64,000 nt of DNA from Isurus oxyrinchus (Eukaryota), in NCBI GenBank assembly GCA_026770705.1, contig JANJGN010000018.1:59396001-59460000 (forward strand), given 5' to 3'. Position 1 is the stretch's first letter. Each line of letters opens with the position of its first letter. Below are positions 1 through 64,000 of the stretch, piece by piece. Under the pieces are notes generated by a model. It worked only from the letters and a program-made list of their open reading frames with translations, did not search any database and was not told where the DNA came from. The position numbers were made by a program, and so were the translations under genes.

Positions 1-110
1 CTACAGTGGTTCAAGAAGGCAGCTCACCACCACCTTTTTGAGGGCAGTTAGGGATGGGCAATAAACCATGGCCTTTCCAGTGAAGCTCAAATGCCACGAA
101 CAAATTAAAA
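1..110 (+). mobile_element. 3' tail of the same LINE family
   Basis: GGTTCAAGAAGGCAGCTCACCACCACC...TTAGGGATGGGCAATAAA matches the reverse complement of 63020-63080. Confidence 0.8.
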
Positions 111-719
111 ATCTAACTATGGGCCTGGTAGGTTGGCAGTCAAATTTTACAGTAAGCATCCCTTTAAATACTTTATTTTTGACATAAAATGTAGTGGCAG
201 ATCATCTTGTCTAAATTTTTGCTGTTTTTCATCCTTGTTTACCTGAAGACATAGACTCCTTGTTCAGGTATAGTTCCATGGACACCCTGCATCCTCTGTA
301 CCCCAGCCAGGTGGCCAATATTCTTGTAATAAGCTTGACTGTATGTGTCAACTGTCTTATAATAGGGGCATCCCAGCTGAGGCTGATCTTGCATTTGTCC
401 AAAATTTATACCTGTGGACGTGCAGCAAGGGTCTTCAGAGAGTGATCAGTTATGGAAAGCTTAGAAATATTTGGATTTCAATAGCACACCATGAGGCTGC
501 CATTATAATGTAGAATACTGGAATCATAAGTTAATTCCTGACATGAATAAAATTCTACTTTTTTTTTGTAAGAAAGCACCTACATGAATTAAGTAAAATG
601 AAATTACAGTCAATAAAGCATTGTTCATTGTTTTTGTATGTTTAGATGATTACATACCATGTTTTTGTTTAGTCCAATCCAAAAAGTATGTAACACTATA
701 TAGAAGTTGAATGAACACA

Positions 720-1340
720 AGAATGATTTTAAACTTGAGGCATTGAGGTACCAGTAACCTCTGAGCACAGAGGTAATGGGTGTGGGGGAAAAGAGTTCCA
801 CGTGTGTACTACTATAATAAGCTATGGGGCAACAGTTTTGAACTAACTAATGCTGTAGGGGATGGAAGATGGGAGGCTAGCCAGAAGAGCATTGGAATAG
901 TCAAGTTTGGCATGACAAAGGTATGGATGAGGATTTCGACAGCAGATGGGCTGTGGCAGAGCATAGATCAGTGATGTTACAGAGCTGAAAGTAGGCAATC
1001 TCTATGATGAAGAGGACATGGGGTTGTGACAAGGTTGCGATCGATGTAGTTAAACCTGAAACATTGGCTGGTTGGAATCATGAGCAAAATTACAAAATTT
1101 GTGATGGAGGCCAAATATGATGACTGTTCTTCCCAATGTTAAACTGGAGGAAATTGTGGTTCATCCAGGACAAAATGTCAGGTGAACAATCTTTACAATA
1201 AATGGTGAATGAAAGGGCTGAGAAGTGGAGGAGAGGTAGAGCCAGGCATCATCAGTATACATGTGGAGCCTGACCCGATGTCTTGAATGATTTCACCAAG
1301 GGACAATAAGCAGATGAAGTTGTCAAGGGGAGCAAAGGAC
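720..1340 (-). mobile_element. L2 LINE fragment, decayed
   Basis: Similar to 19620-19860 (GAGGCTAGCCAGAAGAGCATTGGAATAGTCAAGT...ACAAAGGTATGGATGAG). Confidence 0.65.
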
Positions 1341-1920
1341 TTTAAAATACTTTTTTACGTAAATGAAGGGATATAGATTCAAACTAGTAAAACTTTTAGA
1401 CTAATCTCCAGATTAATTCTTCACACAGACTGATCAATGCATAGGATAAGCTCTCAGATTGGAGTTGGAGATCTTGGACTGGAAAGTTTCTGCATGTTCT
1501 TGCATGGGAATGTGGAATTTTTAAGGAAGGGAAATGTGTTGTATATGGGATAACTGTTATAAAGCTTTAATATATAGATCTTGACAGATCTTGCTTTGTT
1601 GAAAGCATTAACTCGGATTGTTCAGGCTTCAAGAATTGCACTACTCTGCGTATTTTATTCTCTGTAACATATAAAACAGAGGGTGTAACTGGAACAACAG
1701 ATTTTAATGAGACATTCAGTTGGAATCTTTTGAGTTAGTAGTTTGGGTTTAAAGCATTGTAGAATGTTTGAAAAGCAAATCACAAAATCCAGGGGCGCAC
1801 TGCAGAATGGTAGAAAACTAAAATCAATTTAATATAAAAAGTTCAATATATTTGAAGTTGAATATGATGTCACCTATATTTTTTAACCTTCTTTTAAATT
1901 AGTTATGCCTATTTATTTGG

Positions 1921-2260
1921 GGGCGGTGGTGGCATAGTGGTAATGTCACTGCACAAGTAATCCAGAGGCCCAGATTAATGCTGTCTGGGGACACGACTTC
2001 AAATCTCACCATGGCAGCTGGTGGAATTAAAAGCTAGCCTCAGTAATGGTGACCATGAAACCATTGCTATAAAAACCCATCTAGTTCACTAATGCCCTTT
2101 AGGGAAGGAAATCTGCTGTCCTTACCTGGTCTGGCCTACAGACCCACAGCAATGTGGTTGACTCTTAATTCCTCTCTGAAATGGCCAAGCAAGCCACTCT
2201 TGGGCTAATAGGGCATCAAATGCTGGCCTTGCCAGTGTGACTCACATCCCATGAAAGAAT
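1921..2260 (+). mobile_element. tRNA-derived SINE (MetaSINE-like central domain) with LINE-derived tail
   Basis: A-box-like TGGCATAGTGG and B-box-like TTCAAATC. Central CCCATCTAGTTCACTAATGCCCTTTAGGGAAGGAAATCTG. The tail AAATGCTGGCCTTGCCAG...CACATCCCATGAAAGAAT is shared with the LINE at 62974. The family name is from recall. Confidence 0.75.
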
Positions 2261-5200
2261 TCCCCCAAAAAATTGGCATCTAATACAAGTAATTGATTAT
2301 TCCTGTGCTCTCCTAATCAGCCTACAATTTTTCACCCCCTCAAAACTCTGTTCCCATTGTGCCCTAACTCACACCAGGTCTCATTACCCAATGTATGCTG
2401 ACCAACATTGGCTCCCTGTTCACCAACACCTCCAATTTAAAATTCTTATCCTTGTGTTCAAATGTGTCCATGACTTCCCTCCCCACCTCGGTAACCTCCA
2501 GCCCTACAACTTTAAGAATTCTGCATTCCTTCAATTCTGACTTCTTTTGTATCACCACAACTTACTTCATCTGCCCGTTAGCGGCTGTGTCTTCAGCAAT
2601 GAAATTAACAGCAGGATATCTTTAAAATGTTTTTTAAGTGTGTTTCTTGCATGATAGCCTGCCTGATTGACAGTCAGGCTGTTTGTCAGGCAGGCAAACA
2701 GTCAAGGAGTGAATGTAAGGTGAGGAGAGGGTAGGAGATTGCAGGAGTCAGTCAACCATGGAGGAAGAGTGGAGACTAAGTTCAGGAGGGTGAATACTCC
2801 GAGTTCACGGGGGAACGGGGTGAGTTGGAGACCACAAAGTCTGGAAAGAGGTAAGCTTGTTGCATGGGCCTGAAAGAACAACTCCTAAATCCTCACTGCT
2901 CAAAACAATTATGTAAATATTTGCCTCATAAATCTGCCTCCTTTTGCCACCCGAGGGACACTGGAAAACCTGGCCTTAATGGGTTAAAATTAGAATATGT
3001 TAAAACAGAGGCTTGCAGCTCCCTTAAATACTTTTACTGACAAAACTGCTATCTGAGAGCAGATTGCCTGCCCACTTTTGATAAATTTGTGTGTTGGGTT
3101 TGCTATTACAAAATGTTTTACTTTCCACCCATCTTAACCCACATATTCTTAATGGTTAAACTTACCAAACTGCACCCCCTCCCTCCACCGCCCCCACTTC
3201 CCACCTCCATATGTTAGTAAAGAAGCCAAGTGCAGAGTTGCACCAGATATACCTGGAGTGAATGCAAAATAAATGCTCAAAAGGTTATTTCAAAGCAAAA
3301 AGAACAGTCTGCAATGGTGGCTAATTACCTGGGTACATTTGATGTGAGAGTTTACAGTTAGTTACAGGAGCAAATTTTTTTTGAAAGGTTTAGTCATAAT
3401 TAATCTCTGGTTGAACTTGTTTGATAACCTAGTACTTCTGCCAAATGTATTGTTACAGCAAATATCTTCTATACTTAGAGGAGGAAGTTAATTATTCCAA
3501 TAATTTTAAATTGTATTATATGGAACGATTTAAGCCCAATTAGAAATTGCTTTAAGCACCTTATTGAATTCTGTAAGGTGAATAGAATCAGCAGTTTTAA
3601 AATTCCTGGTAATTTAGTGGCTTATCATCCACAATAAGTAAGCCTGAGCACTGGTTGTTAACTGAGAACTGATGTTGTAATTGGCTATTTTCCTGTTACT
3701 AAGATTGTAGCCACAATAAAGCAAATGGGTTTTTCCTCATTGGTAATCTCATGATGTCACAAAACCTCCCCATTTGAGTTTACAATGTCTGTTACAGCTG
3801 GTCTCATAATGGGCTGAATATCGTTTTGATCCTGACTAATTTTATTTTGACTATTTGCTAAGCAGTTTTTTTTTAACATTAGGACTTTGAGTTTTATTTG
3901 TATTCATCTAACACTTGGCAAAATTCCACGTCTGTAGGTCCGATATTACAGCTGTTATCCGTATTGATTGCAAGCGCACAGATAGGCATAATGGTGAGCT
4001 TGCAGTAGGTGCAGTTCTCTCTATATTTAAAGAAAATTTGATCTGACCTTTCTTTCTTGTCACTCTCCATTTATTCCCAGTTTCCCAAAAGTGGAACTGT
4101 GAAATGAAAGTGACCAAAACTTTAAACTGTTCTGACAGCTCTGTGCATATACATGTGTAAATATGGATGACATTACATTCTCACGTTGAGATACATGTAA
4201 AAGATATCTATAGTCCTACAGAACCTTTACAACTCAGCACTGTTCTGGCTTGACTGACACGTAATGCAGAGCCTGAGGTTTTAAAATGGCCAAAGTTTGA
4301 CAAGGGTGAATCATTGTAGTCATAACTGAATAATTTATTTTGTATTGTGAATAAAGTGGTATTGGGTAAATGCCATCAAACTAGTAAAGGGAAAAGAAAA
4401 GTTTTTTTTCCCCTTAAAACCTACATATTAATATGTCAGTAATAGTAGTGAAAAAATAGACAGGTGGATTACAAAGCCCTTATCTTTCTGAACATTTATT
4501 CAGTTTAGTTTGATTGACAAATGATTAGAGTGAGTTCAGTGGGATTTAAATTGTTGGTCTAAACCATAGACATAGGTGGTCATTTTTCACGTCATTATAA
4601 GGATGAAATCTTCTTCAAACATGTTCAGAATATCTACTGGGAAGTCTTTGCAATAGAACTTTTATTTGCAATTTTCTTCTCTCCTCCAGACAAATTTAGC
4701 ACCCTTATCTGCTTTGGTTCATAGATGGTGTGGTCCTCTTGCAAAGCTGTTGAGGCATTTAGTGTCGTATCTGCCAGGATTTCAGTGATGAGCTGTGAAT
4801 TGCTTTCAAAGTGGGCATTATGCCAGTTGAGCAGCACAATAGAAAACCAATCTTGCACCATTCTACTCTTGATGTCATTATTGTAGCATTTTAGATAACT
4901 GCTGGTACGAAAAGATGTGCTGAATTGCTACCAGTTAGTAAAGTTAAATCCAGAGTAGCAGTAAAATTACTCTGAAAGCGGTTTGTCAGAGGTCAGTACA
5001 GGGACGATAGATGGCCTTTTTTATTAGCATGACTAACCACTTCTCACTGCAGTCCTTCACCTACGCTTTATTTATCATCTTCATACCTCTGTTGGAAAAA
5101 TGTGTCGACAAGAAAAGTTGAAATGCTATAAAAGTTCAGGAAAGTGTCTTCTAAATGTTGGATCACTGGTGCTGTGTTGAGTGGCTCATTACTGAGCTGA

Positions 5201-7929
5201 CCCTGCTGGAAAAGTGTGTCCTCTGTTTAAAGCTCCGTTGAATTGCATTTCAGGAATAATATGGGCCTACCTGTGTTATGAAGCATAAACACAGGCGTGG
5301 ACCTGTTGGGCTGAATGGCCTGTTTCTGTGCTGTAAATACTATGTTATGGTGCATTTGAAAATATTAAATTAGTACATTTCATTCCACTAGTAGATGTTT
5401 TGTTTTGACTAATTGGTACTTTTCTTTTTAAGCGAGCATATTTTGTTGGAGGGGGAAAGAGTTGATGCATCGTTTCCAATAAGAAAGATTTGCTGAGTCC
5501 CAGCCCACCTGCTAGAGGGAACACGTTAAAGTAGCGTAAATTTTCCATCTGACTAGACAGGAATATTGTTCAAAAACCTATTTAATCCACAGTATGGAGC
5601 AACATTGACAATTTTTCTTCAGAGTATCTGCCTTCTCAGTTTGAATAGTGCTGTCTAATGCCAGGTGAGAAGGGAGGGTTTCTTCCTCAAAGCATTTACT
5701 CACCAAATACTCTAAAGGAGACCCACAGATCATTGTTTTGGGGTGTTTCTGCCAGCAGTTAGTAAAATTTAATTGTTGTAATTGATAAATATGTTTCTAC
5801 TGAAAACTTCAGGACTTTTCCAGTAAAGTTTAAAGTTGAATTCTTGTCTTTCCATGTAAAAATTCCATAGCAGGAGGACTAGATGGCACACTGCATTGCA
5901 ACATTGTTTAATTCTAGGACATGAGTTTGAAATAATTTCTAGTTTTTTACCTGGTGAGTTTGACATCAACTGTGCATTTGGGAGAGAGAATGATTGAAAG
6001 TCAAGCATTGCCATGCAGATACAAGAGAGTCTACCTACTGAATATGGGCAAATTATTTTTTGTGTGGGGCATAAGAGGCAGACACTGAGAAAATGTTAGG
6101 TTACTTTTGACCTTTGTGAGCCCAGTATGTCTATTGCATTGAAATAGAGAATGCAGAGTTCTTAAGAAACTCTGTCAACAAAGTTATTTAAGCAACAAAT
6201 AGATTGAAACAACTGAATATCTGGTATTTATCTAAGGGTCAGTTGTAAACATTCCTTATACTTGGTAACATCTCCCTTCAGTTTTACAGCACCCCTCTTT
6301 ATCAACAACATTGTCTGAGATGCTTAAAAGCCTCTGAACCAGATTACTGACTGATCTACAGCTGTAGGATTTTTGTATGCCCAATACTGAGTGCACACTC
6401 CCGTAGGGAGGATCATCAGTTCGCCAAGTCCAGGAATCTTAGTACCATGGTTTAAGGACTCCCATGTGTGCACAGAATTACTGTTAGAATTGAACCAGCT
6501 AAAACTATCTCCTTGCTACTTGCCCATCCTACTAGTGAAGATATTCACTTTCAGGGTTCTCTGGAGCCGAGTGAAGATATCTACAATTCCTTCATTTTCA
6601 AACATTCAGGCTTTGTATTGTATGTCAAGAGCTTCAGAATTTTGCTTCCTATGACTTCCTCTACCAGAATTGAAGCTTATTGTCCAAAGACAGCGTACAA
6701 TTGATACGATTATATAAGGAATTATGAAGGTCACTTCTGCTTGTTTTCAGCATTTTCATTCTGCTTCCAAGCTTGCATGTTTTTAATTAAGACCATTGAG
6801 TATCACATCAAAATGATACTTAAACTGTGGTGATACTCTTGGTGGTGGATTCATAGCATGCTCTTTCACCTTTCTTTATCTTTGTTTTCTGGGCAGCATG
6901 ATGAAGCATAGGATCTTCACTTGAGGGGTTGAATAAGTAGGTCATGATCCCAGGAGTAGTAGGGACCACACTCCCTTGATTATATACCACAATAGGCACC
7001 TGGGTAGAGTATCTTGCAAGTGGAACAGTTCATCTCATACTGGGCTGATGACTGAGGAGCCGAGGCTGTTGATTAATTTAGGGCTGGAGGCTGACAATGC
7101 TACAAAGGTGGTATCAGCAACCTTTGTGATGGTGCGGATATGGAGTGAAATGCAGCTTAGGTCAATCAGGATGCCAAGTTTGCAAACAGTCTGGTTCAGC
7201 CTGAGACAGTGTCTGCAGGTGAATCCTGGTCAGATATGACTTGACAGGGGAGGAATTCGTTGTGTCGTCTTACCTTGACAATTCTTTACTCTCAAAAAAA
7301 ATTTTGATTTCGGTCAATGAATGTTGTGGAGTAAGTTTTTAGTGAGCAAGTTTTAAATGGTTTTAAATTAAATTGCAGTGTTAAATGGAGTATCTTACAC
7401 CAGCAAGGTACAAACTTTGAGTAGGATAAGCACATAAGTAGGATAAAGAGTGTTGTGTTACTCCTAACGGCCTTACATTTATAGTCCAACCTAGAGTACT
7501 ATTTATTTGTAGCCTTAGGGTATATTGGATGATCCTGTCTTATCCTGTTGAAGGTGTGTGGAGGGTGGGAAAAGAGGGAGTGAACATTATATAATTCCTT
7601 TTGGTGCGGTATGTACTCTCAATTAAAGGTCCTTATTCTTATGGGAAGAATTCTGTCTGCTTTGCTTAACATTTTTGTTTTAAGCAGTCATTATTTAATT
7701 ATCATTTTTGTTCAATTATTCCTCAACCATATATAGTATAGAATTTACAGTCTGTTTTCCCTGTTTAGTTCGGAATTACTACTGGTATGCTATACTCAGT
7801 TGCATTGGCGAGCTAAAAAAAAATGTCTTTTTATGTGCATCTTCATAATGTTCAATTTACAGGCTGCTCTGCTACCTCTTCACTGCTTAGAGTATTCCAA
7901 TTCTCCTCCCTTCCTGCTCTTAGAGTGCA

Positions 7930-8470
7930 CATAACTGTTTGAAATCCACTGGTACAATTGTCAAATCAATTATTCATTCTCTGCAATTATGCTAGCACAA
8001 AGAACATTNNNNNNNNNNNNNNNNNNNNNNNNNNNNNNNNNNNNNNNNNNNNNNNNNNNNNNNNNNNNNNNNNNNNNNNNNNNNNNNNNNNNNNNNNNNN
8101 NNNNNNNNNNNNNNNNNNNNNNNNNNNNNNNNNNNNNNNNNNNNNNNNNNNNNNNNNNNNNNNNNNNNNNNNNNNNNNNNACAGTGACTGGCCAGGAATC
8201 GGAAGCGTCTGTCATAGGGCAGTGAGAGCATTTTGTGGGAAATGCTATTTATTTTAAATGCTCCACCTGCTGGGAGCTGGGGTTAGTCAGCGGAGCTGAG
8301 ATGAATTGGGAGACGGGGTGTAAAAGAAATAATGTGCCTCTGACAGGCTTGGTGGCTTTTAAGTTGCTCTCATTCAGCCACTTCACAAAAAAAGATTTTT
8401 TTATTCCATCTTTCAGTGATGACATGATTGCTTTTGGTAATCATTTACCATTCTGGTTTTATTTTTTTTC
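7930..8470. promoter_or_regulatory. Candidate conserved ARX enhancer in the POLA1 last intron
   Basis: Non-repetitive, non-coding block around the gap, in the intron known to carry ARX ultraconserved enhancers. The identity is not verified. Confidence 0.45.
8009..8180. other. Assembly gap (172 N)
   Basis: Run of N. Confidence 1.
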
Positions 8471-11400
8471 TGAAGTAAATTGTCTGTAGTAATAGGTTCT
8501 CAGAATTATCCCCTGCTTTTTCATGGAATTCATTTTTTGAACCTGTCTGCCAGTATTTAACCTCAACTAGATTTTCTGTTTTCTCTCGTAACTTTATTTA
8601 CAAAACACCTACTTAATAATGGTGTGCTTTTGTATTTAAATTGTTCTTTGTGAAATGTGTTTGTGATGACCATTGTTAAGTAACAGGGTAGTCGTCCATA
8701 TTTAATCTACTTGTGACCAAAAAAAGCATTTTTCTTGTGTATGTAGTACATTCATGTCCAATTGAAATTGGAAAGATATTAATTCTTTATAGTAATACAG
8801 CAGTCATTGAGTAAAGAATGGCAAATTAACTGAAATGCCTAGTAGGATAATTCAGGACTTTAATCATTTCAGAAGATTATAATGTTGGTTTCTCATTTCT
8901 TCAGAAGAGGGAAGAGAGGGTCAAGGTTTAATAGTAGAAGTAATTGGATTCTGGCCTCTTGACCAATGGATAGCTGCATAGAAGCAAACAGCTGATTGGA
9001 GGAGGGATTGAATATAATTACTCATGCCCAAATTAATTCACAACTAAGTTATTCATGTTTATGATACCAGACTCCCCATTGTTCTGTTCAGACTAGAAGC
9101 AAAAAAGGTGAGAATCCAAAATTGGTTATAGAACAACCCTGCCATCTCTGTCTCATGTGCCACAATCTCTGAAACTACACATACCATTATTTTACTAATC
9201 AAGAATCCATATAATTTATAGTTCATTTATAACTATAACATTTTTGGATAGCTTCCAAATACTGTATTGTCAAAAATGTGCTACTTTTAACTTTGAGAGT
9301 TCCCTGTGTTAGAATTCCAGCAAGAACATGTCTAGTCTGCAGTGCAGATTGGTTAAACTAGACAAGTTTGCTTTAACTGAGGTCTTCAGAAAACTCTGTG
9401 ATAAAGGTATTTAAAGCTTACAGCCTTCATGTAGCCAGAATATTTTGCTGTTTAGAAGCTGTCACATGTAACAACAGTGAATGGCTCAGTTTGATTGTTG
9501 ACCTGTGTCCTTTCCTGTTGGTGAATAACAGGCTGGTGGGGTTTACTGCATCTTCCAAGAGTGTAAATTTGGTGAATTTATCAGAAACAAACAAGCATAG
9601 CAAGTCAAGCCAAGTAGTACCCCATTTAGTTTTCTCATTCTTTCTCAGATAAGGAAGGAAAATGGGCAGGGAACTTGCAAAGAGCGGCAGGGCTTAGAGA
9701 TGGAATGAGTTCACGTTTATTGTCTACTTTTTCTTCTAAAAGACTTATTTTGTCATCTCCTATTTTTTTTTCTATCCAGATCTCTCTCTAGCTCTCATTT
9801 TATGACATCCTGCATTAAAAATGAGATGCTAGAGTAGATAAAATCACGCTGTTTCTGGTAACTGAGGGGTCAAGATCAAGGGACGTAAAAATAAGATTAA
9901 ATGATTTTTTAAATGTTTACAACTGAGGTCAGGGCAACTTCATACATAACTGATATTCTGTGGAATTCACTATTAAGACAAGTGGTGGAAGCAGAAACTA
10001 TGCCATTATTCAAGATTACATTGGCAATACAAGGTGGGTAAATGTGATAATTATTTTCTGCTAAAGGGTACTGGATAAGGTCTATAGCCTGTTACCATGT
10101 TGTAACAGCAGTGGATTTCTATTTGAGAGTTGGAACTGTAAAACACCTTCTGTTGGTTCAGTGGCAATGTTTTTGGTCATTATTTTTGCTTTTATTTTTT
10201 CATATACGTTTTCATGTAAAATCTTTTGCGCGAAATAATCAAAATTACAGCTGAAACTATATATTGTGATAATATACCTTTAACCTTCCGAAAAAGCCAA
10301 CTTTGTTGCAGACTTTCTGCAGTTTTCTTGTCTGTGCAGTTTTGTCTGGTTTCTTTTGATGTGGTGCTAGATGATAATGAAGGGAAAATATAGTGCAACT
10401 GTAACATAGGAGTAGTTGAGGAACAAATTATCAGTCTCCCTATACTCATTAATTTGTGAGGGTTTGTGTTGAAGTGAGCAAACAACCTTTTGAGTCCATA
10501 GTTGATTGAAGCCCACAGCAATTAAAATTAAACAGATGGGAAATATCATTACAAAATGATGGGGACATTTCAAATTGAAATGATAACATTCCTTGAGTTT
10601 TGGAAGAATGTTGGGAGGGAGACACTGCTTACCATAATGCACAGCTCAGAAAACTAAATGAAACCAGGACCAAATATGTAAAGAACAGACATTTTATTTG
10701 CTACATGATTTTTATATATTTGTTTTTTAAAAGCTCATCCTGCTGAAAATATGGATTTGATGGGTAGAAAACATATAAATGTATTTAATTTCATCAAGTG
10801 CGCAATGCCTGTAGTCATTCTTAATGTTCTTATAGATTTCAGGTTAACTTCATTTGTACCATCAGGAAAATAATGCGATGTTTGGCACTGTTGCTTATGA
10901 AATACAAAATCAATACAATCCTTCACTGTTGCCTATTTGAAGGGTCCTGTGGGAGTCTTGAATCAGTACCATAAACCCTAGATATAGGCGATATGGACCT
11001 GGGTTCTGCAATTGTATTTTTACCTTTATTAAGGTTTTGATGGGTTTTCTCAAGTGAGGTATATCCAAAGCATTTAATCCCATAAAGAAATTTATTTCTG
11101 TTCCTTGAATAGAAAACAAAAACAGTGCTTAACATACTATTTATTTCAGAGGCCAGTATTTTCTTTTGACACACAACAATAACTTTACTGACTGAATCCA
11201 ATTTAAACATACATATTCTCTTTATTGCCAATTTTCCACCATTTTCTGAAGAAGTTGACTCCTTGCTGAAATCCAGTTTTGCTAGTTTCAAACAGTCTTT
11301 CCTATTATCCAAATGGCAACTTTTCATTTATAAGTCCACCCTGTGCACATTGCATAAATGTGTATTAAAGGACATTGTTTTAACCTTATCTGACATGTCC

Positions 11401-13147
11401 TGTTGATGGAATGACCCAGTTAGTTGATTTGCTATGATCCTTTGGCTGTGTTAGCATTTGGTTTTTTTCAGTATGAAGTATTTTCAGTATAATTAATCGC
11501 TCCTCTATTAATATTAGCTGAAAGGAAATGTTGAGCTTTGAGAAAGCAACAGCTTAAAAAGAAATAACTTTCTTTATTTTCCATCAGCCCAGAAATGTTT
11601 ATAACCTTTCACACCTGAAAATTGTAAATATTCCAGATTTTCTACTAATGATCCAACTGAGTTTTCATAAAGCTGTGGAGTTGTATTTCAGAAAACTCTC
11701 TAACATTTTGTGTACCTGCTGTTTAAATATCAGTTGGACTTGCTAAAGATATTTGGCAGGTGGGTCAATTGGAACAGGGGTTACAGACTTCCAGGATTAA
11801 AATATTCAGTGAACCCAACTTGAATTCTGTCAATGGCCATCAGTGTGGAGTGTTGAAGTTTCATTTCATTGAGACAAAATCCTTGACTGATAGCTTGACT
11901 GATAAATATTATGCAGGGTGACCTCGAGGTCACATAGCTGCAGTGTACTGTTACCTCTGCATTGTCAAGAGAATTGGATTTCAGTAGATCTTTTGGAGGT
12001 TTGGACTGTGCCAAAATTGGAACTGTATTGTTTACCCTTGGTGAAGGACCTTGGGTCAGGATTTCAATGTGTTACAGTACCTATGTATTTTCTCCAGTAC
12101 AATGATGCTGTCACCATACTGAGTAACCTGGAGTTTGGATTACAGTTTACAAGGTTTCCTTCAGATCACTGTGCTGCAGATCACCTTCCTGTCATATCTG
12201 CTCGACTGGTGTCACTATGTGTTTCTGTTTTGCAAAGTAAGTGCTTCAAAGCCATTACAGCAGCTTGTGGCATGAAGGCCATTTTTTTGAATTCCAACTG
12301 CACTACGAAAAGTATGCATTGGATTAGGTTTATAATCTGATAGTATGTGAGATTGCTAGAGAGGTGAAAAATGTTTCACAGTGTGAACCAATTTTGAAAA
12401 CTTTTTTTTTAAACTCCATTAACTTAAAGTGAGAAACTAATTAAGCTTGATTTTAAAATATTTGTTCGTCAAATAAATTGCTGCAATATGAAGCCAGATA
12501 GTGCCACAACTATAAAATATTAAGATCAACAGCTATTTTGAAATTAACATTAGTGCGAAACCTTTTCAATCCTGTTTGTACCTCAGTTCGTCTGGGAGCA
12601 ATTGTAAAATATCATTAGGATGAGGTTTAATTTTTAGCCCAGACTCAAGAGAAGCCCCAAACCCTGCTGCACCAATGTGACATTTATTTCCATTTCTCCA
12701 TATTAACAGCCATTAGCCCTCTCTGAATGACATTACCAACTAAAGCCAAATTAGGAGGCCATTTGTGCTTGTAGGCCAAAGCCCCCTAGAAATTGCATGT
12801 AGACTACCAAAGCTCATATAGGGCCCTTCACAATCATAGGAGACTTTAACCCTATCAGGTCAGACTGGAATTGAAAGGACAGAGTCATAAGGCATTTGAT
12901 AAATTACCAAATAATAAACATGTTAACAAAATTGAACCCCATGAGGTTAAAGGGCAGTGGCTGCATGGAAATGAAATTGACTAAGGGACAGAAAACAGAG
13001 TAGTGGTGAATTATTACTGCCAAATGTCATCCTTGGCACTAAAAACTTAATTTTATATGTGGCGGCTTATCCTTTCAGATTTTAATTATTAGACATATTT
13101 TTAAAATTACTTTTTCTTTCTATCCCCCTTATCTCTCTATTAATCCT

Positions 13148-13950
13148 GTAGAATTATACAGAAAATACAGCTCAGAAATTAGTATTTAGCCCAACCACTC
13201 GAGTCTCCTCTCATCTTTCCTCATCTAACTCTATCAGCATAACCCTCTATTTCCTTCCCCTTACCCCCTAAATGCTATTCACTTCTACCACGTCTTGTGG
13301 GAGTGAGTTCCACATTCTCACCACTGAGTATTGAAGTGTCTTTTGAATTCCCTTTTTGACTTTGTGGTGATTATTTTATATGGATAGCCTCTAGTTCTAC
13401 ACTTCCCTACAAGTGGAAACACAGTGTGTGTGCCTCCTCTGTCAAAACCTTTCATAATTTTAAAGATGAGATCTAATAGATCATCCCTCAGTCTTCTCTT
13501 TTCAAAGGGAGGCTTCCACCCTTTTTTATCCTTTCCTGATAGATGTAACTTGTGGTTCCTGATATCATGCTTGTAAATCTTTATTGCATCCTCCATTGAG
13601 TCTATATCCCTTTTATAATATGGCAACCAGAACTGGACTATTTACTCCCAAGTATTGTCCAACCAAGGTTCAATATCAGTTTTCTCTCTACTTTTCAATT
13701 CTATTCCCCCAGAAATAAACCCCAGTGTTTGATTTGCCTTTTTTAATGACCTTATTAACCTGCTTCATTACTTTCAGTGATTTGTGTATGTGTACTCCAG
13801 ACCCCTTTGCTTCTCTAACCCATTTAGGTTATTTTCCAAGTAATATAAGACCTCCTTATTTTTCATGTGTGACATTGAATTTTAACATAGATAAGTATTC
13901 TTTACTAATTCTATGCCCATTCTGCAAGCTTATTAATGTCTTCCTGAAAT
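13148..13950 (-). mobile_element. CR1 LINE 3' fragment, decayed
   Basis: PYYKRDID and EKRRLRDDLLDLIFKIMKGFDR remnants plus a CR1 tail. Confidence 0.8.
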
Positions 13951-14159
13951 CTATCTTTTTCTCTCTTTATTTTGCTTTCTGCACATGATTTTACATTGAA
14001 TTAAATATTTTAACTTACATTTTCGGGTTTAGACTTTGCGTACTTCAATAAGGATTCTTCAACCCAATTGGTTTGAGAGGCACAGTTACTTGCCCTGCTT
14101 ACACAGGTCCCCAATCCCCTGTAGAGGGCACCACAATTATATGGCTCACTAATTAGAAA

Positions 14160-14465
14160 AGAAATAAGAGCTGAAGTAGGCCAATTGACCTTTCTAGCCT
14201 GCTCCACGATCCAACAAAATCATGGCTGATCTATCTCCATTCCACCTTCCTGCAATATCCCCTTATCCATTAATTTCCTTCATACCTAGAATACTATCAA
14301 TCTCCGGCTTGAATATGCTCAACAACTGACCATGGACAGCTCTCTGGGTTAGAGAAATCCAAAGACCCACAACCCTTTGAGTGAGGAAATTTCTCCTCAT
14401 CTCAGTCCAGAATGGCTAATTTTTATTCTGACACTGTGACCCGTGCTCTAGATTTCCCTGTCAAG
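14160..14465 (-). mobile_element. CR1 3' end
   Basis: Similar to 32115-32400 (TAAGAGCTGAAGTAGGCCA...CATGGCTGATCT). Confidence 0.7.
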
Positions 14466-15026
14466 AGAAATTATTGCATGCTGCTGTGGACAAGTACCCA
14501 GAAAGTCTGTAAGCAGCTGAAGCTTAAAAAAGCCATTCATTCACCACTGACTTCAAAATCCAAACCAATGCATTTGTTCGTGAAAACAGTACCCAATGCA
14601 CAAGAGTTTATCATGAAAAATCTTAAATACATTGCACTGAAATTTTAGTTCAATATGGTGGGGACGAGTTCTTGAGCTTAAGTGCTTTTAAGTAGACATG
14701 ACAAGCAAGAAGATACTGAAAGCCTGGGTTTTAGATGCTGATTACATTATGATAGCTTTGTAGTGCATGTATGCCTTATTTGAGATTCCATTAAATGGAC
14801 ACAATTGCTATGGTTACAACTTGAACCCATTGGTTGTGAGCATGAACAAACTTATTTATTGTAACTTTTGTTGGCTCCAAGGAAAATAGTTCTGTTTTGT
14901 GTTGTGTGGGATAAATGCTTCCAAAGATATTATTCAAAGGGTTATGATGTCTATAGATGTGGCCCAAATTGAACCTTCGATCAATCTTCTATTGCATTGG
15001 TTTGTATTATCTTGCATATTGAAAAT

Positions 15027-15400
15027 TTAGGGGCAATCTGATTGAGGTGTTGTACATGATTAAAGGAATTGATAGGGTTGATAGAGAGAGAAATTAGTTC
15101 TTATATTGGCAAGTTCAGAACAAGGAGCCATTATCTTTAAAATAAGGATTGTTCAGGGGTGATGGCAGATAGCAATTCTTCACTTGCAGGGTGGTGAAAG
15201 CCTGGAACACACTTTTCATCAAAAAGCTGTTGAGGCTAAGTCAATTCAGAATTTCAAAAACTGTGATAATTTTTTGTTGGGCAAGAGTATTAAGAGTTAT
15301 GAAAACCAGGCTGGTAGATGGAGTTAAGATACAAATAAATCATGGCCTAATTAATTGAATGGGTCAACAGGCTCGAGGGCTGAATGGCCTACTCTTGTTT
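15027..15400 (+). mobile_element. CR1 3' end
   Basis: AGGGGCAATCTGATTGAGGTG...ACAGGCTCGAGGGCTGAATGGCCTACTCTTG. Confidence 0.7.
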
Positions 15401-15587
15401 GTCTAATGTAACAGAACTTGGAGGCACTTCATAAGCAGCCTTAATAATTTCTGTATCCAACTCAGCAGCTACAATCCAATTGTTGATAGCATCCTAATTG
15501 AATTCCTCCGTTTAAATTAGGGTCCCGTCTATAATAAACGGGTTGCAACGCATGCAAACCACTGCAACAGACCACAGGTCGAAAGAG

Positions 15588-15932
15588 CTTGTATTTATTG
15601 TTGCACCTTTCACTTCTCCAAGACCCCCTAAAGCACTTCACAATGAATGGATTTTTCTGAATTGCAGTCAGTGCTGTTATATAGTGAGATATAGCCACAG
15701 GTGCGTCCAAGGTCCCATATACAAGAGCTGAAGGAATGAGGAGCAGATAGTTTGTTTTTGTAGGTGTTGGTTAAGGAATGAATGTTGGTTGGGGCACCAG
15801 GAGAAATCCCACGTGGCATGGCATTGAAGCAAATGAAGCCTCAGATTAATGTCTAATCCAAAAGATAATACCTCTGACAGTGTAAAACTTCTGAGCGCTG
15901 CACTGTAGTGACAGCCTCGTTTATGCACTCAG
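15588..15932 (-). mobile_element. Deu-domain SINE (SacSINE1/AmnSINE1-like), decayed
   Basis: The reverse complement resembles the Deu-SINE body and L2-type tail. It is similar to the copy at 18725. Confidence 0.6.
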
Positions 15933-16065
15933 ATCGATATAGATGCATGTAGATTACACAAATGAAGGTTTGCCCTTTTATAATAGTTTAAAGCGAGCAT
16001 TTTTTAAGTTGCTACATAAATGATATTAAATGTCAAATAATTTAACCTATTGTACTTGAGTTGTT

Positions 16066-16227
16066 ATAAAAACAGACGGTGTTGAAGATGCTCAGTAGGT
16101 CTGGCAGCACCTGTGGAGAGAGAAACAGACTTAATGTTTTGAGTCAGATATGACTCTGCTTTGGAATTATTCTTCTTCTTGTTTTTATTCTTATCTCCAG
16201 CATCCATGGTGTTTTGCTTTTACTTTA
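16066..16227 (-). mobile_element. Decayed Penelope-like short element
   Basis: Same family body (CTCAGTAGGTCTGGCAGCACCTGTGGAGAGAGAAACAG). Stem GAGTC/GACTC is retained but the core is decayed. Flanking direct repeat matches 12/14. Confidence 0.65.
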
Positions 16228-17429
16228 GTACTTGGATTGTTCCCTGACATTGGCTATTACAATAAAGGTAATGGGGTAATTCTGCAGTAGCCAGTGGCTA
16301 AATACTAGCGAATCAATAAAAGGCTGTGCTCATTTGGCTGCCTTACCATTGTAGTGATCTTGCTGATGACATTGAATGTCTTTTCTGATCTCAAAGTGGA
16401 TGGAAATGGGGGCAGCTTACCAGTGTAAAGAATGCACTTCTCTCAGCAATAAAATTCAAATCTTCATATTGAAGACGGGCGTCTGTCAGAATCCAATTGT
16501 CAAAATGGTAGAGCCTCAGTGATCTTGACAATCCAAAGGCACTTTAACCATTGGATTCCTTTTTTTGGCTTTAGTTTATTAATTCTAAGAAATAAGTGTA
16601 GGGCTGAGCAATCAGATAACTTTGGAAAGCTTTCTAGAGATGATACAAGCTTTCATTGTATTATTGAAAGGAAGGTAGGTTATCCTTCATTCACTTCAAT
16701 TTTTTGCATAATTTATCCTGATATTGACAAGTAGATTATGGTACAAACAGGGTTTCCAGTTCTGTACTCAGTGTTCAGTTGCATTTTGGTAGAGAAGTTA
16801 TTAACTGACATTTGTTTATAGTAGATGGAAGAACAATTTTAGAAAGTTCAAGTTGCTTTGCAAAATATACATTCAACGTTTCGCATTTTCTTTACCTGCT
16901 AACTCAATAGGAATATTACTTGACTAGTGATTGAAGCGTTCATTACATTACCTGCAGTGATATTTCTTCTTTGTACAAGATAATTAAGATTATCAGGATG
17001 AGACAGCTATGCTATAATTCCAGAGTAACTGGTGCACAGTTTAATAACTATATGCAGACTGCAGTTGTGATGTTTAGTGACTAGAATCTACCAAGTGGTA
17101 GATATTCATTTCTATTGACTGGTAGCTCTAGCTAAAAAATCTTTCATGGCAGCAAACACTGGAATCACTTTCCTGGGACACTGGTATACTGATGTGCTTA
17201 CAATTTTATATGATTGTAATACTTGCTGATGAACAAGTGGAAAATTATAGCTTGCAGGCCAAATAAAAAGTGTTTTGATTTTCTTTCTTAAAGAATTGAT
17301 CTGAAAAGTCCAATAATACAATACCGTGAACCAGAATATGCAATCACTGTTGCCTCTTGAGCCAATATATCTGTGCTATTGGCCACAATAGCACCACCTT
17401 CAGGATATTATAGGTTTAACTCCTTTTCA

Positions 17430-18180
17430 AAATCTCTCAGCACCAGAAGAGGCCCATTGCTGCTTATTGTTTCTGTAATTTGAGCTATTTTGCAGTCTTA
17501 TTTCCCTGCCCTTTATTACTCCCCTTTTCAAAGAATGTATCCAATCCTCTGTTAAATTATGTTGTAGTCTCTGCTTCAATAGCCGCTTGTGGTAAAGCAT
17601 AAACTTCTGTCTGAAAAAAGTCATCTTTCATTTTGTTCTTTTACTGATAATCCTCTGTCTGTGTCCCCTTGTTACCAATTCAACAACCAGTGCAAAGAAT
17701 CTTTCATTATTTATTCTCAGAAAACCTTTCGTAATTTAAAAAAGCACTATTAGATTCCCACTTTACCCTCTGCCTTGGCAAAAAGCCCAATTTTTAAGCT
17801 TTATTAATATTTGTAACCTCTGATTCCTTGCATCATTTTTAATACCCTATCCCTTGTTCTATCATGTTTCTAGTAATGAGGTACTGAGAACCATACAAAA
17901 CATCCCAGCTGTGGCCTAACCTATGTTTTGTATAAACTCAATGTACTTGAAGATGAAATTTAGAATTCCAGTTATCGATTTTGATGATCTTTTCTACATG
18001 CACCCAGTGTACCCACTGCATTTTTCTACATGCACTTAAAAATCACTAGATTTCTCTATTCCTCCACTCTGAGGAATCTTACTGCTTATGGTATGCTTCC
18101 TTTCACTGCTCTTCTCAAAAACATATGACCGTTACTCTGCACTGATCTGCAGTTGCCACCTATCTTCCCAGTCCAATAAA
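17430..18180 (-). mobile_element. Old CR1 fragment
   Basis: Degenerate similarity to the other minus-strand CR1 copies (CCAGCTGTGGCCTAACCTATGTTTTGTATAA). Confidence 0.55.
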
Positions 18181-18724
18181 CCCAGCTGTCTATTTTTGGC
18201 ATCCCAGTGAAGGAGTTCTTGTCTGTCACATTGATTCTGTTTATGTACCATCTTTAGCAATGACCAGTCAACATTTATTGACCCAAAATAAAACTCCTAG
18301 GCTATAGTTTGAGACCCAAAATGCAATCCCAAACTTTAATGTGGAAATGGTATTTGGCAGTCGAGAATCCAAAGGCTAATGTTGAGCAGGGTTCAGGGTA
18401 AAAAAAAAGTTAATCAGACCTGGAATTTTTACTCGTTTACTATTCCCTTAATAGACAACTAACTATGTTAATTTTGAAAACAATTAAAATATAACTCTTG
18501 CGCATGCATTGCGGCATCCTGACATCACCACATGAATGAATCCGAACAAGCTCAGACTAGGTTTTGTTGGTGCCTGAATGAATCAGCTCTTTAATTCCAA
18601 AGCAGCTTCAGAAACAATTCATTTTTGCTGTAATGTGAATATTCCAGTATAACACTACACCTGTCATGTAGGGATTTTGAAGAATGGTTGACGTATTTAT
18701 ATTGCAGAAACTAATCTAAAGAAT

Positions 18725-19036
18725 GACCTTGCATTGATATAACATCTTTAACAATCTCGGATGTCCCAAAGTGCTGTACAGCCAATGAAGCACTTTCTTT
18801 GAAGTGTAGTCACTGTTGTAAGAAAATGTGGCAGCCAATTTACACACAGCAAGGTTTTACATACAGCAATGTGATGATGACCAGATGATTTTTTTTTAGT
18901 TATGTTGGTTCAGGGATAAATATTGGTTCAGGATATCAGGGAAAACTCAGCTACTTTTCTTCAAATAATGCCATGAGATATTTTATGTCCCCATGAGGGG
19001 GCAGATAGGGCCTCAGTTTTAAGTCTCATCTGAAAG
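18725..19036 (-). mobile_element. Deu-domain SINE (SacSINE1/AmnSINE1-like)
   Basis: Minus strand has CAGATGAGACTTAAAACTGAGGCCCTATCTGCCCCC...AATTGGCTGCCACATTTTCTTACAACAGTGACTACACTTCAAAG...CTTTGGGACATCC, typical of Deu-SINEs. Confidence 0.7.
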
Positions 19037-19264
19037 TCCTGAGTACCTAATGTTATAAATTAGAGGACGATTCATCAAATCAAAGAAGTTTACAACACAG
19101 AAGGAAGCCATTAGCCAACTTTGTCTGCCGAATCTTCGCCAGAACAATCCAAATCAAATGTCACCACCCTGCTGTCTCCCTGCAACTTTGTATTTTTCTC
19201 TGCTTCAGATATTTTCCAGTTATTCCCTTTTATTATTGTGACAAGTCATTTCTTCTTGTCAACG

Positions 19265-19865
19265 AAAACTGCTTGCCTTTATATAGCGTCTTTAATGTGG
19301 TAAAAACGTCCTAAGGTACTCAAGAGATGTAATCAAACAAAGTTTGACACCGGACCAAATAAGGCGATATCAGGACAGGTGATGGAAAGCTTGGTCAAAG
19401 AGGTAACTTAAAGATGAAGAGAGGTGGAGGTTTAGGGAGGGACTTCCAGAGTTTAAAACCTAGGCAGCTGAAGACACAGCCGTTAGGTTACACCAATCAA
19501 AGAGGTCAAATTTGGAGGAGCACAGAGATCTTGGAGTGTTGCAGGGCTGAAGGGTGTCACAAAGTTGGGGAGGGTGAAGCCATGGAGATATTTCGAAACA
19601 AAGATGGGAGTTTTAAAATTGAGGTATTGCTGGTCCAGGAGCCAAGATAAATCAGCTACCACAGGGTGATGGCTGAACTGGAGTTGGTACAAGTTAGAAT
19701 ACAGGCAACAGTGTTTTGGGTGAGTTCATGTTATGGAAGGTGAGAGGCCAGCCTGAAGAGCATTGAAATAATCGAGTCTAGAGGTAACAAAGGTGTGGAT
19801 GAGTGTTTCTGCAGCAGTAAGCTGAGGCAGGTATGGAGGCAGGTGACGTTGCGGAGGTGGAAGTA
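19265..19865 (-). mobile_element. L2 LINE 3' fragment
   Basis: Tail CTTGCCTTTATATAGCGTCTTTAA. Minus-strand WLLDQQYLNFKTPIFVSKYLHG is an L2 RT C-terminal remnant. Confidence 0.75.
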
Positions 19866-22800
19866 GTTATAGCACAACTGGCCAGTCATTAAGCTTTCTT
19901 TCCTCTCTGCTCTGAAGACGAGATGAGAGTAAGAGCATTAGTTGTTTTTTTTTCCCCAATCCTTAGCTTTGGAGCACTCAGGTCAGTTGTTGTTGCCTAG
20001 GACACTGAACGCAAAACAGACTGCACCCATATGTTGTTTATAATTTGGTATCATACCTGGCAGTGCATTTTCTGTCCTGCAAAGATGTGGCGAGGCAGGA
20101 TCACTGGATTTGAGGTGCCTGCAATATGATATATCTGACATCGGAGTCTCAAAACTAGTTGACCTTTGGTTGTAGACTTGATTATATTCGGATATCTGAA
20201 CTAGGCAGGTCTACAGTTCCAGGCACTGTTAATGATTGACAAGCCTACCTGGCTTAATAATCACACTTGGAAGCTTGCTTCAACAGAAAGGAGATGTCCT
20301 GATTCAAGGATGAAGCTAACAACCTGCAGTGCGAGATTCGAATCCCTTATCATGCTTATTTTGCTCAAAATTTAATATCACTAAGACTGTGCTAATGGTT
20401 TATGACTTGATAAAAAGAAAAATTCCATTTACCATCGACTTTGATCATGACCTGGTTCACAATTACAATGAACTAAAACTGATGTATTCAATTAATGGCC
20501 ATAGCAAGGATTGGTAGTATGCTTGGCAAATGAACAGTTCATTGCTGTGTGGTTTGGTATTTATTATTTGAGTAGCCTTACAGTTCTGTTGGATCCAGCT
20601 AACTTAAGTTTGACCCTTCCTCCTCGTTCTGATATCATTTAGTTTAGTCTTGCTTCTTTCTATATCACCTCTGATGCCTGTGCTTCTAGCCAAAATAATT
20701 TATATTAAAAAATTTTAAAGTGCTATGCAAGTGTCTGGGATATGTTTTGAATATATTTTTAAAAATCAGAAAATAAGAACACCAGAAAGAAATCTTTTAA
20801 TTAATTCACAATGGTTATGAGTGAGGAATACTAAATAAGGTATTTCAAATGCCAAGGAATGACTGCTTACAAGTCTCTAGTTAGGGAGAACTCTATCATG
20901 ACCAAGATATTTCATCAAATTAATTCTTCACTAGAGTACCTAACACTAGTTGAATTTATTTTTTTTCTTGCAATTTGCAATTTTTAATGCCATGATTTTT
21001 ATTCATGTGTAACGCTGTAGGTTACAACATGTCACTTTTTCAAGTAACTTGAAAACTGCTATGTAAATCAACTGGATTATGCAACAGTTCCCAATATTAG
21101 ATGAGAGACATGACTTGGAACATTGATTATAACTTTGGGGATTTTACCGTTTGAAAATGGATTATTGGCAGGTGGAATGTCCAGAGCTCTTCCACAAATA
21201 ATACTCTCCATTGATTTAAACAGTTTAGGGTATTTAACATCAAGTACATTCAAATGCTCATACTTTGAATCTTTTGAATCCTTGCATTCTCACTCCGCCA
21301 TCCCACCATGCTTAACCTACACTAATATTTCTCCTGTAAGCTGCAGTAACGATCCATTTCGGGTATGAGATCCGGCATATTATAAAAAGCACCAAGATCT
21401 TTACAATGCTCTCATACTAATGGTTGTATAATGTATTGTCTATTGAATTAAAATAATTTCAAGGAAAAGCTACAGCTAGTCATCAGCAATACTCTCTTAC
21501 TCAATTAGCCTGGTGGGAGAAGTCAATATCCCATCAAAAGGACAGGTAAACACCATAGGGGAACTTATTCCACCTGGTTACATTTTGTATTTTCTCAAAT
21601 GATTTTTATTCTGTCTACAGTTTTAAATGAACTTTATTCTCCTACTGAGATTTGATGAGTCCATTGTAATGTTTTCTGTGCTGAAGAAAAAAAGCTATTA
21701 AAATGATTTCTTATTAGAGCTGCAAATCTCACAGTCTGCACTGCAATAGAACCAAAAATGTATATAGATTGATAACACAGAGGATGCACAATGTTCCATT
21801 AATGTTATGGTAGGTATAAGTCTGTCATATATCGTGTTTTGCACAATTGAAATTGTACTTCTGCAGTTTAGAGGAGCTTAGGCAGAAGAAATTTTTTGTG
21901 GTGTTACAAAAGCAAATGTTGAATATACAGGCCTGTCACTTTTCTGTGTTAAATTGTGGGTGTACTGTAATTGGAATTTCACAGTGTACACATTTAACAT
22001 TAAAATTTACACTTTTCATATTCTGACAAAAAATATATGCAAGCATTTTAAATGCCATGTGAGCTAATCTTTGCAAGTATAAATTCAGAAATATATCTGA
22101 AATAATTTAACCATTTCAATTCAGTGTCGATGGGAACAAGGAAGGACACTAGACTCAAACCAGTCTCTGCATGTTTTTTCATAAATAAAGGTAATTTTAG
22201 ACAACTTGTTACCATATCACGCGATCCCTTCTTGAAGCCTCAGTCCCACTCGGAACAGAAACTTTCCCAATTGTCCATTTTATCTATTTGCATGGTCGAC
22301 TTCTCTGGCCATTCCTGGTCATTTAATATGCAACTCTATTACCATTTCAGTGAATAAAAATCTCCACTCTTCCCACCTAAATTGCTAAGTATTAACTTTA
22401 GTCTTCTAGCATTTGAACCCTTCTTCAATTTGTTTAAATCGTTGACTCCCTTCATAATGAAATAAACTTGAAATCCCCTGGTTCCTAAATCAAAAGAAAT
22501 TTCACCAATGCTCAGCTTAAATCCCTTGCTCAACTAAAATTTCTGATACCTAGAAACATCTTTGCTCAGTTCTATATCCCAGCAAAGCGAATAATATCTC
22601 TGCCATGGTTAGGTGATTAGAAATTTACACAGTGCTGCCATAGATTTGAGCAACACCTTATGCAACTTTATAGTTTAGTTATAATGGGTCCAGAATGTTT
22701 TCAGACATCTCTTTTTTTCAATTTTACATGTTTCGATGCATTGGACCAGCATTTTTTTCCTACTGGTGGTGGATGACAAACTGGTTTTTTTAAAGGTGGA

Positions 22801-22926
22801 TAGTGGGCATCGAGAGATCTTCAGCAAATATGGAATTAAATAGAACTTGAAATCTGAAAATAGTACTTAACAGATTATTTATTAAAATTTATTCCTGAAT
22901 GTAATTTTTCTCTCTCCTTTTTCTAG

Positions 22927-23081
22927 AATTTGTGAAGAATCACTTTGGGACTAAAGATAAGGATTACTGTTTTGTGTTTAAGAGCCTAAAGGGAGTTGTC
23001 GATGACGCACTGGCTTCCAGCAGCTACTCTGAGGTGAACCTCAGCAAACTCTTCCAGGCATTTAGTGCAATCAATAAATGA
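22927..23081 (+). CDS. POLA1: DNA polymerase alpha catalytic subunit, terminal coding exon
   Basis: Polypyrimidine tract and AG at 22925-22926. The phase-1 exon reads (x)FVKNHFGTKDKDYCFVFKSLKGVVDDALASSSYSEVNLSKLFQAFSAINK* with TGA at 23079-23081. YSEVNLSKLF is the conserved POLA1 C-terminus, and the tail-to-tail position with ARX matches known synteny. I found no upstream POLA1 exon in the window. Confidence 0.93.
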
Positions 23082-23801
23082 AGGAGATACTGTCGCCTCA
23101 CTTTTTTTTTTTGAGGCTAGATTGGCTATATTGTGGCTGGCAGAACAATAGCAAAATTGTTATAATTAATGCTTTTTGGGATTTGTGAAGCTGTCTGCAG
23201 TGAGATTGCTCTTTAAATCTGATGCACAAAGATGTGAATAGTCTTGGAATTTGACCCAAGCTTCTTGGTGGAGGAAGTTAGGAGTACAAACATATTAGAA
23301 AAGGGCTCAACGCTGTTATTACGTGGACTCGTTAATGTTTTTGTTGTCATCTACTTTTCTATCAAAACATCAATTAAACCTATAAAGAGATGAAAGCAGT
23401 TTATTAAAAGCTGGCTGGGGAGGGAGTGTTAGGATTGAAGGTAGTTTTTTTAAAGAGTGATCTGTGGAGCCGCAGACTAGGAAATGAGAATGGTTGGGAT
23501 CACTGTGGAGTACACTTACTGGAGAGTGGAACAATAGGTCTCATTTACCAAAATCTGAACAATCTATTGAAGTAACTGAAGTACGTTGGATTGGAGAACT
23601 AACAGACAAACACAACCAGTTTTTAAATAGGCAGCTGACGATGAATGAAGCAAGTACAGCAATGTCTGGCCAAGTCACTTCAAACTTCAGTGCTCTCCAA
23701 AATTTCTATGTGTTCTTGGTATCTTTTGTTTAAAAAAAGATGATATCCATACTTTTTTTATATAAGAAAACTTTTTACACATACATTGCTAGCATATTTT
23801 G

Positions 23802-23807
23802 AATAAA
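23802..23807 (+). terminator. Candidate distal POLA1 polyadenylation signal
   Basis: AATAAA about 720 nt after the stop, followed by GT/T-rich sequence. Repeats resume about 350 nt later. Confidence 0.5.
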
Positions 23808-24302
23808 ATTAACTCTACATTGTTTCTGAAACTGTTTATGCCATATGATTATTGTTTAAATAAATGACCATTGTTTCTGGTTTAAAAATATTCCAATTAA
23901 ATTTATTGAAAGTTTTTCCATTTGTAAATCTGTATGGTTTTTCTACATTCGTGAATGGCAGCAGCCTTGTTGATTTACCCTCCTTGTTTGCACAAATCCT
24001 TTTGTCTGACCGCACAAATCATTATCTGAAAGGTTATAAACAGCTAGCATTTTGTATTGTTTTCTGGATGTTCCTATTGAATGTTATAAAGAAAAAGCTT
24101 TCCTTACACTGAGGATGATTAGAACAGGAAGTCTGTATACCACAAACCGTTACTGATGCAGAGTCCACTCTTTTAAAGAGATTTTGGTAGGTACTTGGGG
24201 GAAGAAAAAGAAATATTAGGCAGGTATGAGAGGAAATGAAGTGGGATTTGACTAAGCTCAAGGGGAAGAAAAGTAACAAAACAGACTAATTCTGAATGGC
24301 CT

Positions 24303-25575
24303 TTTCTTTTCATCCATGGGATGTGGGCATCATTAGCAAGGCCCGCATTAATTGCCCTAAAGAAGGTGCTGGGACTGAAATGATTGGCCCCCAACTATCA
24401 TAGCCATCTTCCATTGTGATGGACACAACTCCTGCCAGGGGGGACTTTCCTCCCTGATTCCCAATGGCTTTGTTTACCAGGGCTTCTAGATGTCAGATTC
24501 GAAGTTCTGCTTTGGTATTAATGGTCATCACTGCCATCTTAATCCTGAATTCAGCTCCATGTTTGGACCAAGGCAGTAATGAGGCCTGAAGCTGAGTGAC
24601 CCTGGAGAAATTCAAAATGAGCAGGTTATTGATGGGTTAGTGCCACTTGATAACAATGTTAATGACATCTTCACTCTGCTAATAATTGAGAGTAGATTGA
24701 TGGGGCAAATTGGAATTGTCTTCCCTGCTGGAGACGGGATATACTGGGTGATTTCCCCACCTTGTCAGATAGATGCCTGTGCTGTAACTATATTGGAACA
24801 GTTTGGCTAGGGATGTAGCTGTTCAGGAGTATAAAGTTTTCAGCTCTGCACCCTGATATTGTCAGGACATTGCTGTCATACAGTGCACTCAGTCATTTCT
24901 TGATATCACATGGAGTGAATCAATCTGGCCGAAGACTGGCTCCTGTGATAGTGGAAACTTAGGAAGAGGAAAAGATACACTTGGTACTTCTGGCTGAAAG
25001 TGGTTGCAAATGCTTCAGTCTTGTGTTTTGAACTCTCACGCTGACCTCCACCATCATTAGGGATGGGCATGTTCATGGAGCCTACCCCTCCCATTATTTG
25101 TTTATTTGCCCACTGCCATTCGTGATTGGATGTTTCAAGGCTTCAGAGCTTTGATCTGATCCATTGGTTGTGAGATCACTTTGCAGTCTATCACACACTG
25201 CTCCCACTGTTTAACATGCGTGCAACCCTGTATTGTGGCTTCACCAGGTTGGCATCTCATTTTTAGGCATGCCTGGTGCTGCTTCTGGCATGCTGTTCTA
25301 CACACCTCATTCAGCTATGGTTGATCCCCAGGCTTGATGGCAATGATAGAGCAAGGAATATGTCAAGCCGTGAGGTTGCAAATTGTGGTGTAATGCAACT
25401 CTATTGTCTCTGATAGCCTATAGTGTTTCATGGATATCCAGTTTTGAGCTGCTATGCCTGTTCTAAATCTATCCCATTTAAGTGCTAGTGCCACACAACA
25501 TGGGAGGTATGCTGAGTGCGAATATACTTTGTCTCCATGAGGACTCTACAGTGTTCACTCTTATCAATACAGTTA
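24303..25575 (-). mobile_element. Decayed, internally deleted LINE of the same family
   Basis: Tail remnant at 24303-24370. The body (KTEAFATTFSQK) is homologous in reverse orientation to 27600-28500. Confidence 0.75.
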
Positions 25576-26969
25576 TTGGGTCTGCGCTTGAACATTACAT
25601 GCCTCTACAGATAAGCTGCTGGCCACTATAAGATAGTGGGGATTGCCTTAAAAAAAACATATCAAATAAGTAGTAGTAGTCACAGTAATTGTGTTGGTTT
25701 TCTGTGTGGATTTAAGTGACTCATGGTATTACATGCAAAGGTACCAATTTCACAAATGCATGTTACCAGCAGGGAGCCTCGCCCACATTTGGAAAATCAA
25801 TCCAAATATATTTGAAATTTGCATAGTGGTAGAATTAACACACAATGAACATATGCTTGAAAGTCAGAAGTTGAAATCGGTGATATTGCAGTAAAAGACC
25901 TCACTAATAGACTGTAATTAAACAATGTTATCTGCAAACTTTGTTGTTTATTAAGTGATTGAAAAATGATGAACAATTTTAAGTAGCAACAGTAGTGCAG
26001 CCTTTTGAGTCCCTTTAATCATAATGGATCTTGGCTGTGAGTATGTTGCCAATCAAGGGGTTATTAAAGTTTTGATTTTTTGTTAACCATATAAAGCATA
26101 AATTGAAATCTGAAAGGTTGAATGTTGCCTTTTTAAAAAAAAATGTAATTGTGACTTCAGAAGGAATGCTGGATCATCGTTGAGAGTTTGAGGTCTAAAA
26201 GGCCAGTAACTTTCTACGAGTAGCCTAATTAGAGGTTTATTGCAGATTGGCACAGGATGTGGTAATCTTGTTCAGAGATTATTTTTCTGGTACCTAGTTG
26301 CAAGTGTCATAATTTTAAGAAACGATTGCCTTAATCAATCCTAAACTTGTTTTTCAAATTCCACAATCAGAATTAATACAACTTTTTCTCTAAATCATGA
26401 ACCATTTAATTTCTTAACTATTTAAGGATGTCCTTCGTGCAAGCTTCATATGGAAAGGATATATTATCCCTTTTAAGAGTTTTGTTTCTTTGTTTAATCC
26501 TTTGCATTGGTTAGTCTTACCTGTTAGATAAACCACACCTTTAATTCTTTTTCTCTAAGTCTTAGCAGCAGTATTGATTTGTCCAAGCAAACAGTGTAAG
26601 GTTCATTTTCCTCAACTGTTGTTTTTGAACTCTTATAGAATCATAGAATGGTTATAGCGCAGAAGGCCACCGTTTGACCTATCATGTCGATGTCAGCTCT
26701 CTACAAAAGCAAATCGGCTAGTCCCACTCCACAACCCTTTCCCTGTAACCCTTTGGAACCATAGCCCAAAATAAACTGATGCTTTTAAGAGGAGGGAAAA
26801 AAGTTGTTTTTGTTGGGCAATTACAAGTTCTTGATAAATACTGGGAGGTAGTGCTACAGGAATTCCTATGGGTACAGTACCTTTGATCTAGTGAACTTCA
26901 TTGTACTTAAGGTCAGAGCTATGACTGTTTAATAATGTGTTTACAGTGTTCATTTTTCATGGTTCCTCT

Positions 26970-29010
26970 GATAATGAAGCGAGTAAAAATAAAACCGGAC
27001 AGACCACCAGGCATCAGCCGAGCTACCGGAAACAACAGTTACATACTGCCCAGCCACCCTTCAAAGTCCTCACTATCATCTCTGGGGATTTGTGCCAGAT
27101 TAGGGAGAGCTGTCTTCAACTATTGAAGCAACAGTCTGTTACAGTCATACTCACTATATCATTCCTTACAGTCAATGCCCCAGATTCTTTCACCAGGGCA
27201 GACACACCAAGGGTGGTAGCACAGTGGTATACAGTCAGGAGGGAATAAACCTGAGAGTGTCCAACATTCAATCCGAACCCCATGAAATCTCATGGTACCA
27301 GATCAAACGTGTACCTGCTGATTACCAGCTACTGCCTTTCCTCACCTGCTGAATCAATGCTCCTTCATGTTCAACACCACTTAAAAAAAGCATTGAGGGT
27401 AGCAATGGCACAATATATTTTGGATAGGGAACTTCAGTGTCCATCCCCAAGGCTGAGTCTTGAAGGACATACCATACCTGGAACTGTGACACGTGGTGAG
27501 AAAACCAACAAGAGGGAAAAACATATTTGACCTCATGCTCAGCAATTGACCTGTCACAGATGCATCTGTCTATGACAGAATTGGTAGGTCCTTGTGGAGA
27601 CAAAGTCCTGTGTTCATATTCAGGGCATCCTCCATCATGCTGTGTGGCACCACCACTGCACTAAATAGGACAGACATGGAACAGACCTAGCAGCTCAAAA
27701 CTGGGCATCCATGGGCTGCTGTGGCCTATCAGCAGCAGCAGAATTGTATTTAATGACAATATGTAATCTCATGGCTTGGTATTTCCCTCTCTCTATCATT
27801 ACCATAAACCAAGTGATCAAAGCTCTGCAGTCCTGCCACGTCCAGTCATAAATGGTGGACAATTGAACAACTAATGGAGGAGGTGCTTCACAAAATCCCC
27901 ATCCTCATTGAGGCCAGACCCCAACATCTCCATGCAAAAGACAAGGCTGAAGCTTTTGCAACCATCTTCAGACAGAAATGCCAAGTGGATGATCCAACTT
28001 GTCCTCTTCCTGACCTCCCCAGGATCACAGATGAGAGTCTTCAGCCAATTCAATTCACTTCATTTAATATCAAGAAATGACTGAAGACATTGGATACAGC
28101 AAAGGCTAGGGGCCCTGACAACACCCCAGCTGTAGTGCTGAAGATTTATGTTCCAGAGTTAGAAACTCCCCTAGCTAAGCTGTTCCTGTACAGCTACAGC
28201 ACTGGCATCCAGTTGACAATGTGGAATATTGCAGGTATGTACCGTTCACATAAAGCAGGATATATCAAATCCAGCCAATTACTGTCCCATCAGTCTAATC
28301 TCACTCATCAGCAAAGCAATGGAAGGTGTCATTGACAGTGCTAGCAAGTGGCAATAAACTATCATCATTGCTCAGTTTGGGTTCTGCCAGGGCCACTTGG
28401 CTCCTGACCTTATTACAGCCCTGGTCCAAACATGGACAAAAGAGGTGAGAGTGACTATCCCTGACATCGCGGCAGCATTTGACCAACTCTGGCGCCAGGG
28501 AGCCCTAGCAAGATTGAAGCCAGTGGAAATCAAGGGAAACTCTTCACTGGTCAAAGTCATACTTAGCACAAAAGAAGATGGTTGTGGTTGATGGAGTCCA
28601 AATTCTCAGCTCTAGGACATTACCCTGAGGAACTCCAAGGCCTAACCATCTTAAGCTGGGGCGATCATCATTGACCAGAAGCTAATCTGGTCCAGCCATA
28701 TAAACGACACATTTACAAGAGCAGGGCAGATGCTATAATTTATAACCAGTGATTCACCTTTGGCAATCTCTCAAGTCTTCTTCACTATCTTCAAAATTCA
28801 AGTTAATACTTGTCACTCACCTGACAACTACAACCATATCCAGGTCAGAGCATTCAACTCTATCATTGCCCCTGCTATATGATTCAATGTGATAATTTGG
28901 CATCACTTACACACTAGCTGCAACGTATGCTGTGTGCAAGAAAAATTGCAACAACTCGGCTTACTTTGATAGCATCTCCCAGCCAGGCAACATATGCCAT
29001 CAAGAAGGAG
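26970..29010 (+). mobile_element. Decayed LINE (RTE-X-like), endonuclease-RT remnants
   Basis: Frameshifted fragments KARGPDNTPAVVLKIYVPELETPLAKLF, APDLITALVQTW, DIAAAFDQLW. Confidence 0.85.
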
Positions 29011-29189
29011 GCCTCCTAAGTATTTGCTTGTGTTCCAAATAGTGGAGATCATATTCATTAGGAAGTAACTTTCTGTTCATACTCTAAGGTGTGTCCAGCA
29101 GAGATGGTGCTAATATTTGAGTCTCTACGGAAATGATTCACCTTTGGATTTTCAAAGACATCAGTACATCCATTAATGAATATGTCATT

Positions 29190-30190
29190 CAGGTAGTTAT
29201 GTTGCTGACAATTCAGGTACCTGGCCTACTAAACCAGAGACATGGGGCTGGATTTTACAGGGCACCATATTGCCTGCACCATCACACCCAGCCACCCCCC
29301 CACCCCCACGACTGAAAACTCACCCACCGGAACCCTGGCTGCCCTAAAGTAATGTTAACCAGGAAGCAGCCTTTGTTGTTTCAGAGTGGAATGAAGTCCC
29401 ACCCTAGAGAGCTGCTGGCCAACCAGATTAGCTGGCACCTCTGTAGTCCAGCAGTGCCAGATTCGAGCAGTGGCCACTGCTGGGACTACAGGCAGTCCCC
29501 GAGAAAGAAGGCTGATGGAGCCCAGACTTGAAATCAATCTGGGATTTTGGATGGGCCTGGCTGACAAACTCCAGGGAGGGGAGTAGGGAGGCCAGGTTTA
29601 AGAGGCTAAAGGGGGAGGGGTTAAAGGAGGTACCCCCATTTGCTGCCTGACAGCAGCCTTCCCTTATCACCTGTATAATAGTGGCAGAGGCGGATTGGCC
29701 ACTTAAGGGCCTCAATAGACCTAAGGGTGGGCAGGCTGTCTGACGCTTTTCCGGCCTGCCATCATATCGCAGACAGTTTGGTTGTGGGTGGGAAGATCAC
29801 CCACCTTATTTTACAAGCCCCACCACCCTTCAAATACACCAGCCAGAGGGCCATAAATTCCAGCTCATGAGTTCAGATTCCCGTTCCTTCCCCTCCCCCC
29901 ACCTCCCCAAACCCGCAACCTACAGCCACTTCAGCTGGGGAATTTAAATTCAGTTAATAATAATTAAAAACCTAGTATCAGTAATGGAACTACCAGAATG
30001 CTGTAACAACCCATCTGATTCGTTAATGTTCTTGTGGAAAAGAAATCCGCCATCCTCACCTGGTCTGGCCTATTTGTGATTCTAGACTGATAACAATGTA
30101 GTTGACTCTTAAATGGCCTAGCAAGTCACTCAGTTATTTCAAGGGTAATTAGGGATGGGCAATAAATGCTGGCTATTTCTACCTACGAAT
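29190..30190 (+). mobile_element. Second copy of the same SINE, split by a MITE in its tRNA head
   Basis: 30008-30172 aligns with 2073-2227. The head half lies left of 29245 and the B-box-like sequence resumes at about 29869. Confidence 0.7.
29245..29866. mobile_element. Non-autonomous DNA transposon / MITE (PIF-Harbinger-like)
   Basis: Imperfect TIRs GGGCTGGATTTTAC / ATAAATTCCAGCTC, 3-bp TSD ATG (29242-29244, 29867-29869), GC-rich non-coding interior. Confidence 0.7.
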
Positions 30191-30804
30191 AATATTTCAA
30201 AATGTAAATAAAAGTTGATTCACATTTTTGTAGCTGTACATGTGAATATTACCCAAGATCAAATATGTCACTAAGTTGCCACTTCTTCCAACCATTGGTT
30301 TGAAGGGCATAACAGACATGGGAGTCCACCCAATAAATGTATGTTATGCTTAGATCTCCCAGACCAATGGAATTTACCAAATATGTACTATTAGCACAAG
30401 CCATTTGCGAAGACTGTAACAATTCGATTTACTGACTAATCTCCACTGTGTCCTCCTTTGCAGCTATAAACATAAATCCAGCTTCCCCGGAAGCGTGAAG
30501 CTGATGAATGATTCAAATTATTATCTTGTTATAAGAGTGCGTCTTAAATCTCTCTCTTTCACCATTACAAATTATGCATGTTTTGTTGGTTGGAAAATTG
30601 ATCCTGATGACAAGTGAAATTAAGAAAATCGGAAATACAGTTCTTACCTCGCTGCCACTTCAGCTGGGGAAATTTAAATTCAGTAAAGTAATAATTAAAA
30701 ATCTAGGATCAGTAATGATCTCCAATGTAGAATATGTTGGTCTTGATCTTGATCTGAATAAATACCACAAATGTCTTCTCATACAAATAAGAAGTCGGGT
30801 CTTA

Positions 30805-32013
30805 ATGCTGTTTGTTCAGATTCATATCTGTGACACAAAGACAGATATTTAGCAACTATTTTGAAAGCTACAGTTACTGTACTATTGCACTTACTGAGTG
30901 AGTCATCTGGTATTTTGAATCTGGTTACTTTTATATATTGTTTCCAAGTAGCTTTTTCCTAGATTTATTACAACTATGATGCTGATGCAGGTTGCGCAAG
31001 GTTGCATTTATAGTCCAGTTTTTGTGGGTCTGGAGAATGTACTGTAGGATCAACAGAACTATTATATTGTACATTGTACCATATTCATGTTGTATGGAGT
31101 TAAAATGATGGTTACAATGAACAGTATTTTTCTTGCCAATTTTTTTGGCTGAAGAGACCCTAAATCATGAAAACTCACCCGAGTTTCTCACTGGTGAGCA
31201 CGTCTTTGCACTTTACTCCAAATTACATTAAACATAGACCAGGATGTACCTGATTGACCTTAGTTTGCTTATTGCTTATTTTGACTTATTTGTTTTCTAC
31301 ACATTTGTGTACTAAACTCTAAGAGTGCAGGCAGCTTACCCACTCTGAGATCTTTGCTGATACCTCTGGATTAGAAAGTGATTAATCTAATTTTCATTCC
31401 CTTGCTGTGTGAAAGAATATGACACATGATTCTGATTTTCATTTCCTACCCCCTCCCAGTATATAAAGCACCACTGTTATGGGAATTGCAGCATAGTGAC
31501 CAGTCATTTGTACTAACAGATTCACACCAGTGTTTATGCTGCACAAACCTGTCAAATGAATTTAAGGTTAATTCATTTTTGAAATTTATTTTCTAAAGAT
31601 AGATAATATGGTCACTGCCCATGAAAAATAAGAAATTGTAATTTATTTTATGAACCAATCCTAAATAGTTGTAAGACTGGTGCAGCATCCTAGAATATAA
31701 AAGGCTTTTTTTATTTTAATAGGTGATTCATTCCCATAGAATAAATAAGATGACTCACTGGGGATTTGGTGCATGCATTCGTCTATTCTTGCAAAAGAAA
31801 TCACTATGATAATCCCAAGTTGTGAAGCGCTAGAAATTTAGAATGTTGAGCAAGTTCTTATGTAGGAACAGATTATCTTGAAACAATATATGAATGTAAC
31901 TAGGTTCAAAATATTAGTAGGTGACTCACTCAGTAAATGCAATGGTACCTGTTGCATTCTAACTAACTGCTAAATATCTTTGTGTCACAGATATGAATCT
32001 GAACAAGCAGCAT
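30805..32013. repeat. Long inverted repeat (about 150-bp arms, about 0.9-kb spacer)
   Basis: 30805-30960 is the diverged reverse complement of 31860-32013, including a perfect 30-mer TTGTTCAGATTCATATCTGTGACACAAAGA. Confidence 0.85.
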
Positions 32014-32114
32014 CACCACCTACCTATATAATCTCAAGTTTTTGAAGGATGCACCTTCCACATAATGTGGAATTTGCTTATGTGTGGTGTGGTATTAGGG
32101 CACATTCTGTTTTA

Positions 32115-32886
32115 AGTACATACAAACTAGGAACAGGATTAGACCACTTGGCCCTTCCTTCCTGCTCCGCCATTAAATAAGATCATGACTGATCTGATTG
32201 TAACCTTCTGCCTACCCCGGATAACCTTTCATCCCCTTGTTAATCAAGAACCTATCTAGCACTGCTTTAAAAATATTTGAAGACCCTGCTTCCACCACCT
32301 TTTGAGGAAGAGAGTTGAGGAAGAGAAAAAAACATTTCTCCTCATCTCTTTCTTAAATATTATATCACTTATTTTAAAACTGTGACTCCTAGTTCTAGAT
32401 TCTCCTCTCCGCATCCTGACACATCTACCCTGTCAGGACCCCTCAGGATCTTAAAGGTTTCAATCAAGTCACCTGTTACTATCCTAAACTCCAGTGGATA
32501 CAAGCCTAACCTGTCCAACCTTTCCTCATAAGATAACCCATCCATTCCTGGTATTAGCCTAGTAAACCTTCAACTGAACTGTTTCCAGTGCATTTACATC
32601 TTTCCTTAAATAAGGAGACCAATACTGTACACAGTACTCCAGACGTGGTCTCACCAATGCCCTGTACAACTGAAACATAACCTCCCTACATTTATATTCA
32701 ATTCCTCTCACAATAAATGATAAGATTCTATTAGCTTTCATAATTACTTGCTGTACCTGCATAAGAGCCTTTTGTGTTTCATACACTAGGACACCCAGAT
32801 TCCTCTGAATCACAGAGCTCTGCAATCTCTTACCATTTAGATAATATGCTTTTTTATTCTTCCTGCCAAAATGGACAATTTCACAT
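32115..32886 (-). mobile_element. CR1 LINE 3' fragment
   Basis: LGVLV...ANRILSFIVRGIEYKCREVMFQLYRALVRPRLEYCVQYWSPYLRKDVNALETVQ, followed by a CR1-type 3' UTR. Confidence 0.9.
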
Positions 32887-33352
32887 GTGTATATAAATCT
32901 GAAGGCTCCAAGCTTGTTCCTTGGTCACTGAACTAACTGGTCTCTGTTGGCATGCTACAATTGACCAATGAATCTCTGGCATTAGCGAGGAGTCAAATCA
33001 GTCGGTTCCTACCCTGGTGGCTCTCTGATCACTCCTGGTAGAAATTATGTGTGTGTGACAGATGAAGAACACACAGACTGCAGGCAACAATGGATCCCAA
33101 TGTACCCCAAAAAATTGGCATCTTTACAAAAGGAAAGAAAAATAAAGGGCGGGGGGGACGAGAAGGTAAGTGTTAAAAGGAAATTCAAAGGCAGTGTCAG
33201 CCTCTGAAGATATTTCTGATTTTTGTCTATCAAGATGCATCCACAGACCTTTTCCTTAGGCAAATTTAAAATAATTACTCTGCAGCTTCTAAAGAAGAAA
33301 CACAAGGTGAGAGAATCTGCACTGGAGCTTTGGGCTGCATTAGAGTGCTTCA

Positions 33353-33479
33353 AAAACAGAAAATGCTTGAAAAACTCAGCAGGTCTGACAGTGTCTGTGG
33401 AGGGAGAAACAGAGTTAACGTTTCGAGTCCGTATGACCCTTCTTCAGAGCTGAAGAAAAGTAGAAATGTGAATTATGTA
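33353..33479 (-). mobile_element. Short Penelope-like insertion with hammerhead motif and perfect 15-bp TSD
   Basis: Flanked by CATTAGAGTGCTTCA at 33338-33352 and 33480-33494. Minus strand reads CTGAAGA-A-GGGTC-atacg-GACTC-GAAA-CGTT. Confidence 0.75.
33413..33451 (-). ncRNA. Minimal type I hammerhead ribozyme motif
   Basis: agct CUGAAGA A GGGUC/GACUC (stem II) GAAA CGUU aacu. Canonical core, palindromic ACGU helix III, one mismatch in stem I. Confidence 0.6.
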
Positions 33480-34121
33480 CATTAGAGTGCTTCAGTTGGA
33501 GTTTGTCTAGTGTCTTGGTTCCAAATATTGACGGATCCAGAAGCTTTCCCAGCTCTGACCTAAGTGGATGTTGTCAGCCTGGCCTGAAGTCCTCAGTGGG
33601 GCCCCCTCTGAGGCTTGTATGCATAAGGAACCCTTCTCAACCATATTAACAGATAAAGGCGGGGTGGGGGGGGGGGGAGGCTTATCCATGCCATTCGCAC
33701 CTATGAAGTGTTCACAAGGAATTCATTGAAATGGACTTCTCTTGCTACTCAGAAGCAACAAATATTGGTAGCTGGTTTTATATCCGCAATAAAGTAAAAG
33801 ATAGGAGAGCAAAAAAGCTGTTTTCGGAATAGATTTTCAGAAATTTAAAAAAAACTCCACAGAAGAACTGGCCAAGAATCAAAGTTATATAAATATTTAC
33901 CAGCAAAAAAGAATGTGGGACCCTAAAGTGTGGACCTCCCCATTTGAAAACTGAAAGATGTTCCTAATACCAGTTGAAAAATGAAGGCTTTACATGGCAT
34001 GAAACCTAACTTTCTTCTTCCATGCATCCATTTAAGGTGACTGACTATTTCTAAGAAAAGGTAGGAAATAGGTCCTCACAGATTAGTTGAGTCTACAGAC
34101 AATGTGCCGACTGTACTCTGA

Positions 34122-34342
34122 AATAAAATCAGAAAATGCTGCAAATACTCATCAGGCCTGGCAGCATCTGTGGAGATAAAAACAGGGTTAACATTTCAGG
34201 TTGATGACCTTTTTGTCAGGAAGGGCACTTCAGATCAATGACTTTTCATCAAAACAGACATTATTGACCTGAAATGTTAACTCAATTTCTCTCCAGAGAT
34301 ATTGCCAGACCTGCTGAGTATTTCCAGCATGTTCTGTTTTCA
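34122..34342. mobile_element. Inverted pair of older Penelope-like ends
   Basis: AAATGCTGCAAATACTCATCAGGCCTGGCAGCATCTG...GTTAACATTTCAGGT is the approximate reverse complement of ACCTGAAATGTTAAC...TGCCAGACCTGCTGAGTATTTCCAGCAT. Confidence 0.7.
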
Positions 34343-34450
34343 AAACAAAAACAGAATTACCTGGAAAAACTCAGCAGGTCTGGCAGCATCGGCGGAGAAG
34401 AAAAGAGTTGACGTTTCGAGTCCTCATGACCCTTCGACAGAACTTGAAGA
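34343..34450 (-). mobile_element. Short Penelope-like insertion with hammerhead motif, inserted at the end of an older copy
   Basis: 14-bp TSD with one mismatch (ATGTTCTGTTTTCA 34329-34342 / ATGTTTTGTTTTCA 34451-34464). Confidence 0.7.
34406..34444 (-). ncRNA. Minimal hammerhead ribozyme motif (variant core)
   Basis: AGUU CUGUCGA A GGGUC-augag-GACUC GAAA C GUC AACU. Perfect 4-bp stem I and a GUC triplet, but core A6 is U. Confidence 0.55.
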
Positions 34451-34539
34451 ATGTTTTGTTTTCACTTTGTTCCTCTGACTGACTTACCTTCTGTCCATTC
34501 ATCCAGAAAAACCTTCAGCCTTTTGAGTCATATTGACTT

Positions 34540-34703
34540 AGAATTCCCTCTCTAAACTTTCGCTACCACTCCCTGTCTCTTTCCTCTTTTAATTGTCTGC
34601 ACAAATCCTATTTCTTCAATTTTTGGCCCACATCTTGCTCTTCCTGTTTTCACTTGGATGGTCTTTACATTGAAAATGCTATATGAATGCAAGTTGTTAT
34701 TGT
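34540..34703 (+). mobile_element. L2 3' end
   Basis: TTCCCTCTCTAAAC...TGCTATATGAATGCAAGTTGTTATTG tail. Confidence 0.55.
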
Positions 34704-37700
34704 AGCTCACAACGTAGCAGCATTTCATGAAAAACACGTCAGCTTCATCTTAGGGGTTTCTTGCCAATTAGCTGATAATGATGCATGCTAATGGCTTTTA
34801 GAAGCACTCTTGCCAGGTACATATGTTTCAAAGGGCAGTTTTGAGATTTGCCAAACTTTGTTCTACCAATCACATCAATATCTTGCACTTACACAGCACT
34901 CTTCATGTGTAGAAGATGTCTCAGTGCTTTACAAAGAGAAAGAAATAAATGTAGTGGTCACTAAGTGTGGACAATTGGAAAAATCATAAAGAGCCTTGGA
35001 TTGAGAACTTAGAGCTGGCTTGAGCAAAGTGATTTTTGGCAGGAAGACATTGCTAAAGTATAGAGGGGTGAGTCTATAGAGTGATTTATAAACAAGGAAA
35101 AGAATTTTGGAGTGGGTCTCTTCTCTTTAGAAAACAGTAGCAAGACAATTTTTTCACCAACCCATCCAGTTCTGCCCCATGCCAACCCAACAGTGCCCCA
35201 CCTGTGAAAATAATAAAAGATAGGTTCAAGGCTGAGGTTAATGAATTACAGTGGTCATAGAACCATAGAAAAGTTACAGCACAGGAGGAGGCCATTCAGC
35301 CCATCTTGTCCATATCAGCCTGAGGACACCCAGGTACCGTTTCTAATCCGACCCGGCACCCGGCCCATAGACCTGCAGCATACAGCATTTAAGGTGCAGA
35401 TCCAGGTACTTTTTAAAAGAGTTTAGAGTTTCATCTAAAATTTAAGTAGACTTGTATGAAAATAGGCTCAAGTTCTTAGTAGGACACTACACACTGAATT
35501 TCTTCCATTTTGAATTCTAAGCTTTATTAATGGAAGGTTTTCTGAAGCCACCATAAGAACTTTTTTGATGGCCAGCACATTAAGGAGAAGCCTCCCGGTG
35601 TCCCCTAAAGCTGTAACCCAATCATTGTTGCAGAATACTGCTGAGAATCGCAACTTCTGTGGTCAATGTTGGCCTATCAAAATTACTATTGATCTTTCCA
35701 TTTTTATTTTGTAGAATGCTTTAGGAATGAGAAGAAATGAGGGATGACTTTTGTTTTCAGGACAATGCAGACCTGTGTCTGGTGATTCGCAATAAATGTT
35801 AAAGCCTGTATTGTCTGCAACTGGGATTTATCAATAAATCTGGACTACAAAAATAAATCTACTGAACTATGGTGTGAATAGTGTTCTTGCAAGAACTTCT
35901 GATGAACCAACTATTATCTAACTAGGGATAAAAGTGGTAATACACCAGGTGTAGATGGAATGCAACAATAGAAAATGTTTTGGGGGCTGAAAGGGACCAC
36001 ATTGCAATGGTATTTTACATAAATATAAAACCCTCAGATTCTTGCAATATTAATGGAAGATTTCCCTGTGAAAGTAAGCATCCTTGAGGTTGATTGCAAT
36101 AAAGAAATCTCGAGCAGGTTAATGAATAATTTGAAGCAGCCTCAGAAGTTTATTTTGGTGAAGCTCCAGGATTAACTGAAATTCCATGATTTCCTGGATC
36201 TCATATAACTCCCAATTAAAATATGTTGATCATTTTTTCCACCTAAAATGTATACAATGTGGGTACCTAAAGTAATTGAAACAAATAGCAGTATCACTAT
36301 TGATCCCTTCAAAGGAAGAGTGCTCTCCTGACATTTCGGAGGGTATCATTCCTTGTCAACATTGAAATGTTGCCCAAGAAAAACCGTGCTACAAAAACTC
36401 CTAGACCAATAGTCTCAAACTTCTAAATGGAGAAGTCTTGTTAGAAACAGCCAAAGAGTAGGTGAAAATAACATTGCAAAGGTTTAAGAATGCCCCTTTC
36501 CTTCGGTATTAATCACAACACTTGTAGAAAAGATGTGTCAGAAGCATCTCGGTAGCAACCAGCACTGGGCGACCTGAAGCGGAATCAGCAACAGTTGGTA
36601 CATGTTCTTGGTGCCAATACATTAATGCCTTTAAGACTGACTAAAATCTGCAGAGGTGCACAGAGTTGACTTTGATCAGTTCCAATAATTAAATGGATCT
36701 TCCTTCATAATATCTTCCCTTTGTGAATAAGGTCTTCATGATAAATGCCCTAGCAATCACTTACTGGACATTCTGTTAAAATCACATGGCTGGTGCATTT
36801 CTTTGCTATCCTTTTCCTGTATTGAAGTCCTTAATGAGAACTGGAACCAAATCCAATATACCTGCATAAGCACACTTCCATGCAAAACACTTGAGCCACA
36901 TAAAATGACAATCAGCAAAAGCAAAGGCATCTGAACATTTTGAATTGTATCTAAAACCTAAACCATGAGATGACATTTCACTTAGAATATATTTTACTTT
37001 ATTGAATATGAATCAAAGTTAAAACAGTTAATCTGGTAAAAAAAATTGTTACTAATGTATTTTAAAACTTGCTGCAAAATACTTTGAAATACATTTGAAT
37101 TGTGGAACAGCCAGGGTGGAATCTTCATGCTGATAATTAAAACATTGGGTGAACATGGTTAGGGAGGAATATTTTTGTATTTTATGCAGGTAAAATCCCT
37201 GTATTATATTGTTTACATCAAAATATCATGAGGTCCCTAATGATTTTCCTCATTGATAGCATGGCCTCAATAATTTGGTTATTTTTGTATCCCTTCCATG
37301 TTGAGATTATGTTCTGAAGGTGTAATGATGATGACTTTGACTACACTGTGCGAGAATAGTAGCCAACTAAAGGACTGGACCCATATCCCAATTCTACAAA
37401 TTCAACTCGCTTTTACTTAACTCACAGTATAAAGTCTATTACCATTCAGTTACGAATTGTGTTGCAACTTCAGCCACAACTGTACTCTGTTTTAAAATCC
37501 TTAGCTAACTTGTCGGCCTGGGCCTGAAACTGTATCCAATTGAATTGTTACTTAATTGTTAGCACATTTTGTAAGAATATCTTTACCTGAGCCTGACTCC
37601 TCCATCTAGATGGAACAGATATCTTTTAAAATACCGTGTCTCCAAACAGAGACTTTTTTTATATAACGTGAATGGTGCTTAATTTACCAGGATAGGCGCT

Positions 37701-37874
37701 ATCTCACACATATAAAATACATTATTCCAATATGTGAAATAACGAGACTCGCAGAACTATTTTCTTGTATTACCAATGCCACTTAGTAAAACATAAGCTT
37801 TGGGTTTTTACCAATGAAGAGCATTATCTGTAACTAAAGTGCCTCCTTTCCAGTAACTGACGCCACTGAATCTG

Positions 37875-37965
37875 GTACTCTGCTGAAAAGTCACAGACCT
37901 CAAATGTTTCTCCCTCCATTGATGCTGTCAGATCTGCTGAGTATTTCCCGCACTTTCTGATCTTC
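37875..37965 (+). mobile_element. Decayed Penelope-like short element
   Basis: CTGCTGAAAAGTCACAGACCTCAAATG...GATGCTGTCAGATCTGCTGAGTATTTCC resembles the family. Confidence 0.55.
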
Positions 37966-40229
37966 AATCTGTGGAATCAGTTGCGCGTAACAAACCCGCT
38001 GATACCTGGCTCCGAGTTTAAAAAATTCACCATCCAGCAATTGAGAAAATGGTATCTAATTAACATGAGATGAAACAAGTTTGCCCACCCAGAAAATAGT
38101 CGAACCAGAAGCACTCAGGCACTTTTTCATGAAGGACCCTGGCCAACTGATGCCATCACCTGAACTGCAATGAGAACTGCTCCTCAGGATTCAAGGCCAA
38201 TCCTTCGCTGTACACCACATTGCCGAGAAAAAGACCACTAGACCAGACCGATCAATCAAGTCTGTTTTAAATATAATGGCATAACCTAGGACCGTGCCAC
38301 ATAAATAAATTAGAATACTGTTATTACATAACGTAAGAAGAATACTGGAAAGGATTCCCAAGCATGGGGTCTTTGGTGCCGTCCTGAAGGAAACCATGTA
38401 ACTATCACCTCCGTCCCTCACCAATATTGTACCATACACAACTGTAGAATGAATATATTTAGCAGTTTAATTTGCAATATCCACTATTTTACTTTTGTCT
38501 GTGAATTTACATCACGTTGACGATAATGATGAGTGAACCTGTACCTATGCGCCCTAATTGGGTGTACTAAAACATTGAACAACTGCAACTTTTAGTCAGA
38601 ATACAAGCCACGCATCCAATTAGGCTCCGAAAAGCATCTCTGCCCAATCTTACACACTCTAATACAAGATGCATTATTCTCGCAAGCAATTTGGTTGCAT
38701 GGTCCTCGCCTGGATTTACTGATTGTGTATGCTTTCTGTATGGAACCTAATAAGCATAAAAATGAAAGGAAACAGTTCCTGCTGAAAATCTGAAATCAAA
38801 CAGCAAATCTAGGTGATATACAGCAGCATCTGCAAAGTGGAAAGATGGGTTAACGATTTTCCATGTGTTAATCTGCCTTTTCTGTCTGTATTTCCAACAT
38901 TTTATATTTGTATTATTTTACATATAAAAGATTAGCATAAATAATTCACAACATGTGGAAGGGATGGCAGGGAACAGTTCCTAATGATGCGTTTACGCTC
39001 CAAAATCATACATAAATACTCGCAGAATCAGTCGGAAATTTCTGAATTATGTCCAACTTGCAGTGTATTTCCATGACTAGGTGCCGTAGGACATCGCTTT
39101 GTGTCATTTATCCCATTTCATGTGGGATAAATAGCTTTAAATCACAGCAGCCGTTTGAAAACACGTTTATTGGAATTTACCAGATTAACTCATCTCTCCG
39201 ATTCAAATTTCAAGTCTGAATTCCTTCAGCAATAAAGCATTATAAAGTTGCGGGAGGCTGTTTTCAAACCTGGTTGAATACCAGTGGTTTTGCATTAATT
39301 TACTACTAAGCTAATAAGTAGGTTTCGTTTTGTTATGCTAAGCTTTATTGCTTTCTTTTATCGGAATAGTGTTTTCACCAAAGCGCAGACAAGGCATTCT
39401 TTGATGAGGGAATTAGTGCTCTATTATTCCCCTATTATTCATAGCACACTAGAATATGTAAGTACCTGAGGGTGTAAAAGGAGAACAGAGTCTATTGCAA
39501 AGTGTTCGGCTTGTTTCTTTGTACAGCTGAGTATGAGATGATAAACCGCTTAATACACCGCACTAATTGGATGAGAGCAAAGAGATGGGAATTAGTGGAT
39601 CCGAAGGAGATCGTGCTACCAGTTTCCAATGCAGCTTTCTTCCGTCTTTCTTTCACAACTTCAACAGCTCCAAAGGCGGCAGAACCTCCCCACCACCACC
39701 CCCCCCCCCCCCCCCCACCCCAGCCAACCCTTCTAAAAGACTGTGTGTTTTGTATAGAATTATGCGCGTTAAACAGCCCTGGGTTAAATGGAACACGCAT
39801 ACTGGATATTTGGCATTTTAATAGACTATACTACAAAATTAACCGGAGGTTTCAAATATATTTATTGTGTTTCGTCTAATGGTAAGAATAGAAAGATGCA
39901 AAACAAGACAACACTTAAATGCGTTTTCACTAAACGTACATTATTCATACATGATTTCATTAAGGCATACAATATATTATGCCTCCATATGTTAAACTTT
40001 AATATGTTGTTTTTTTAAGAGATCTGAGTATATAAAATTAACTTGTATCTGAATCATATATTCCTTTTCACATTAACCATACAATTTCTACATGTTTACA
40101 TATATACAACAGTATTTCTACCTATATACATGCATGCAAATGTACACATGTTTATATAGACGACTTGTCACGCTCCTTGAAATATCTCCAAATCTGAAAG
40201 CTGGTTTTGGGAACAGATGGTGGGAAGCT

Positions 40230-41660
40230 TGGCAGTGAATGGAGGGAGAGTTGGATTTGTGTGATCGCGCTGAAAACTGGCTCCCTTGCAATGCCGTGTT
40301 AAAGAGTTACTGGAGGCTGAAGGCAGCACAAAAACGCCGGGGAGGTTTGCTTAAGGTTGGGGGTCACAGTCGTCGTGTTATGTAGCAAGAATTCCCAGAT
40401 ATTAGGGCCAAATTGGGTTGCTATTCATTAATAATGTTCACAATAAGATTAAATCATTCTGGAAAATCTCATAAAACCCTCTAAATACGCTTCACTGCCT
40501 CTTTCAAACGAAATCATTCAACACTTGGGGAGGTTTAGATGAGGAGAAATTGGTTTCTTTGCTAATGCCTTTTTTTCAAAGACACTCAGAGTTTATCATG
40601 CGTGACATGTCAAATGTTTAATATAGACTTGATGGGAGTCATCGGCCGTTAACATGTGATATTTATGGTGAATATTTAGCAAAGAATGGCTGCTTTACCA
40701 GCTGCGAAACATGAAAGAATAGTCTGAGATCTACGTGTTTGTACCATCACTGTGAGGTGGGATTAGTTGTAAAGCGAGGCGAGTGAGAGGGACATGCTTT
40801 CATTCGACCACAAGAACTTTAATTCACCAGGTAATTTCACGCAATTTGATTTAGTGCTATAGAGTGGAGTCAGATGAGGAAAAACTAACTTTAAAAAGCG
40901 TTCATTAAGTGAAATAATGGCATGGGTCCTGGTATGATATCAACCACTTTACCAGAGTGTATGTCGCTCGAAGTCGGCTACCTGGTCAAAAACGGTTAAT
41001 GAACTGAATGCATCATAGCACAGAGTGGGGCTCCTGAGCCACCCCAGGCGATGCTTAACTCGGTGTTGACCACCACGGTGCAAACCATCACCTTAGGAAA
41101 CGGAAGGCTGTCACCACAACATAGATTGAAATAGTCAGTCCGATAGGTCAGTGCTTGAGGTGATACCGATATTTGGAATCGGAAACAAAGAATTTCCAAG
41201 ATCTGAGCACCTACATAACAAACTTCGCTCGCACTGCAATTTTTATAATGCATTTCAGTTCTGTTTTTTTGCGAAGCATAGGGTGTCAGGTCTGTTCAGC
41301 ACACACTTTATATCCAAAAAATATTTTAAAAGATATTGTGTAGATCATTCACAACCCCATTATTGAAGAAACTCCCATGAATGAATTGAAACAGAGGAGG
41401 TTTAATTTAGCCACACTAACAGTCAATGCTTGGAAGTGTGCTGTGAAAAGCTAAACTGGCGGGAAGTGATAAAATTACCAGGGTTAACACAAAATTCAGA
41501 GGCTCGATATTGCCAGTCTAGCGCCATAATCAAATTGTTCGATCTATTTTTATAAAGGCTGTCATCTATTTTAATTATTCGTGTCGACATCAGGAGTTAT
41601 CTCTCCCTCATTCATCAGAGGCTTCAGTGGTAAAACCCAGCGGTTATTTTGTTTTGAAAC
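40230..41660. promoter_or_regulatory. Candidate conserved enhancer cluster 3' of ARX
   Basis: Repeat-free, with many TAAT/ATTA sites and TGAC-type motifs. The position is comparable to the mammalian hs122/hs145 enhancers. Confidence 0.45.
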
Positions 41661-43006
41661 TTTATACTCCTGCATTTCAGCCTCACGTACTCCAAGATGA
41701 AGCTTTTGCAGGTGGATTTACATTTGTATTAACTTGAACTAAATCGTATTATGGCATATAGAATATGATACTAGCCTGGTTTTAATATTTATGCTATTTG
41801 TACTTGCTCTGTACCATTTCAAAGGTGATTTGAATTCATGTGGCGGCCTTCTCTGGCGCCTCTACTCCAGGAAGCAGATTACCATGTAAACGTAACGCAT
41901 CGAATCATCCACTTAAGCGGCCCACTGCCAGCGAGACCTTTCACGGTAGCTCGCATTAACTGTGTCTGGGTTGGCCACTAATTGGAGAAATCGGCGACGA
42001 TAGTCAACCCGCATGAGGCGGCAAATAGAGGCACCGTCACCAAAGCACGTCATGGCGAAATCGTTAAACATCAACATTCAGTAATCGATGTGACTCATTA
42101 TCAGACACACTGGAAGATATAGAAGCAACCTTTGCATGTTAACAGCAAATGAAGGGGACCCGCGGGGCGGGGGTTGGCAATAATGTTATAATTTCTAAGA
42201 GACATTTAACATGATATATCAAGGACGTATTCAGATATTGAAAATGAATGAAAGTAAAACTCCTCCTTTTGACTTACACTAGCACCGCTGAGCAAAGTTC
42301 ATGCGGTTTTTGGGAAACCGCCTTTTCTTGGTAGTGTCAACAACGTAAGAGAGTGAATATTACTGGCAGCATTCTGGTAATGTTCATTAAAACAATGGTG
42401 TTGCAGCAAAGCGCTAAAAGGTTTAAGTAATGCTGTCCCAGTGTAGAATTACTTGTCAGAGTTGTGAAAGTGCCAGTATTCCCTCAATGGCCTCAAATTG
42501 GAATCTGGATCCAAAGAACATTGTGCTCTATTTAAATGTTATCTGTTATTATAGCTGTTATTCTTCCTCCAATTTAACAAGAGAGATATTTTAATTGCGT
42601 TGCAATGTTGTGCTTATTAACTATCACACTTTTAAATTAGCCAGCACATACACATATGCAAGCGTGATTTGTGAATGAATGAAACTAGACTGAAACGGAA
42701 CGGCTGGCTGGAAACGCCTTCCTGTTGTAGAGCCTGTGTGTCACCATACCGTCAGACCCAAACCTGCCAGAGTCCGAGTGTACACAGTAAATCGGGCTGG
42801 TTAAAAATTCTTTATAATCTGACTACGCTTATACCGGGCGGAAACAAAATTGGCAGTTGACGAAGAGTTACTTCAAGTTGTGATTTTGCGTAGATAGCAT
42901 TGTATTGATAAACCGTGAGTTCGCGGTGGGTAAATGCTCAATAATATTATAAGCACTCGGGATTTGGAATAAGCGCTTTCTCCAATTAGCTTGTTAAGCA
43001 TAACAT

Positions 43007-43012
43007 TTTATT
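43007..43012 (-). terminator. Candidate ARX polyadenylation signal (AATAAA)
   Basis: TTTATT on + about 0.9 kb downstream of the ARX stop codon. Confidence 0.5.
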
Positions 43013-43401
43013 TTAGAGTGTCGCCACTCTTCTAGCCCATATCAAGAAGTTACAACAGTACACGTAATATAGCAAGTTGCTTTTTATAAGGTTTTCGAAA
43101 CCTCTATAGTTAATAAGTTAAATAAAATGTTTGTCCATAAATAGTTATTCTACGAACCTAATACATCCACAACACTGTATAAGAACTGCCTGGTAATTCT
43201 AGAGAATAAACTTTCACAACACGCTGAGTGCAAATTTTCATTTTTTTTTAAAAAAATGTACAATTATTTTCCTTGGAAATTCTGAAGAACGACCATTATG
43301 TACAGAAATCAATCACAGTATAGTGACATCAGCAGTCCACTCGGATTGGCAGTATTTTGTCCCTTTGGTTTAGTAGCGAACCGCTGGTTGGCTACACTGA
43401 C

Positions 43402-43424
43402 TATATATATATATATATATATAT
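43402..43424. repeat. (TA)n microsatellite in the ARX 3' UTR
   Basis: Directly visible. Confidence 0.9.
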
Positions 43425-43919
43425 AGATATACATAGAAAAATCCAGACGTAACCAACGTGTTTATGCCCATGTGTGTGCTATACAACCGGTCCGCCGCAG
43501 AAAGTCAAACATATTCAGAAACAGTATCCCTTATATCGGGGCCACCAAGCTATCAAATCTATATCCGTGTGTTTTGAATACATTTCATCCTTTTTTTCAG
43601 AACTGCCCTGATTAGATCCAACCCTAGCGTATTAAAGAAAGTTTCTCTCAGTGATCAGATCTGATATATTCTTAATCAGGCTGTACTAATACTTTCTCCC
43701 TCTCTCCGAGAAATATGAATGGTAGCAAAATCACAAATTTTAGATGTAGACAATGTCATTGTTCTTTTTTTTTTATAAAGTGTGGCCTGTTGATGTGATG
43801 AAAGGGATACTGACTCTACGGGCATGCACAGTCTGAGAACCCAAACCACGCGGAGTAACTGGTCCTCTTTCTGAATTTGGTCTTGATCAGCAACGTGTGC
43901 GGAGCTCCTTGGTATGTAT

Positions 43920-44157
43920 TCAGCACACTTCCTTGCCGGTGGAGGGTGCGGGAAGGATGTTGAGTTGTGTGAGTTGGGCGGCATGTTCCTTGGCTTTGAG
44001 TCTGAGTGCTGCGATACTGGACGCTCGTCTGTCTGCTGCTGCTACCGCGGGGTCTGAGAGGGCGCCGGCTTGCACTCCCCCTTCTGCCCCCGGGGCCGAC
44101 TGTCTCAGCAGGGCAGGGCCAGAGGCGCCTGTCAGCGGAGCTACTGTCGAGAAGAGC
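43920..44157 (-). CDS. ARX: ARX coding exon 5 (238 nt, OAR/aristaless domain)
   Basis: Acceptor TGCAG|G. Encodes LFSTVAPL...[38 protein letters not shown]. The five exons total 1362 nt, i.e. 453 aa plus stop. Confidence 0.97.
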
Positions 44158-44760
44158 CTGCAACAGACAAGGATTTTCGACATTATAATAAGGGAAAGCG
44201 TTTTAAATCAAAAAATGATCGGCTGATTTGGTGACGGGTGGGATACTACTGAATATGAAGGCTGCATTGTTCAGGAAAATATTGACCTGCGCAATGCGTC
44301 AAGTAGCGCAGGACTCACATCTTATCAGACTTGCACATTACAGGCCTGACTATATAATTCATTATGATGTAGGAGAAAGCAGGGCTGGTTACAGATGTGG
44401 TAAAGAATTTGCCTTTAAAGTATCAGTTCATCGCCAGAATTTGACTATTGTCAATCTGTAAGTTATGCGTGTGATGAAGTTGGACTATTACTAAGATTAG
44501 TATAGCAGGGATATGGAATCACAACTGCACAGGAAAATTACTTGGGCAGCTACAGTTAGTGTTGTCTGAACTCTGGGGGTTCACGTTGATAACCCGTCAC
44601 AGTCCCAGCTAGCCTTATCACTTTTTTAAATGATCTGCTAGAATGGAATCACTTTAGGCTCCAGTCTATGATATAGAATTGCTCACATCCCATGGTGGCT
44701 GCAGTAACGACAAGAAAAGTTCATTCAGGAGACAGAATTCTATGATTCTAATAATCGAAT

Positions 44761-44875
44761 AGAAACGTTAACTCTCTTTCTCTCACCACAGATGCTGCCA
44801 GACCTGCTGAGCATTTCCAGCAAGTTTGCTTTTTATTTCAGATTTCCAGCATCCTCAGTATTTTCTTTTGTATTA
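44761..44875 (+). mobile_element. Penelope-like short element in ARX intron 4
   Basis: GAAACGTTAACTCTCTTTCTCTCACCACAGATGCTGCCAGACCTGCTGAGCATTTCCAGC, same family, truncated within the ribozyme motif. Confidence 0.7.
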
Positions 44876-47800
44876 AAGTCTAATTCACTGTTATTTCTCT
44901 TCCAGGACTGCCCATCTTCAATGATACACTCGGTATTTGGCACAGCAGCAATGTGCTAGCACATGATGCAATGGCCCAAGCCATCTTTCAGCGAGGGTTC
45001 TGAAATGCTAACCCTTTTCACATTAGTGAGCTGGCTGATGTATCACAACTTTGGACCACACACTTTCTTAAATGATCTCAAGTTGTTGTTAGGTTACTCT
45101 ACGAATTAGCCAGCGGCAACCATGACCTCATCCATAAGCATTGCGGAGGGAACAATACACTGTGAAATTAGTCGTATGTTTTGCCTATGTAAATATACTG
45201 ACATTGATTTCTCGTATTTTGAGTGCTAAAAGATACACTTCGTGTTCGTTCCTCCTGAAAGCGAACCAACAAATCAATTATTTTGCCCTGTCGTCGCCTG
45301 ATAGATACAAAACTTGGGGCAACTTTCAACACACACAGCTCATATTCTTCCATCTTGATTGAAATAATTAGTGCTTTATATTTCACACCTAAATGATTTA
45401 TTAAAACCAGATAAACTACTTTAAGCTTGAATAATAGAAAATGACTTTTTAACAAAATCAAGAATAACATGCGGGATTTGTAAAGTTACTTTGGTGATCA
45501 TTTCCGATAGATTTACCACCGTCAGTCCCCTCCCTTGAAACGTGCGTTTATTTGTGACTTCCCTCAACTAGTATAACATTGGATTTGGGATGGTTAAAAT
45601 ATCGAAGCATTTATCACATCCCAGCTCTCCTATCACAACAAAGGGCACGTGGGTGATGAGAAACCATGAGGTTTGCTATAAAACAGGATTATAAGCACAC
45701 ACAATCATGCATGTAAGCATGATTTGATGTCCACCATGTTGCTGCTGAAACTCCGTACCTCTCAAGTGCTGGAGCCAATGGTGTCTCTCAATGCTACAGT
45801 CAATAGGCTGCACACCATGCCTGCTGGAGTCGAGCTGCTGTCCACCTAATAGAAGCTTAAACAAAGGTTTGGCCAACTCTGAATAGGGCATGGTAAGGAA
45901 TTGGCAGAATTTCACTGAAGTTGTGTTGATTGCATGTCCGCACTTCTGGAGAGGGAAATTGGAACGCAGTCACTCCTCTGTGGCAGATTTGGTAATCCAA
46001 TACTCAGGCCAGCCAGGTCCACTGTTGTCCTTTGTTAATGTTAACTGTTAATGATCCAAAGGCCGAACTTGCTCATTAACGGAGTCTTCAGGAGTTGACT
46101 GTCACCGTGGATTGGGATTGGTACCACTAGGATACTACTAAGTAATGTAGATTTAGGTAGTAAACTCCTATGCACCTTGGGGTTACCAAAGTCCTAAATT
46201 CTTTAGATTTAATTGTGAGGGGTCCTGAAGTGGAGAGAATATCCACTCCATATTAGGCTTGAAAACAATTAGGCATGCCAGATTCCTGCCTGGCCAAAAA
46301 CAGTTTGAAAATCCCAAATAGTGCGGTGTGGAACAGTCGTGCACCTGAGCAGTTGGGCACGGGGGTACGGTGCAGGGTAAACTACACACGAGAACTGGGT
46401 GTAAGAATAAACCTTTCAAGCATTACATACATATCTTGTACAGTAAGTAGTGGAATATACGGAATCTTGGATTCGTGTGCATCGTTGTGAAATCACTTTT
46501 CTCTTCATGTTCTACATTTCCTGTGTCCCATACAAGCTGCAGCGGATTTGTGTGGTTTTCCAAATGATCCGACTGATATTAAATTATGTCACACTGATTA
46601 TGCCACACATTTCACAGAGATTTCAGGTGACCTTGCCAAATAATTTTCATGTCAGGGTAAGCGACCAAATGATCACCTTTGAAAGATAAAATATATATAG
46701 TTGGGATGATCGAATTGTTAAATTGGCCTTGCTTCGTTTTTTCTCCTACTCCTGGTCCGTCCATTGTTACCCTATTGCCACTTTCAGTTTCACTTTACAA
46801 TAATTAATAACGAATAAATATTCCAAATTTCTTCATTTTGCTAAATCCGATCTTGTTCAAAAGCAAAATATAGCGCTGATAAGGTGGGTGACCAAAGTCA
46901 CAATCTAATCTCGGTCTTGCACTGTCAATCAATGAAAAAAGCTACCTTCGAATATTTTAAATCTAGACTGCGAGAATATTGCTGCAAAGGATAGAATTTA
47001 TAAATGCTGTGATACAGAACGTCTTGTTCAAAGCCTGTCCTTGACTGTGTTAAGTAACACATAAGCTGTACAGCAACAGTAGTTTCCAATAAAAAATTGG
47101 TCTGGTCCGGTCTATTCCTAAGCTTTGCTTTCCATTTGAGAAATCCCTCCAGAGATATTGGGACATGAGGTAAACTGCATTCTTGGTGCCTGGGGCCCGT
47201 GTGGAGTTCTGCACGCATTCCCTCGCATAGGTAGATGTGGGACTCGCAATAATTGTTGCGGTTTCTTGCCGTAGCCCTTGTCCTTCAGTTTGTCATGAAT
47301 CATTGGGAGGTCTTAGTTACTGTATCTCGGACATTTGAAAATGGGCTGGACTCCTCTCCTCTCTCGCACACACACTGCTCGCAGCTGCTCAAGTGTTTTC
47401 GTGGTTTGTTATAAAATATTTCTACTCTCATGGATGCTGCTGTTAGTAAGCGATTGTTTAATGTGCTGTTTTGGATACTGGACTTGTTGCTTTTAAATAT
47501 GGTTGTGTGCAGCGGATTTCGAAGACTATTGCCTGTCGCTAGCTTTGATACATTTCGTGCGAGATTAGTCGTGACACCGATTGATATGTTTTTCCTATTA
47601 TCTTGCTGACTTTTAACATTTTAGGGTATATTACTATTGATATTCTAAAACAAGGTTACCATTGACTTTGTCTATTCTGTTTACTTTTGGTTTGTAGCTT
47701 GTTCTTTCCCAGTTGAGTTTTAGCTGCTGATTATGAACGAATTGCCTTTTTTTCTCTCTCTCTCTCTCCCTTGTTCACTGCGCCTGATGACTGAGTGATT

Positions 47801-47926
47801 CTGGTTCACTTGGTACTCCTTGTCCTTGTGGCTGCTGTTGTTGCTCCTGGAGGGGGCGGGGGATGGGGAGGGGAATGTTTGGGGGGGGGGGGTGGTTGCG
47901 GGAGGGGCTCTGATTGAAGCTCTTAC

Positions 47927-48258
47927 CTGCCGAAGTGCGGAGTAATGAAAGGATGTCTGAACATGGCCGCTCCCAGGAAGGTGCCGAGGCCTAGCGGGGC
48001 CCCGCTGGGGGGAAGAGCAGCGGTGCCTGGTGGAGGTGGGAGCCCGGGGAAGGCGGCAGCTGCGGCTGCTGCTGCGGCGGCGGCGGCTGACCAGGCGGAC
48101 TCCAGGCTCGGGTGGTGTCCGAAGGGACTGCCGTCCAGGTAAGGTCCCAGCGGGTGGCCCGCTCCCAAGGGGCTGGCGAACGGCAGGCCGCCTGGGTGGC
48201 TCTGAGCTCCGGCTTTCTCTCGCTTTCGCCACTTAGCTCTGCGGTTCTGAAACCAAAC
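47927..48258 (-). CDS. ARX: ARX coding exon 4 (332 nt)
   Basis: Acceptor TGCAG|GTT. Encodes [15 protein letters not shown] (paired-like Q50 helix 3), a poly-Ala tract and [13 protein letters not shown]. Donor AG|GTAAG. Confidence 0.97.
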
Positions 48259-49719
48259 CTGCAAAAAGATAATATTAAGTTCAACATTTCAAAAAAAAAA
48301 CTGAAACAAAGGTACAGAGAACAGGAAATGTGAAATCACTTTAAGGTTACATCCAACAAAGCAAATGACACTGAAGGTTAATGTACACAAACAAATTATA
48401 AAATTGAAGTCCAGCAATTATTTTAACGAAATTGACTTTAAAACAGTTCGCTCATTCACAACTCGCTAATTTCATTGTAGCGTTGCTATCACTTCCAAAT
48501 AGAAACGTAACAAAAAGTGTATCTTAAAACTAGGTATCAGCATTCTGGAATAATTAGAAACATTTCAATGTGTCGTGAGACACAAACCCCATTGCACATA
48601 TTCACTCCACACATATTGATTCAGGCATCCTTGTACAGACTCCTGACTTTTTCCACAGGAACATCGAATACATTATGAATACAAATAGTGAAGCGATCAA
48701 ATATTGGATTAGAAAAAAGATATAAACACATCAAACATCCCTCGTCAATTCTGAGATAATGTACCCGTACAGCACGAGGTTGCAGATTTTAGTAATCGAG
48801 TTGCCCCATTAAAAAGGTAAGCGATTCTTTCTTCACAGCTCATGTCATCGTTATTAAATTGGCCTTAATTAATACATTGGTTGTACTTCATAGATTAAAT
48901 AAAGAGAAGTGAAGTCAAAATAAAAATGATGCGTTACAATTAATTTTACTAGGAACGTCTCCTAAGTTTTATTGAGTCCAAACGAGCTTTTGTAAAGAAG
49001 GGGGAATAAAAGTTATTTAACTTTCCCACGACTGCTTGAGCGGAAAATAATCATTCCTGGCTGCCTGTCACGTTGCGTATTTGACAATAGAACAATGTGT
49101 CAACAGAACGAGGGAGAATCTCATCATTAGCCCCTTTAATGCAAGAAGCTGTTGTGTATTAAATGAGCCATATGGAATTTATTAGGTCTTATCAGCGCTC
49201 GATTGTAACTGTAAAGTGATTTACTCGGCCTTTACCTCCCAACATATGTTTTATGTTCCTTGTGCTCGCAATAAGGCACCAATCATAATGTTTATCGTCG
49301 CTTTGGTTATGAGGACTTCGAGAGAAAATGTGGGCCCTATCAACTTTAACAGCACTTCACTTCTGCACCCTTACATTACATTCTCTGAAAGCGAAGGAAA
49401 TTAAATCTTATGTTACTGTTTTAATGCTTTCGGTTGCCGTGGTGCAAAAGCATTTCCATTATTCATATTTGCGCAGTCACATCTGTAGAAAGTCTGACAT
49501 CGATCAATATATTGTACCTGGCACAATCAGACAGGGTTAGGATTGCATAGCCGGGACTTTCTGCCCGCATACTTTATTATTAATAATAAGGTCGATATTA
49601 ACTAATGGAAAGAGAAAGAACCCCTACAATTTGACACGAAAACATCCATGTAACATGTAACCATCGATGGAAGAACGAGGCTGAGAACCATCTATCCACA
49701 CGTACTAGTTGCAACTTAC

Positions 49720-49765
49720 TTGTACTCGTGCTTCTGTTAAATCTAGCCGCATCGCTAGTTCCTCC
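49720..49765 (-). CDS. ARX: ARX coding exon 3 (46 nt, homeodomain)
   Basis: Acceptor TGCAG|G, reads (R)EELAMRLDLTEARVQ, donor CAA|GTAAGT. Phases join exons 2 and 4 in frame. Confidence 0.96.
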
Positions 49766-50760
49766 CTGCACAAAACACAGAACGAAGTGAAAATACAGTT
49801 CACACACTCCCATGCCTCGCAGTAGCTCTTTTTGGAAAGCTAATACTGGATATCAGCAGCAGGAAATATGAAGCGTTCTAAATGAGGATTAGACATAACC
49901 TAGCAGCTATTTACGGGCGCTCTTCAATCTTTCCTGTTTACATGGGCCATAAAATAGGCTAGACCAAGTATGCAAACATCGGGCAAGTCAAGCGGCTCAT
50001 ATCCGACATTGTCAAAAATGCAAGAACTGTTACAACCACTAGAATATGTCATTATTTGATTTAGGAAAACGCAATTTTCAATATCAAAAGGAAACGATTT
50101 ATAAATCTGGGAAGTATATTGCACTGCAAATTCACTTAAAGTGGCCAAAACGATTACATATGCTAATGATTATTTCCCCCCACTTTTATCCATAACTCAC
50201 CTGATAACAGAAAAGACAATTTTTAAAAATGTAAGCCCCATTGTTCCACTTGTACCGTGTCCTGGAGTGGCTTTGAAAACAATTCGGTGCACATCCGTTT
50301 ACTGTCAGTCACTGGACTGAGTGTGTGTCAGCGGGAATCAGAAAGGCTTCTAATGCGCACACGGACTTTGAGAGCTTAGAGTTTCACGCACCGCATTCTC
50401 TTCAAATGAGAAAGATCGAAGGGCTTATGTTTTGAAATGTGTGGGGTGAAGCACTATGCAAAAACTGGGCTGCCGGGTGGGGAACACTGGGTGGCGAGCG
50501 CCCGATGTTAATCTGGGCGGCCATTGCGTTGATAGCGGGGGCACTGGCGAGTGGAGAACTGGAGAAGTTATCAGCCTCCGATAGATTGTGTGCCGCATGT
50601 CCCTATCATTTGTCCCTTTGCAGTGGTTACGGACAACACATAGCAGCGAGTCTGAATCGAGTTAGAAGCGATTACAGGCTTATCGCTGTACCAATTACCT
50701 TTTCATCTGGGAGTTTTGTTTTTCTGAGTTTTGTTAGAGTTCTTTAATGTTTATACATAC

Positions 50761-51319
50761 CTGGTGAAGACATCTGGGTAGTGTGTTTTCTGAAAAGCTC
50801 TCTCTAGTTCTTCCAGCTGGTAGCTGGTGAATGTAGTCCTATATCGCCGCTGTTTTCTTTTTAACATGCCTTCTTCTGAGTCACTGCCGGCTGATAAACA
50901 CAGGCTGTCCTCCCCATCCTTCACATCCACGTCCGTCTGGGCCTCCTCTACAAGCTTAGAGGACAAGTCATCTTCAACCGCGTCCTCTTTGGCGTCTCCC
51001 TCGAACGACTTGTCGGTGGGCTCCACCGAACCTAATTCTGGAGACTGGGACAAGTTGGGCGCGCTGTCTCCGTGCGTTTTGCCCAAGCTGAAGTTTTCTT
51101 TGTAGGATTTACTGCGGCTGATGCTGACTTGCGGAGCCTGGCTGATCTTTAGATCGGTGTTTCGGAACGGCTCGGAGGATCTGTCTCTTTCCAATTTCTC
51201 GTTACCAATCTCGTTAAATCCCCGGGGGTCTAAGATTTTACCTCCCAGACCGTACAGTCTTCGGAATTTAGGAGGGAGATGGAGTTCAGAGTCAAAAGAC
51301 ATGTTTTCCTTGGGCGATC
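50761..51319 (-). CDS. ARX: ARX coding exon 2 (559 nt)
   Basis: Acceptor TAG|GA, donor AG|GTATG. Encodes [27 protein letters not shown], an acidic region and the homeodomain start [34 protein letters not shown]. Confidence 0.97.
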
Positions 51320-52761
51320 CTATGTACAAAAGCACAAGAACTCATAAATCAGCCATTTAGAGGGAACTCAAAATCACCCTCTCACAAAGACTATTTACTC
51401 ATTAGCTACACTTTACATCGTTTCATGAAATTCTACATCGTGCAGGCTCATTGCTGGAACACGCCCGATTTATCCGCCAGGCAAAGTCATAAACTAGAGC
51501 AAAATGTCGGTAGAGACTTTCGAAAGTCCTGCATTTACTGTAGTCTCAGAGTCTGGGGATAACCAATAGTTTATGTATTGAATTAATGCAAGTTGTCCCT
51601 CCCCCAGCCACCCGACACTGTCTTCATCCATAAAGCAGAGCAGATCACCAGAACAGGCCGCGAGAATCGGGGCTTTAGTGGCAGCAGGGGAAGTTTCTAT
51701 TCTGTGTCCAGGATAATAACACTCCTGAAAGAACCAACTTTAAAGAAATGATCAGTTCATTTTAGGAGATTGGCCTGTGTTGTTTGGAAGGAACTCTTAC
51801 TTCACGCGGTAACTGAAATTCAAATACCCTGCATGATGTATACTTGAGTAACCCATCCAAACTCTGCAGAGAACCGCATCAGATCTCCGTCGTACTTTCC
51901 AGTTAGAAAAGCAGTTATGCCGGAACATCCTCATTTCAAAGTAGCGAATATCCCTAATGTCTGCAGACTGTAAACCATTTATTCCCATTTGCAGCTAATA
52001 CGACGCCCATTAAGAAAGTTATTTTGAGACATCCTTTGATTTTACTGTAAATATGGAATGGGGATTGAAAATTCACCGCCCTCCACCATTTGCATTCTGT
52101 CAGAAACACAAACTTTAACCTACTTTCCTTCTCAAAATCTTAACTGAACAAAACTTGATTTCACTGAATCAATCAACTGTTAGTTTAATTCAAAATCAAG
52201 TTTTTAAAAAAAAATCCCACAGATCTCCTAAATGTTTCCCCCAAGTCCCTCTCCATTGAGGTAAGGAGGGAAGAGGTGAAAAGTTCCTTTTCCGAGCTCA
52301 TTTCACTCGAAGGCGCAATGGGATGTTTGGTGTGTTTATCGACGGCATATTTGGAAAGTAACCAATCGCAAACACGCCATCTCTATTCAATCATTTTAAA
52401 TAAAATAACATCAAACAATTGTTCTGCATGAATCGATAATAAATTCAACATTTCCTGCAGTAGTTAGGTATCCCTAGCCTGAGCTAGAAAGTATTCCCAC
52501 TATTTCAAAATTTACCCAAGTGTTTGAGACACATTTTAAACAGTATACGTTCTTCAAACAATACTGTGCAGAGTTGCAAACCAGACACCGATGCTTTGCA
52601 CACTGGAATTGTAGTGCCAACACTTCTGGCTCTTGGCAGAAAAGTACGAAATTAGTTTTTTTTGCTTAAAAGTGCACTGGATCTTCGGTGCTATAATCCA
52701 GTGAAGTTTTCCACCCTACCCTGTTAGTGGGGGGGGGGGGCGGGGTGGGTTAGCTCCTTAC

Positions 52762-52948
52762 CTTCACTGGCTGTGTCCGGCTCATTCCTAGCTGTGAGAA
52801 GCGGCAATGCTTGGGCTCCAATACATCTGATCTTGCAAGGGCTCCTCCGGCCCAGAATACTGTCGATGCAGTAAGAGGAGAGCAAAGTTGGAGATTTACT
52901 TTTGCACTCGGATCTCTCGCAAATCTCCTCCTTGTATTGAGTTGTCAT
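52762..52948 (-). CDS. ARX: Aristaless-related homeobox, coding exon 1 (187 nt)
   Basis: ATG in good context (gaaccATGa). Encodes [39 protein letters not shown]..., including the octapeptide/eh1 motif SYCIDSILG. Donor AG|GTAAG, phase 1. Confidence 0.96.
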
Positions 52949-53140
52949 GGTTCGAGCCTGAGTTCTGGGTTGTCGGAGGCTACGATTCCCCCACTTGTAC
53001 AGCAATCGCTCTTGCTCTGATCGAGGCACTAATGACATTTGTATTGGGCTGTAATTGCTTTCCTCTCGATTCTCCAATACACGTGCTGAAACCTCTGTGA
53101 TTGGCTCAGGGAGGTCTGGGGAGCCTCTTTTTTTTACATT
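52949..53140 (-). promoter_or_regulatory. ARX 5' UTR / proximal promoter
   Basis: Two minus-strand CCAAT motifs (ATTGG on + near 53043 and 53100) and a TAAT site directly upstream of exon 1. The TSS cannot be determined from sequence. Confidence 0.5.
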
Positions 53141-56100
53141 CCACCAACACGAAGTTTGGGCGAACAGGAAAACGCGATCTGGCACTTCAAGGAATGAACC
53201 TCGTTAAAGAGGCCGGCTCCTCTTGATAGAGTTGTTTCAAGCGGCTGTTACAGCTCTCAGGCGGTGAGGCTGAACAGATGACTTATCCGAGCAGATGCGT
53301 GCTGTAATACGCAGACCTCACCTGTTAACCGACTTTTCAATACTTCAGTTTTGAAAAATTGTGGTGTGCATCCGATCGTTAGGAATTACACCCTGGAAGC
53401 ATAAATTAAGATTAAGATCTTATAGGTCAGGGTACTTTCCATATATATCGTAATAATCCATTAAGTTTTCTGTGTCTTAACATTTATGAATTGTAACTTA
53501 AAGGAAAGTGCTGAATTTATATCTTTCACAAAAAGAGCTCGGACCAATCTGATGCATTTAATGTGGAAAAGGGATGCATTTCTGGATCTGATCTGGAACT
53601 AACTCAAACGCCGATCCTGCTCTATCAGCTAAATATTGCGAATGAATGAACTGTAATTGGGTCAATGTGATTCATGCCTTCTTAAAGATTATATGCTGCT
53701 GATCTGAAGTGATATTTCTCTATCTGTTGACAGAATGCCCAGGGGATTTTAATTGTTTTTTGAAACGGTTTAAAGAATTTCAGCCCGTGGTTTCGCGTAA
53801 CGTCTGCAAACCCGGCACGCTGAATAATCCGCAACAGGACTTTGTAACTACCCCCTCTTCACCCATCAAATTAAAGGATAGATTAACTTGTAATGTGATA
53901 TATTAAACGTTCGTATTCGTGGCTAAATGTGTTTTACAATAATACCGATTGTCGTGATTTTTGTAAGATATGGATCTGGTCAGTGAACGTGATCTATACT
54001 GTCAGGAATGTGATCTGGAGTGCAGAGTTGATCAATGTTGAGATTATGATCATTTCATAAACTGATCCTGTAAAAGGCCTTTATGAGAAATAATAAGTTA
54101 TATGGACCAGCCAAATGGCTCAATCCTAGGAACTCCACTCGGCTATTAGGTATGAAAATTCACTTGATTACACTGCGTTCACCCTCATCGACTGTTCAGT
54201 GTAAATGGCGTATTGCAGATATTTCTCAGCGGAGAATTTAATGTTGCATGTATAATAGCACTTCACGATAAAACGGCGCATTGCGCGACTTCCTGGGGGG
54301 GAAAAGCCTGAAACCTTTTGTTTTTCTAGCGCAGATCTAAATTTAATTACACAGCGGAAACAACCAGCTCAACTACATATCAACATTATAGCCCCAAACA
54401 GCATGCGCTTCAGACTCCCTTTCGATTTGAGATTGTCCGCTTCGTGCCATTAAATGCCGTCAGTTTTCAAAAAAATAAAGAATATGGTGCAACTTTTGGA
54501 AAGTCGTCTAGCTGCAAATAAATATCTCTGAGCTAGAATTTCCGACTAGATTTTGGGCAGTTTGAGGAAACTCATCATAAACGAGAAAGAGAGAGAGAGA
54601 GTGTGAGAGAGATGGGAAATGACACAGTGAACAGTGAGAGATGGAAGCTCGACTGTGAAAAGGTATGTCTCTCTCTCCCTGTCTCCCGCACACGCATTTA
54701 TCCGCAAAGCAAACTAACTGTAGCAGAGATGCCGAAAGGCTATATAATCTAGAAAATACTGAGCGGTCTTGTAGAATAGGTTCGCTTGAACATATACACA
54801 TTTTCAACGTTGTACGAGCTAAATATGGAAAAAAAGATAATTATACAATAAAGGTAAATGTAAATATCGGTAAAACATTATTAAAACAAGACAAGACACA
54901 CTGATTCATATTTATTCACGTATTTTAAAAAATATTATTTAAAAACCCCTAAAAATATTTCAGTATTTCATCACACACTGCTTCAGGATGCAAAATAAAC
55001 TCTTTTTGACCAAAATGGAGCGGGACTGCTTTTCTGGAGAAACAAAACATTTACAAAAATGAATCATATTCACGTTTATCTGTGCGGATTACTGCCATAA
55101 AGGAAGCAATAGCAGCTTCCACTGCGCGAAATAATAAACAGACTTGTCGTTCTGTTTGCTGGAGGAGGGTATGCCTGTAAATTCGAGAAAGACATGAGAT
55201 TGATTAGGACACGAGGAGAATGTGTACACTGAAGCGGCTGGGTGTTATCCGAGCACAGTGTCCCGGGAGCTCAGCAACATCTCGTATCCCAATTGGCAAA
55301 ACACCATGAAAAGGTTTAATATTCGTTTATTTGCAGGGACCAGGGAGTTGGATATACATGCGGATTTGCCCGAGAAAGAAGTGGAACATGATGCTGGGTT
55401 TGTGCTACTCTCTCAGCTCTGATTGCTCCTTTCTGTAAACGAATAAAATTGACGTAAATGCATCGACTCGACAATTAAAAGTGCCAGATATGTTAATACA
55501 AAGTGCGTTATTAACACTCATAATTAACTCCTCGCTTGTAATCGAATGTGTCAGTCTTACACAACACAAGTAAAGGCAGATACAAGCTAATGACGTTGGA
55601 ACCAATGGGTGCTGACTGTTTGATTATTATGCCATATTGAAAATATTTTTTAAAGAGCTAAATTCCTTCGAGGATAAGTGCCAGGAACATATGTTGTGGT
55701 TGATAACCATTGCTACTGAAATATTTAGTCAACAGTCCTTTGCCACCTCTACCTAGCTATATCTTTAGCAGTGTATTTATATTTGCGTATTTATATAGAG
55801 TTATACCTCAAACAGAGCCGTGTGAACGGGCGAGCTCCCTAACTACTTTGATCAGATGCACTCGATCTCCAAACGCCTCTTTACCAACACATTCACCCCA
55901 TTTCAATACAATCACAAAGTGACGTTTTGAAATATTTTTCTTAACTGCTATATAAATTGAAAATGAGCTAACGGAAGAAGAGCAGGATCTAACCAAAAAA
56001 AAACATCATTGCAGACAAGCCAATATCATATGAAGCAAATGACAAACACAATAGAATTTATTTATTTCGTTTTAATAAATAAGCCAGTGGGGATTAATGT

Positions 56101-58439
56101 AGAAGGTCAGGAGTTAAACAGTAAAAGAGAGCATGTTAAGGATGATGAATGCATTTAGAAAGCTGAGACCTGGCAAGGCGGATGTGTTCTCTTTAATACC
56201 CCGAGCTAAAATAATTATTAATAATAATACGCAGTCGGTTGGGTCCTGCTAACCATCTTCACGTTTCATTAATCGATGGCGGCATCGCAAAACATTGGAG
56301 GAGAAATTCACGGAACTCCTTCAATCTCGTTTCACCTTTGCGCATCTTGTGTGACCTGATTGATCTGAACTAAAATATGTTTCAATGAACTGCAATATGT
56401 TTCAATGAACTGCAGAATAACTAGAGGAACCCAAGGGTTCATTTGCATGGCTGCTTGCGGCCTGCTTTTCAAACGCCACATTATGCATCCATGCATCTAT
56501 TATGACTGCAACTACATGAGAGGCTACCTGTACAAGCAAACGATATAAAATTTGGATTCACACAGGTACACAGGATTTTTGAAAGCTGGCAATGACACAC
56601 ACTCCCTGTGTTTAGGGTGACTGAGAATGGAACAGGGGCAGTGTAACTATTGATTTATTCCTGCCTTCAGCTAATGCTTATTTAGCATCAGTGCCTCACA
56701 TTTGAAATATTTCCCCCCATTTCCCAAGATAAACCTGTTCAATGTCTCTCTAAAACGTGCTTCCGCACCCACTTATAAAATGCTATTATACAGCACAAAA
56801 GCTCAGGGGCATTAACGTGACATGCGCAAGAAGTAGAGTATTTAATATTTACTGTCCTCTGCCATTGAATAGAGATTATGTAGAGTTTTTTTTAATCCTG
56901 GATTCAGTGCTTTGATTGTTACAAGTTAAATTCTATTTGTAATTTCTTCATTTCCTGTGGGTGCCTTTTGGCATTCAGACAGCTAACAGTTGTTTTAATC
57001 AGTGATGCCACTTCACCCGTAACAAAATAATATACATTTCGTACGGGCGTTTCAGAAACCCTAATTCCATCCAGCTCCAGTGAAACGTTATGTACAAACT
57101 CAGTACCACCGTTTACAGATGACCAAATGGAATTCGAGCTGATGTGTTTGTTGCTCAGGTACAGAGCTTGACGGCGGGTTTCCCAAACTTCCAAGTCACG
57201 AAAGTCTATGCTGAAATTTAAGCATCACTTAAAGCAGCAATATATACACTAATGCATTGGGAATGGAAACAGAATTCCACTGTTCGCCCCACGGGCATCA
57301 AGCAAACAGTGAAACCAGTAAAAATGCAACAGATTATTCTGCAATAGTCGTAATTATACATATGCTCGCAATGATTATATAAACTCAAAGATAATAGTCT
57401 AGTAGGGAACCGCAACATTTTACCCCACCCCAGACTATTCCCGCTGTCAGCACAGTGATGCTTGCAGGTAATACTCAATGTATTGTTCATTTAAAACTAC
57501 CGTTAAACGTTGAACAAGATTGCTAGCAGTGGTGAAATAACGAAAAATCACAGAAGTAAATTCACATAAGCATTGGTCACACTCTGACAAAAATTTTAAA
57601 AAGTTAAAATTACAAAACTTGCTAATCCCATTTTAACTCACATAATAAATTATTTAAGACGGAAAGGGACAAGTGAGAAAGAAGAAACATCTACACCTAC
57701 AATCATCACTCTTTTCCTACACACACATATATAGTGTAGTTGAATATATTTTCTTTATGTAATACAAAACTCGAAATAGAAAATAATTGCACTTTCTTAC
57801 CAAGTGAAAAATAATACACTAGAAATTTGTCGTCAGCTTTGAAGCACAATTTCAATTTACTTATGATCCCTGAAAACGCTCAAAGTCTGCCACTGACGGC
57901 AGAATATTTCTGCGATATCGTCTGAATGAGGGCCTGGAAAAGGAACTTTGTTTCTCTCTTGCCAAGATGCAAAAATAAAGTGATGAGGAAACAAGATTTC
58001 CAGGAAACCCGGAATCATGCGTTTTTCAATGGGATGGCTCCATCTGGTGGCAGCAACAGTAATGGACAAAACAACGAGGTACCGAAGATGCTGGATATTT
58101 ATTTATATTGAAAACGGAAAATGCTTGAAATACAAAGCTGCTCATTCACATCTGTTAAAAGACAAACCATGAGGTTGTGTGTGTGTGTGTGTATGCGCGC
58201 GCGGGCTACTTTTTTATACTGGCGGACTCAGAGAATGTGATTCCAACATTTTTATTGTTTTTATTGCAGTAATTGATGAAAGCACGCCAGAAATGAAAGC
58301 GGAGCCACTATACGTCTTGCTATATCATCTAAACAGTACTGGATACGATTGGCCCACTTAGGCATGGTTCAGATAGTGATTTTTGATTACTTCAGGTAGT
58401 TTCTAATTTTTTTTTTTGCTGATGAAGTTTTAACAATGG

Positions 58440-59760
58440 TTTGCATACAACCCGCATATATCTTGCACTTATATAATTCCAGGTTCCTAGAACATACCAA
58501 GGCACCTCACAGGTGTGTTATCAAACAAAAATTGACACCAGCCACACAAGGATACACATTAGGTCAGAGGGGTAGCTTTTAAGGAGGAGAGGTGCAGAAG
58601 TTCAGGGAGCAGAATTTACAGTGGGCACCAAAGCAAAGGTTTAATTTTCTTGATACTTAACTGAAGGAAATGTCTGCTCATGCAATGCTGGACTGGGTTG
58701 AGCAGCATAATAGGAGCGGGGCAGTGGAGGCGCTGAGAGAGGTGTGGTCAGTTCAAGTTTGGTATCATCAGTACAGATGTGGAAGCTAAGGTGGTGTTTT
58801 TGAATGATGTTACTTGGGGGTGCTAAGTAAAATAGAAATAGGAAGGTGGTGGGCAACTGTAGAACCTTGGGAACTCCAGAGGTAATTGTGCAGGAACTGG
58901 AAGAGAAGCCATTGCAGGTCATACTCTGGTTACAGCTGGATAGATAGAAATGGAACTAGACAGGTACAATTCCTGAAGGGTCATATGGACGGGAGCATTA
59001 ACTCTGTTTCTCTCTCCACAGATGCTGTCAGATCTGCTGAGTTTTACCAGCATTTTCTGTTTTTGTTTCAGGTACAATTCCACTCAGCTGGACATGGGGA
59101 GGAGGCATTGGACTAAGAGGGTGTGGTTAACCATATCAAAGGCTACAGAAGGATTTACCAGGGTCATGGTCACACATTTGTGATGTTTCAGTGCTTTGGC
59201 AGTGGCAGAAACCGAATTGGAGGGATTCAAACATGGAGTTCCAGGAAAGATAGGCATGGCTTTGGGAGGCAGCAAACTATTCAAGGACTTTGCAGAGAAA
59301 ATGAAGTTTGACGAGTAGGTGATAGTTTGAAAGAACTGAAGGTCAAAGGTGTGTATTTTTGAGGAGAGGGTTGATGATGACTACAGTCTTGTTGGGGAGG
59401 AGGACAGTACCTGAGGGCAAAGAAACATTAACGATATCAGTTAACATGGGGCCAAGAAGGGATGTTGGGTGGTTGGGAGATGGGTCTCACAGACAAGATG
59501 AATTTGGAGAGGGCAAGAAGGGAGATAGGAAGGAACCTAGAGGAAGATGGGCTAGGTTTAGGGGAGTCTCAGAGGAAGCTTGGCCTGGTGGGTTAGGGAT
59601 AGTTAGAAGAGCAGTAGAAGCAGTGAATGAATGGTCTCAACCTTAGTGACAAAGATCTGCATGAACTCTTAGCACTTGTTGGAAGTGATGGTGGCAAGGG
59701 CAGGGGCAATAGGGTTAAGAAAAAGATTTATAGTGGAGAAGAGAAGTTGGGGCTCATTGT
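58440..59760 (-). mobile_element. L2 LINE fragment
   Basis: ITSGVPKVLQ, HICTDDTKL (decayed YADD) and SVAFDMVNHTLL remnants. Confidence 0.75.
58974..59068 (+). mobile_element. Short Penelope-like insertion into an L2 fragment, perfect 13-bp TSD
   Basis: CAGGTACAATTCC at 58961-58973 and 59069-59081. The body matches the 33353 family and starts inside a decayed hammerhead core. Confidence 0.75.
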
Positions 59761-60954
59761 AACATCTCAAATAAAAGTTTGGTGTAAAATCCCCACTGAA
59801 ATACACCTGAAACACTCAGAAAGCACAATGTCAATCTGTTCTGTTCTGGAGTCACTCCAGGCATCCTTGCCTTGCTGAGTGAGGTTGCACAAAAGTGTGT
59901 AAAGTTTTCTGTAATAATCTCTATCCAATGAAGATTTGGTTGAGACTGCCAAACTTATTCCATGTTGGATGCTCACAGCCAGAAAGAAGAGAAAATTTCC
60001 ATCTGAACATTCTGGCCTGGATTGGATTCCAGGTGCTCAAAAGAAGAATAATGCACTGGAACAGATAATGCAGCTTTGGGTCAGCAGCCCTGGGGCTTCT
60101 GTGAATAAAGTGCGGAATGTGCCAGTGTTAGAATGACTTAATCTCAGACGATAATATTGCAACAATGCTTTTGGCATTGAGTACAGATTGTGCTGAAAAT
60201 GCCATAGGTGTGCGAGGCTTGAAGGTGAAGTCTCAGTAACGATGGAAGGGTTACTTGCTACCTATACTGCAGCACCAGCCATTTGGAATGCTTTGAGGCC
60301 TTTGCAGACCAAAGTGGACAGGAACTAGGGTTGCTCCAATTAGAGAGCAGGAATTCAACATTTGTCTTACGAGGTTTCCCCAAAGTGCCCATTGCAAAGT
60401 GACACTGAGCAATTGGAGCACAAACCTGTTTGGGATTTGGAAGCTTCAGGTTCCTTGTACCCTGGTTGTTACCTACCACACTGCTTCATTCTCAATGCAC
60501 CAGAAATGGAGTAAAGCTTGAAGTCAGATAATATTTGGCATGAGAGATCAAAGTGTGATAGGATTTCAGGTGTTGAAATCTGTATTATATACATTGTTGT
60601 GTTTAGTTCCTATAAAAGACCTATTTGGATATGACCTTGAAAACAAACAATATAGGAGGACATTTGCCACTTTGCATTACTGAACCCAATGCCAAATGAT
60701 AATACTCAATATGCTTCATCCCAAACACAACAACAGTTTAAAGGTATAATCATCTGATTTGTGTTTGTGTGTATTTGGTGACCTGATATGCAGTGTTGTA
60801 TGTCTGGGTTTCATGATATATATGTACCTGTGTTTTGTGTATTTCTGTGTGTTTGGTGTCATGTGTTATGTGACTGTGTTCAAGTGTGTGTGAAGCATTT
60901 AATAGTGCTTGATTTCCTTTTGCCAAGTTTTCTTCTATCAAGTTCTGTTCAACT

Positions 60955-61482
60955 TTTATAGAACACTGATTTGGCCTCAGCTGGAGTATTGAATCCAGTT
61001 CTGGGTGCCACACTTTAGGAAAGATGTGAAGGCATTGGAGAGAGTGCAGAAAAAAATCACAAGAATGGAACTTTAATTACATAGATTGATTGGAAAAGTT
61101 GGAACTGTTTTCCTTGGAGAAGGTTGAGAGGAGATTTGATAGATGTATTCAAAATCATGAGGGGTCTGGACAGAGTAGATAGGGAAAAAACTGTTCCCAT
61201 TGGTGGAAGGATGGAGAAAAAGAGGGCACAGATTTAAGGCAAAAGAAGCAATAGCGACTGGGGGGGAAAAAAAAATCACACAGCAAGTGGAACGCACTGC
61301 CTGAGAGTCTGGTGGAGGCAAACTGAATCGAGGCATTCAAGAGGGAATTGGATTGTTATCTGAAAAGGAAGGATGTGCAGGGTTACAGGGAAAAGGAAGG
61401 CGAGTGGCACTAGGGGGATTGCTTCTTCAGAGCCAGGCTGAATGGCCTCCTTCTGGGCTATAACAGCTCTCTGATTCTGTGA
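60955..61482 (+). mobile_element. CR1 LINE 3' fragment
   Basis: Decayed RPQLEY..QFW.PHFRKDVKALERVQ coding and tail GGCTGAATGGCCTCCTTCTG...GATTCTGTG. Confidence 0.85.
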
Positions 61483-62744
61483 AGTTATGTTTCTCAATGT
61501 ACTCTGAATAAAGCAATGCTCATTGTTAAAGAGTAATTGATCAATTGTGAGTGGCAGCATTTTGTACGCACGCATGTGTATCAGTGGATGTGTTTTATCA
61601 TGACAGTGATTAATTTGGCACAAAACGTGGAGTGCTGCAATGATTGCTGATATAATAGATATCAATCTAGATAGGCTTTGCAAGTTATAACTGCCAACAA
61701 GTTATAACTGCCAACAAAGCACTGGTGTTCTTTCAAATATGCCTTTTTTAAAAAAATGAAATTAAAGAAGCAAACCATATTTTAAACGAAAGGTGTTATA
61801 AGGTGTATAGAGAGGGCAGTTGAAATTCAAGATAAAATGTAAGTATAAGTACTAGGGCTTTCCAACTGATAACTAGTCATACTATTGCTATAGTAGCTTC
61901 AGTGATATCATTCATTTCAGCACCTCTCAGTTCATTGCCTGCCATTATCCATAAAAAAAACATGATTACAGAGTAAAGTAAATTACAATTTCTGGTTGAC
62001 ACATTTGGTTGCTGAAGTGTTAATATTTTGTATTAACATAGTTCACCTTGAATGAATTCAAATGAAATTGAATTGAGTAGGGTAGACATATTACCTTGTT
62101 ACAATACGTATATTTTCATACAGAGAAAATATGGTTGAAGCTGTTTCATTTCCTCAGTATGCTTGATACATTTGTGACATATAGGAAGACAGCTTACTCA
62201 TTTCTGTTTCTCCATATTCTCTGCTGTATTTCTACTTATGAAACACCCTTCTAACACAGGGAAACAATCATTCTTGTTTGAAGAATAAAATGCCTTTATT
62301 ATTTGAAATTTAATTGGAACGTTACTGATCATTCATTTCTCCTTTTAACTTACACTTTGAAGACCTAAACTGAAGATTGTATCCTGCATCAATTGTAAGT
62401 AACAACATCGCCCCCTTCTGGACCTTATGTAGAAATAGAAAAATATAACCAAGCCCCTGGATGCTGCCAGGATATCATTTCTGACAGAAGTCCACAGTCC
62501 AGATCTTCTGGTCAGTGGCGATGCCGTGGTGATTACCTCTGATTGCAAAGGTCGTTTCTCATCTTTCCAGCTGGGTCTCCCTGTCCCTGCGGCAGCAGCA
62601 AGGCTTCAGCACTGCCATTCACAGAGAGGATTAGCAAGAGGAGCAGTGGAGAAGACAAAGCCCCTGTTTACCAAATCAGCTGTCATATTCAGGTAATTGT
62701 TGAAAGATCTCAAAGGTTCTCAGTGGGTTAGTGAATGAATAGCA

Positions 62745-62965
62745 GACTGAGTGGGGTGGGTGGGTGAGAGTGAGTGAGTGGGCGAGTGAGTGAATGGATG
62801 TGTCAGTGGATGTGTGGGTAGGTTGGTGGGTGAGTGAGTGGGCATGTGGGTGAATGGGCGAGTGAGTGAGTGGGTAAGTGAATGAATGAGTGGGCAGATA
62901 GGTGGTTGCGTGAGTGGGTGAGTAAGTGGTTAAGTGGGTGGGTGGGGAGTGAGTGAGTGAGTGGC
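62745..62965. repeat. Degenerate (GAGT/GGGT)n tetranucleotide repeat
   Basis: Directly visible, abutting the LINE 3' end. Confidence 0.9.
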
Positions 62966-62973
62966 TGTGTGAC

Positions 62974-64000
62974 TTTTTTTATTCATTCATGGGGTGTGGG
63001 ATTCGCTGGCTAGGCCAGCATTTATTGCCCATCCCTAATTGCCCTTGAGAAGGTGGTGGTGAGCTGCCTTCTTGAACCGCTGCAGTCCGTGTGGAGTAGG
63101 TACACCCACAGTGCTGTTAGGAAGGGAGTACTAGAATTTTGACCCAGTGACGGTGAAGGAATGGCAATATATTTCCAAGTCAGGATGGTGAGTGGCTTGG
63201 AGGGGAACTTCCAACTGGTGGTATTCCCATCTATCTGTTGACCTTGTCCTTCTAGATGGTAATGGTTCGTGGGTTTGGAAGGTGCTGTCAAAGGAGTCTT
63301 GATGATTTCCTGCAGTAAATCTTGCAGATGGTGCACACCGCTGCTACTGTGTGTCGGTGGTAGAGGGAGTGAATGTTTGTGGATGTGGTGCCAATCAAGC
63401 GAGCTGCTTTGTCCTGGAGAGTGTCAAACTTTTTGAGTGTTGTGGGAGCTGCACTCATCCAGGTAAGTGGGGAGTATTCCATCACACGCCTGACTTGTAC
63501 CTTGTAGATGGTGGACAGGCTTTGTGTGACTTCACTGACGGGGTAGTCAGGAGGTGAGTTACTCATCGCAGGATTCCTAGCCTCTAGCCTGCCCTTGTAG
63601 CCACAGTAGTTATATGGCTAGTCCAGTTCAGTTTCTGGTCAATGGTAACCCCCAGGATGTTGATAGTGGGGGACTCAGTGATGGTAATGCCATTGAACAT
63701 CAAGGGGTGATGGTTGGATTCTCTCCTGCTGGTGTTGGTCATTGCTTGACACTTGTGTGGTGTGAATGTTACTTGCCATTTGTCAGCCCAAGCCTGGATA
63801 TTGTCCAGGTTTGCTGCATTTGGACATGGATTGCTTCAGTATCTGAGGAGTCATGAATGATGCTGAACATTGTGCAATCATCAACAAACATCCCCACTTC
63901 TGACCTTATGATGGAAGGAAGGTTATTGATGAAGCAGCAGAAGATGGCTGGGCCGAGGATACGACCCTGAGGAACTCCTGCAGTGATCTCCTGGAGCTGA
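62974..64000 (-). mobile_element. Non-LTR retrotransposon 3' part (RTE-X-like), runs off the window
   Basis: RT C-terminal remnants (STIYKVQVRRVMEYSPLTWMSAAPTTLKKFDTLQDKAARLI) and a 3' UTR ending ATGAATGAATAAAAAAA. The clade assignment is inference. Confidence 0.85.

What the first reader, a model, noticed from the sequence alone, without database searches (positions are those of the whole stretch)
33338..33494. 127-bp retro-insertion with a minimal hammerhead ribozyme and a perfect 15-bp TSD
Seen: a perfect direct repeat CATTAGAGTGCTTCA brackets the insert. Its minus strand reads CUGAAGA-A-[GGGUC/GACUC]-GAAA-CGUU, with a short stem I (agcu/aacu) and a palindromic ACGU helix III. Known: minimal type I hammerheads with a short palindromic helix III are characteristic of Penelope-like element repeats and are thought to cleave as dimers; an extra A after A9 has a precedent in the CChMVd(+) viroid hammerhead. 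Inference: this is either a non-autonomous ribozyme-bearing retroelement or an extremely 5'-truncated Penelope copy.
Basis: partly seen in the sequence, partly recalled or inferred. Interest (0 to 1): 0.75.

Follow-up and report, generated by a model that had tools for sequence, protein, structure and literature searches.

The report
Truncated Penelope-end hammerhead insert, shark
A 127-base insert flanked by a 15-base duplication carries the already described minimal hammerhead motif and is a slice of a very abundant repeat, likely the truncated end of a Penelope-like jumping gene in what is likely a shark genome, so it is real but ordinary.

Summary
There is an exact 15-bp direct repeat (33338-33352, 33480-33494), a 127-bp insert, and a minus-strand motif that fits the 2014 minimal-hammerhead consensus (0 of 300 shuffles). 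The extra A and the CGUU end are the norm in that class, not oddities.

The insert is not a self-contained element. Seven related copies sit in this window, and 70,179-111,579 contigs per run were laid on the 1.6-kb stretch holding it and three sister copies. The family runs on past both ends of the insert. Copies share 3' ends, vary at 5' ends, and some carry a roughly 30-nt tail or a fold-back arm. Three sisters have 13-14-bp duplications. This is the described anatomy of 5'-truncated Penelope-like insertions.

The RT/GIY-YIG partner could not be retrieved, so membership is inferred. Stem II covariation is present but not above shuffles. The insertion is likely old (probably shared with a related organism about 2.5% diverged), and this copy is predicted to misfold. 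The scan noted such shark elements before on other DNA. Verdict: new member of a known kind, low interest.

The parts
33338..33352 (+). Left copy of the 15-bp direct repeat (inferred target-site duplication); its last 1-2 letters also fit the element's 3' continuation
33353..33479 (-). 127-bp insert: internal slice of an abundant repeat family, element sense on the minus strand (5' end at 33479, 3' end at 33353)
33480..33494 (+). Right copy of the 15-bp direct repeat
33448..33451 (-). Stem I 5' arm (AGCU); 3 of 4 pairs with AACU, C.A mismatch at the second pair
33441..33447 (-). Hammerhead core C3-A9 (CUGAAGA)
33440..33440 (-). Extra A between A9 and G10.1, typical of Penelope min-HHRs
33425..33439 (-). 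Stem II GGGUC/GACUC (5 bp, one G.U) with a 5-nt loop
33418..33424 (-). GAAA plus palindromic ACGU (A15.1 at 33421 to U16.1 at 33418); helix III possible only between two motifs
33416..33417 (-). Predicted cleavage site after GUU (between 33417 and 33416), mid-insert: 63 nt upstream, 64 nt downstream
   Evidence: position by the numbering
33413..33416 (-). Stem I 3' arm (AACU)
33353..33412 (-). 3' segment shared by the window copies, ending at the short (tail-less) 3' end
33436..33461 (-). Predicted competing 11-bp hairpin (33461-33451 with 33446-33436) that would bury the catalytic core
58961..59081 (+). Sister copy (95 bp, 88% identical) with an exact 13-bp direct repeat, 5' end inside the core
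34329..34464 (-). Sister copy (108 bp, 83%) with a 14-bp direct repeat (1 mismatch), nested in the end of another copy; core reads CUGUCGA
16052..16241 (-). Sister copy (80%) with an inverted tail-bearing arm and a 14-bp direct repeat (2 mismatches)
34110..34340 (.). Fold-back pair of a second subfamily (stem II closed by A-U)
44762..44872 (+). Sister copy starting at GAAA and carrying the roughly 30-nt 3' tail

Best explanation
The insert is a 127-bp slice of a very abundant repeat that carries a minimal type I hammerhead motif, and it is likely the 5'-truncated end (pseudo-LTR) of a Penelope-like retroelement that was likely pasted in by target-primed reverse transcription. Shown: the direct repeat, the motif, the family's continuation past both ends, shared 3' and variable 5' ends, the optional tail, and fold-back sisters. 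Inferred: a GIY-YIG endonuclease made staggered nicks about 15 bp apart. The RT then started at the inner of two start sites, perhaps helped by 1-2 bases of microhomology, and copied an RNA that was not cut at the hammerhead, since the copy spans the cleavage site. It stopped after 127 nt, and repair left the duplication. In the parent element the motif would cleave only as a dimer through the ACGU palindrome, or with protein help, as reported for other Penelope min-HHRs. This lone, decayed copy has no partner motif in tandem, its core is predicted to be trapped in a hairpin, and it is likely inert.
For: The motif matches the published consensus CUGANGAH G..C GAAA N-palindrome NU H feature by feature; solo motifs from truncated PLEs were reported as the usual case. 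Loose ends: 108 contigs in X4 continue behind 33471 with one sequence (agreement 0.69), and 223-489 contigs per row run on before 33351/33352 with a partly shared tail (agreement 0.42-0.45). Seven other window copies are 77-88% identical. Their 3' ends cluster within about 10 nt, and two copies carry a further roughly 30-nt tail, like the optional 30-40-bp tail of PLEs. 5' ends differ, and fold-back arms occur at 16 kb and 34.1-34.3 kb. Three sisters have 13-14-bp direct repeats. Uncleaved RNA is the dominant insertion template for the anole Poseidon element. Stem II: 30 of 35 cells paired, 2 of 5 pairs with double changes, far above slid controls. The family is exonised in predicted Carcharodon and Heterodontus proteins.
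Against: No RT or GIY-YIG sequence was linked to this family. No genome is held; 5 of 5 collection scans gave 0 hits; 228 window ORFs gave only homeodomain, OAR and two RVT_1 hits 30 kb away; the 8 proteins found with the family's reading frames show no RT domain. Stem II covariation is not above column shuffles (70-473 of 500 shuffles reach the observed values) and reflects about two subfamilies. The duplications (13-15 bp) are longer than the 8-10 bp reported for rotifer Penelopes. No empty site was seen. Nearest-neighbour energies do not favour the double hammerhead (-2.5 versus -17.7 kcal/mol cofold minimum), though they ignore core contacts.
Confidence: 0.76

Rival explanations
1. The insert is a truncated copy of a longer protein-less (non-autonomous) family derived from a Penelope pseudo-LTR and moved in trans by a Penelope RT/endonuclease, SINE- or retrozyme-monomer-like.
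For: No coding partner was retrieved. All eight window copies are non-coding stumps. PLE-derived retrozymes with dispersed monomers are reported in vertebrates, including one chondrichthyan. Putatively non-autonomous elements sharing 3' ends with PLEs are known.
Against: Heavy 5' truncation makes short non-coding stumps expected from an autonomous parent. Only about 20-30 nt beyond the insert could be seen, so the lack of an ORF is untested. An unchecked earlier scan note describes an intact shark PLE with such motifs in both pseudo-LTRs.
Confidence: 0.17
2. The 127-bp insert is itself a complete ribozyme mini-element (a retrozyme-like monomer or circle) that moves as a unit.
For: Clean duplication and an intact-looking motif in the middle of the insert.
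Against: The family continues past both ends. Sister copies have other lengths (95, 108, 162 bp). There is no tandem array here. The motif is the minimal, not the canonical, type. The stretch 33440-33480 has no second copy in the window.
Confidence: 0.03
3. The insert is a solo pseudo-LTR left by recombination between the two ends of a once full-length insertion.
For: It would also leave one end between intact duplications; solo pLTRs are reported.
Against: The 5' ends of the four duplication-flanked copies all differ, one lying inside the hammerhead core. This fits truncation during reverse transcription better than a defined repeat unit.
Confidence: 0.03
4. The hammerhead likeness and the direct repeat are chance.
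For: No Rfam hammerhead match; covariation not above shuffles; 15-bp repeats occur somewhere in 28 of 300 shuffled windows.
Against: 0 of 300 shuffles give the motif with stem I. The repeat sits exactly at the family ends (about 7e-7). A second near-complete motif and five more stem II remnants lie at the same place in sister copies.
Confidence: 0.01

Closest known systems
Minimal hammerheads (min-HHR) of metazoan Penelope-like elements (Cervera & De la Pena 2014, PMC4209133)
   Same: CUGANGA core, extra nucleotide before G10.1, G10.1-C11.1, 5-bp helix II, palindromic 15.2-16.2 with no loop 3, short helix I, GUU site ('C G U U' occurs 15 times in the supplement), mostly found as solo motifs.
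   Different: No shark example in the parts read or in the supplement (0 hits for 'shark' or 'Callorhinchus'); this copy has a C.A mismatch in helix I.
Poseidon of Anolis carolinensis, PAc (Frangieh et al. 2024, PMC11167929)
   Same: Works-like model: two RT start sites giving an optional tail, uncleaved RNA as the insertion template, hammerhead near the element's 3' copied end.
   Different: No sequence link was tested; clade (Poseidon or Neptune) unknown here; protein-assisted cleavage untested here.
EN+ Penelope insertions with inverted pLTR, tail and TSD (Arkhipova et al. 2013, PMC3846280; Craig et al. 2021, PMC8557442)
   Same: 5' truncation, inverted arms, optional 30-40-bp tail, duplications of the target.
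   Different: Duplications here are 13-15 bp versus 8-10 bp in Adineta; no ORF seen.
Animal non-LTR retrozymes (Cervera & De la Pena 2020, PMC7229834; Li et al. 2026, bioRxiv 10.64898/2026.07.22.740005)
   Same: Small, non-coding, type I hammerhead, PLE-related, can occur as dispersed monomers.
   Different: Defined by tandem units of 150-450 bp (2020: canonical motifs). This insert is single, minimal, and a variable-length slice of a longer family.

Membership tests
PLE minimal hammerhead (min-HHR) | Core CUGANGA ... GAAA ... NUH | tested here: met
   consensus
PLE minimal hammerhead (min-HHR) | Unpaired nucleotide between 9 and 10.1, and G10.1-C11.1 | tested here: met
   A at 33440; G33439-C33425
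PLE minimal hammerhead (min-HHR) | Palindromic 15.2-16.2 with no monomeric helix III | tested here: met
   ACGU at 33421-33418
PLE minimal hammerhead (min-HHR) | Short helix I flanking the core | tested here: inconclusive
   3 of 4 pairs in this copy; 4 of 4 in the sister at 34406-34444; family state at 33449 not shown in the cut variant table
PLE minimal hammerhead (min-HHR) | Compensatory changes among genomic copies | tested here: inconclusive
   7 copies: 30 of 35 cells paired, 2 pairs with double changes; above slid controls, not above shuffles. At pair 10.2 about 65% of laid depth in X1 shows A-U instead of G.U (place 33438)
PLE minimal hammerhead (min-HHR) | Self-cleavage as dimer, none as monomer | not testable with these tools
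   needs an in vitro assay; folding energies only
EN+ Penelope-like element | Single ORF with telomerase-like RT and GIY-YIG endonuclease linked to this repeat | tested here: inconclusive
   no genome; no hits in prokaryote, viral or metagenome collections; none in 228 window ORFs near a copy; protein searches gave only exonised pieces
EN+ Penelope-like element | Two pseudo-LTRs flanking the ORF, each with the motif | not testable with these tools
   no long copy available
EN+ Penelope-like element | Variable 5' truncation with shared 3' ends | tested here: met
EN+ Penelope-like element | Optional 30-40-bp 3' tail and inverted 5' arms | tested here: met
   tail in the 44.8-kb copy and the 16-kb inverted arm; fold-backs at 16 kb and 34.1-34.3 kb; absent from the focal copy
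EN+ Penelope-like element | Target-site duplication | tested here: met
   direct repeats on 4 of 7 loci examined, 13-15 bp; not confirmed by an empty site
Non-LTR retrozyme | Tandem units (two or more) each with a hammerhead | tested here: not met
   no array at this locus; tandem arrays elsewhere in the genome untested
Non-LTR retrozyme | Defined monomer of 150-450 bp | tested here: not met
   variable-length slices, family continues past both ends
Non-LTR retrozyme | Circular RNA expression | not testable with these tools
   only contigs were laid

The most novel reading that the evidence does not exclude
These stumps come from a protein-less hammerhead family that hijacks Penelope enzymes and has flooded shark genomes, with 13-15-bp duplications as its signature. 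One highly amplified subfamily carries an altered catalytic core (CUGUCGA, U in place of the conserved A6) behind a perfect stem I and a GUC site. That would be either a new natural core variant or direct genomic proof that hammerhead cleavage is dispensable for Penelope-type spread.
Probability: 0.15. Interest if true: 0.45.

Novelty: new member of a known kind. Interest (0 to 1): 0.17.

Why it matters
By itself it matters little: solo minimal hammerheads from truncated Penelope-like elements were described in 2014 as massively widespread in fish, coelacanth, frog and reptiles. It extends the list to a shark family that I did not find described (Repbase and Dfam could not be searched). The open question it touches is what these ribozymes do for the element. 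Shark genomes hold many subfamilies with differing cores and stems, which would allow a well-powered test of whether catalytic competence tracks amplification. The duplication-bounded copies could also serve as presence/absence markers between shark species.

Tried and rejected
Rfam scan of 33000-33800: 7 matches up to E=10, none a hammerhead. Own genome not held. Degenerate family patterns found 0 matches in metagenome contigs, viral contigs and prokaryote genomes; these collections are not expected to hold shark DNA, so the blanks say nothing on the partner. Pfam scan of the 228 stop-free frames of 62 aa or more (of 550 of 45 aa or more): homeodomain (2), OAR (1), RVT_1 at 63.6-64.0 kb (2), no GIY-YIG. 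Two protein searches with the family's reading frames as queries, longer proteins only, gave 3 and 5 hits, none with an RT domain; the first scored only 8000 candidates. No RNA holder listed; not evidence either way. Empty-site search by contigs was swamped by the repeat (900 joints not shown; no listed piece covers 33461-33564). 'Recent insertion' was rejected as unsupported: organism B contigs run through the left repeat and 27-28 letters into the insert, and the copy departs from the majority of laid contigs at 4 listed places. 'Extra A is a viroid-like oddity' was rejected. Look-ups of earlier findings by sequence or place gave nothing, and one word look-up gave nothing. A paper search for a natural A6U hammerhead listed 2 of 3 papers, neither on this by title and abstract start.

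Full report
Observation. The 15-mer CATTAGAGTGCTTCA occurs exactly twice in the window, at 33338-33352 and 33480-33494, with 127 bp between. A repeat this long within 40-1000 bp appears somewhere in 28 of 300 dinucleotide shuffles. One sitting at both ends of a repeat-family segment has a chance near 7e-7. The minus strand reads AGCU CUGAAGA A GGGUC auacg GACUC GAAA CGUU AACU from 33451 to 33413. My descriptor (core, optional extra base, 4-8-bp stem II, GAAA, paired dinucleotide, UH) found this site alone in the window. It found 1 site in 300 shuffles with no stem I demand and 0 with at least 3 of 4 stem I pairs. Stem I has a C.A mismatch and stem II one G.U. Rfam listed no hammerhead among 7 weak matches.

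Setting. The window holds an Arx-like homeobox gene on the minus strand (the name Arx is my recall from the translation). Its OAR exon lies at about 43.9-44.2 kb, so the insert is some 10 kb downstream. The repeat family is read through as exonised pieces in predicted proteins of Carcharodon carcharias (P0001, E 1.6e-8) and Heterodontus francisci (P0004, E 1.2e-14), so the host is likely a shark.

The insert is a slice of a large family. BLAST of the insert found seven further copies in the window with E below 1e-11. Seven compared over the shared part are 77-88% identical. On the 1.6-kb stretch holding the insert and three of the sisters, 111,579, 82,118, 70,179 and 71,425 contigs were laid in four runs; this is no copy number, but it shows great abundance. 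Loose ends show the family going on at both ends. In X4, 108 contigs continue behind 33471 with one sequence (agreement 0.69). Before 33351/33352, 223-489 contigs per row run on with a partly shared extension (agreement 0.42-0.45); 2613 loose-end rows were not shown. In element sense the window copies end within about 10 nt of each other at the 3' side, except the 44.8-kb copy and the inverted arm of the 16-kb copy, which carry a further tail of about 30 nt. Their 5' ends all differ: 63 nt above the predicted cut site here, inside the core at 59 kb, just above stem I at 34.45 kb, and at GAAA at 44.76 kb. Of 7 loci examined, 4 have flanking direct repeats: 15 bp exact (focal), 13 bp exact (59 kb), 14 bp with 1 mismatch (34.3-34.5 kb) and 14 bp with 2 mismatches (16 kb); 3 have none. 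Fold-back arrangements occur at 16 kb and 34.1-34.3 kb. No tandem array covers the locus.

Age. Contigs of a second organism (B; runs X10, X11) cover 33000-33380/33379 through the left repeat and 27-28 letters into the insert, stopping where organism A's contigs stop. That is under the tool's 31-letter bar for bridging, and no listed piece covers the right junction, so I call the insertion likely shared. B's flanks differ at 7 of about 379 and 17 of 577 letters (about 2.5%). The copy also departs from the majority of laid depth at four listed places (33392, 33393, 33403, 33438; 24 rows not shown). The perfect duplication therefore does not show recency. No empty site appeared among 15 joints shown (900 hidden).

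The ribozyme. Cervera and De la Pena 2014 (PMC4209133; I read parts 1-2 of 4 of the text, part 2 of 3 of the supplement, and passages) define min-HHRs by a nucleotide between 9 and 10.1, G10.1-C11.1, palindromic 15.2-16.2 and short helix I. They report that most occur as single motifs probably from truncated PLEs, with no cleavage as monomers and low cleavage as dimers. CUGAAGAA occurs 18 times and C G U U 15 times in that supplement, so neither the extra A nor the GUU site is unusual; the CChMVd precedent is real (PMC3705267, passages) but beside the point. Across 7 window copies stem II keeps 30 of 35 cells paired. Pair 10.1 is G-C in three and A-U in three, and pair 10.2 takes G.U, A-U and G-C. 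This beats all slid registers but not column shuffles (70-473 of 500), and it reflects about two subfamilies; one row (59 kb) is misaligned by one column in that alignment. So covariation is suggestive only. For this copy, folding puts the core in an 11-bp competing hairpin (33461-33451 with 33446-33436; pair probability about 0.99, stem II about 0.14). The double-hammerhead fold scores -2.5 kcal/mol against a cofold minimum of -17.7; the sister at 34.4 kb scores -11.5 against -18.6. These energies ignore core contacts.

Mechanism. Shown: the repeat, the motif, the slice-like nature, shared 3' and variable 5' ends, the optional tail, fold-backs. Inferred from what is known of endonuclease-bearing PLEs: staggered nicking by a GIY-YIG domain, reverse transcription from the inner of two start sites, early stop, and repair leaving the duplication. 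Frangieh et al. 2024 (PMC11167929; parts 1-2 of 4) show two internal RT starts that define the tail, unprocessed RNA as the main template, and a hammerhead that cleaves only with protein. The insert spans its own cut site, which fits an uncut template. The last 1-2 letters of the left repeat, and 3 letters at the 59-kb copy, also match the family's continuation, which may be priming microhomology. Truncation, inverted arms, tails and 8-10-bp duplications are described in PMC8557442 and PMC3846280 (passages).

What is missing. No RT/GIY-YIG ORF could be tied to this family. No genome is held, five collection scans were blank, 228 window frames gave no GIY-YIG, and protein searches gave only exonised fragments. 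It therefore works like a PLE end and meets the min-HHR features that can be tested, but membership of an autonomous PLE family is inferred (0.76). A longer non-coding PLE-derived master remains possible (0.17). Li et al. 2026 (bioRxiv 10.64898/2026.07.22.740005; parts 1-3 of 5) report PLE-derived retrozymes in one chondrichthyan; its supplementary tables, which I did not see, may list this family. The tandem 150-450-bp unit of non-LTR retrozymes (PMC7229834, passages) is not met here.

Novelty. Searches for Penelope + hammerhead + cartilaginous fish gave 0 papers. Shark + hammerhead ribozyme + Penelope gave 1, where 'shark' refers to the motif's shape (passages). Shark + Penelope + retrotransposon + repeat gave 14 (listing only; passages of PMC4350176). 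Repbase and Dfam could not be searched. Three earlier notes of this scan on other genomes reach the same reading for shark elements; they are unchecked AI notes, not independent evidence. Verdict: real, correctly spotted, a new member of a kind described in 2014; interest 0.17. The one lead worth following is the neighbouring CUGUCGA core.

Noticed in passing
window 34406-34444 (-): Sister copy with a perfect 4-bp stem I, 5-bp stem II and GUC site but core CUGUCGA (U at the conserved A6). Laid depth in bin 34404-34457 (X1: 14.7 million) is above that of both focal bins covering the motif (6.0 and 1.3 million), and no variant is listed at the core (24 rows hidden), so it may be the consensus of an abundant subfamily. 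No such core in the 2014 supplement (3 'CUGU' hits, none a core).
   Followed up: partly
window 34110-34464: Nest of related copies: a fold-back pair with an extra partial stem II segment at its centre (34232-34244), and a further copy inserted into its end with a 14-bp direct repeat.
   Followed up: partly
window 33391-33412 (-) and sister copies: Just after the hammerhead the family has a pyrimidine run, CAG and then ATG, like a splice acceptor and start; the focal copy has ACA in place of ATG (33392-33393). Pieces of the family are exonised in predicted shark proteins P0001 and P0004.
   Followed up: partly
window 43923-53203 (-): Arx-like paired-class homeobox gene with homeodomain and OAR exons.
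   Followed up: no
window 58640-59650: The 59-kb copy appears to sit inside a decayed LINE-like reverse transcriptase remnant (recalled motif likeness in the frames; no Pfam hit).
   Followed up: no
window 63587-63999 (-): Two RVT_1 fragments (E 0.0045 and 5e-7), 30 kb from the insert; class not determined.
   Followed up: no
window 24556-25549 and 27584-28436: Two about 70% identical copies of an 850-bp repeat in inverted orientation; no Pfam hit.
   Followed up: no
window 38780-38807: Isolated fragment matching the family's 3' end and tail start (89% over 28 bp).
   Followed up: no
window 8009-8180: Assembly gap of 172 N.
   Followed up: no
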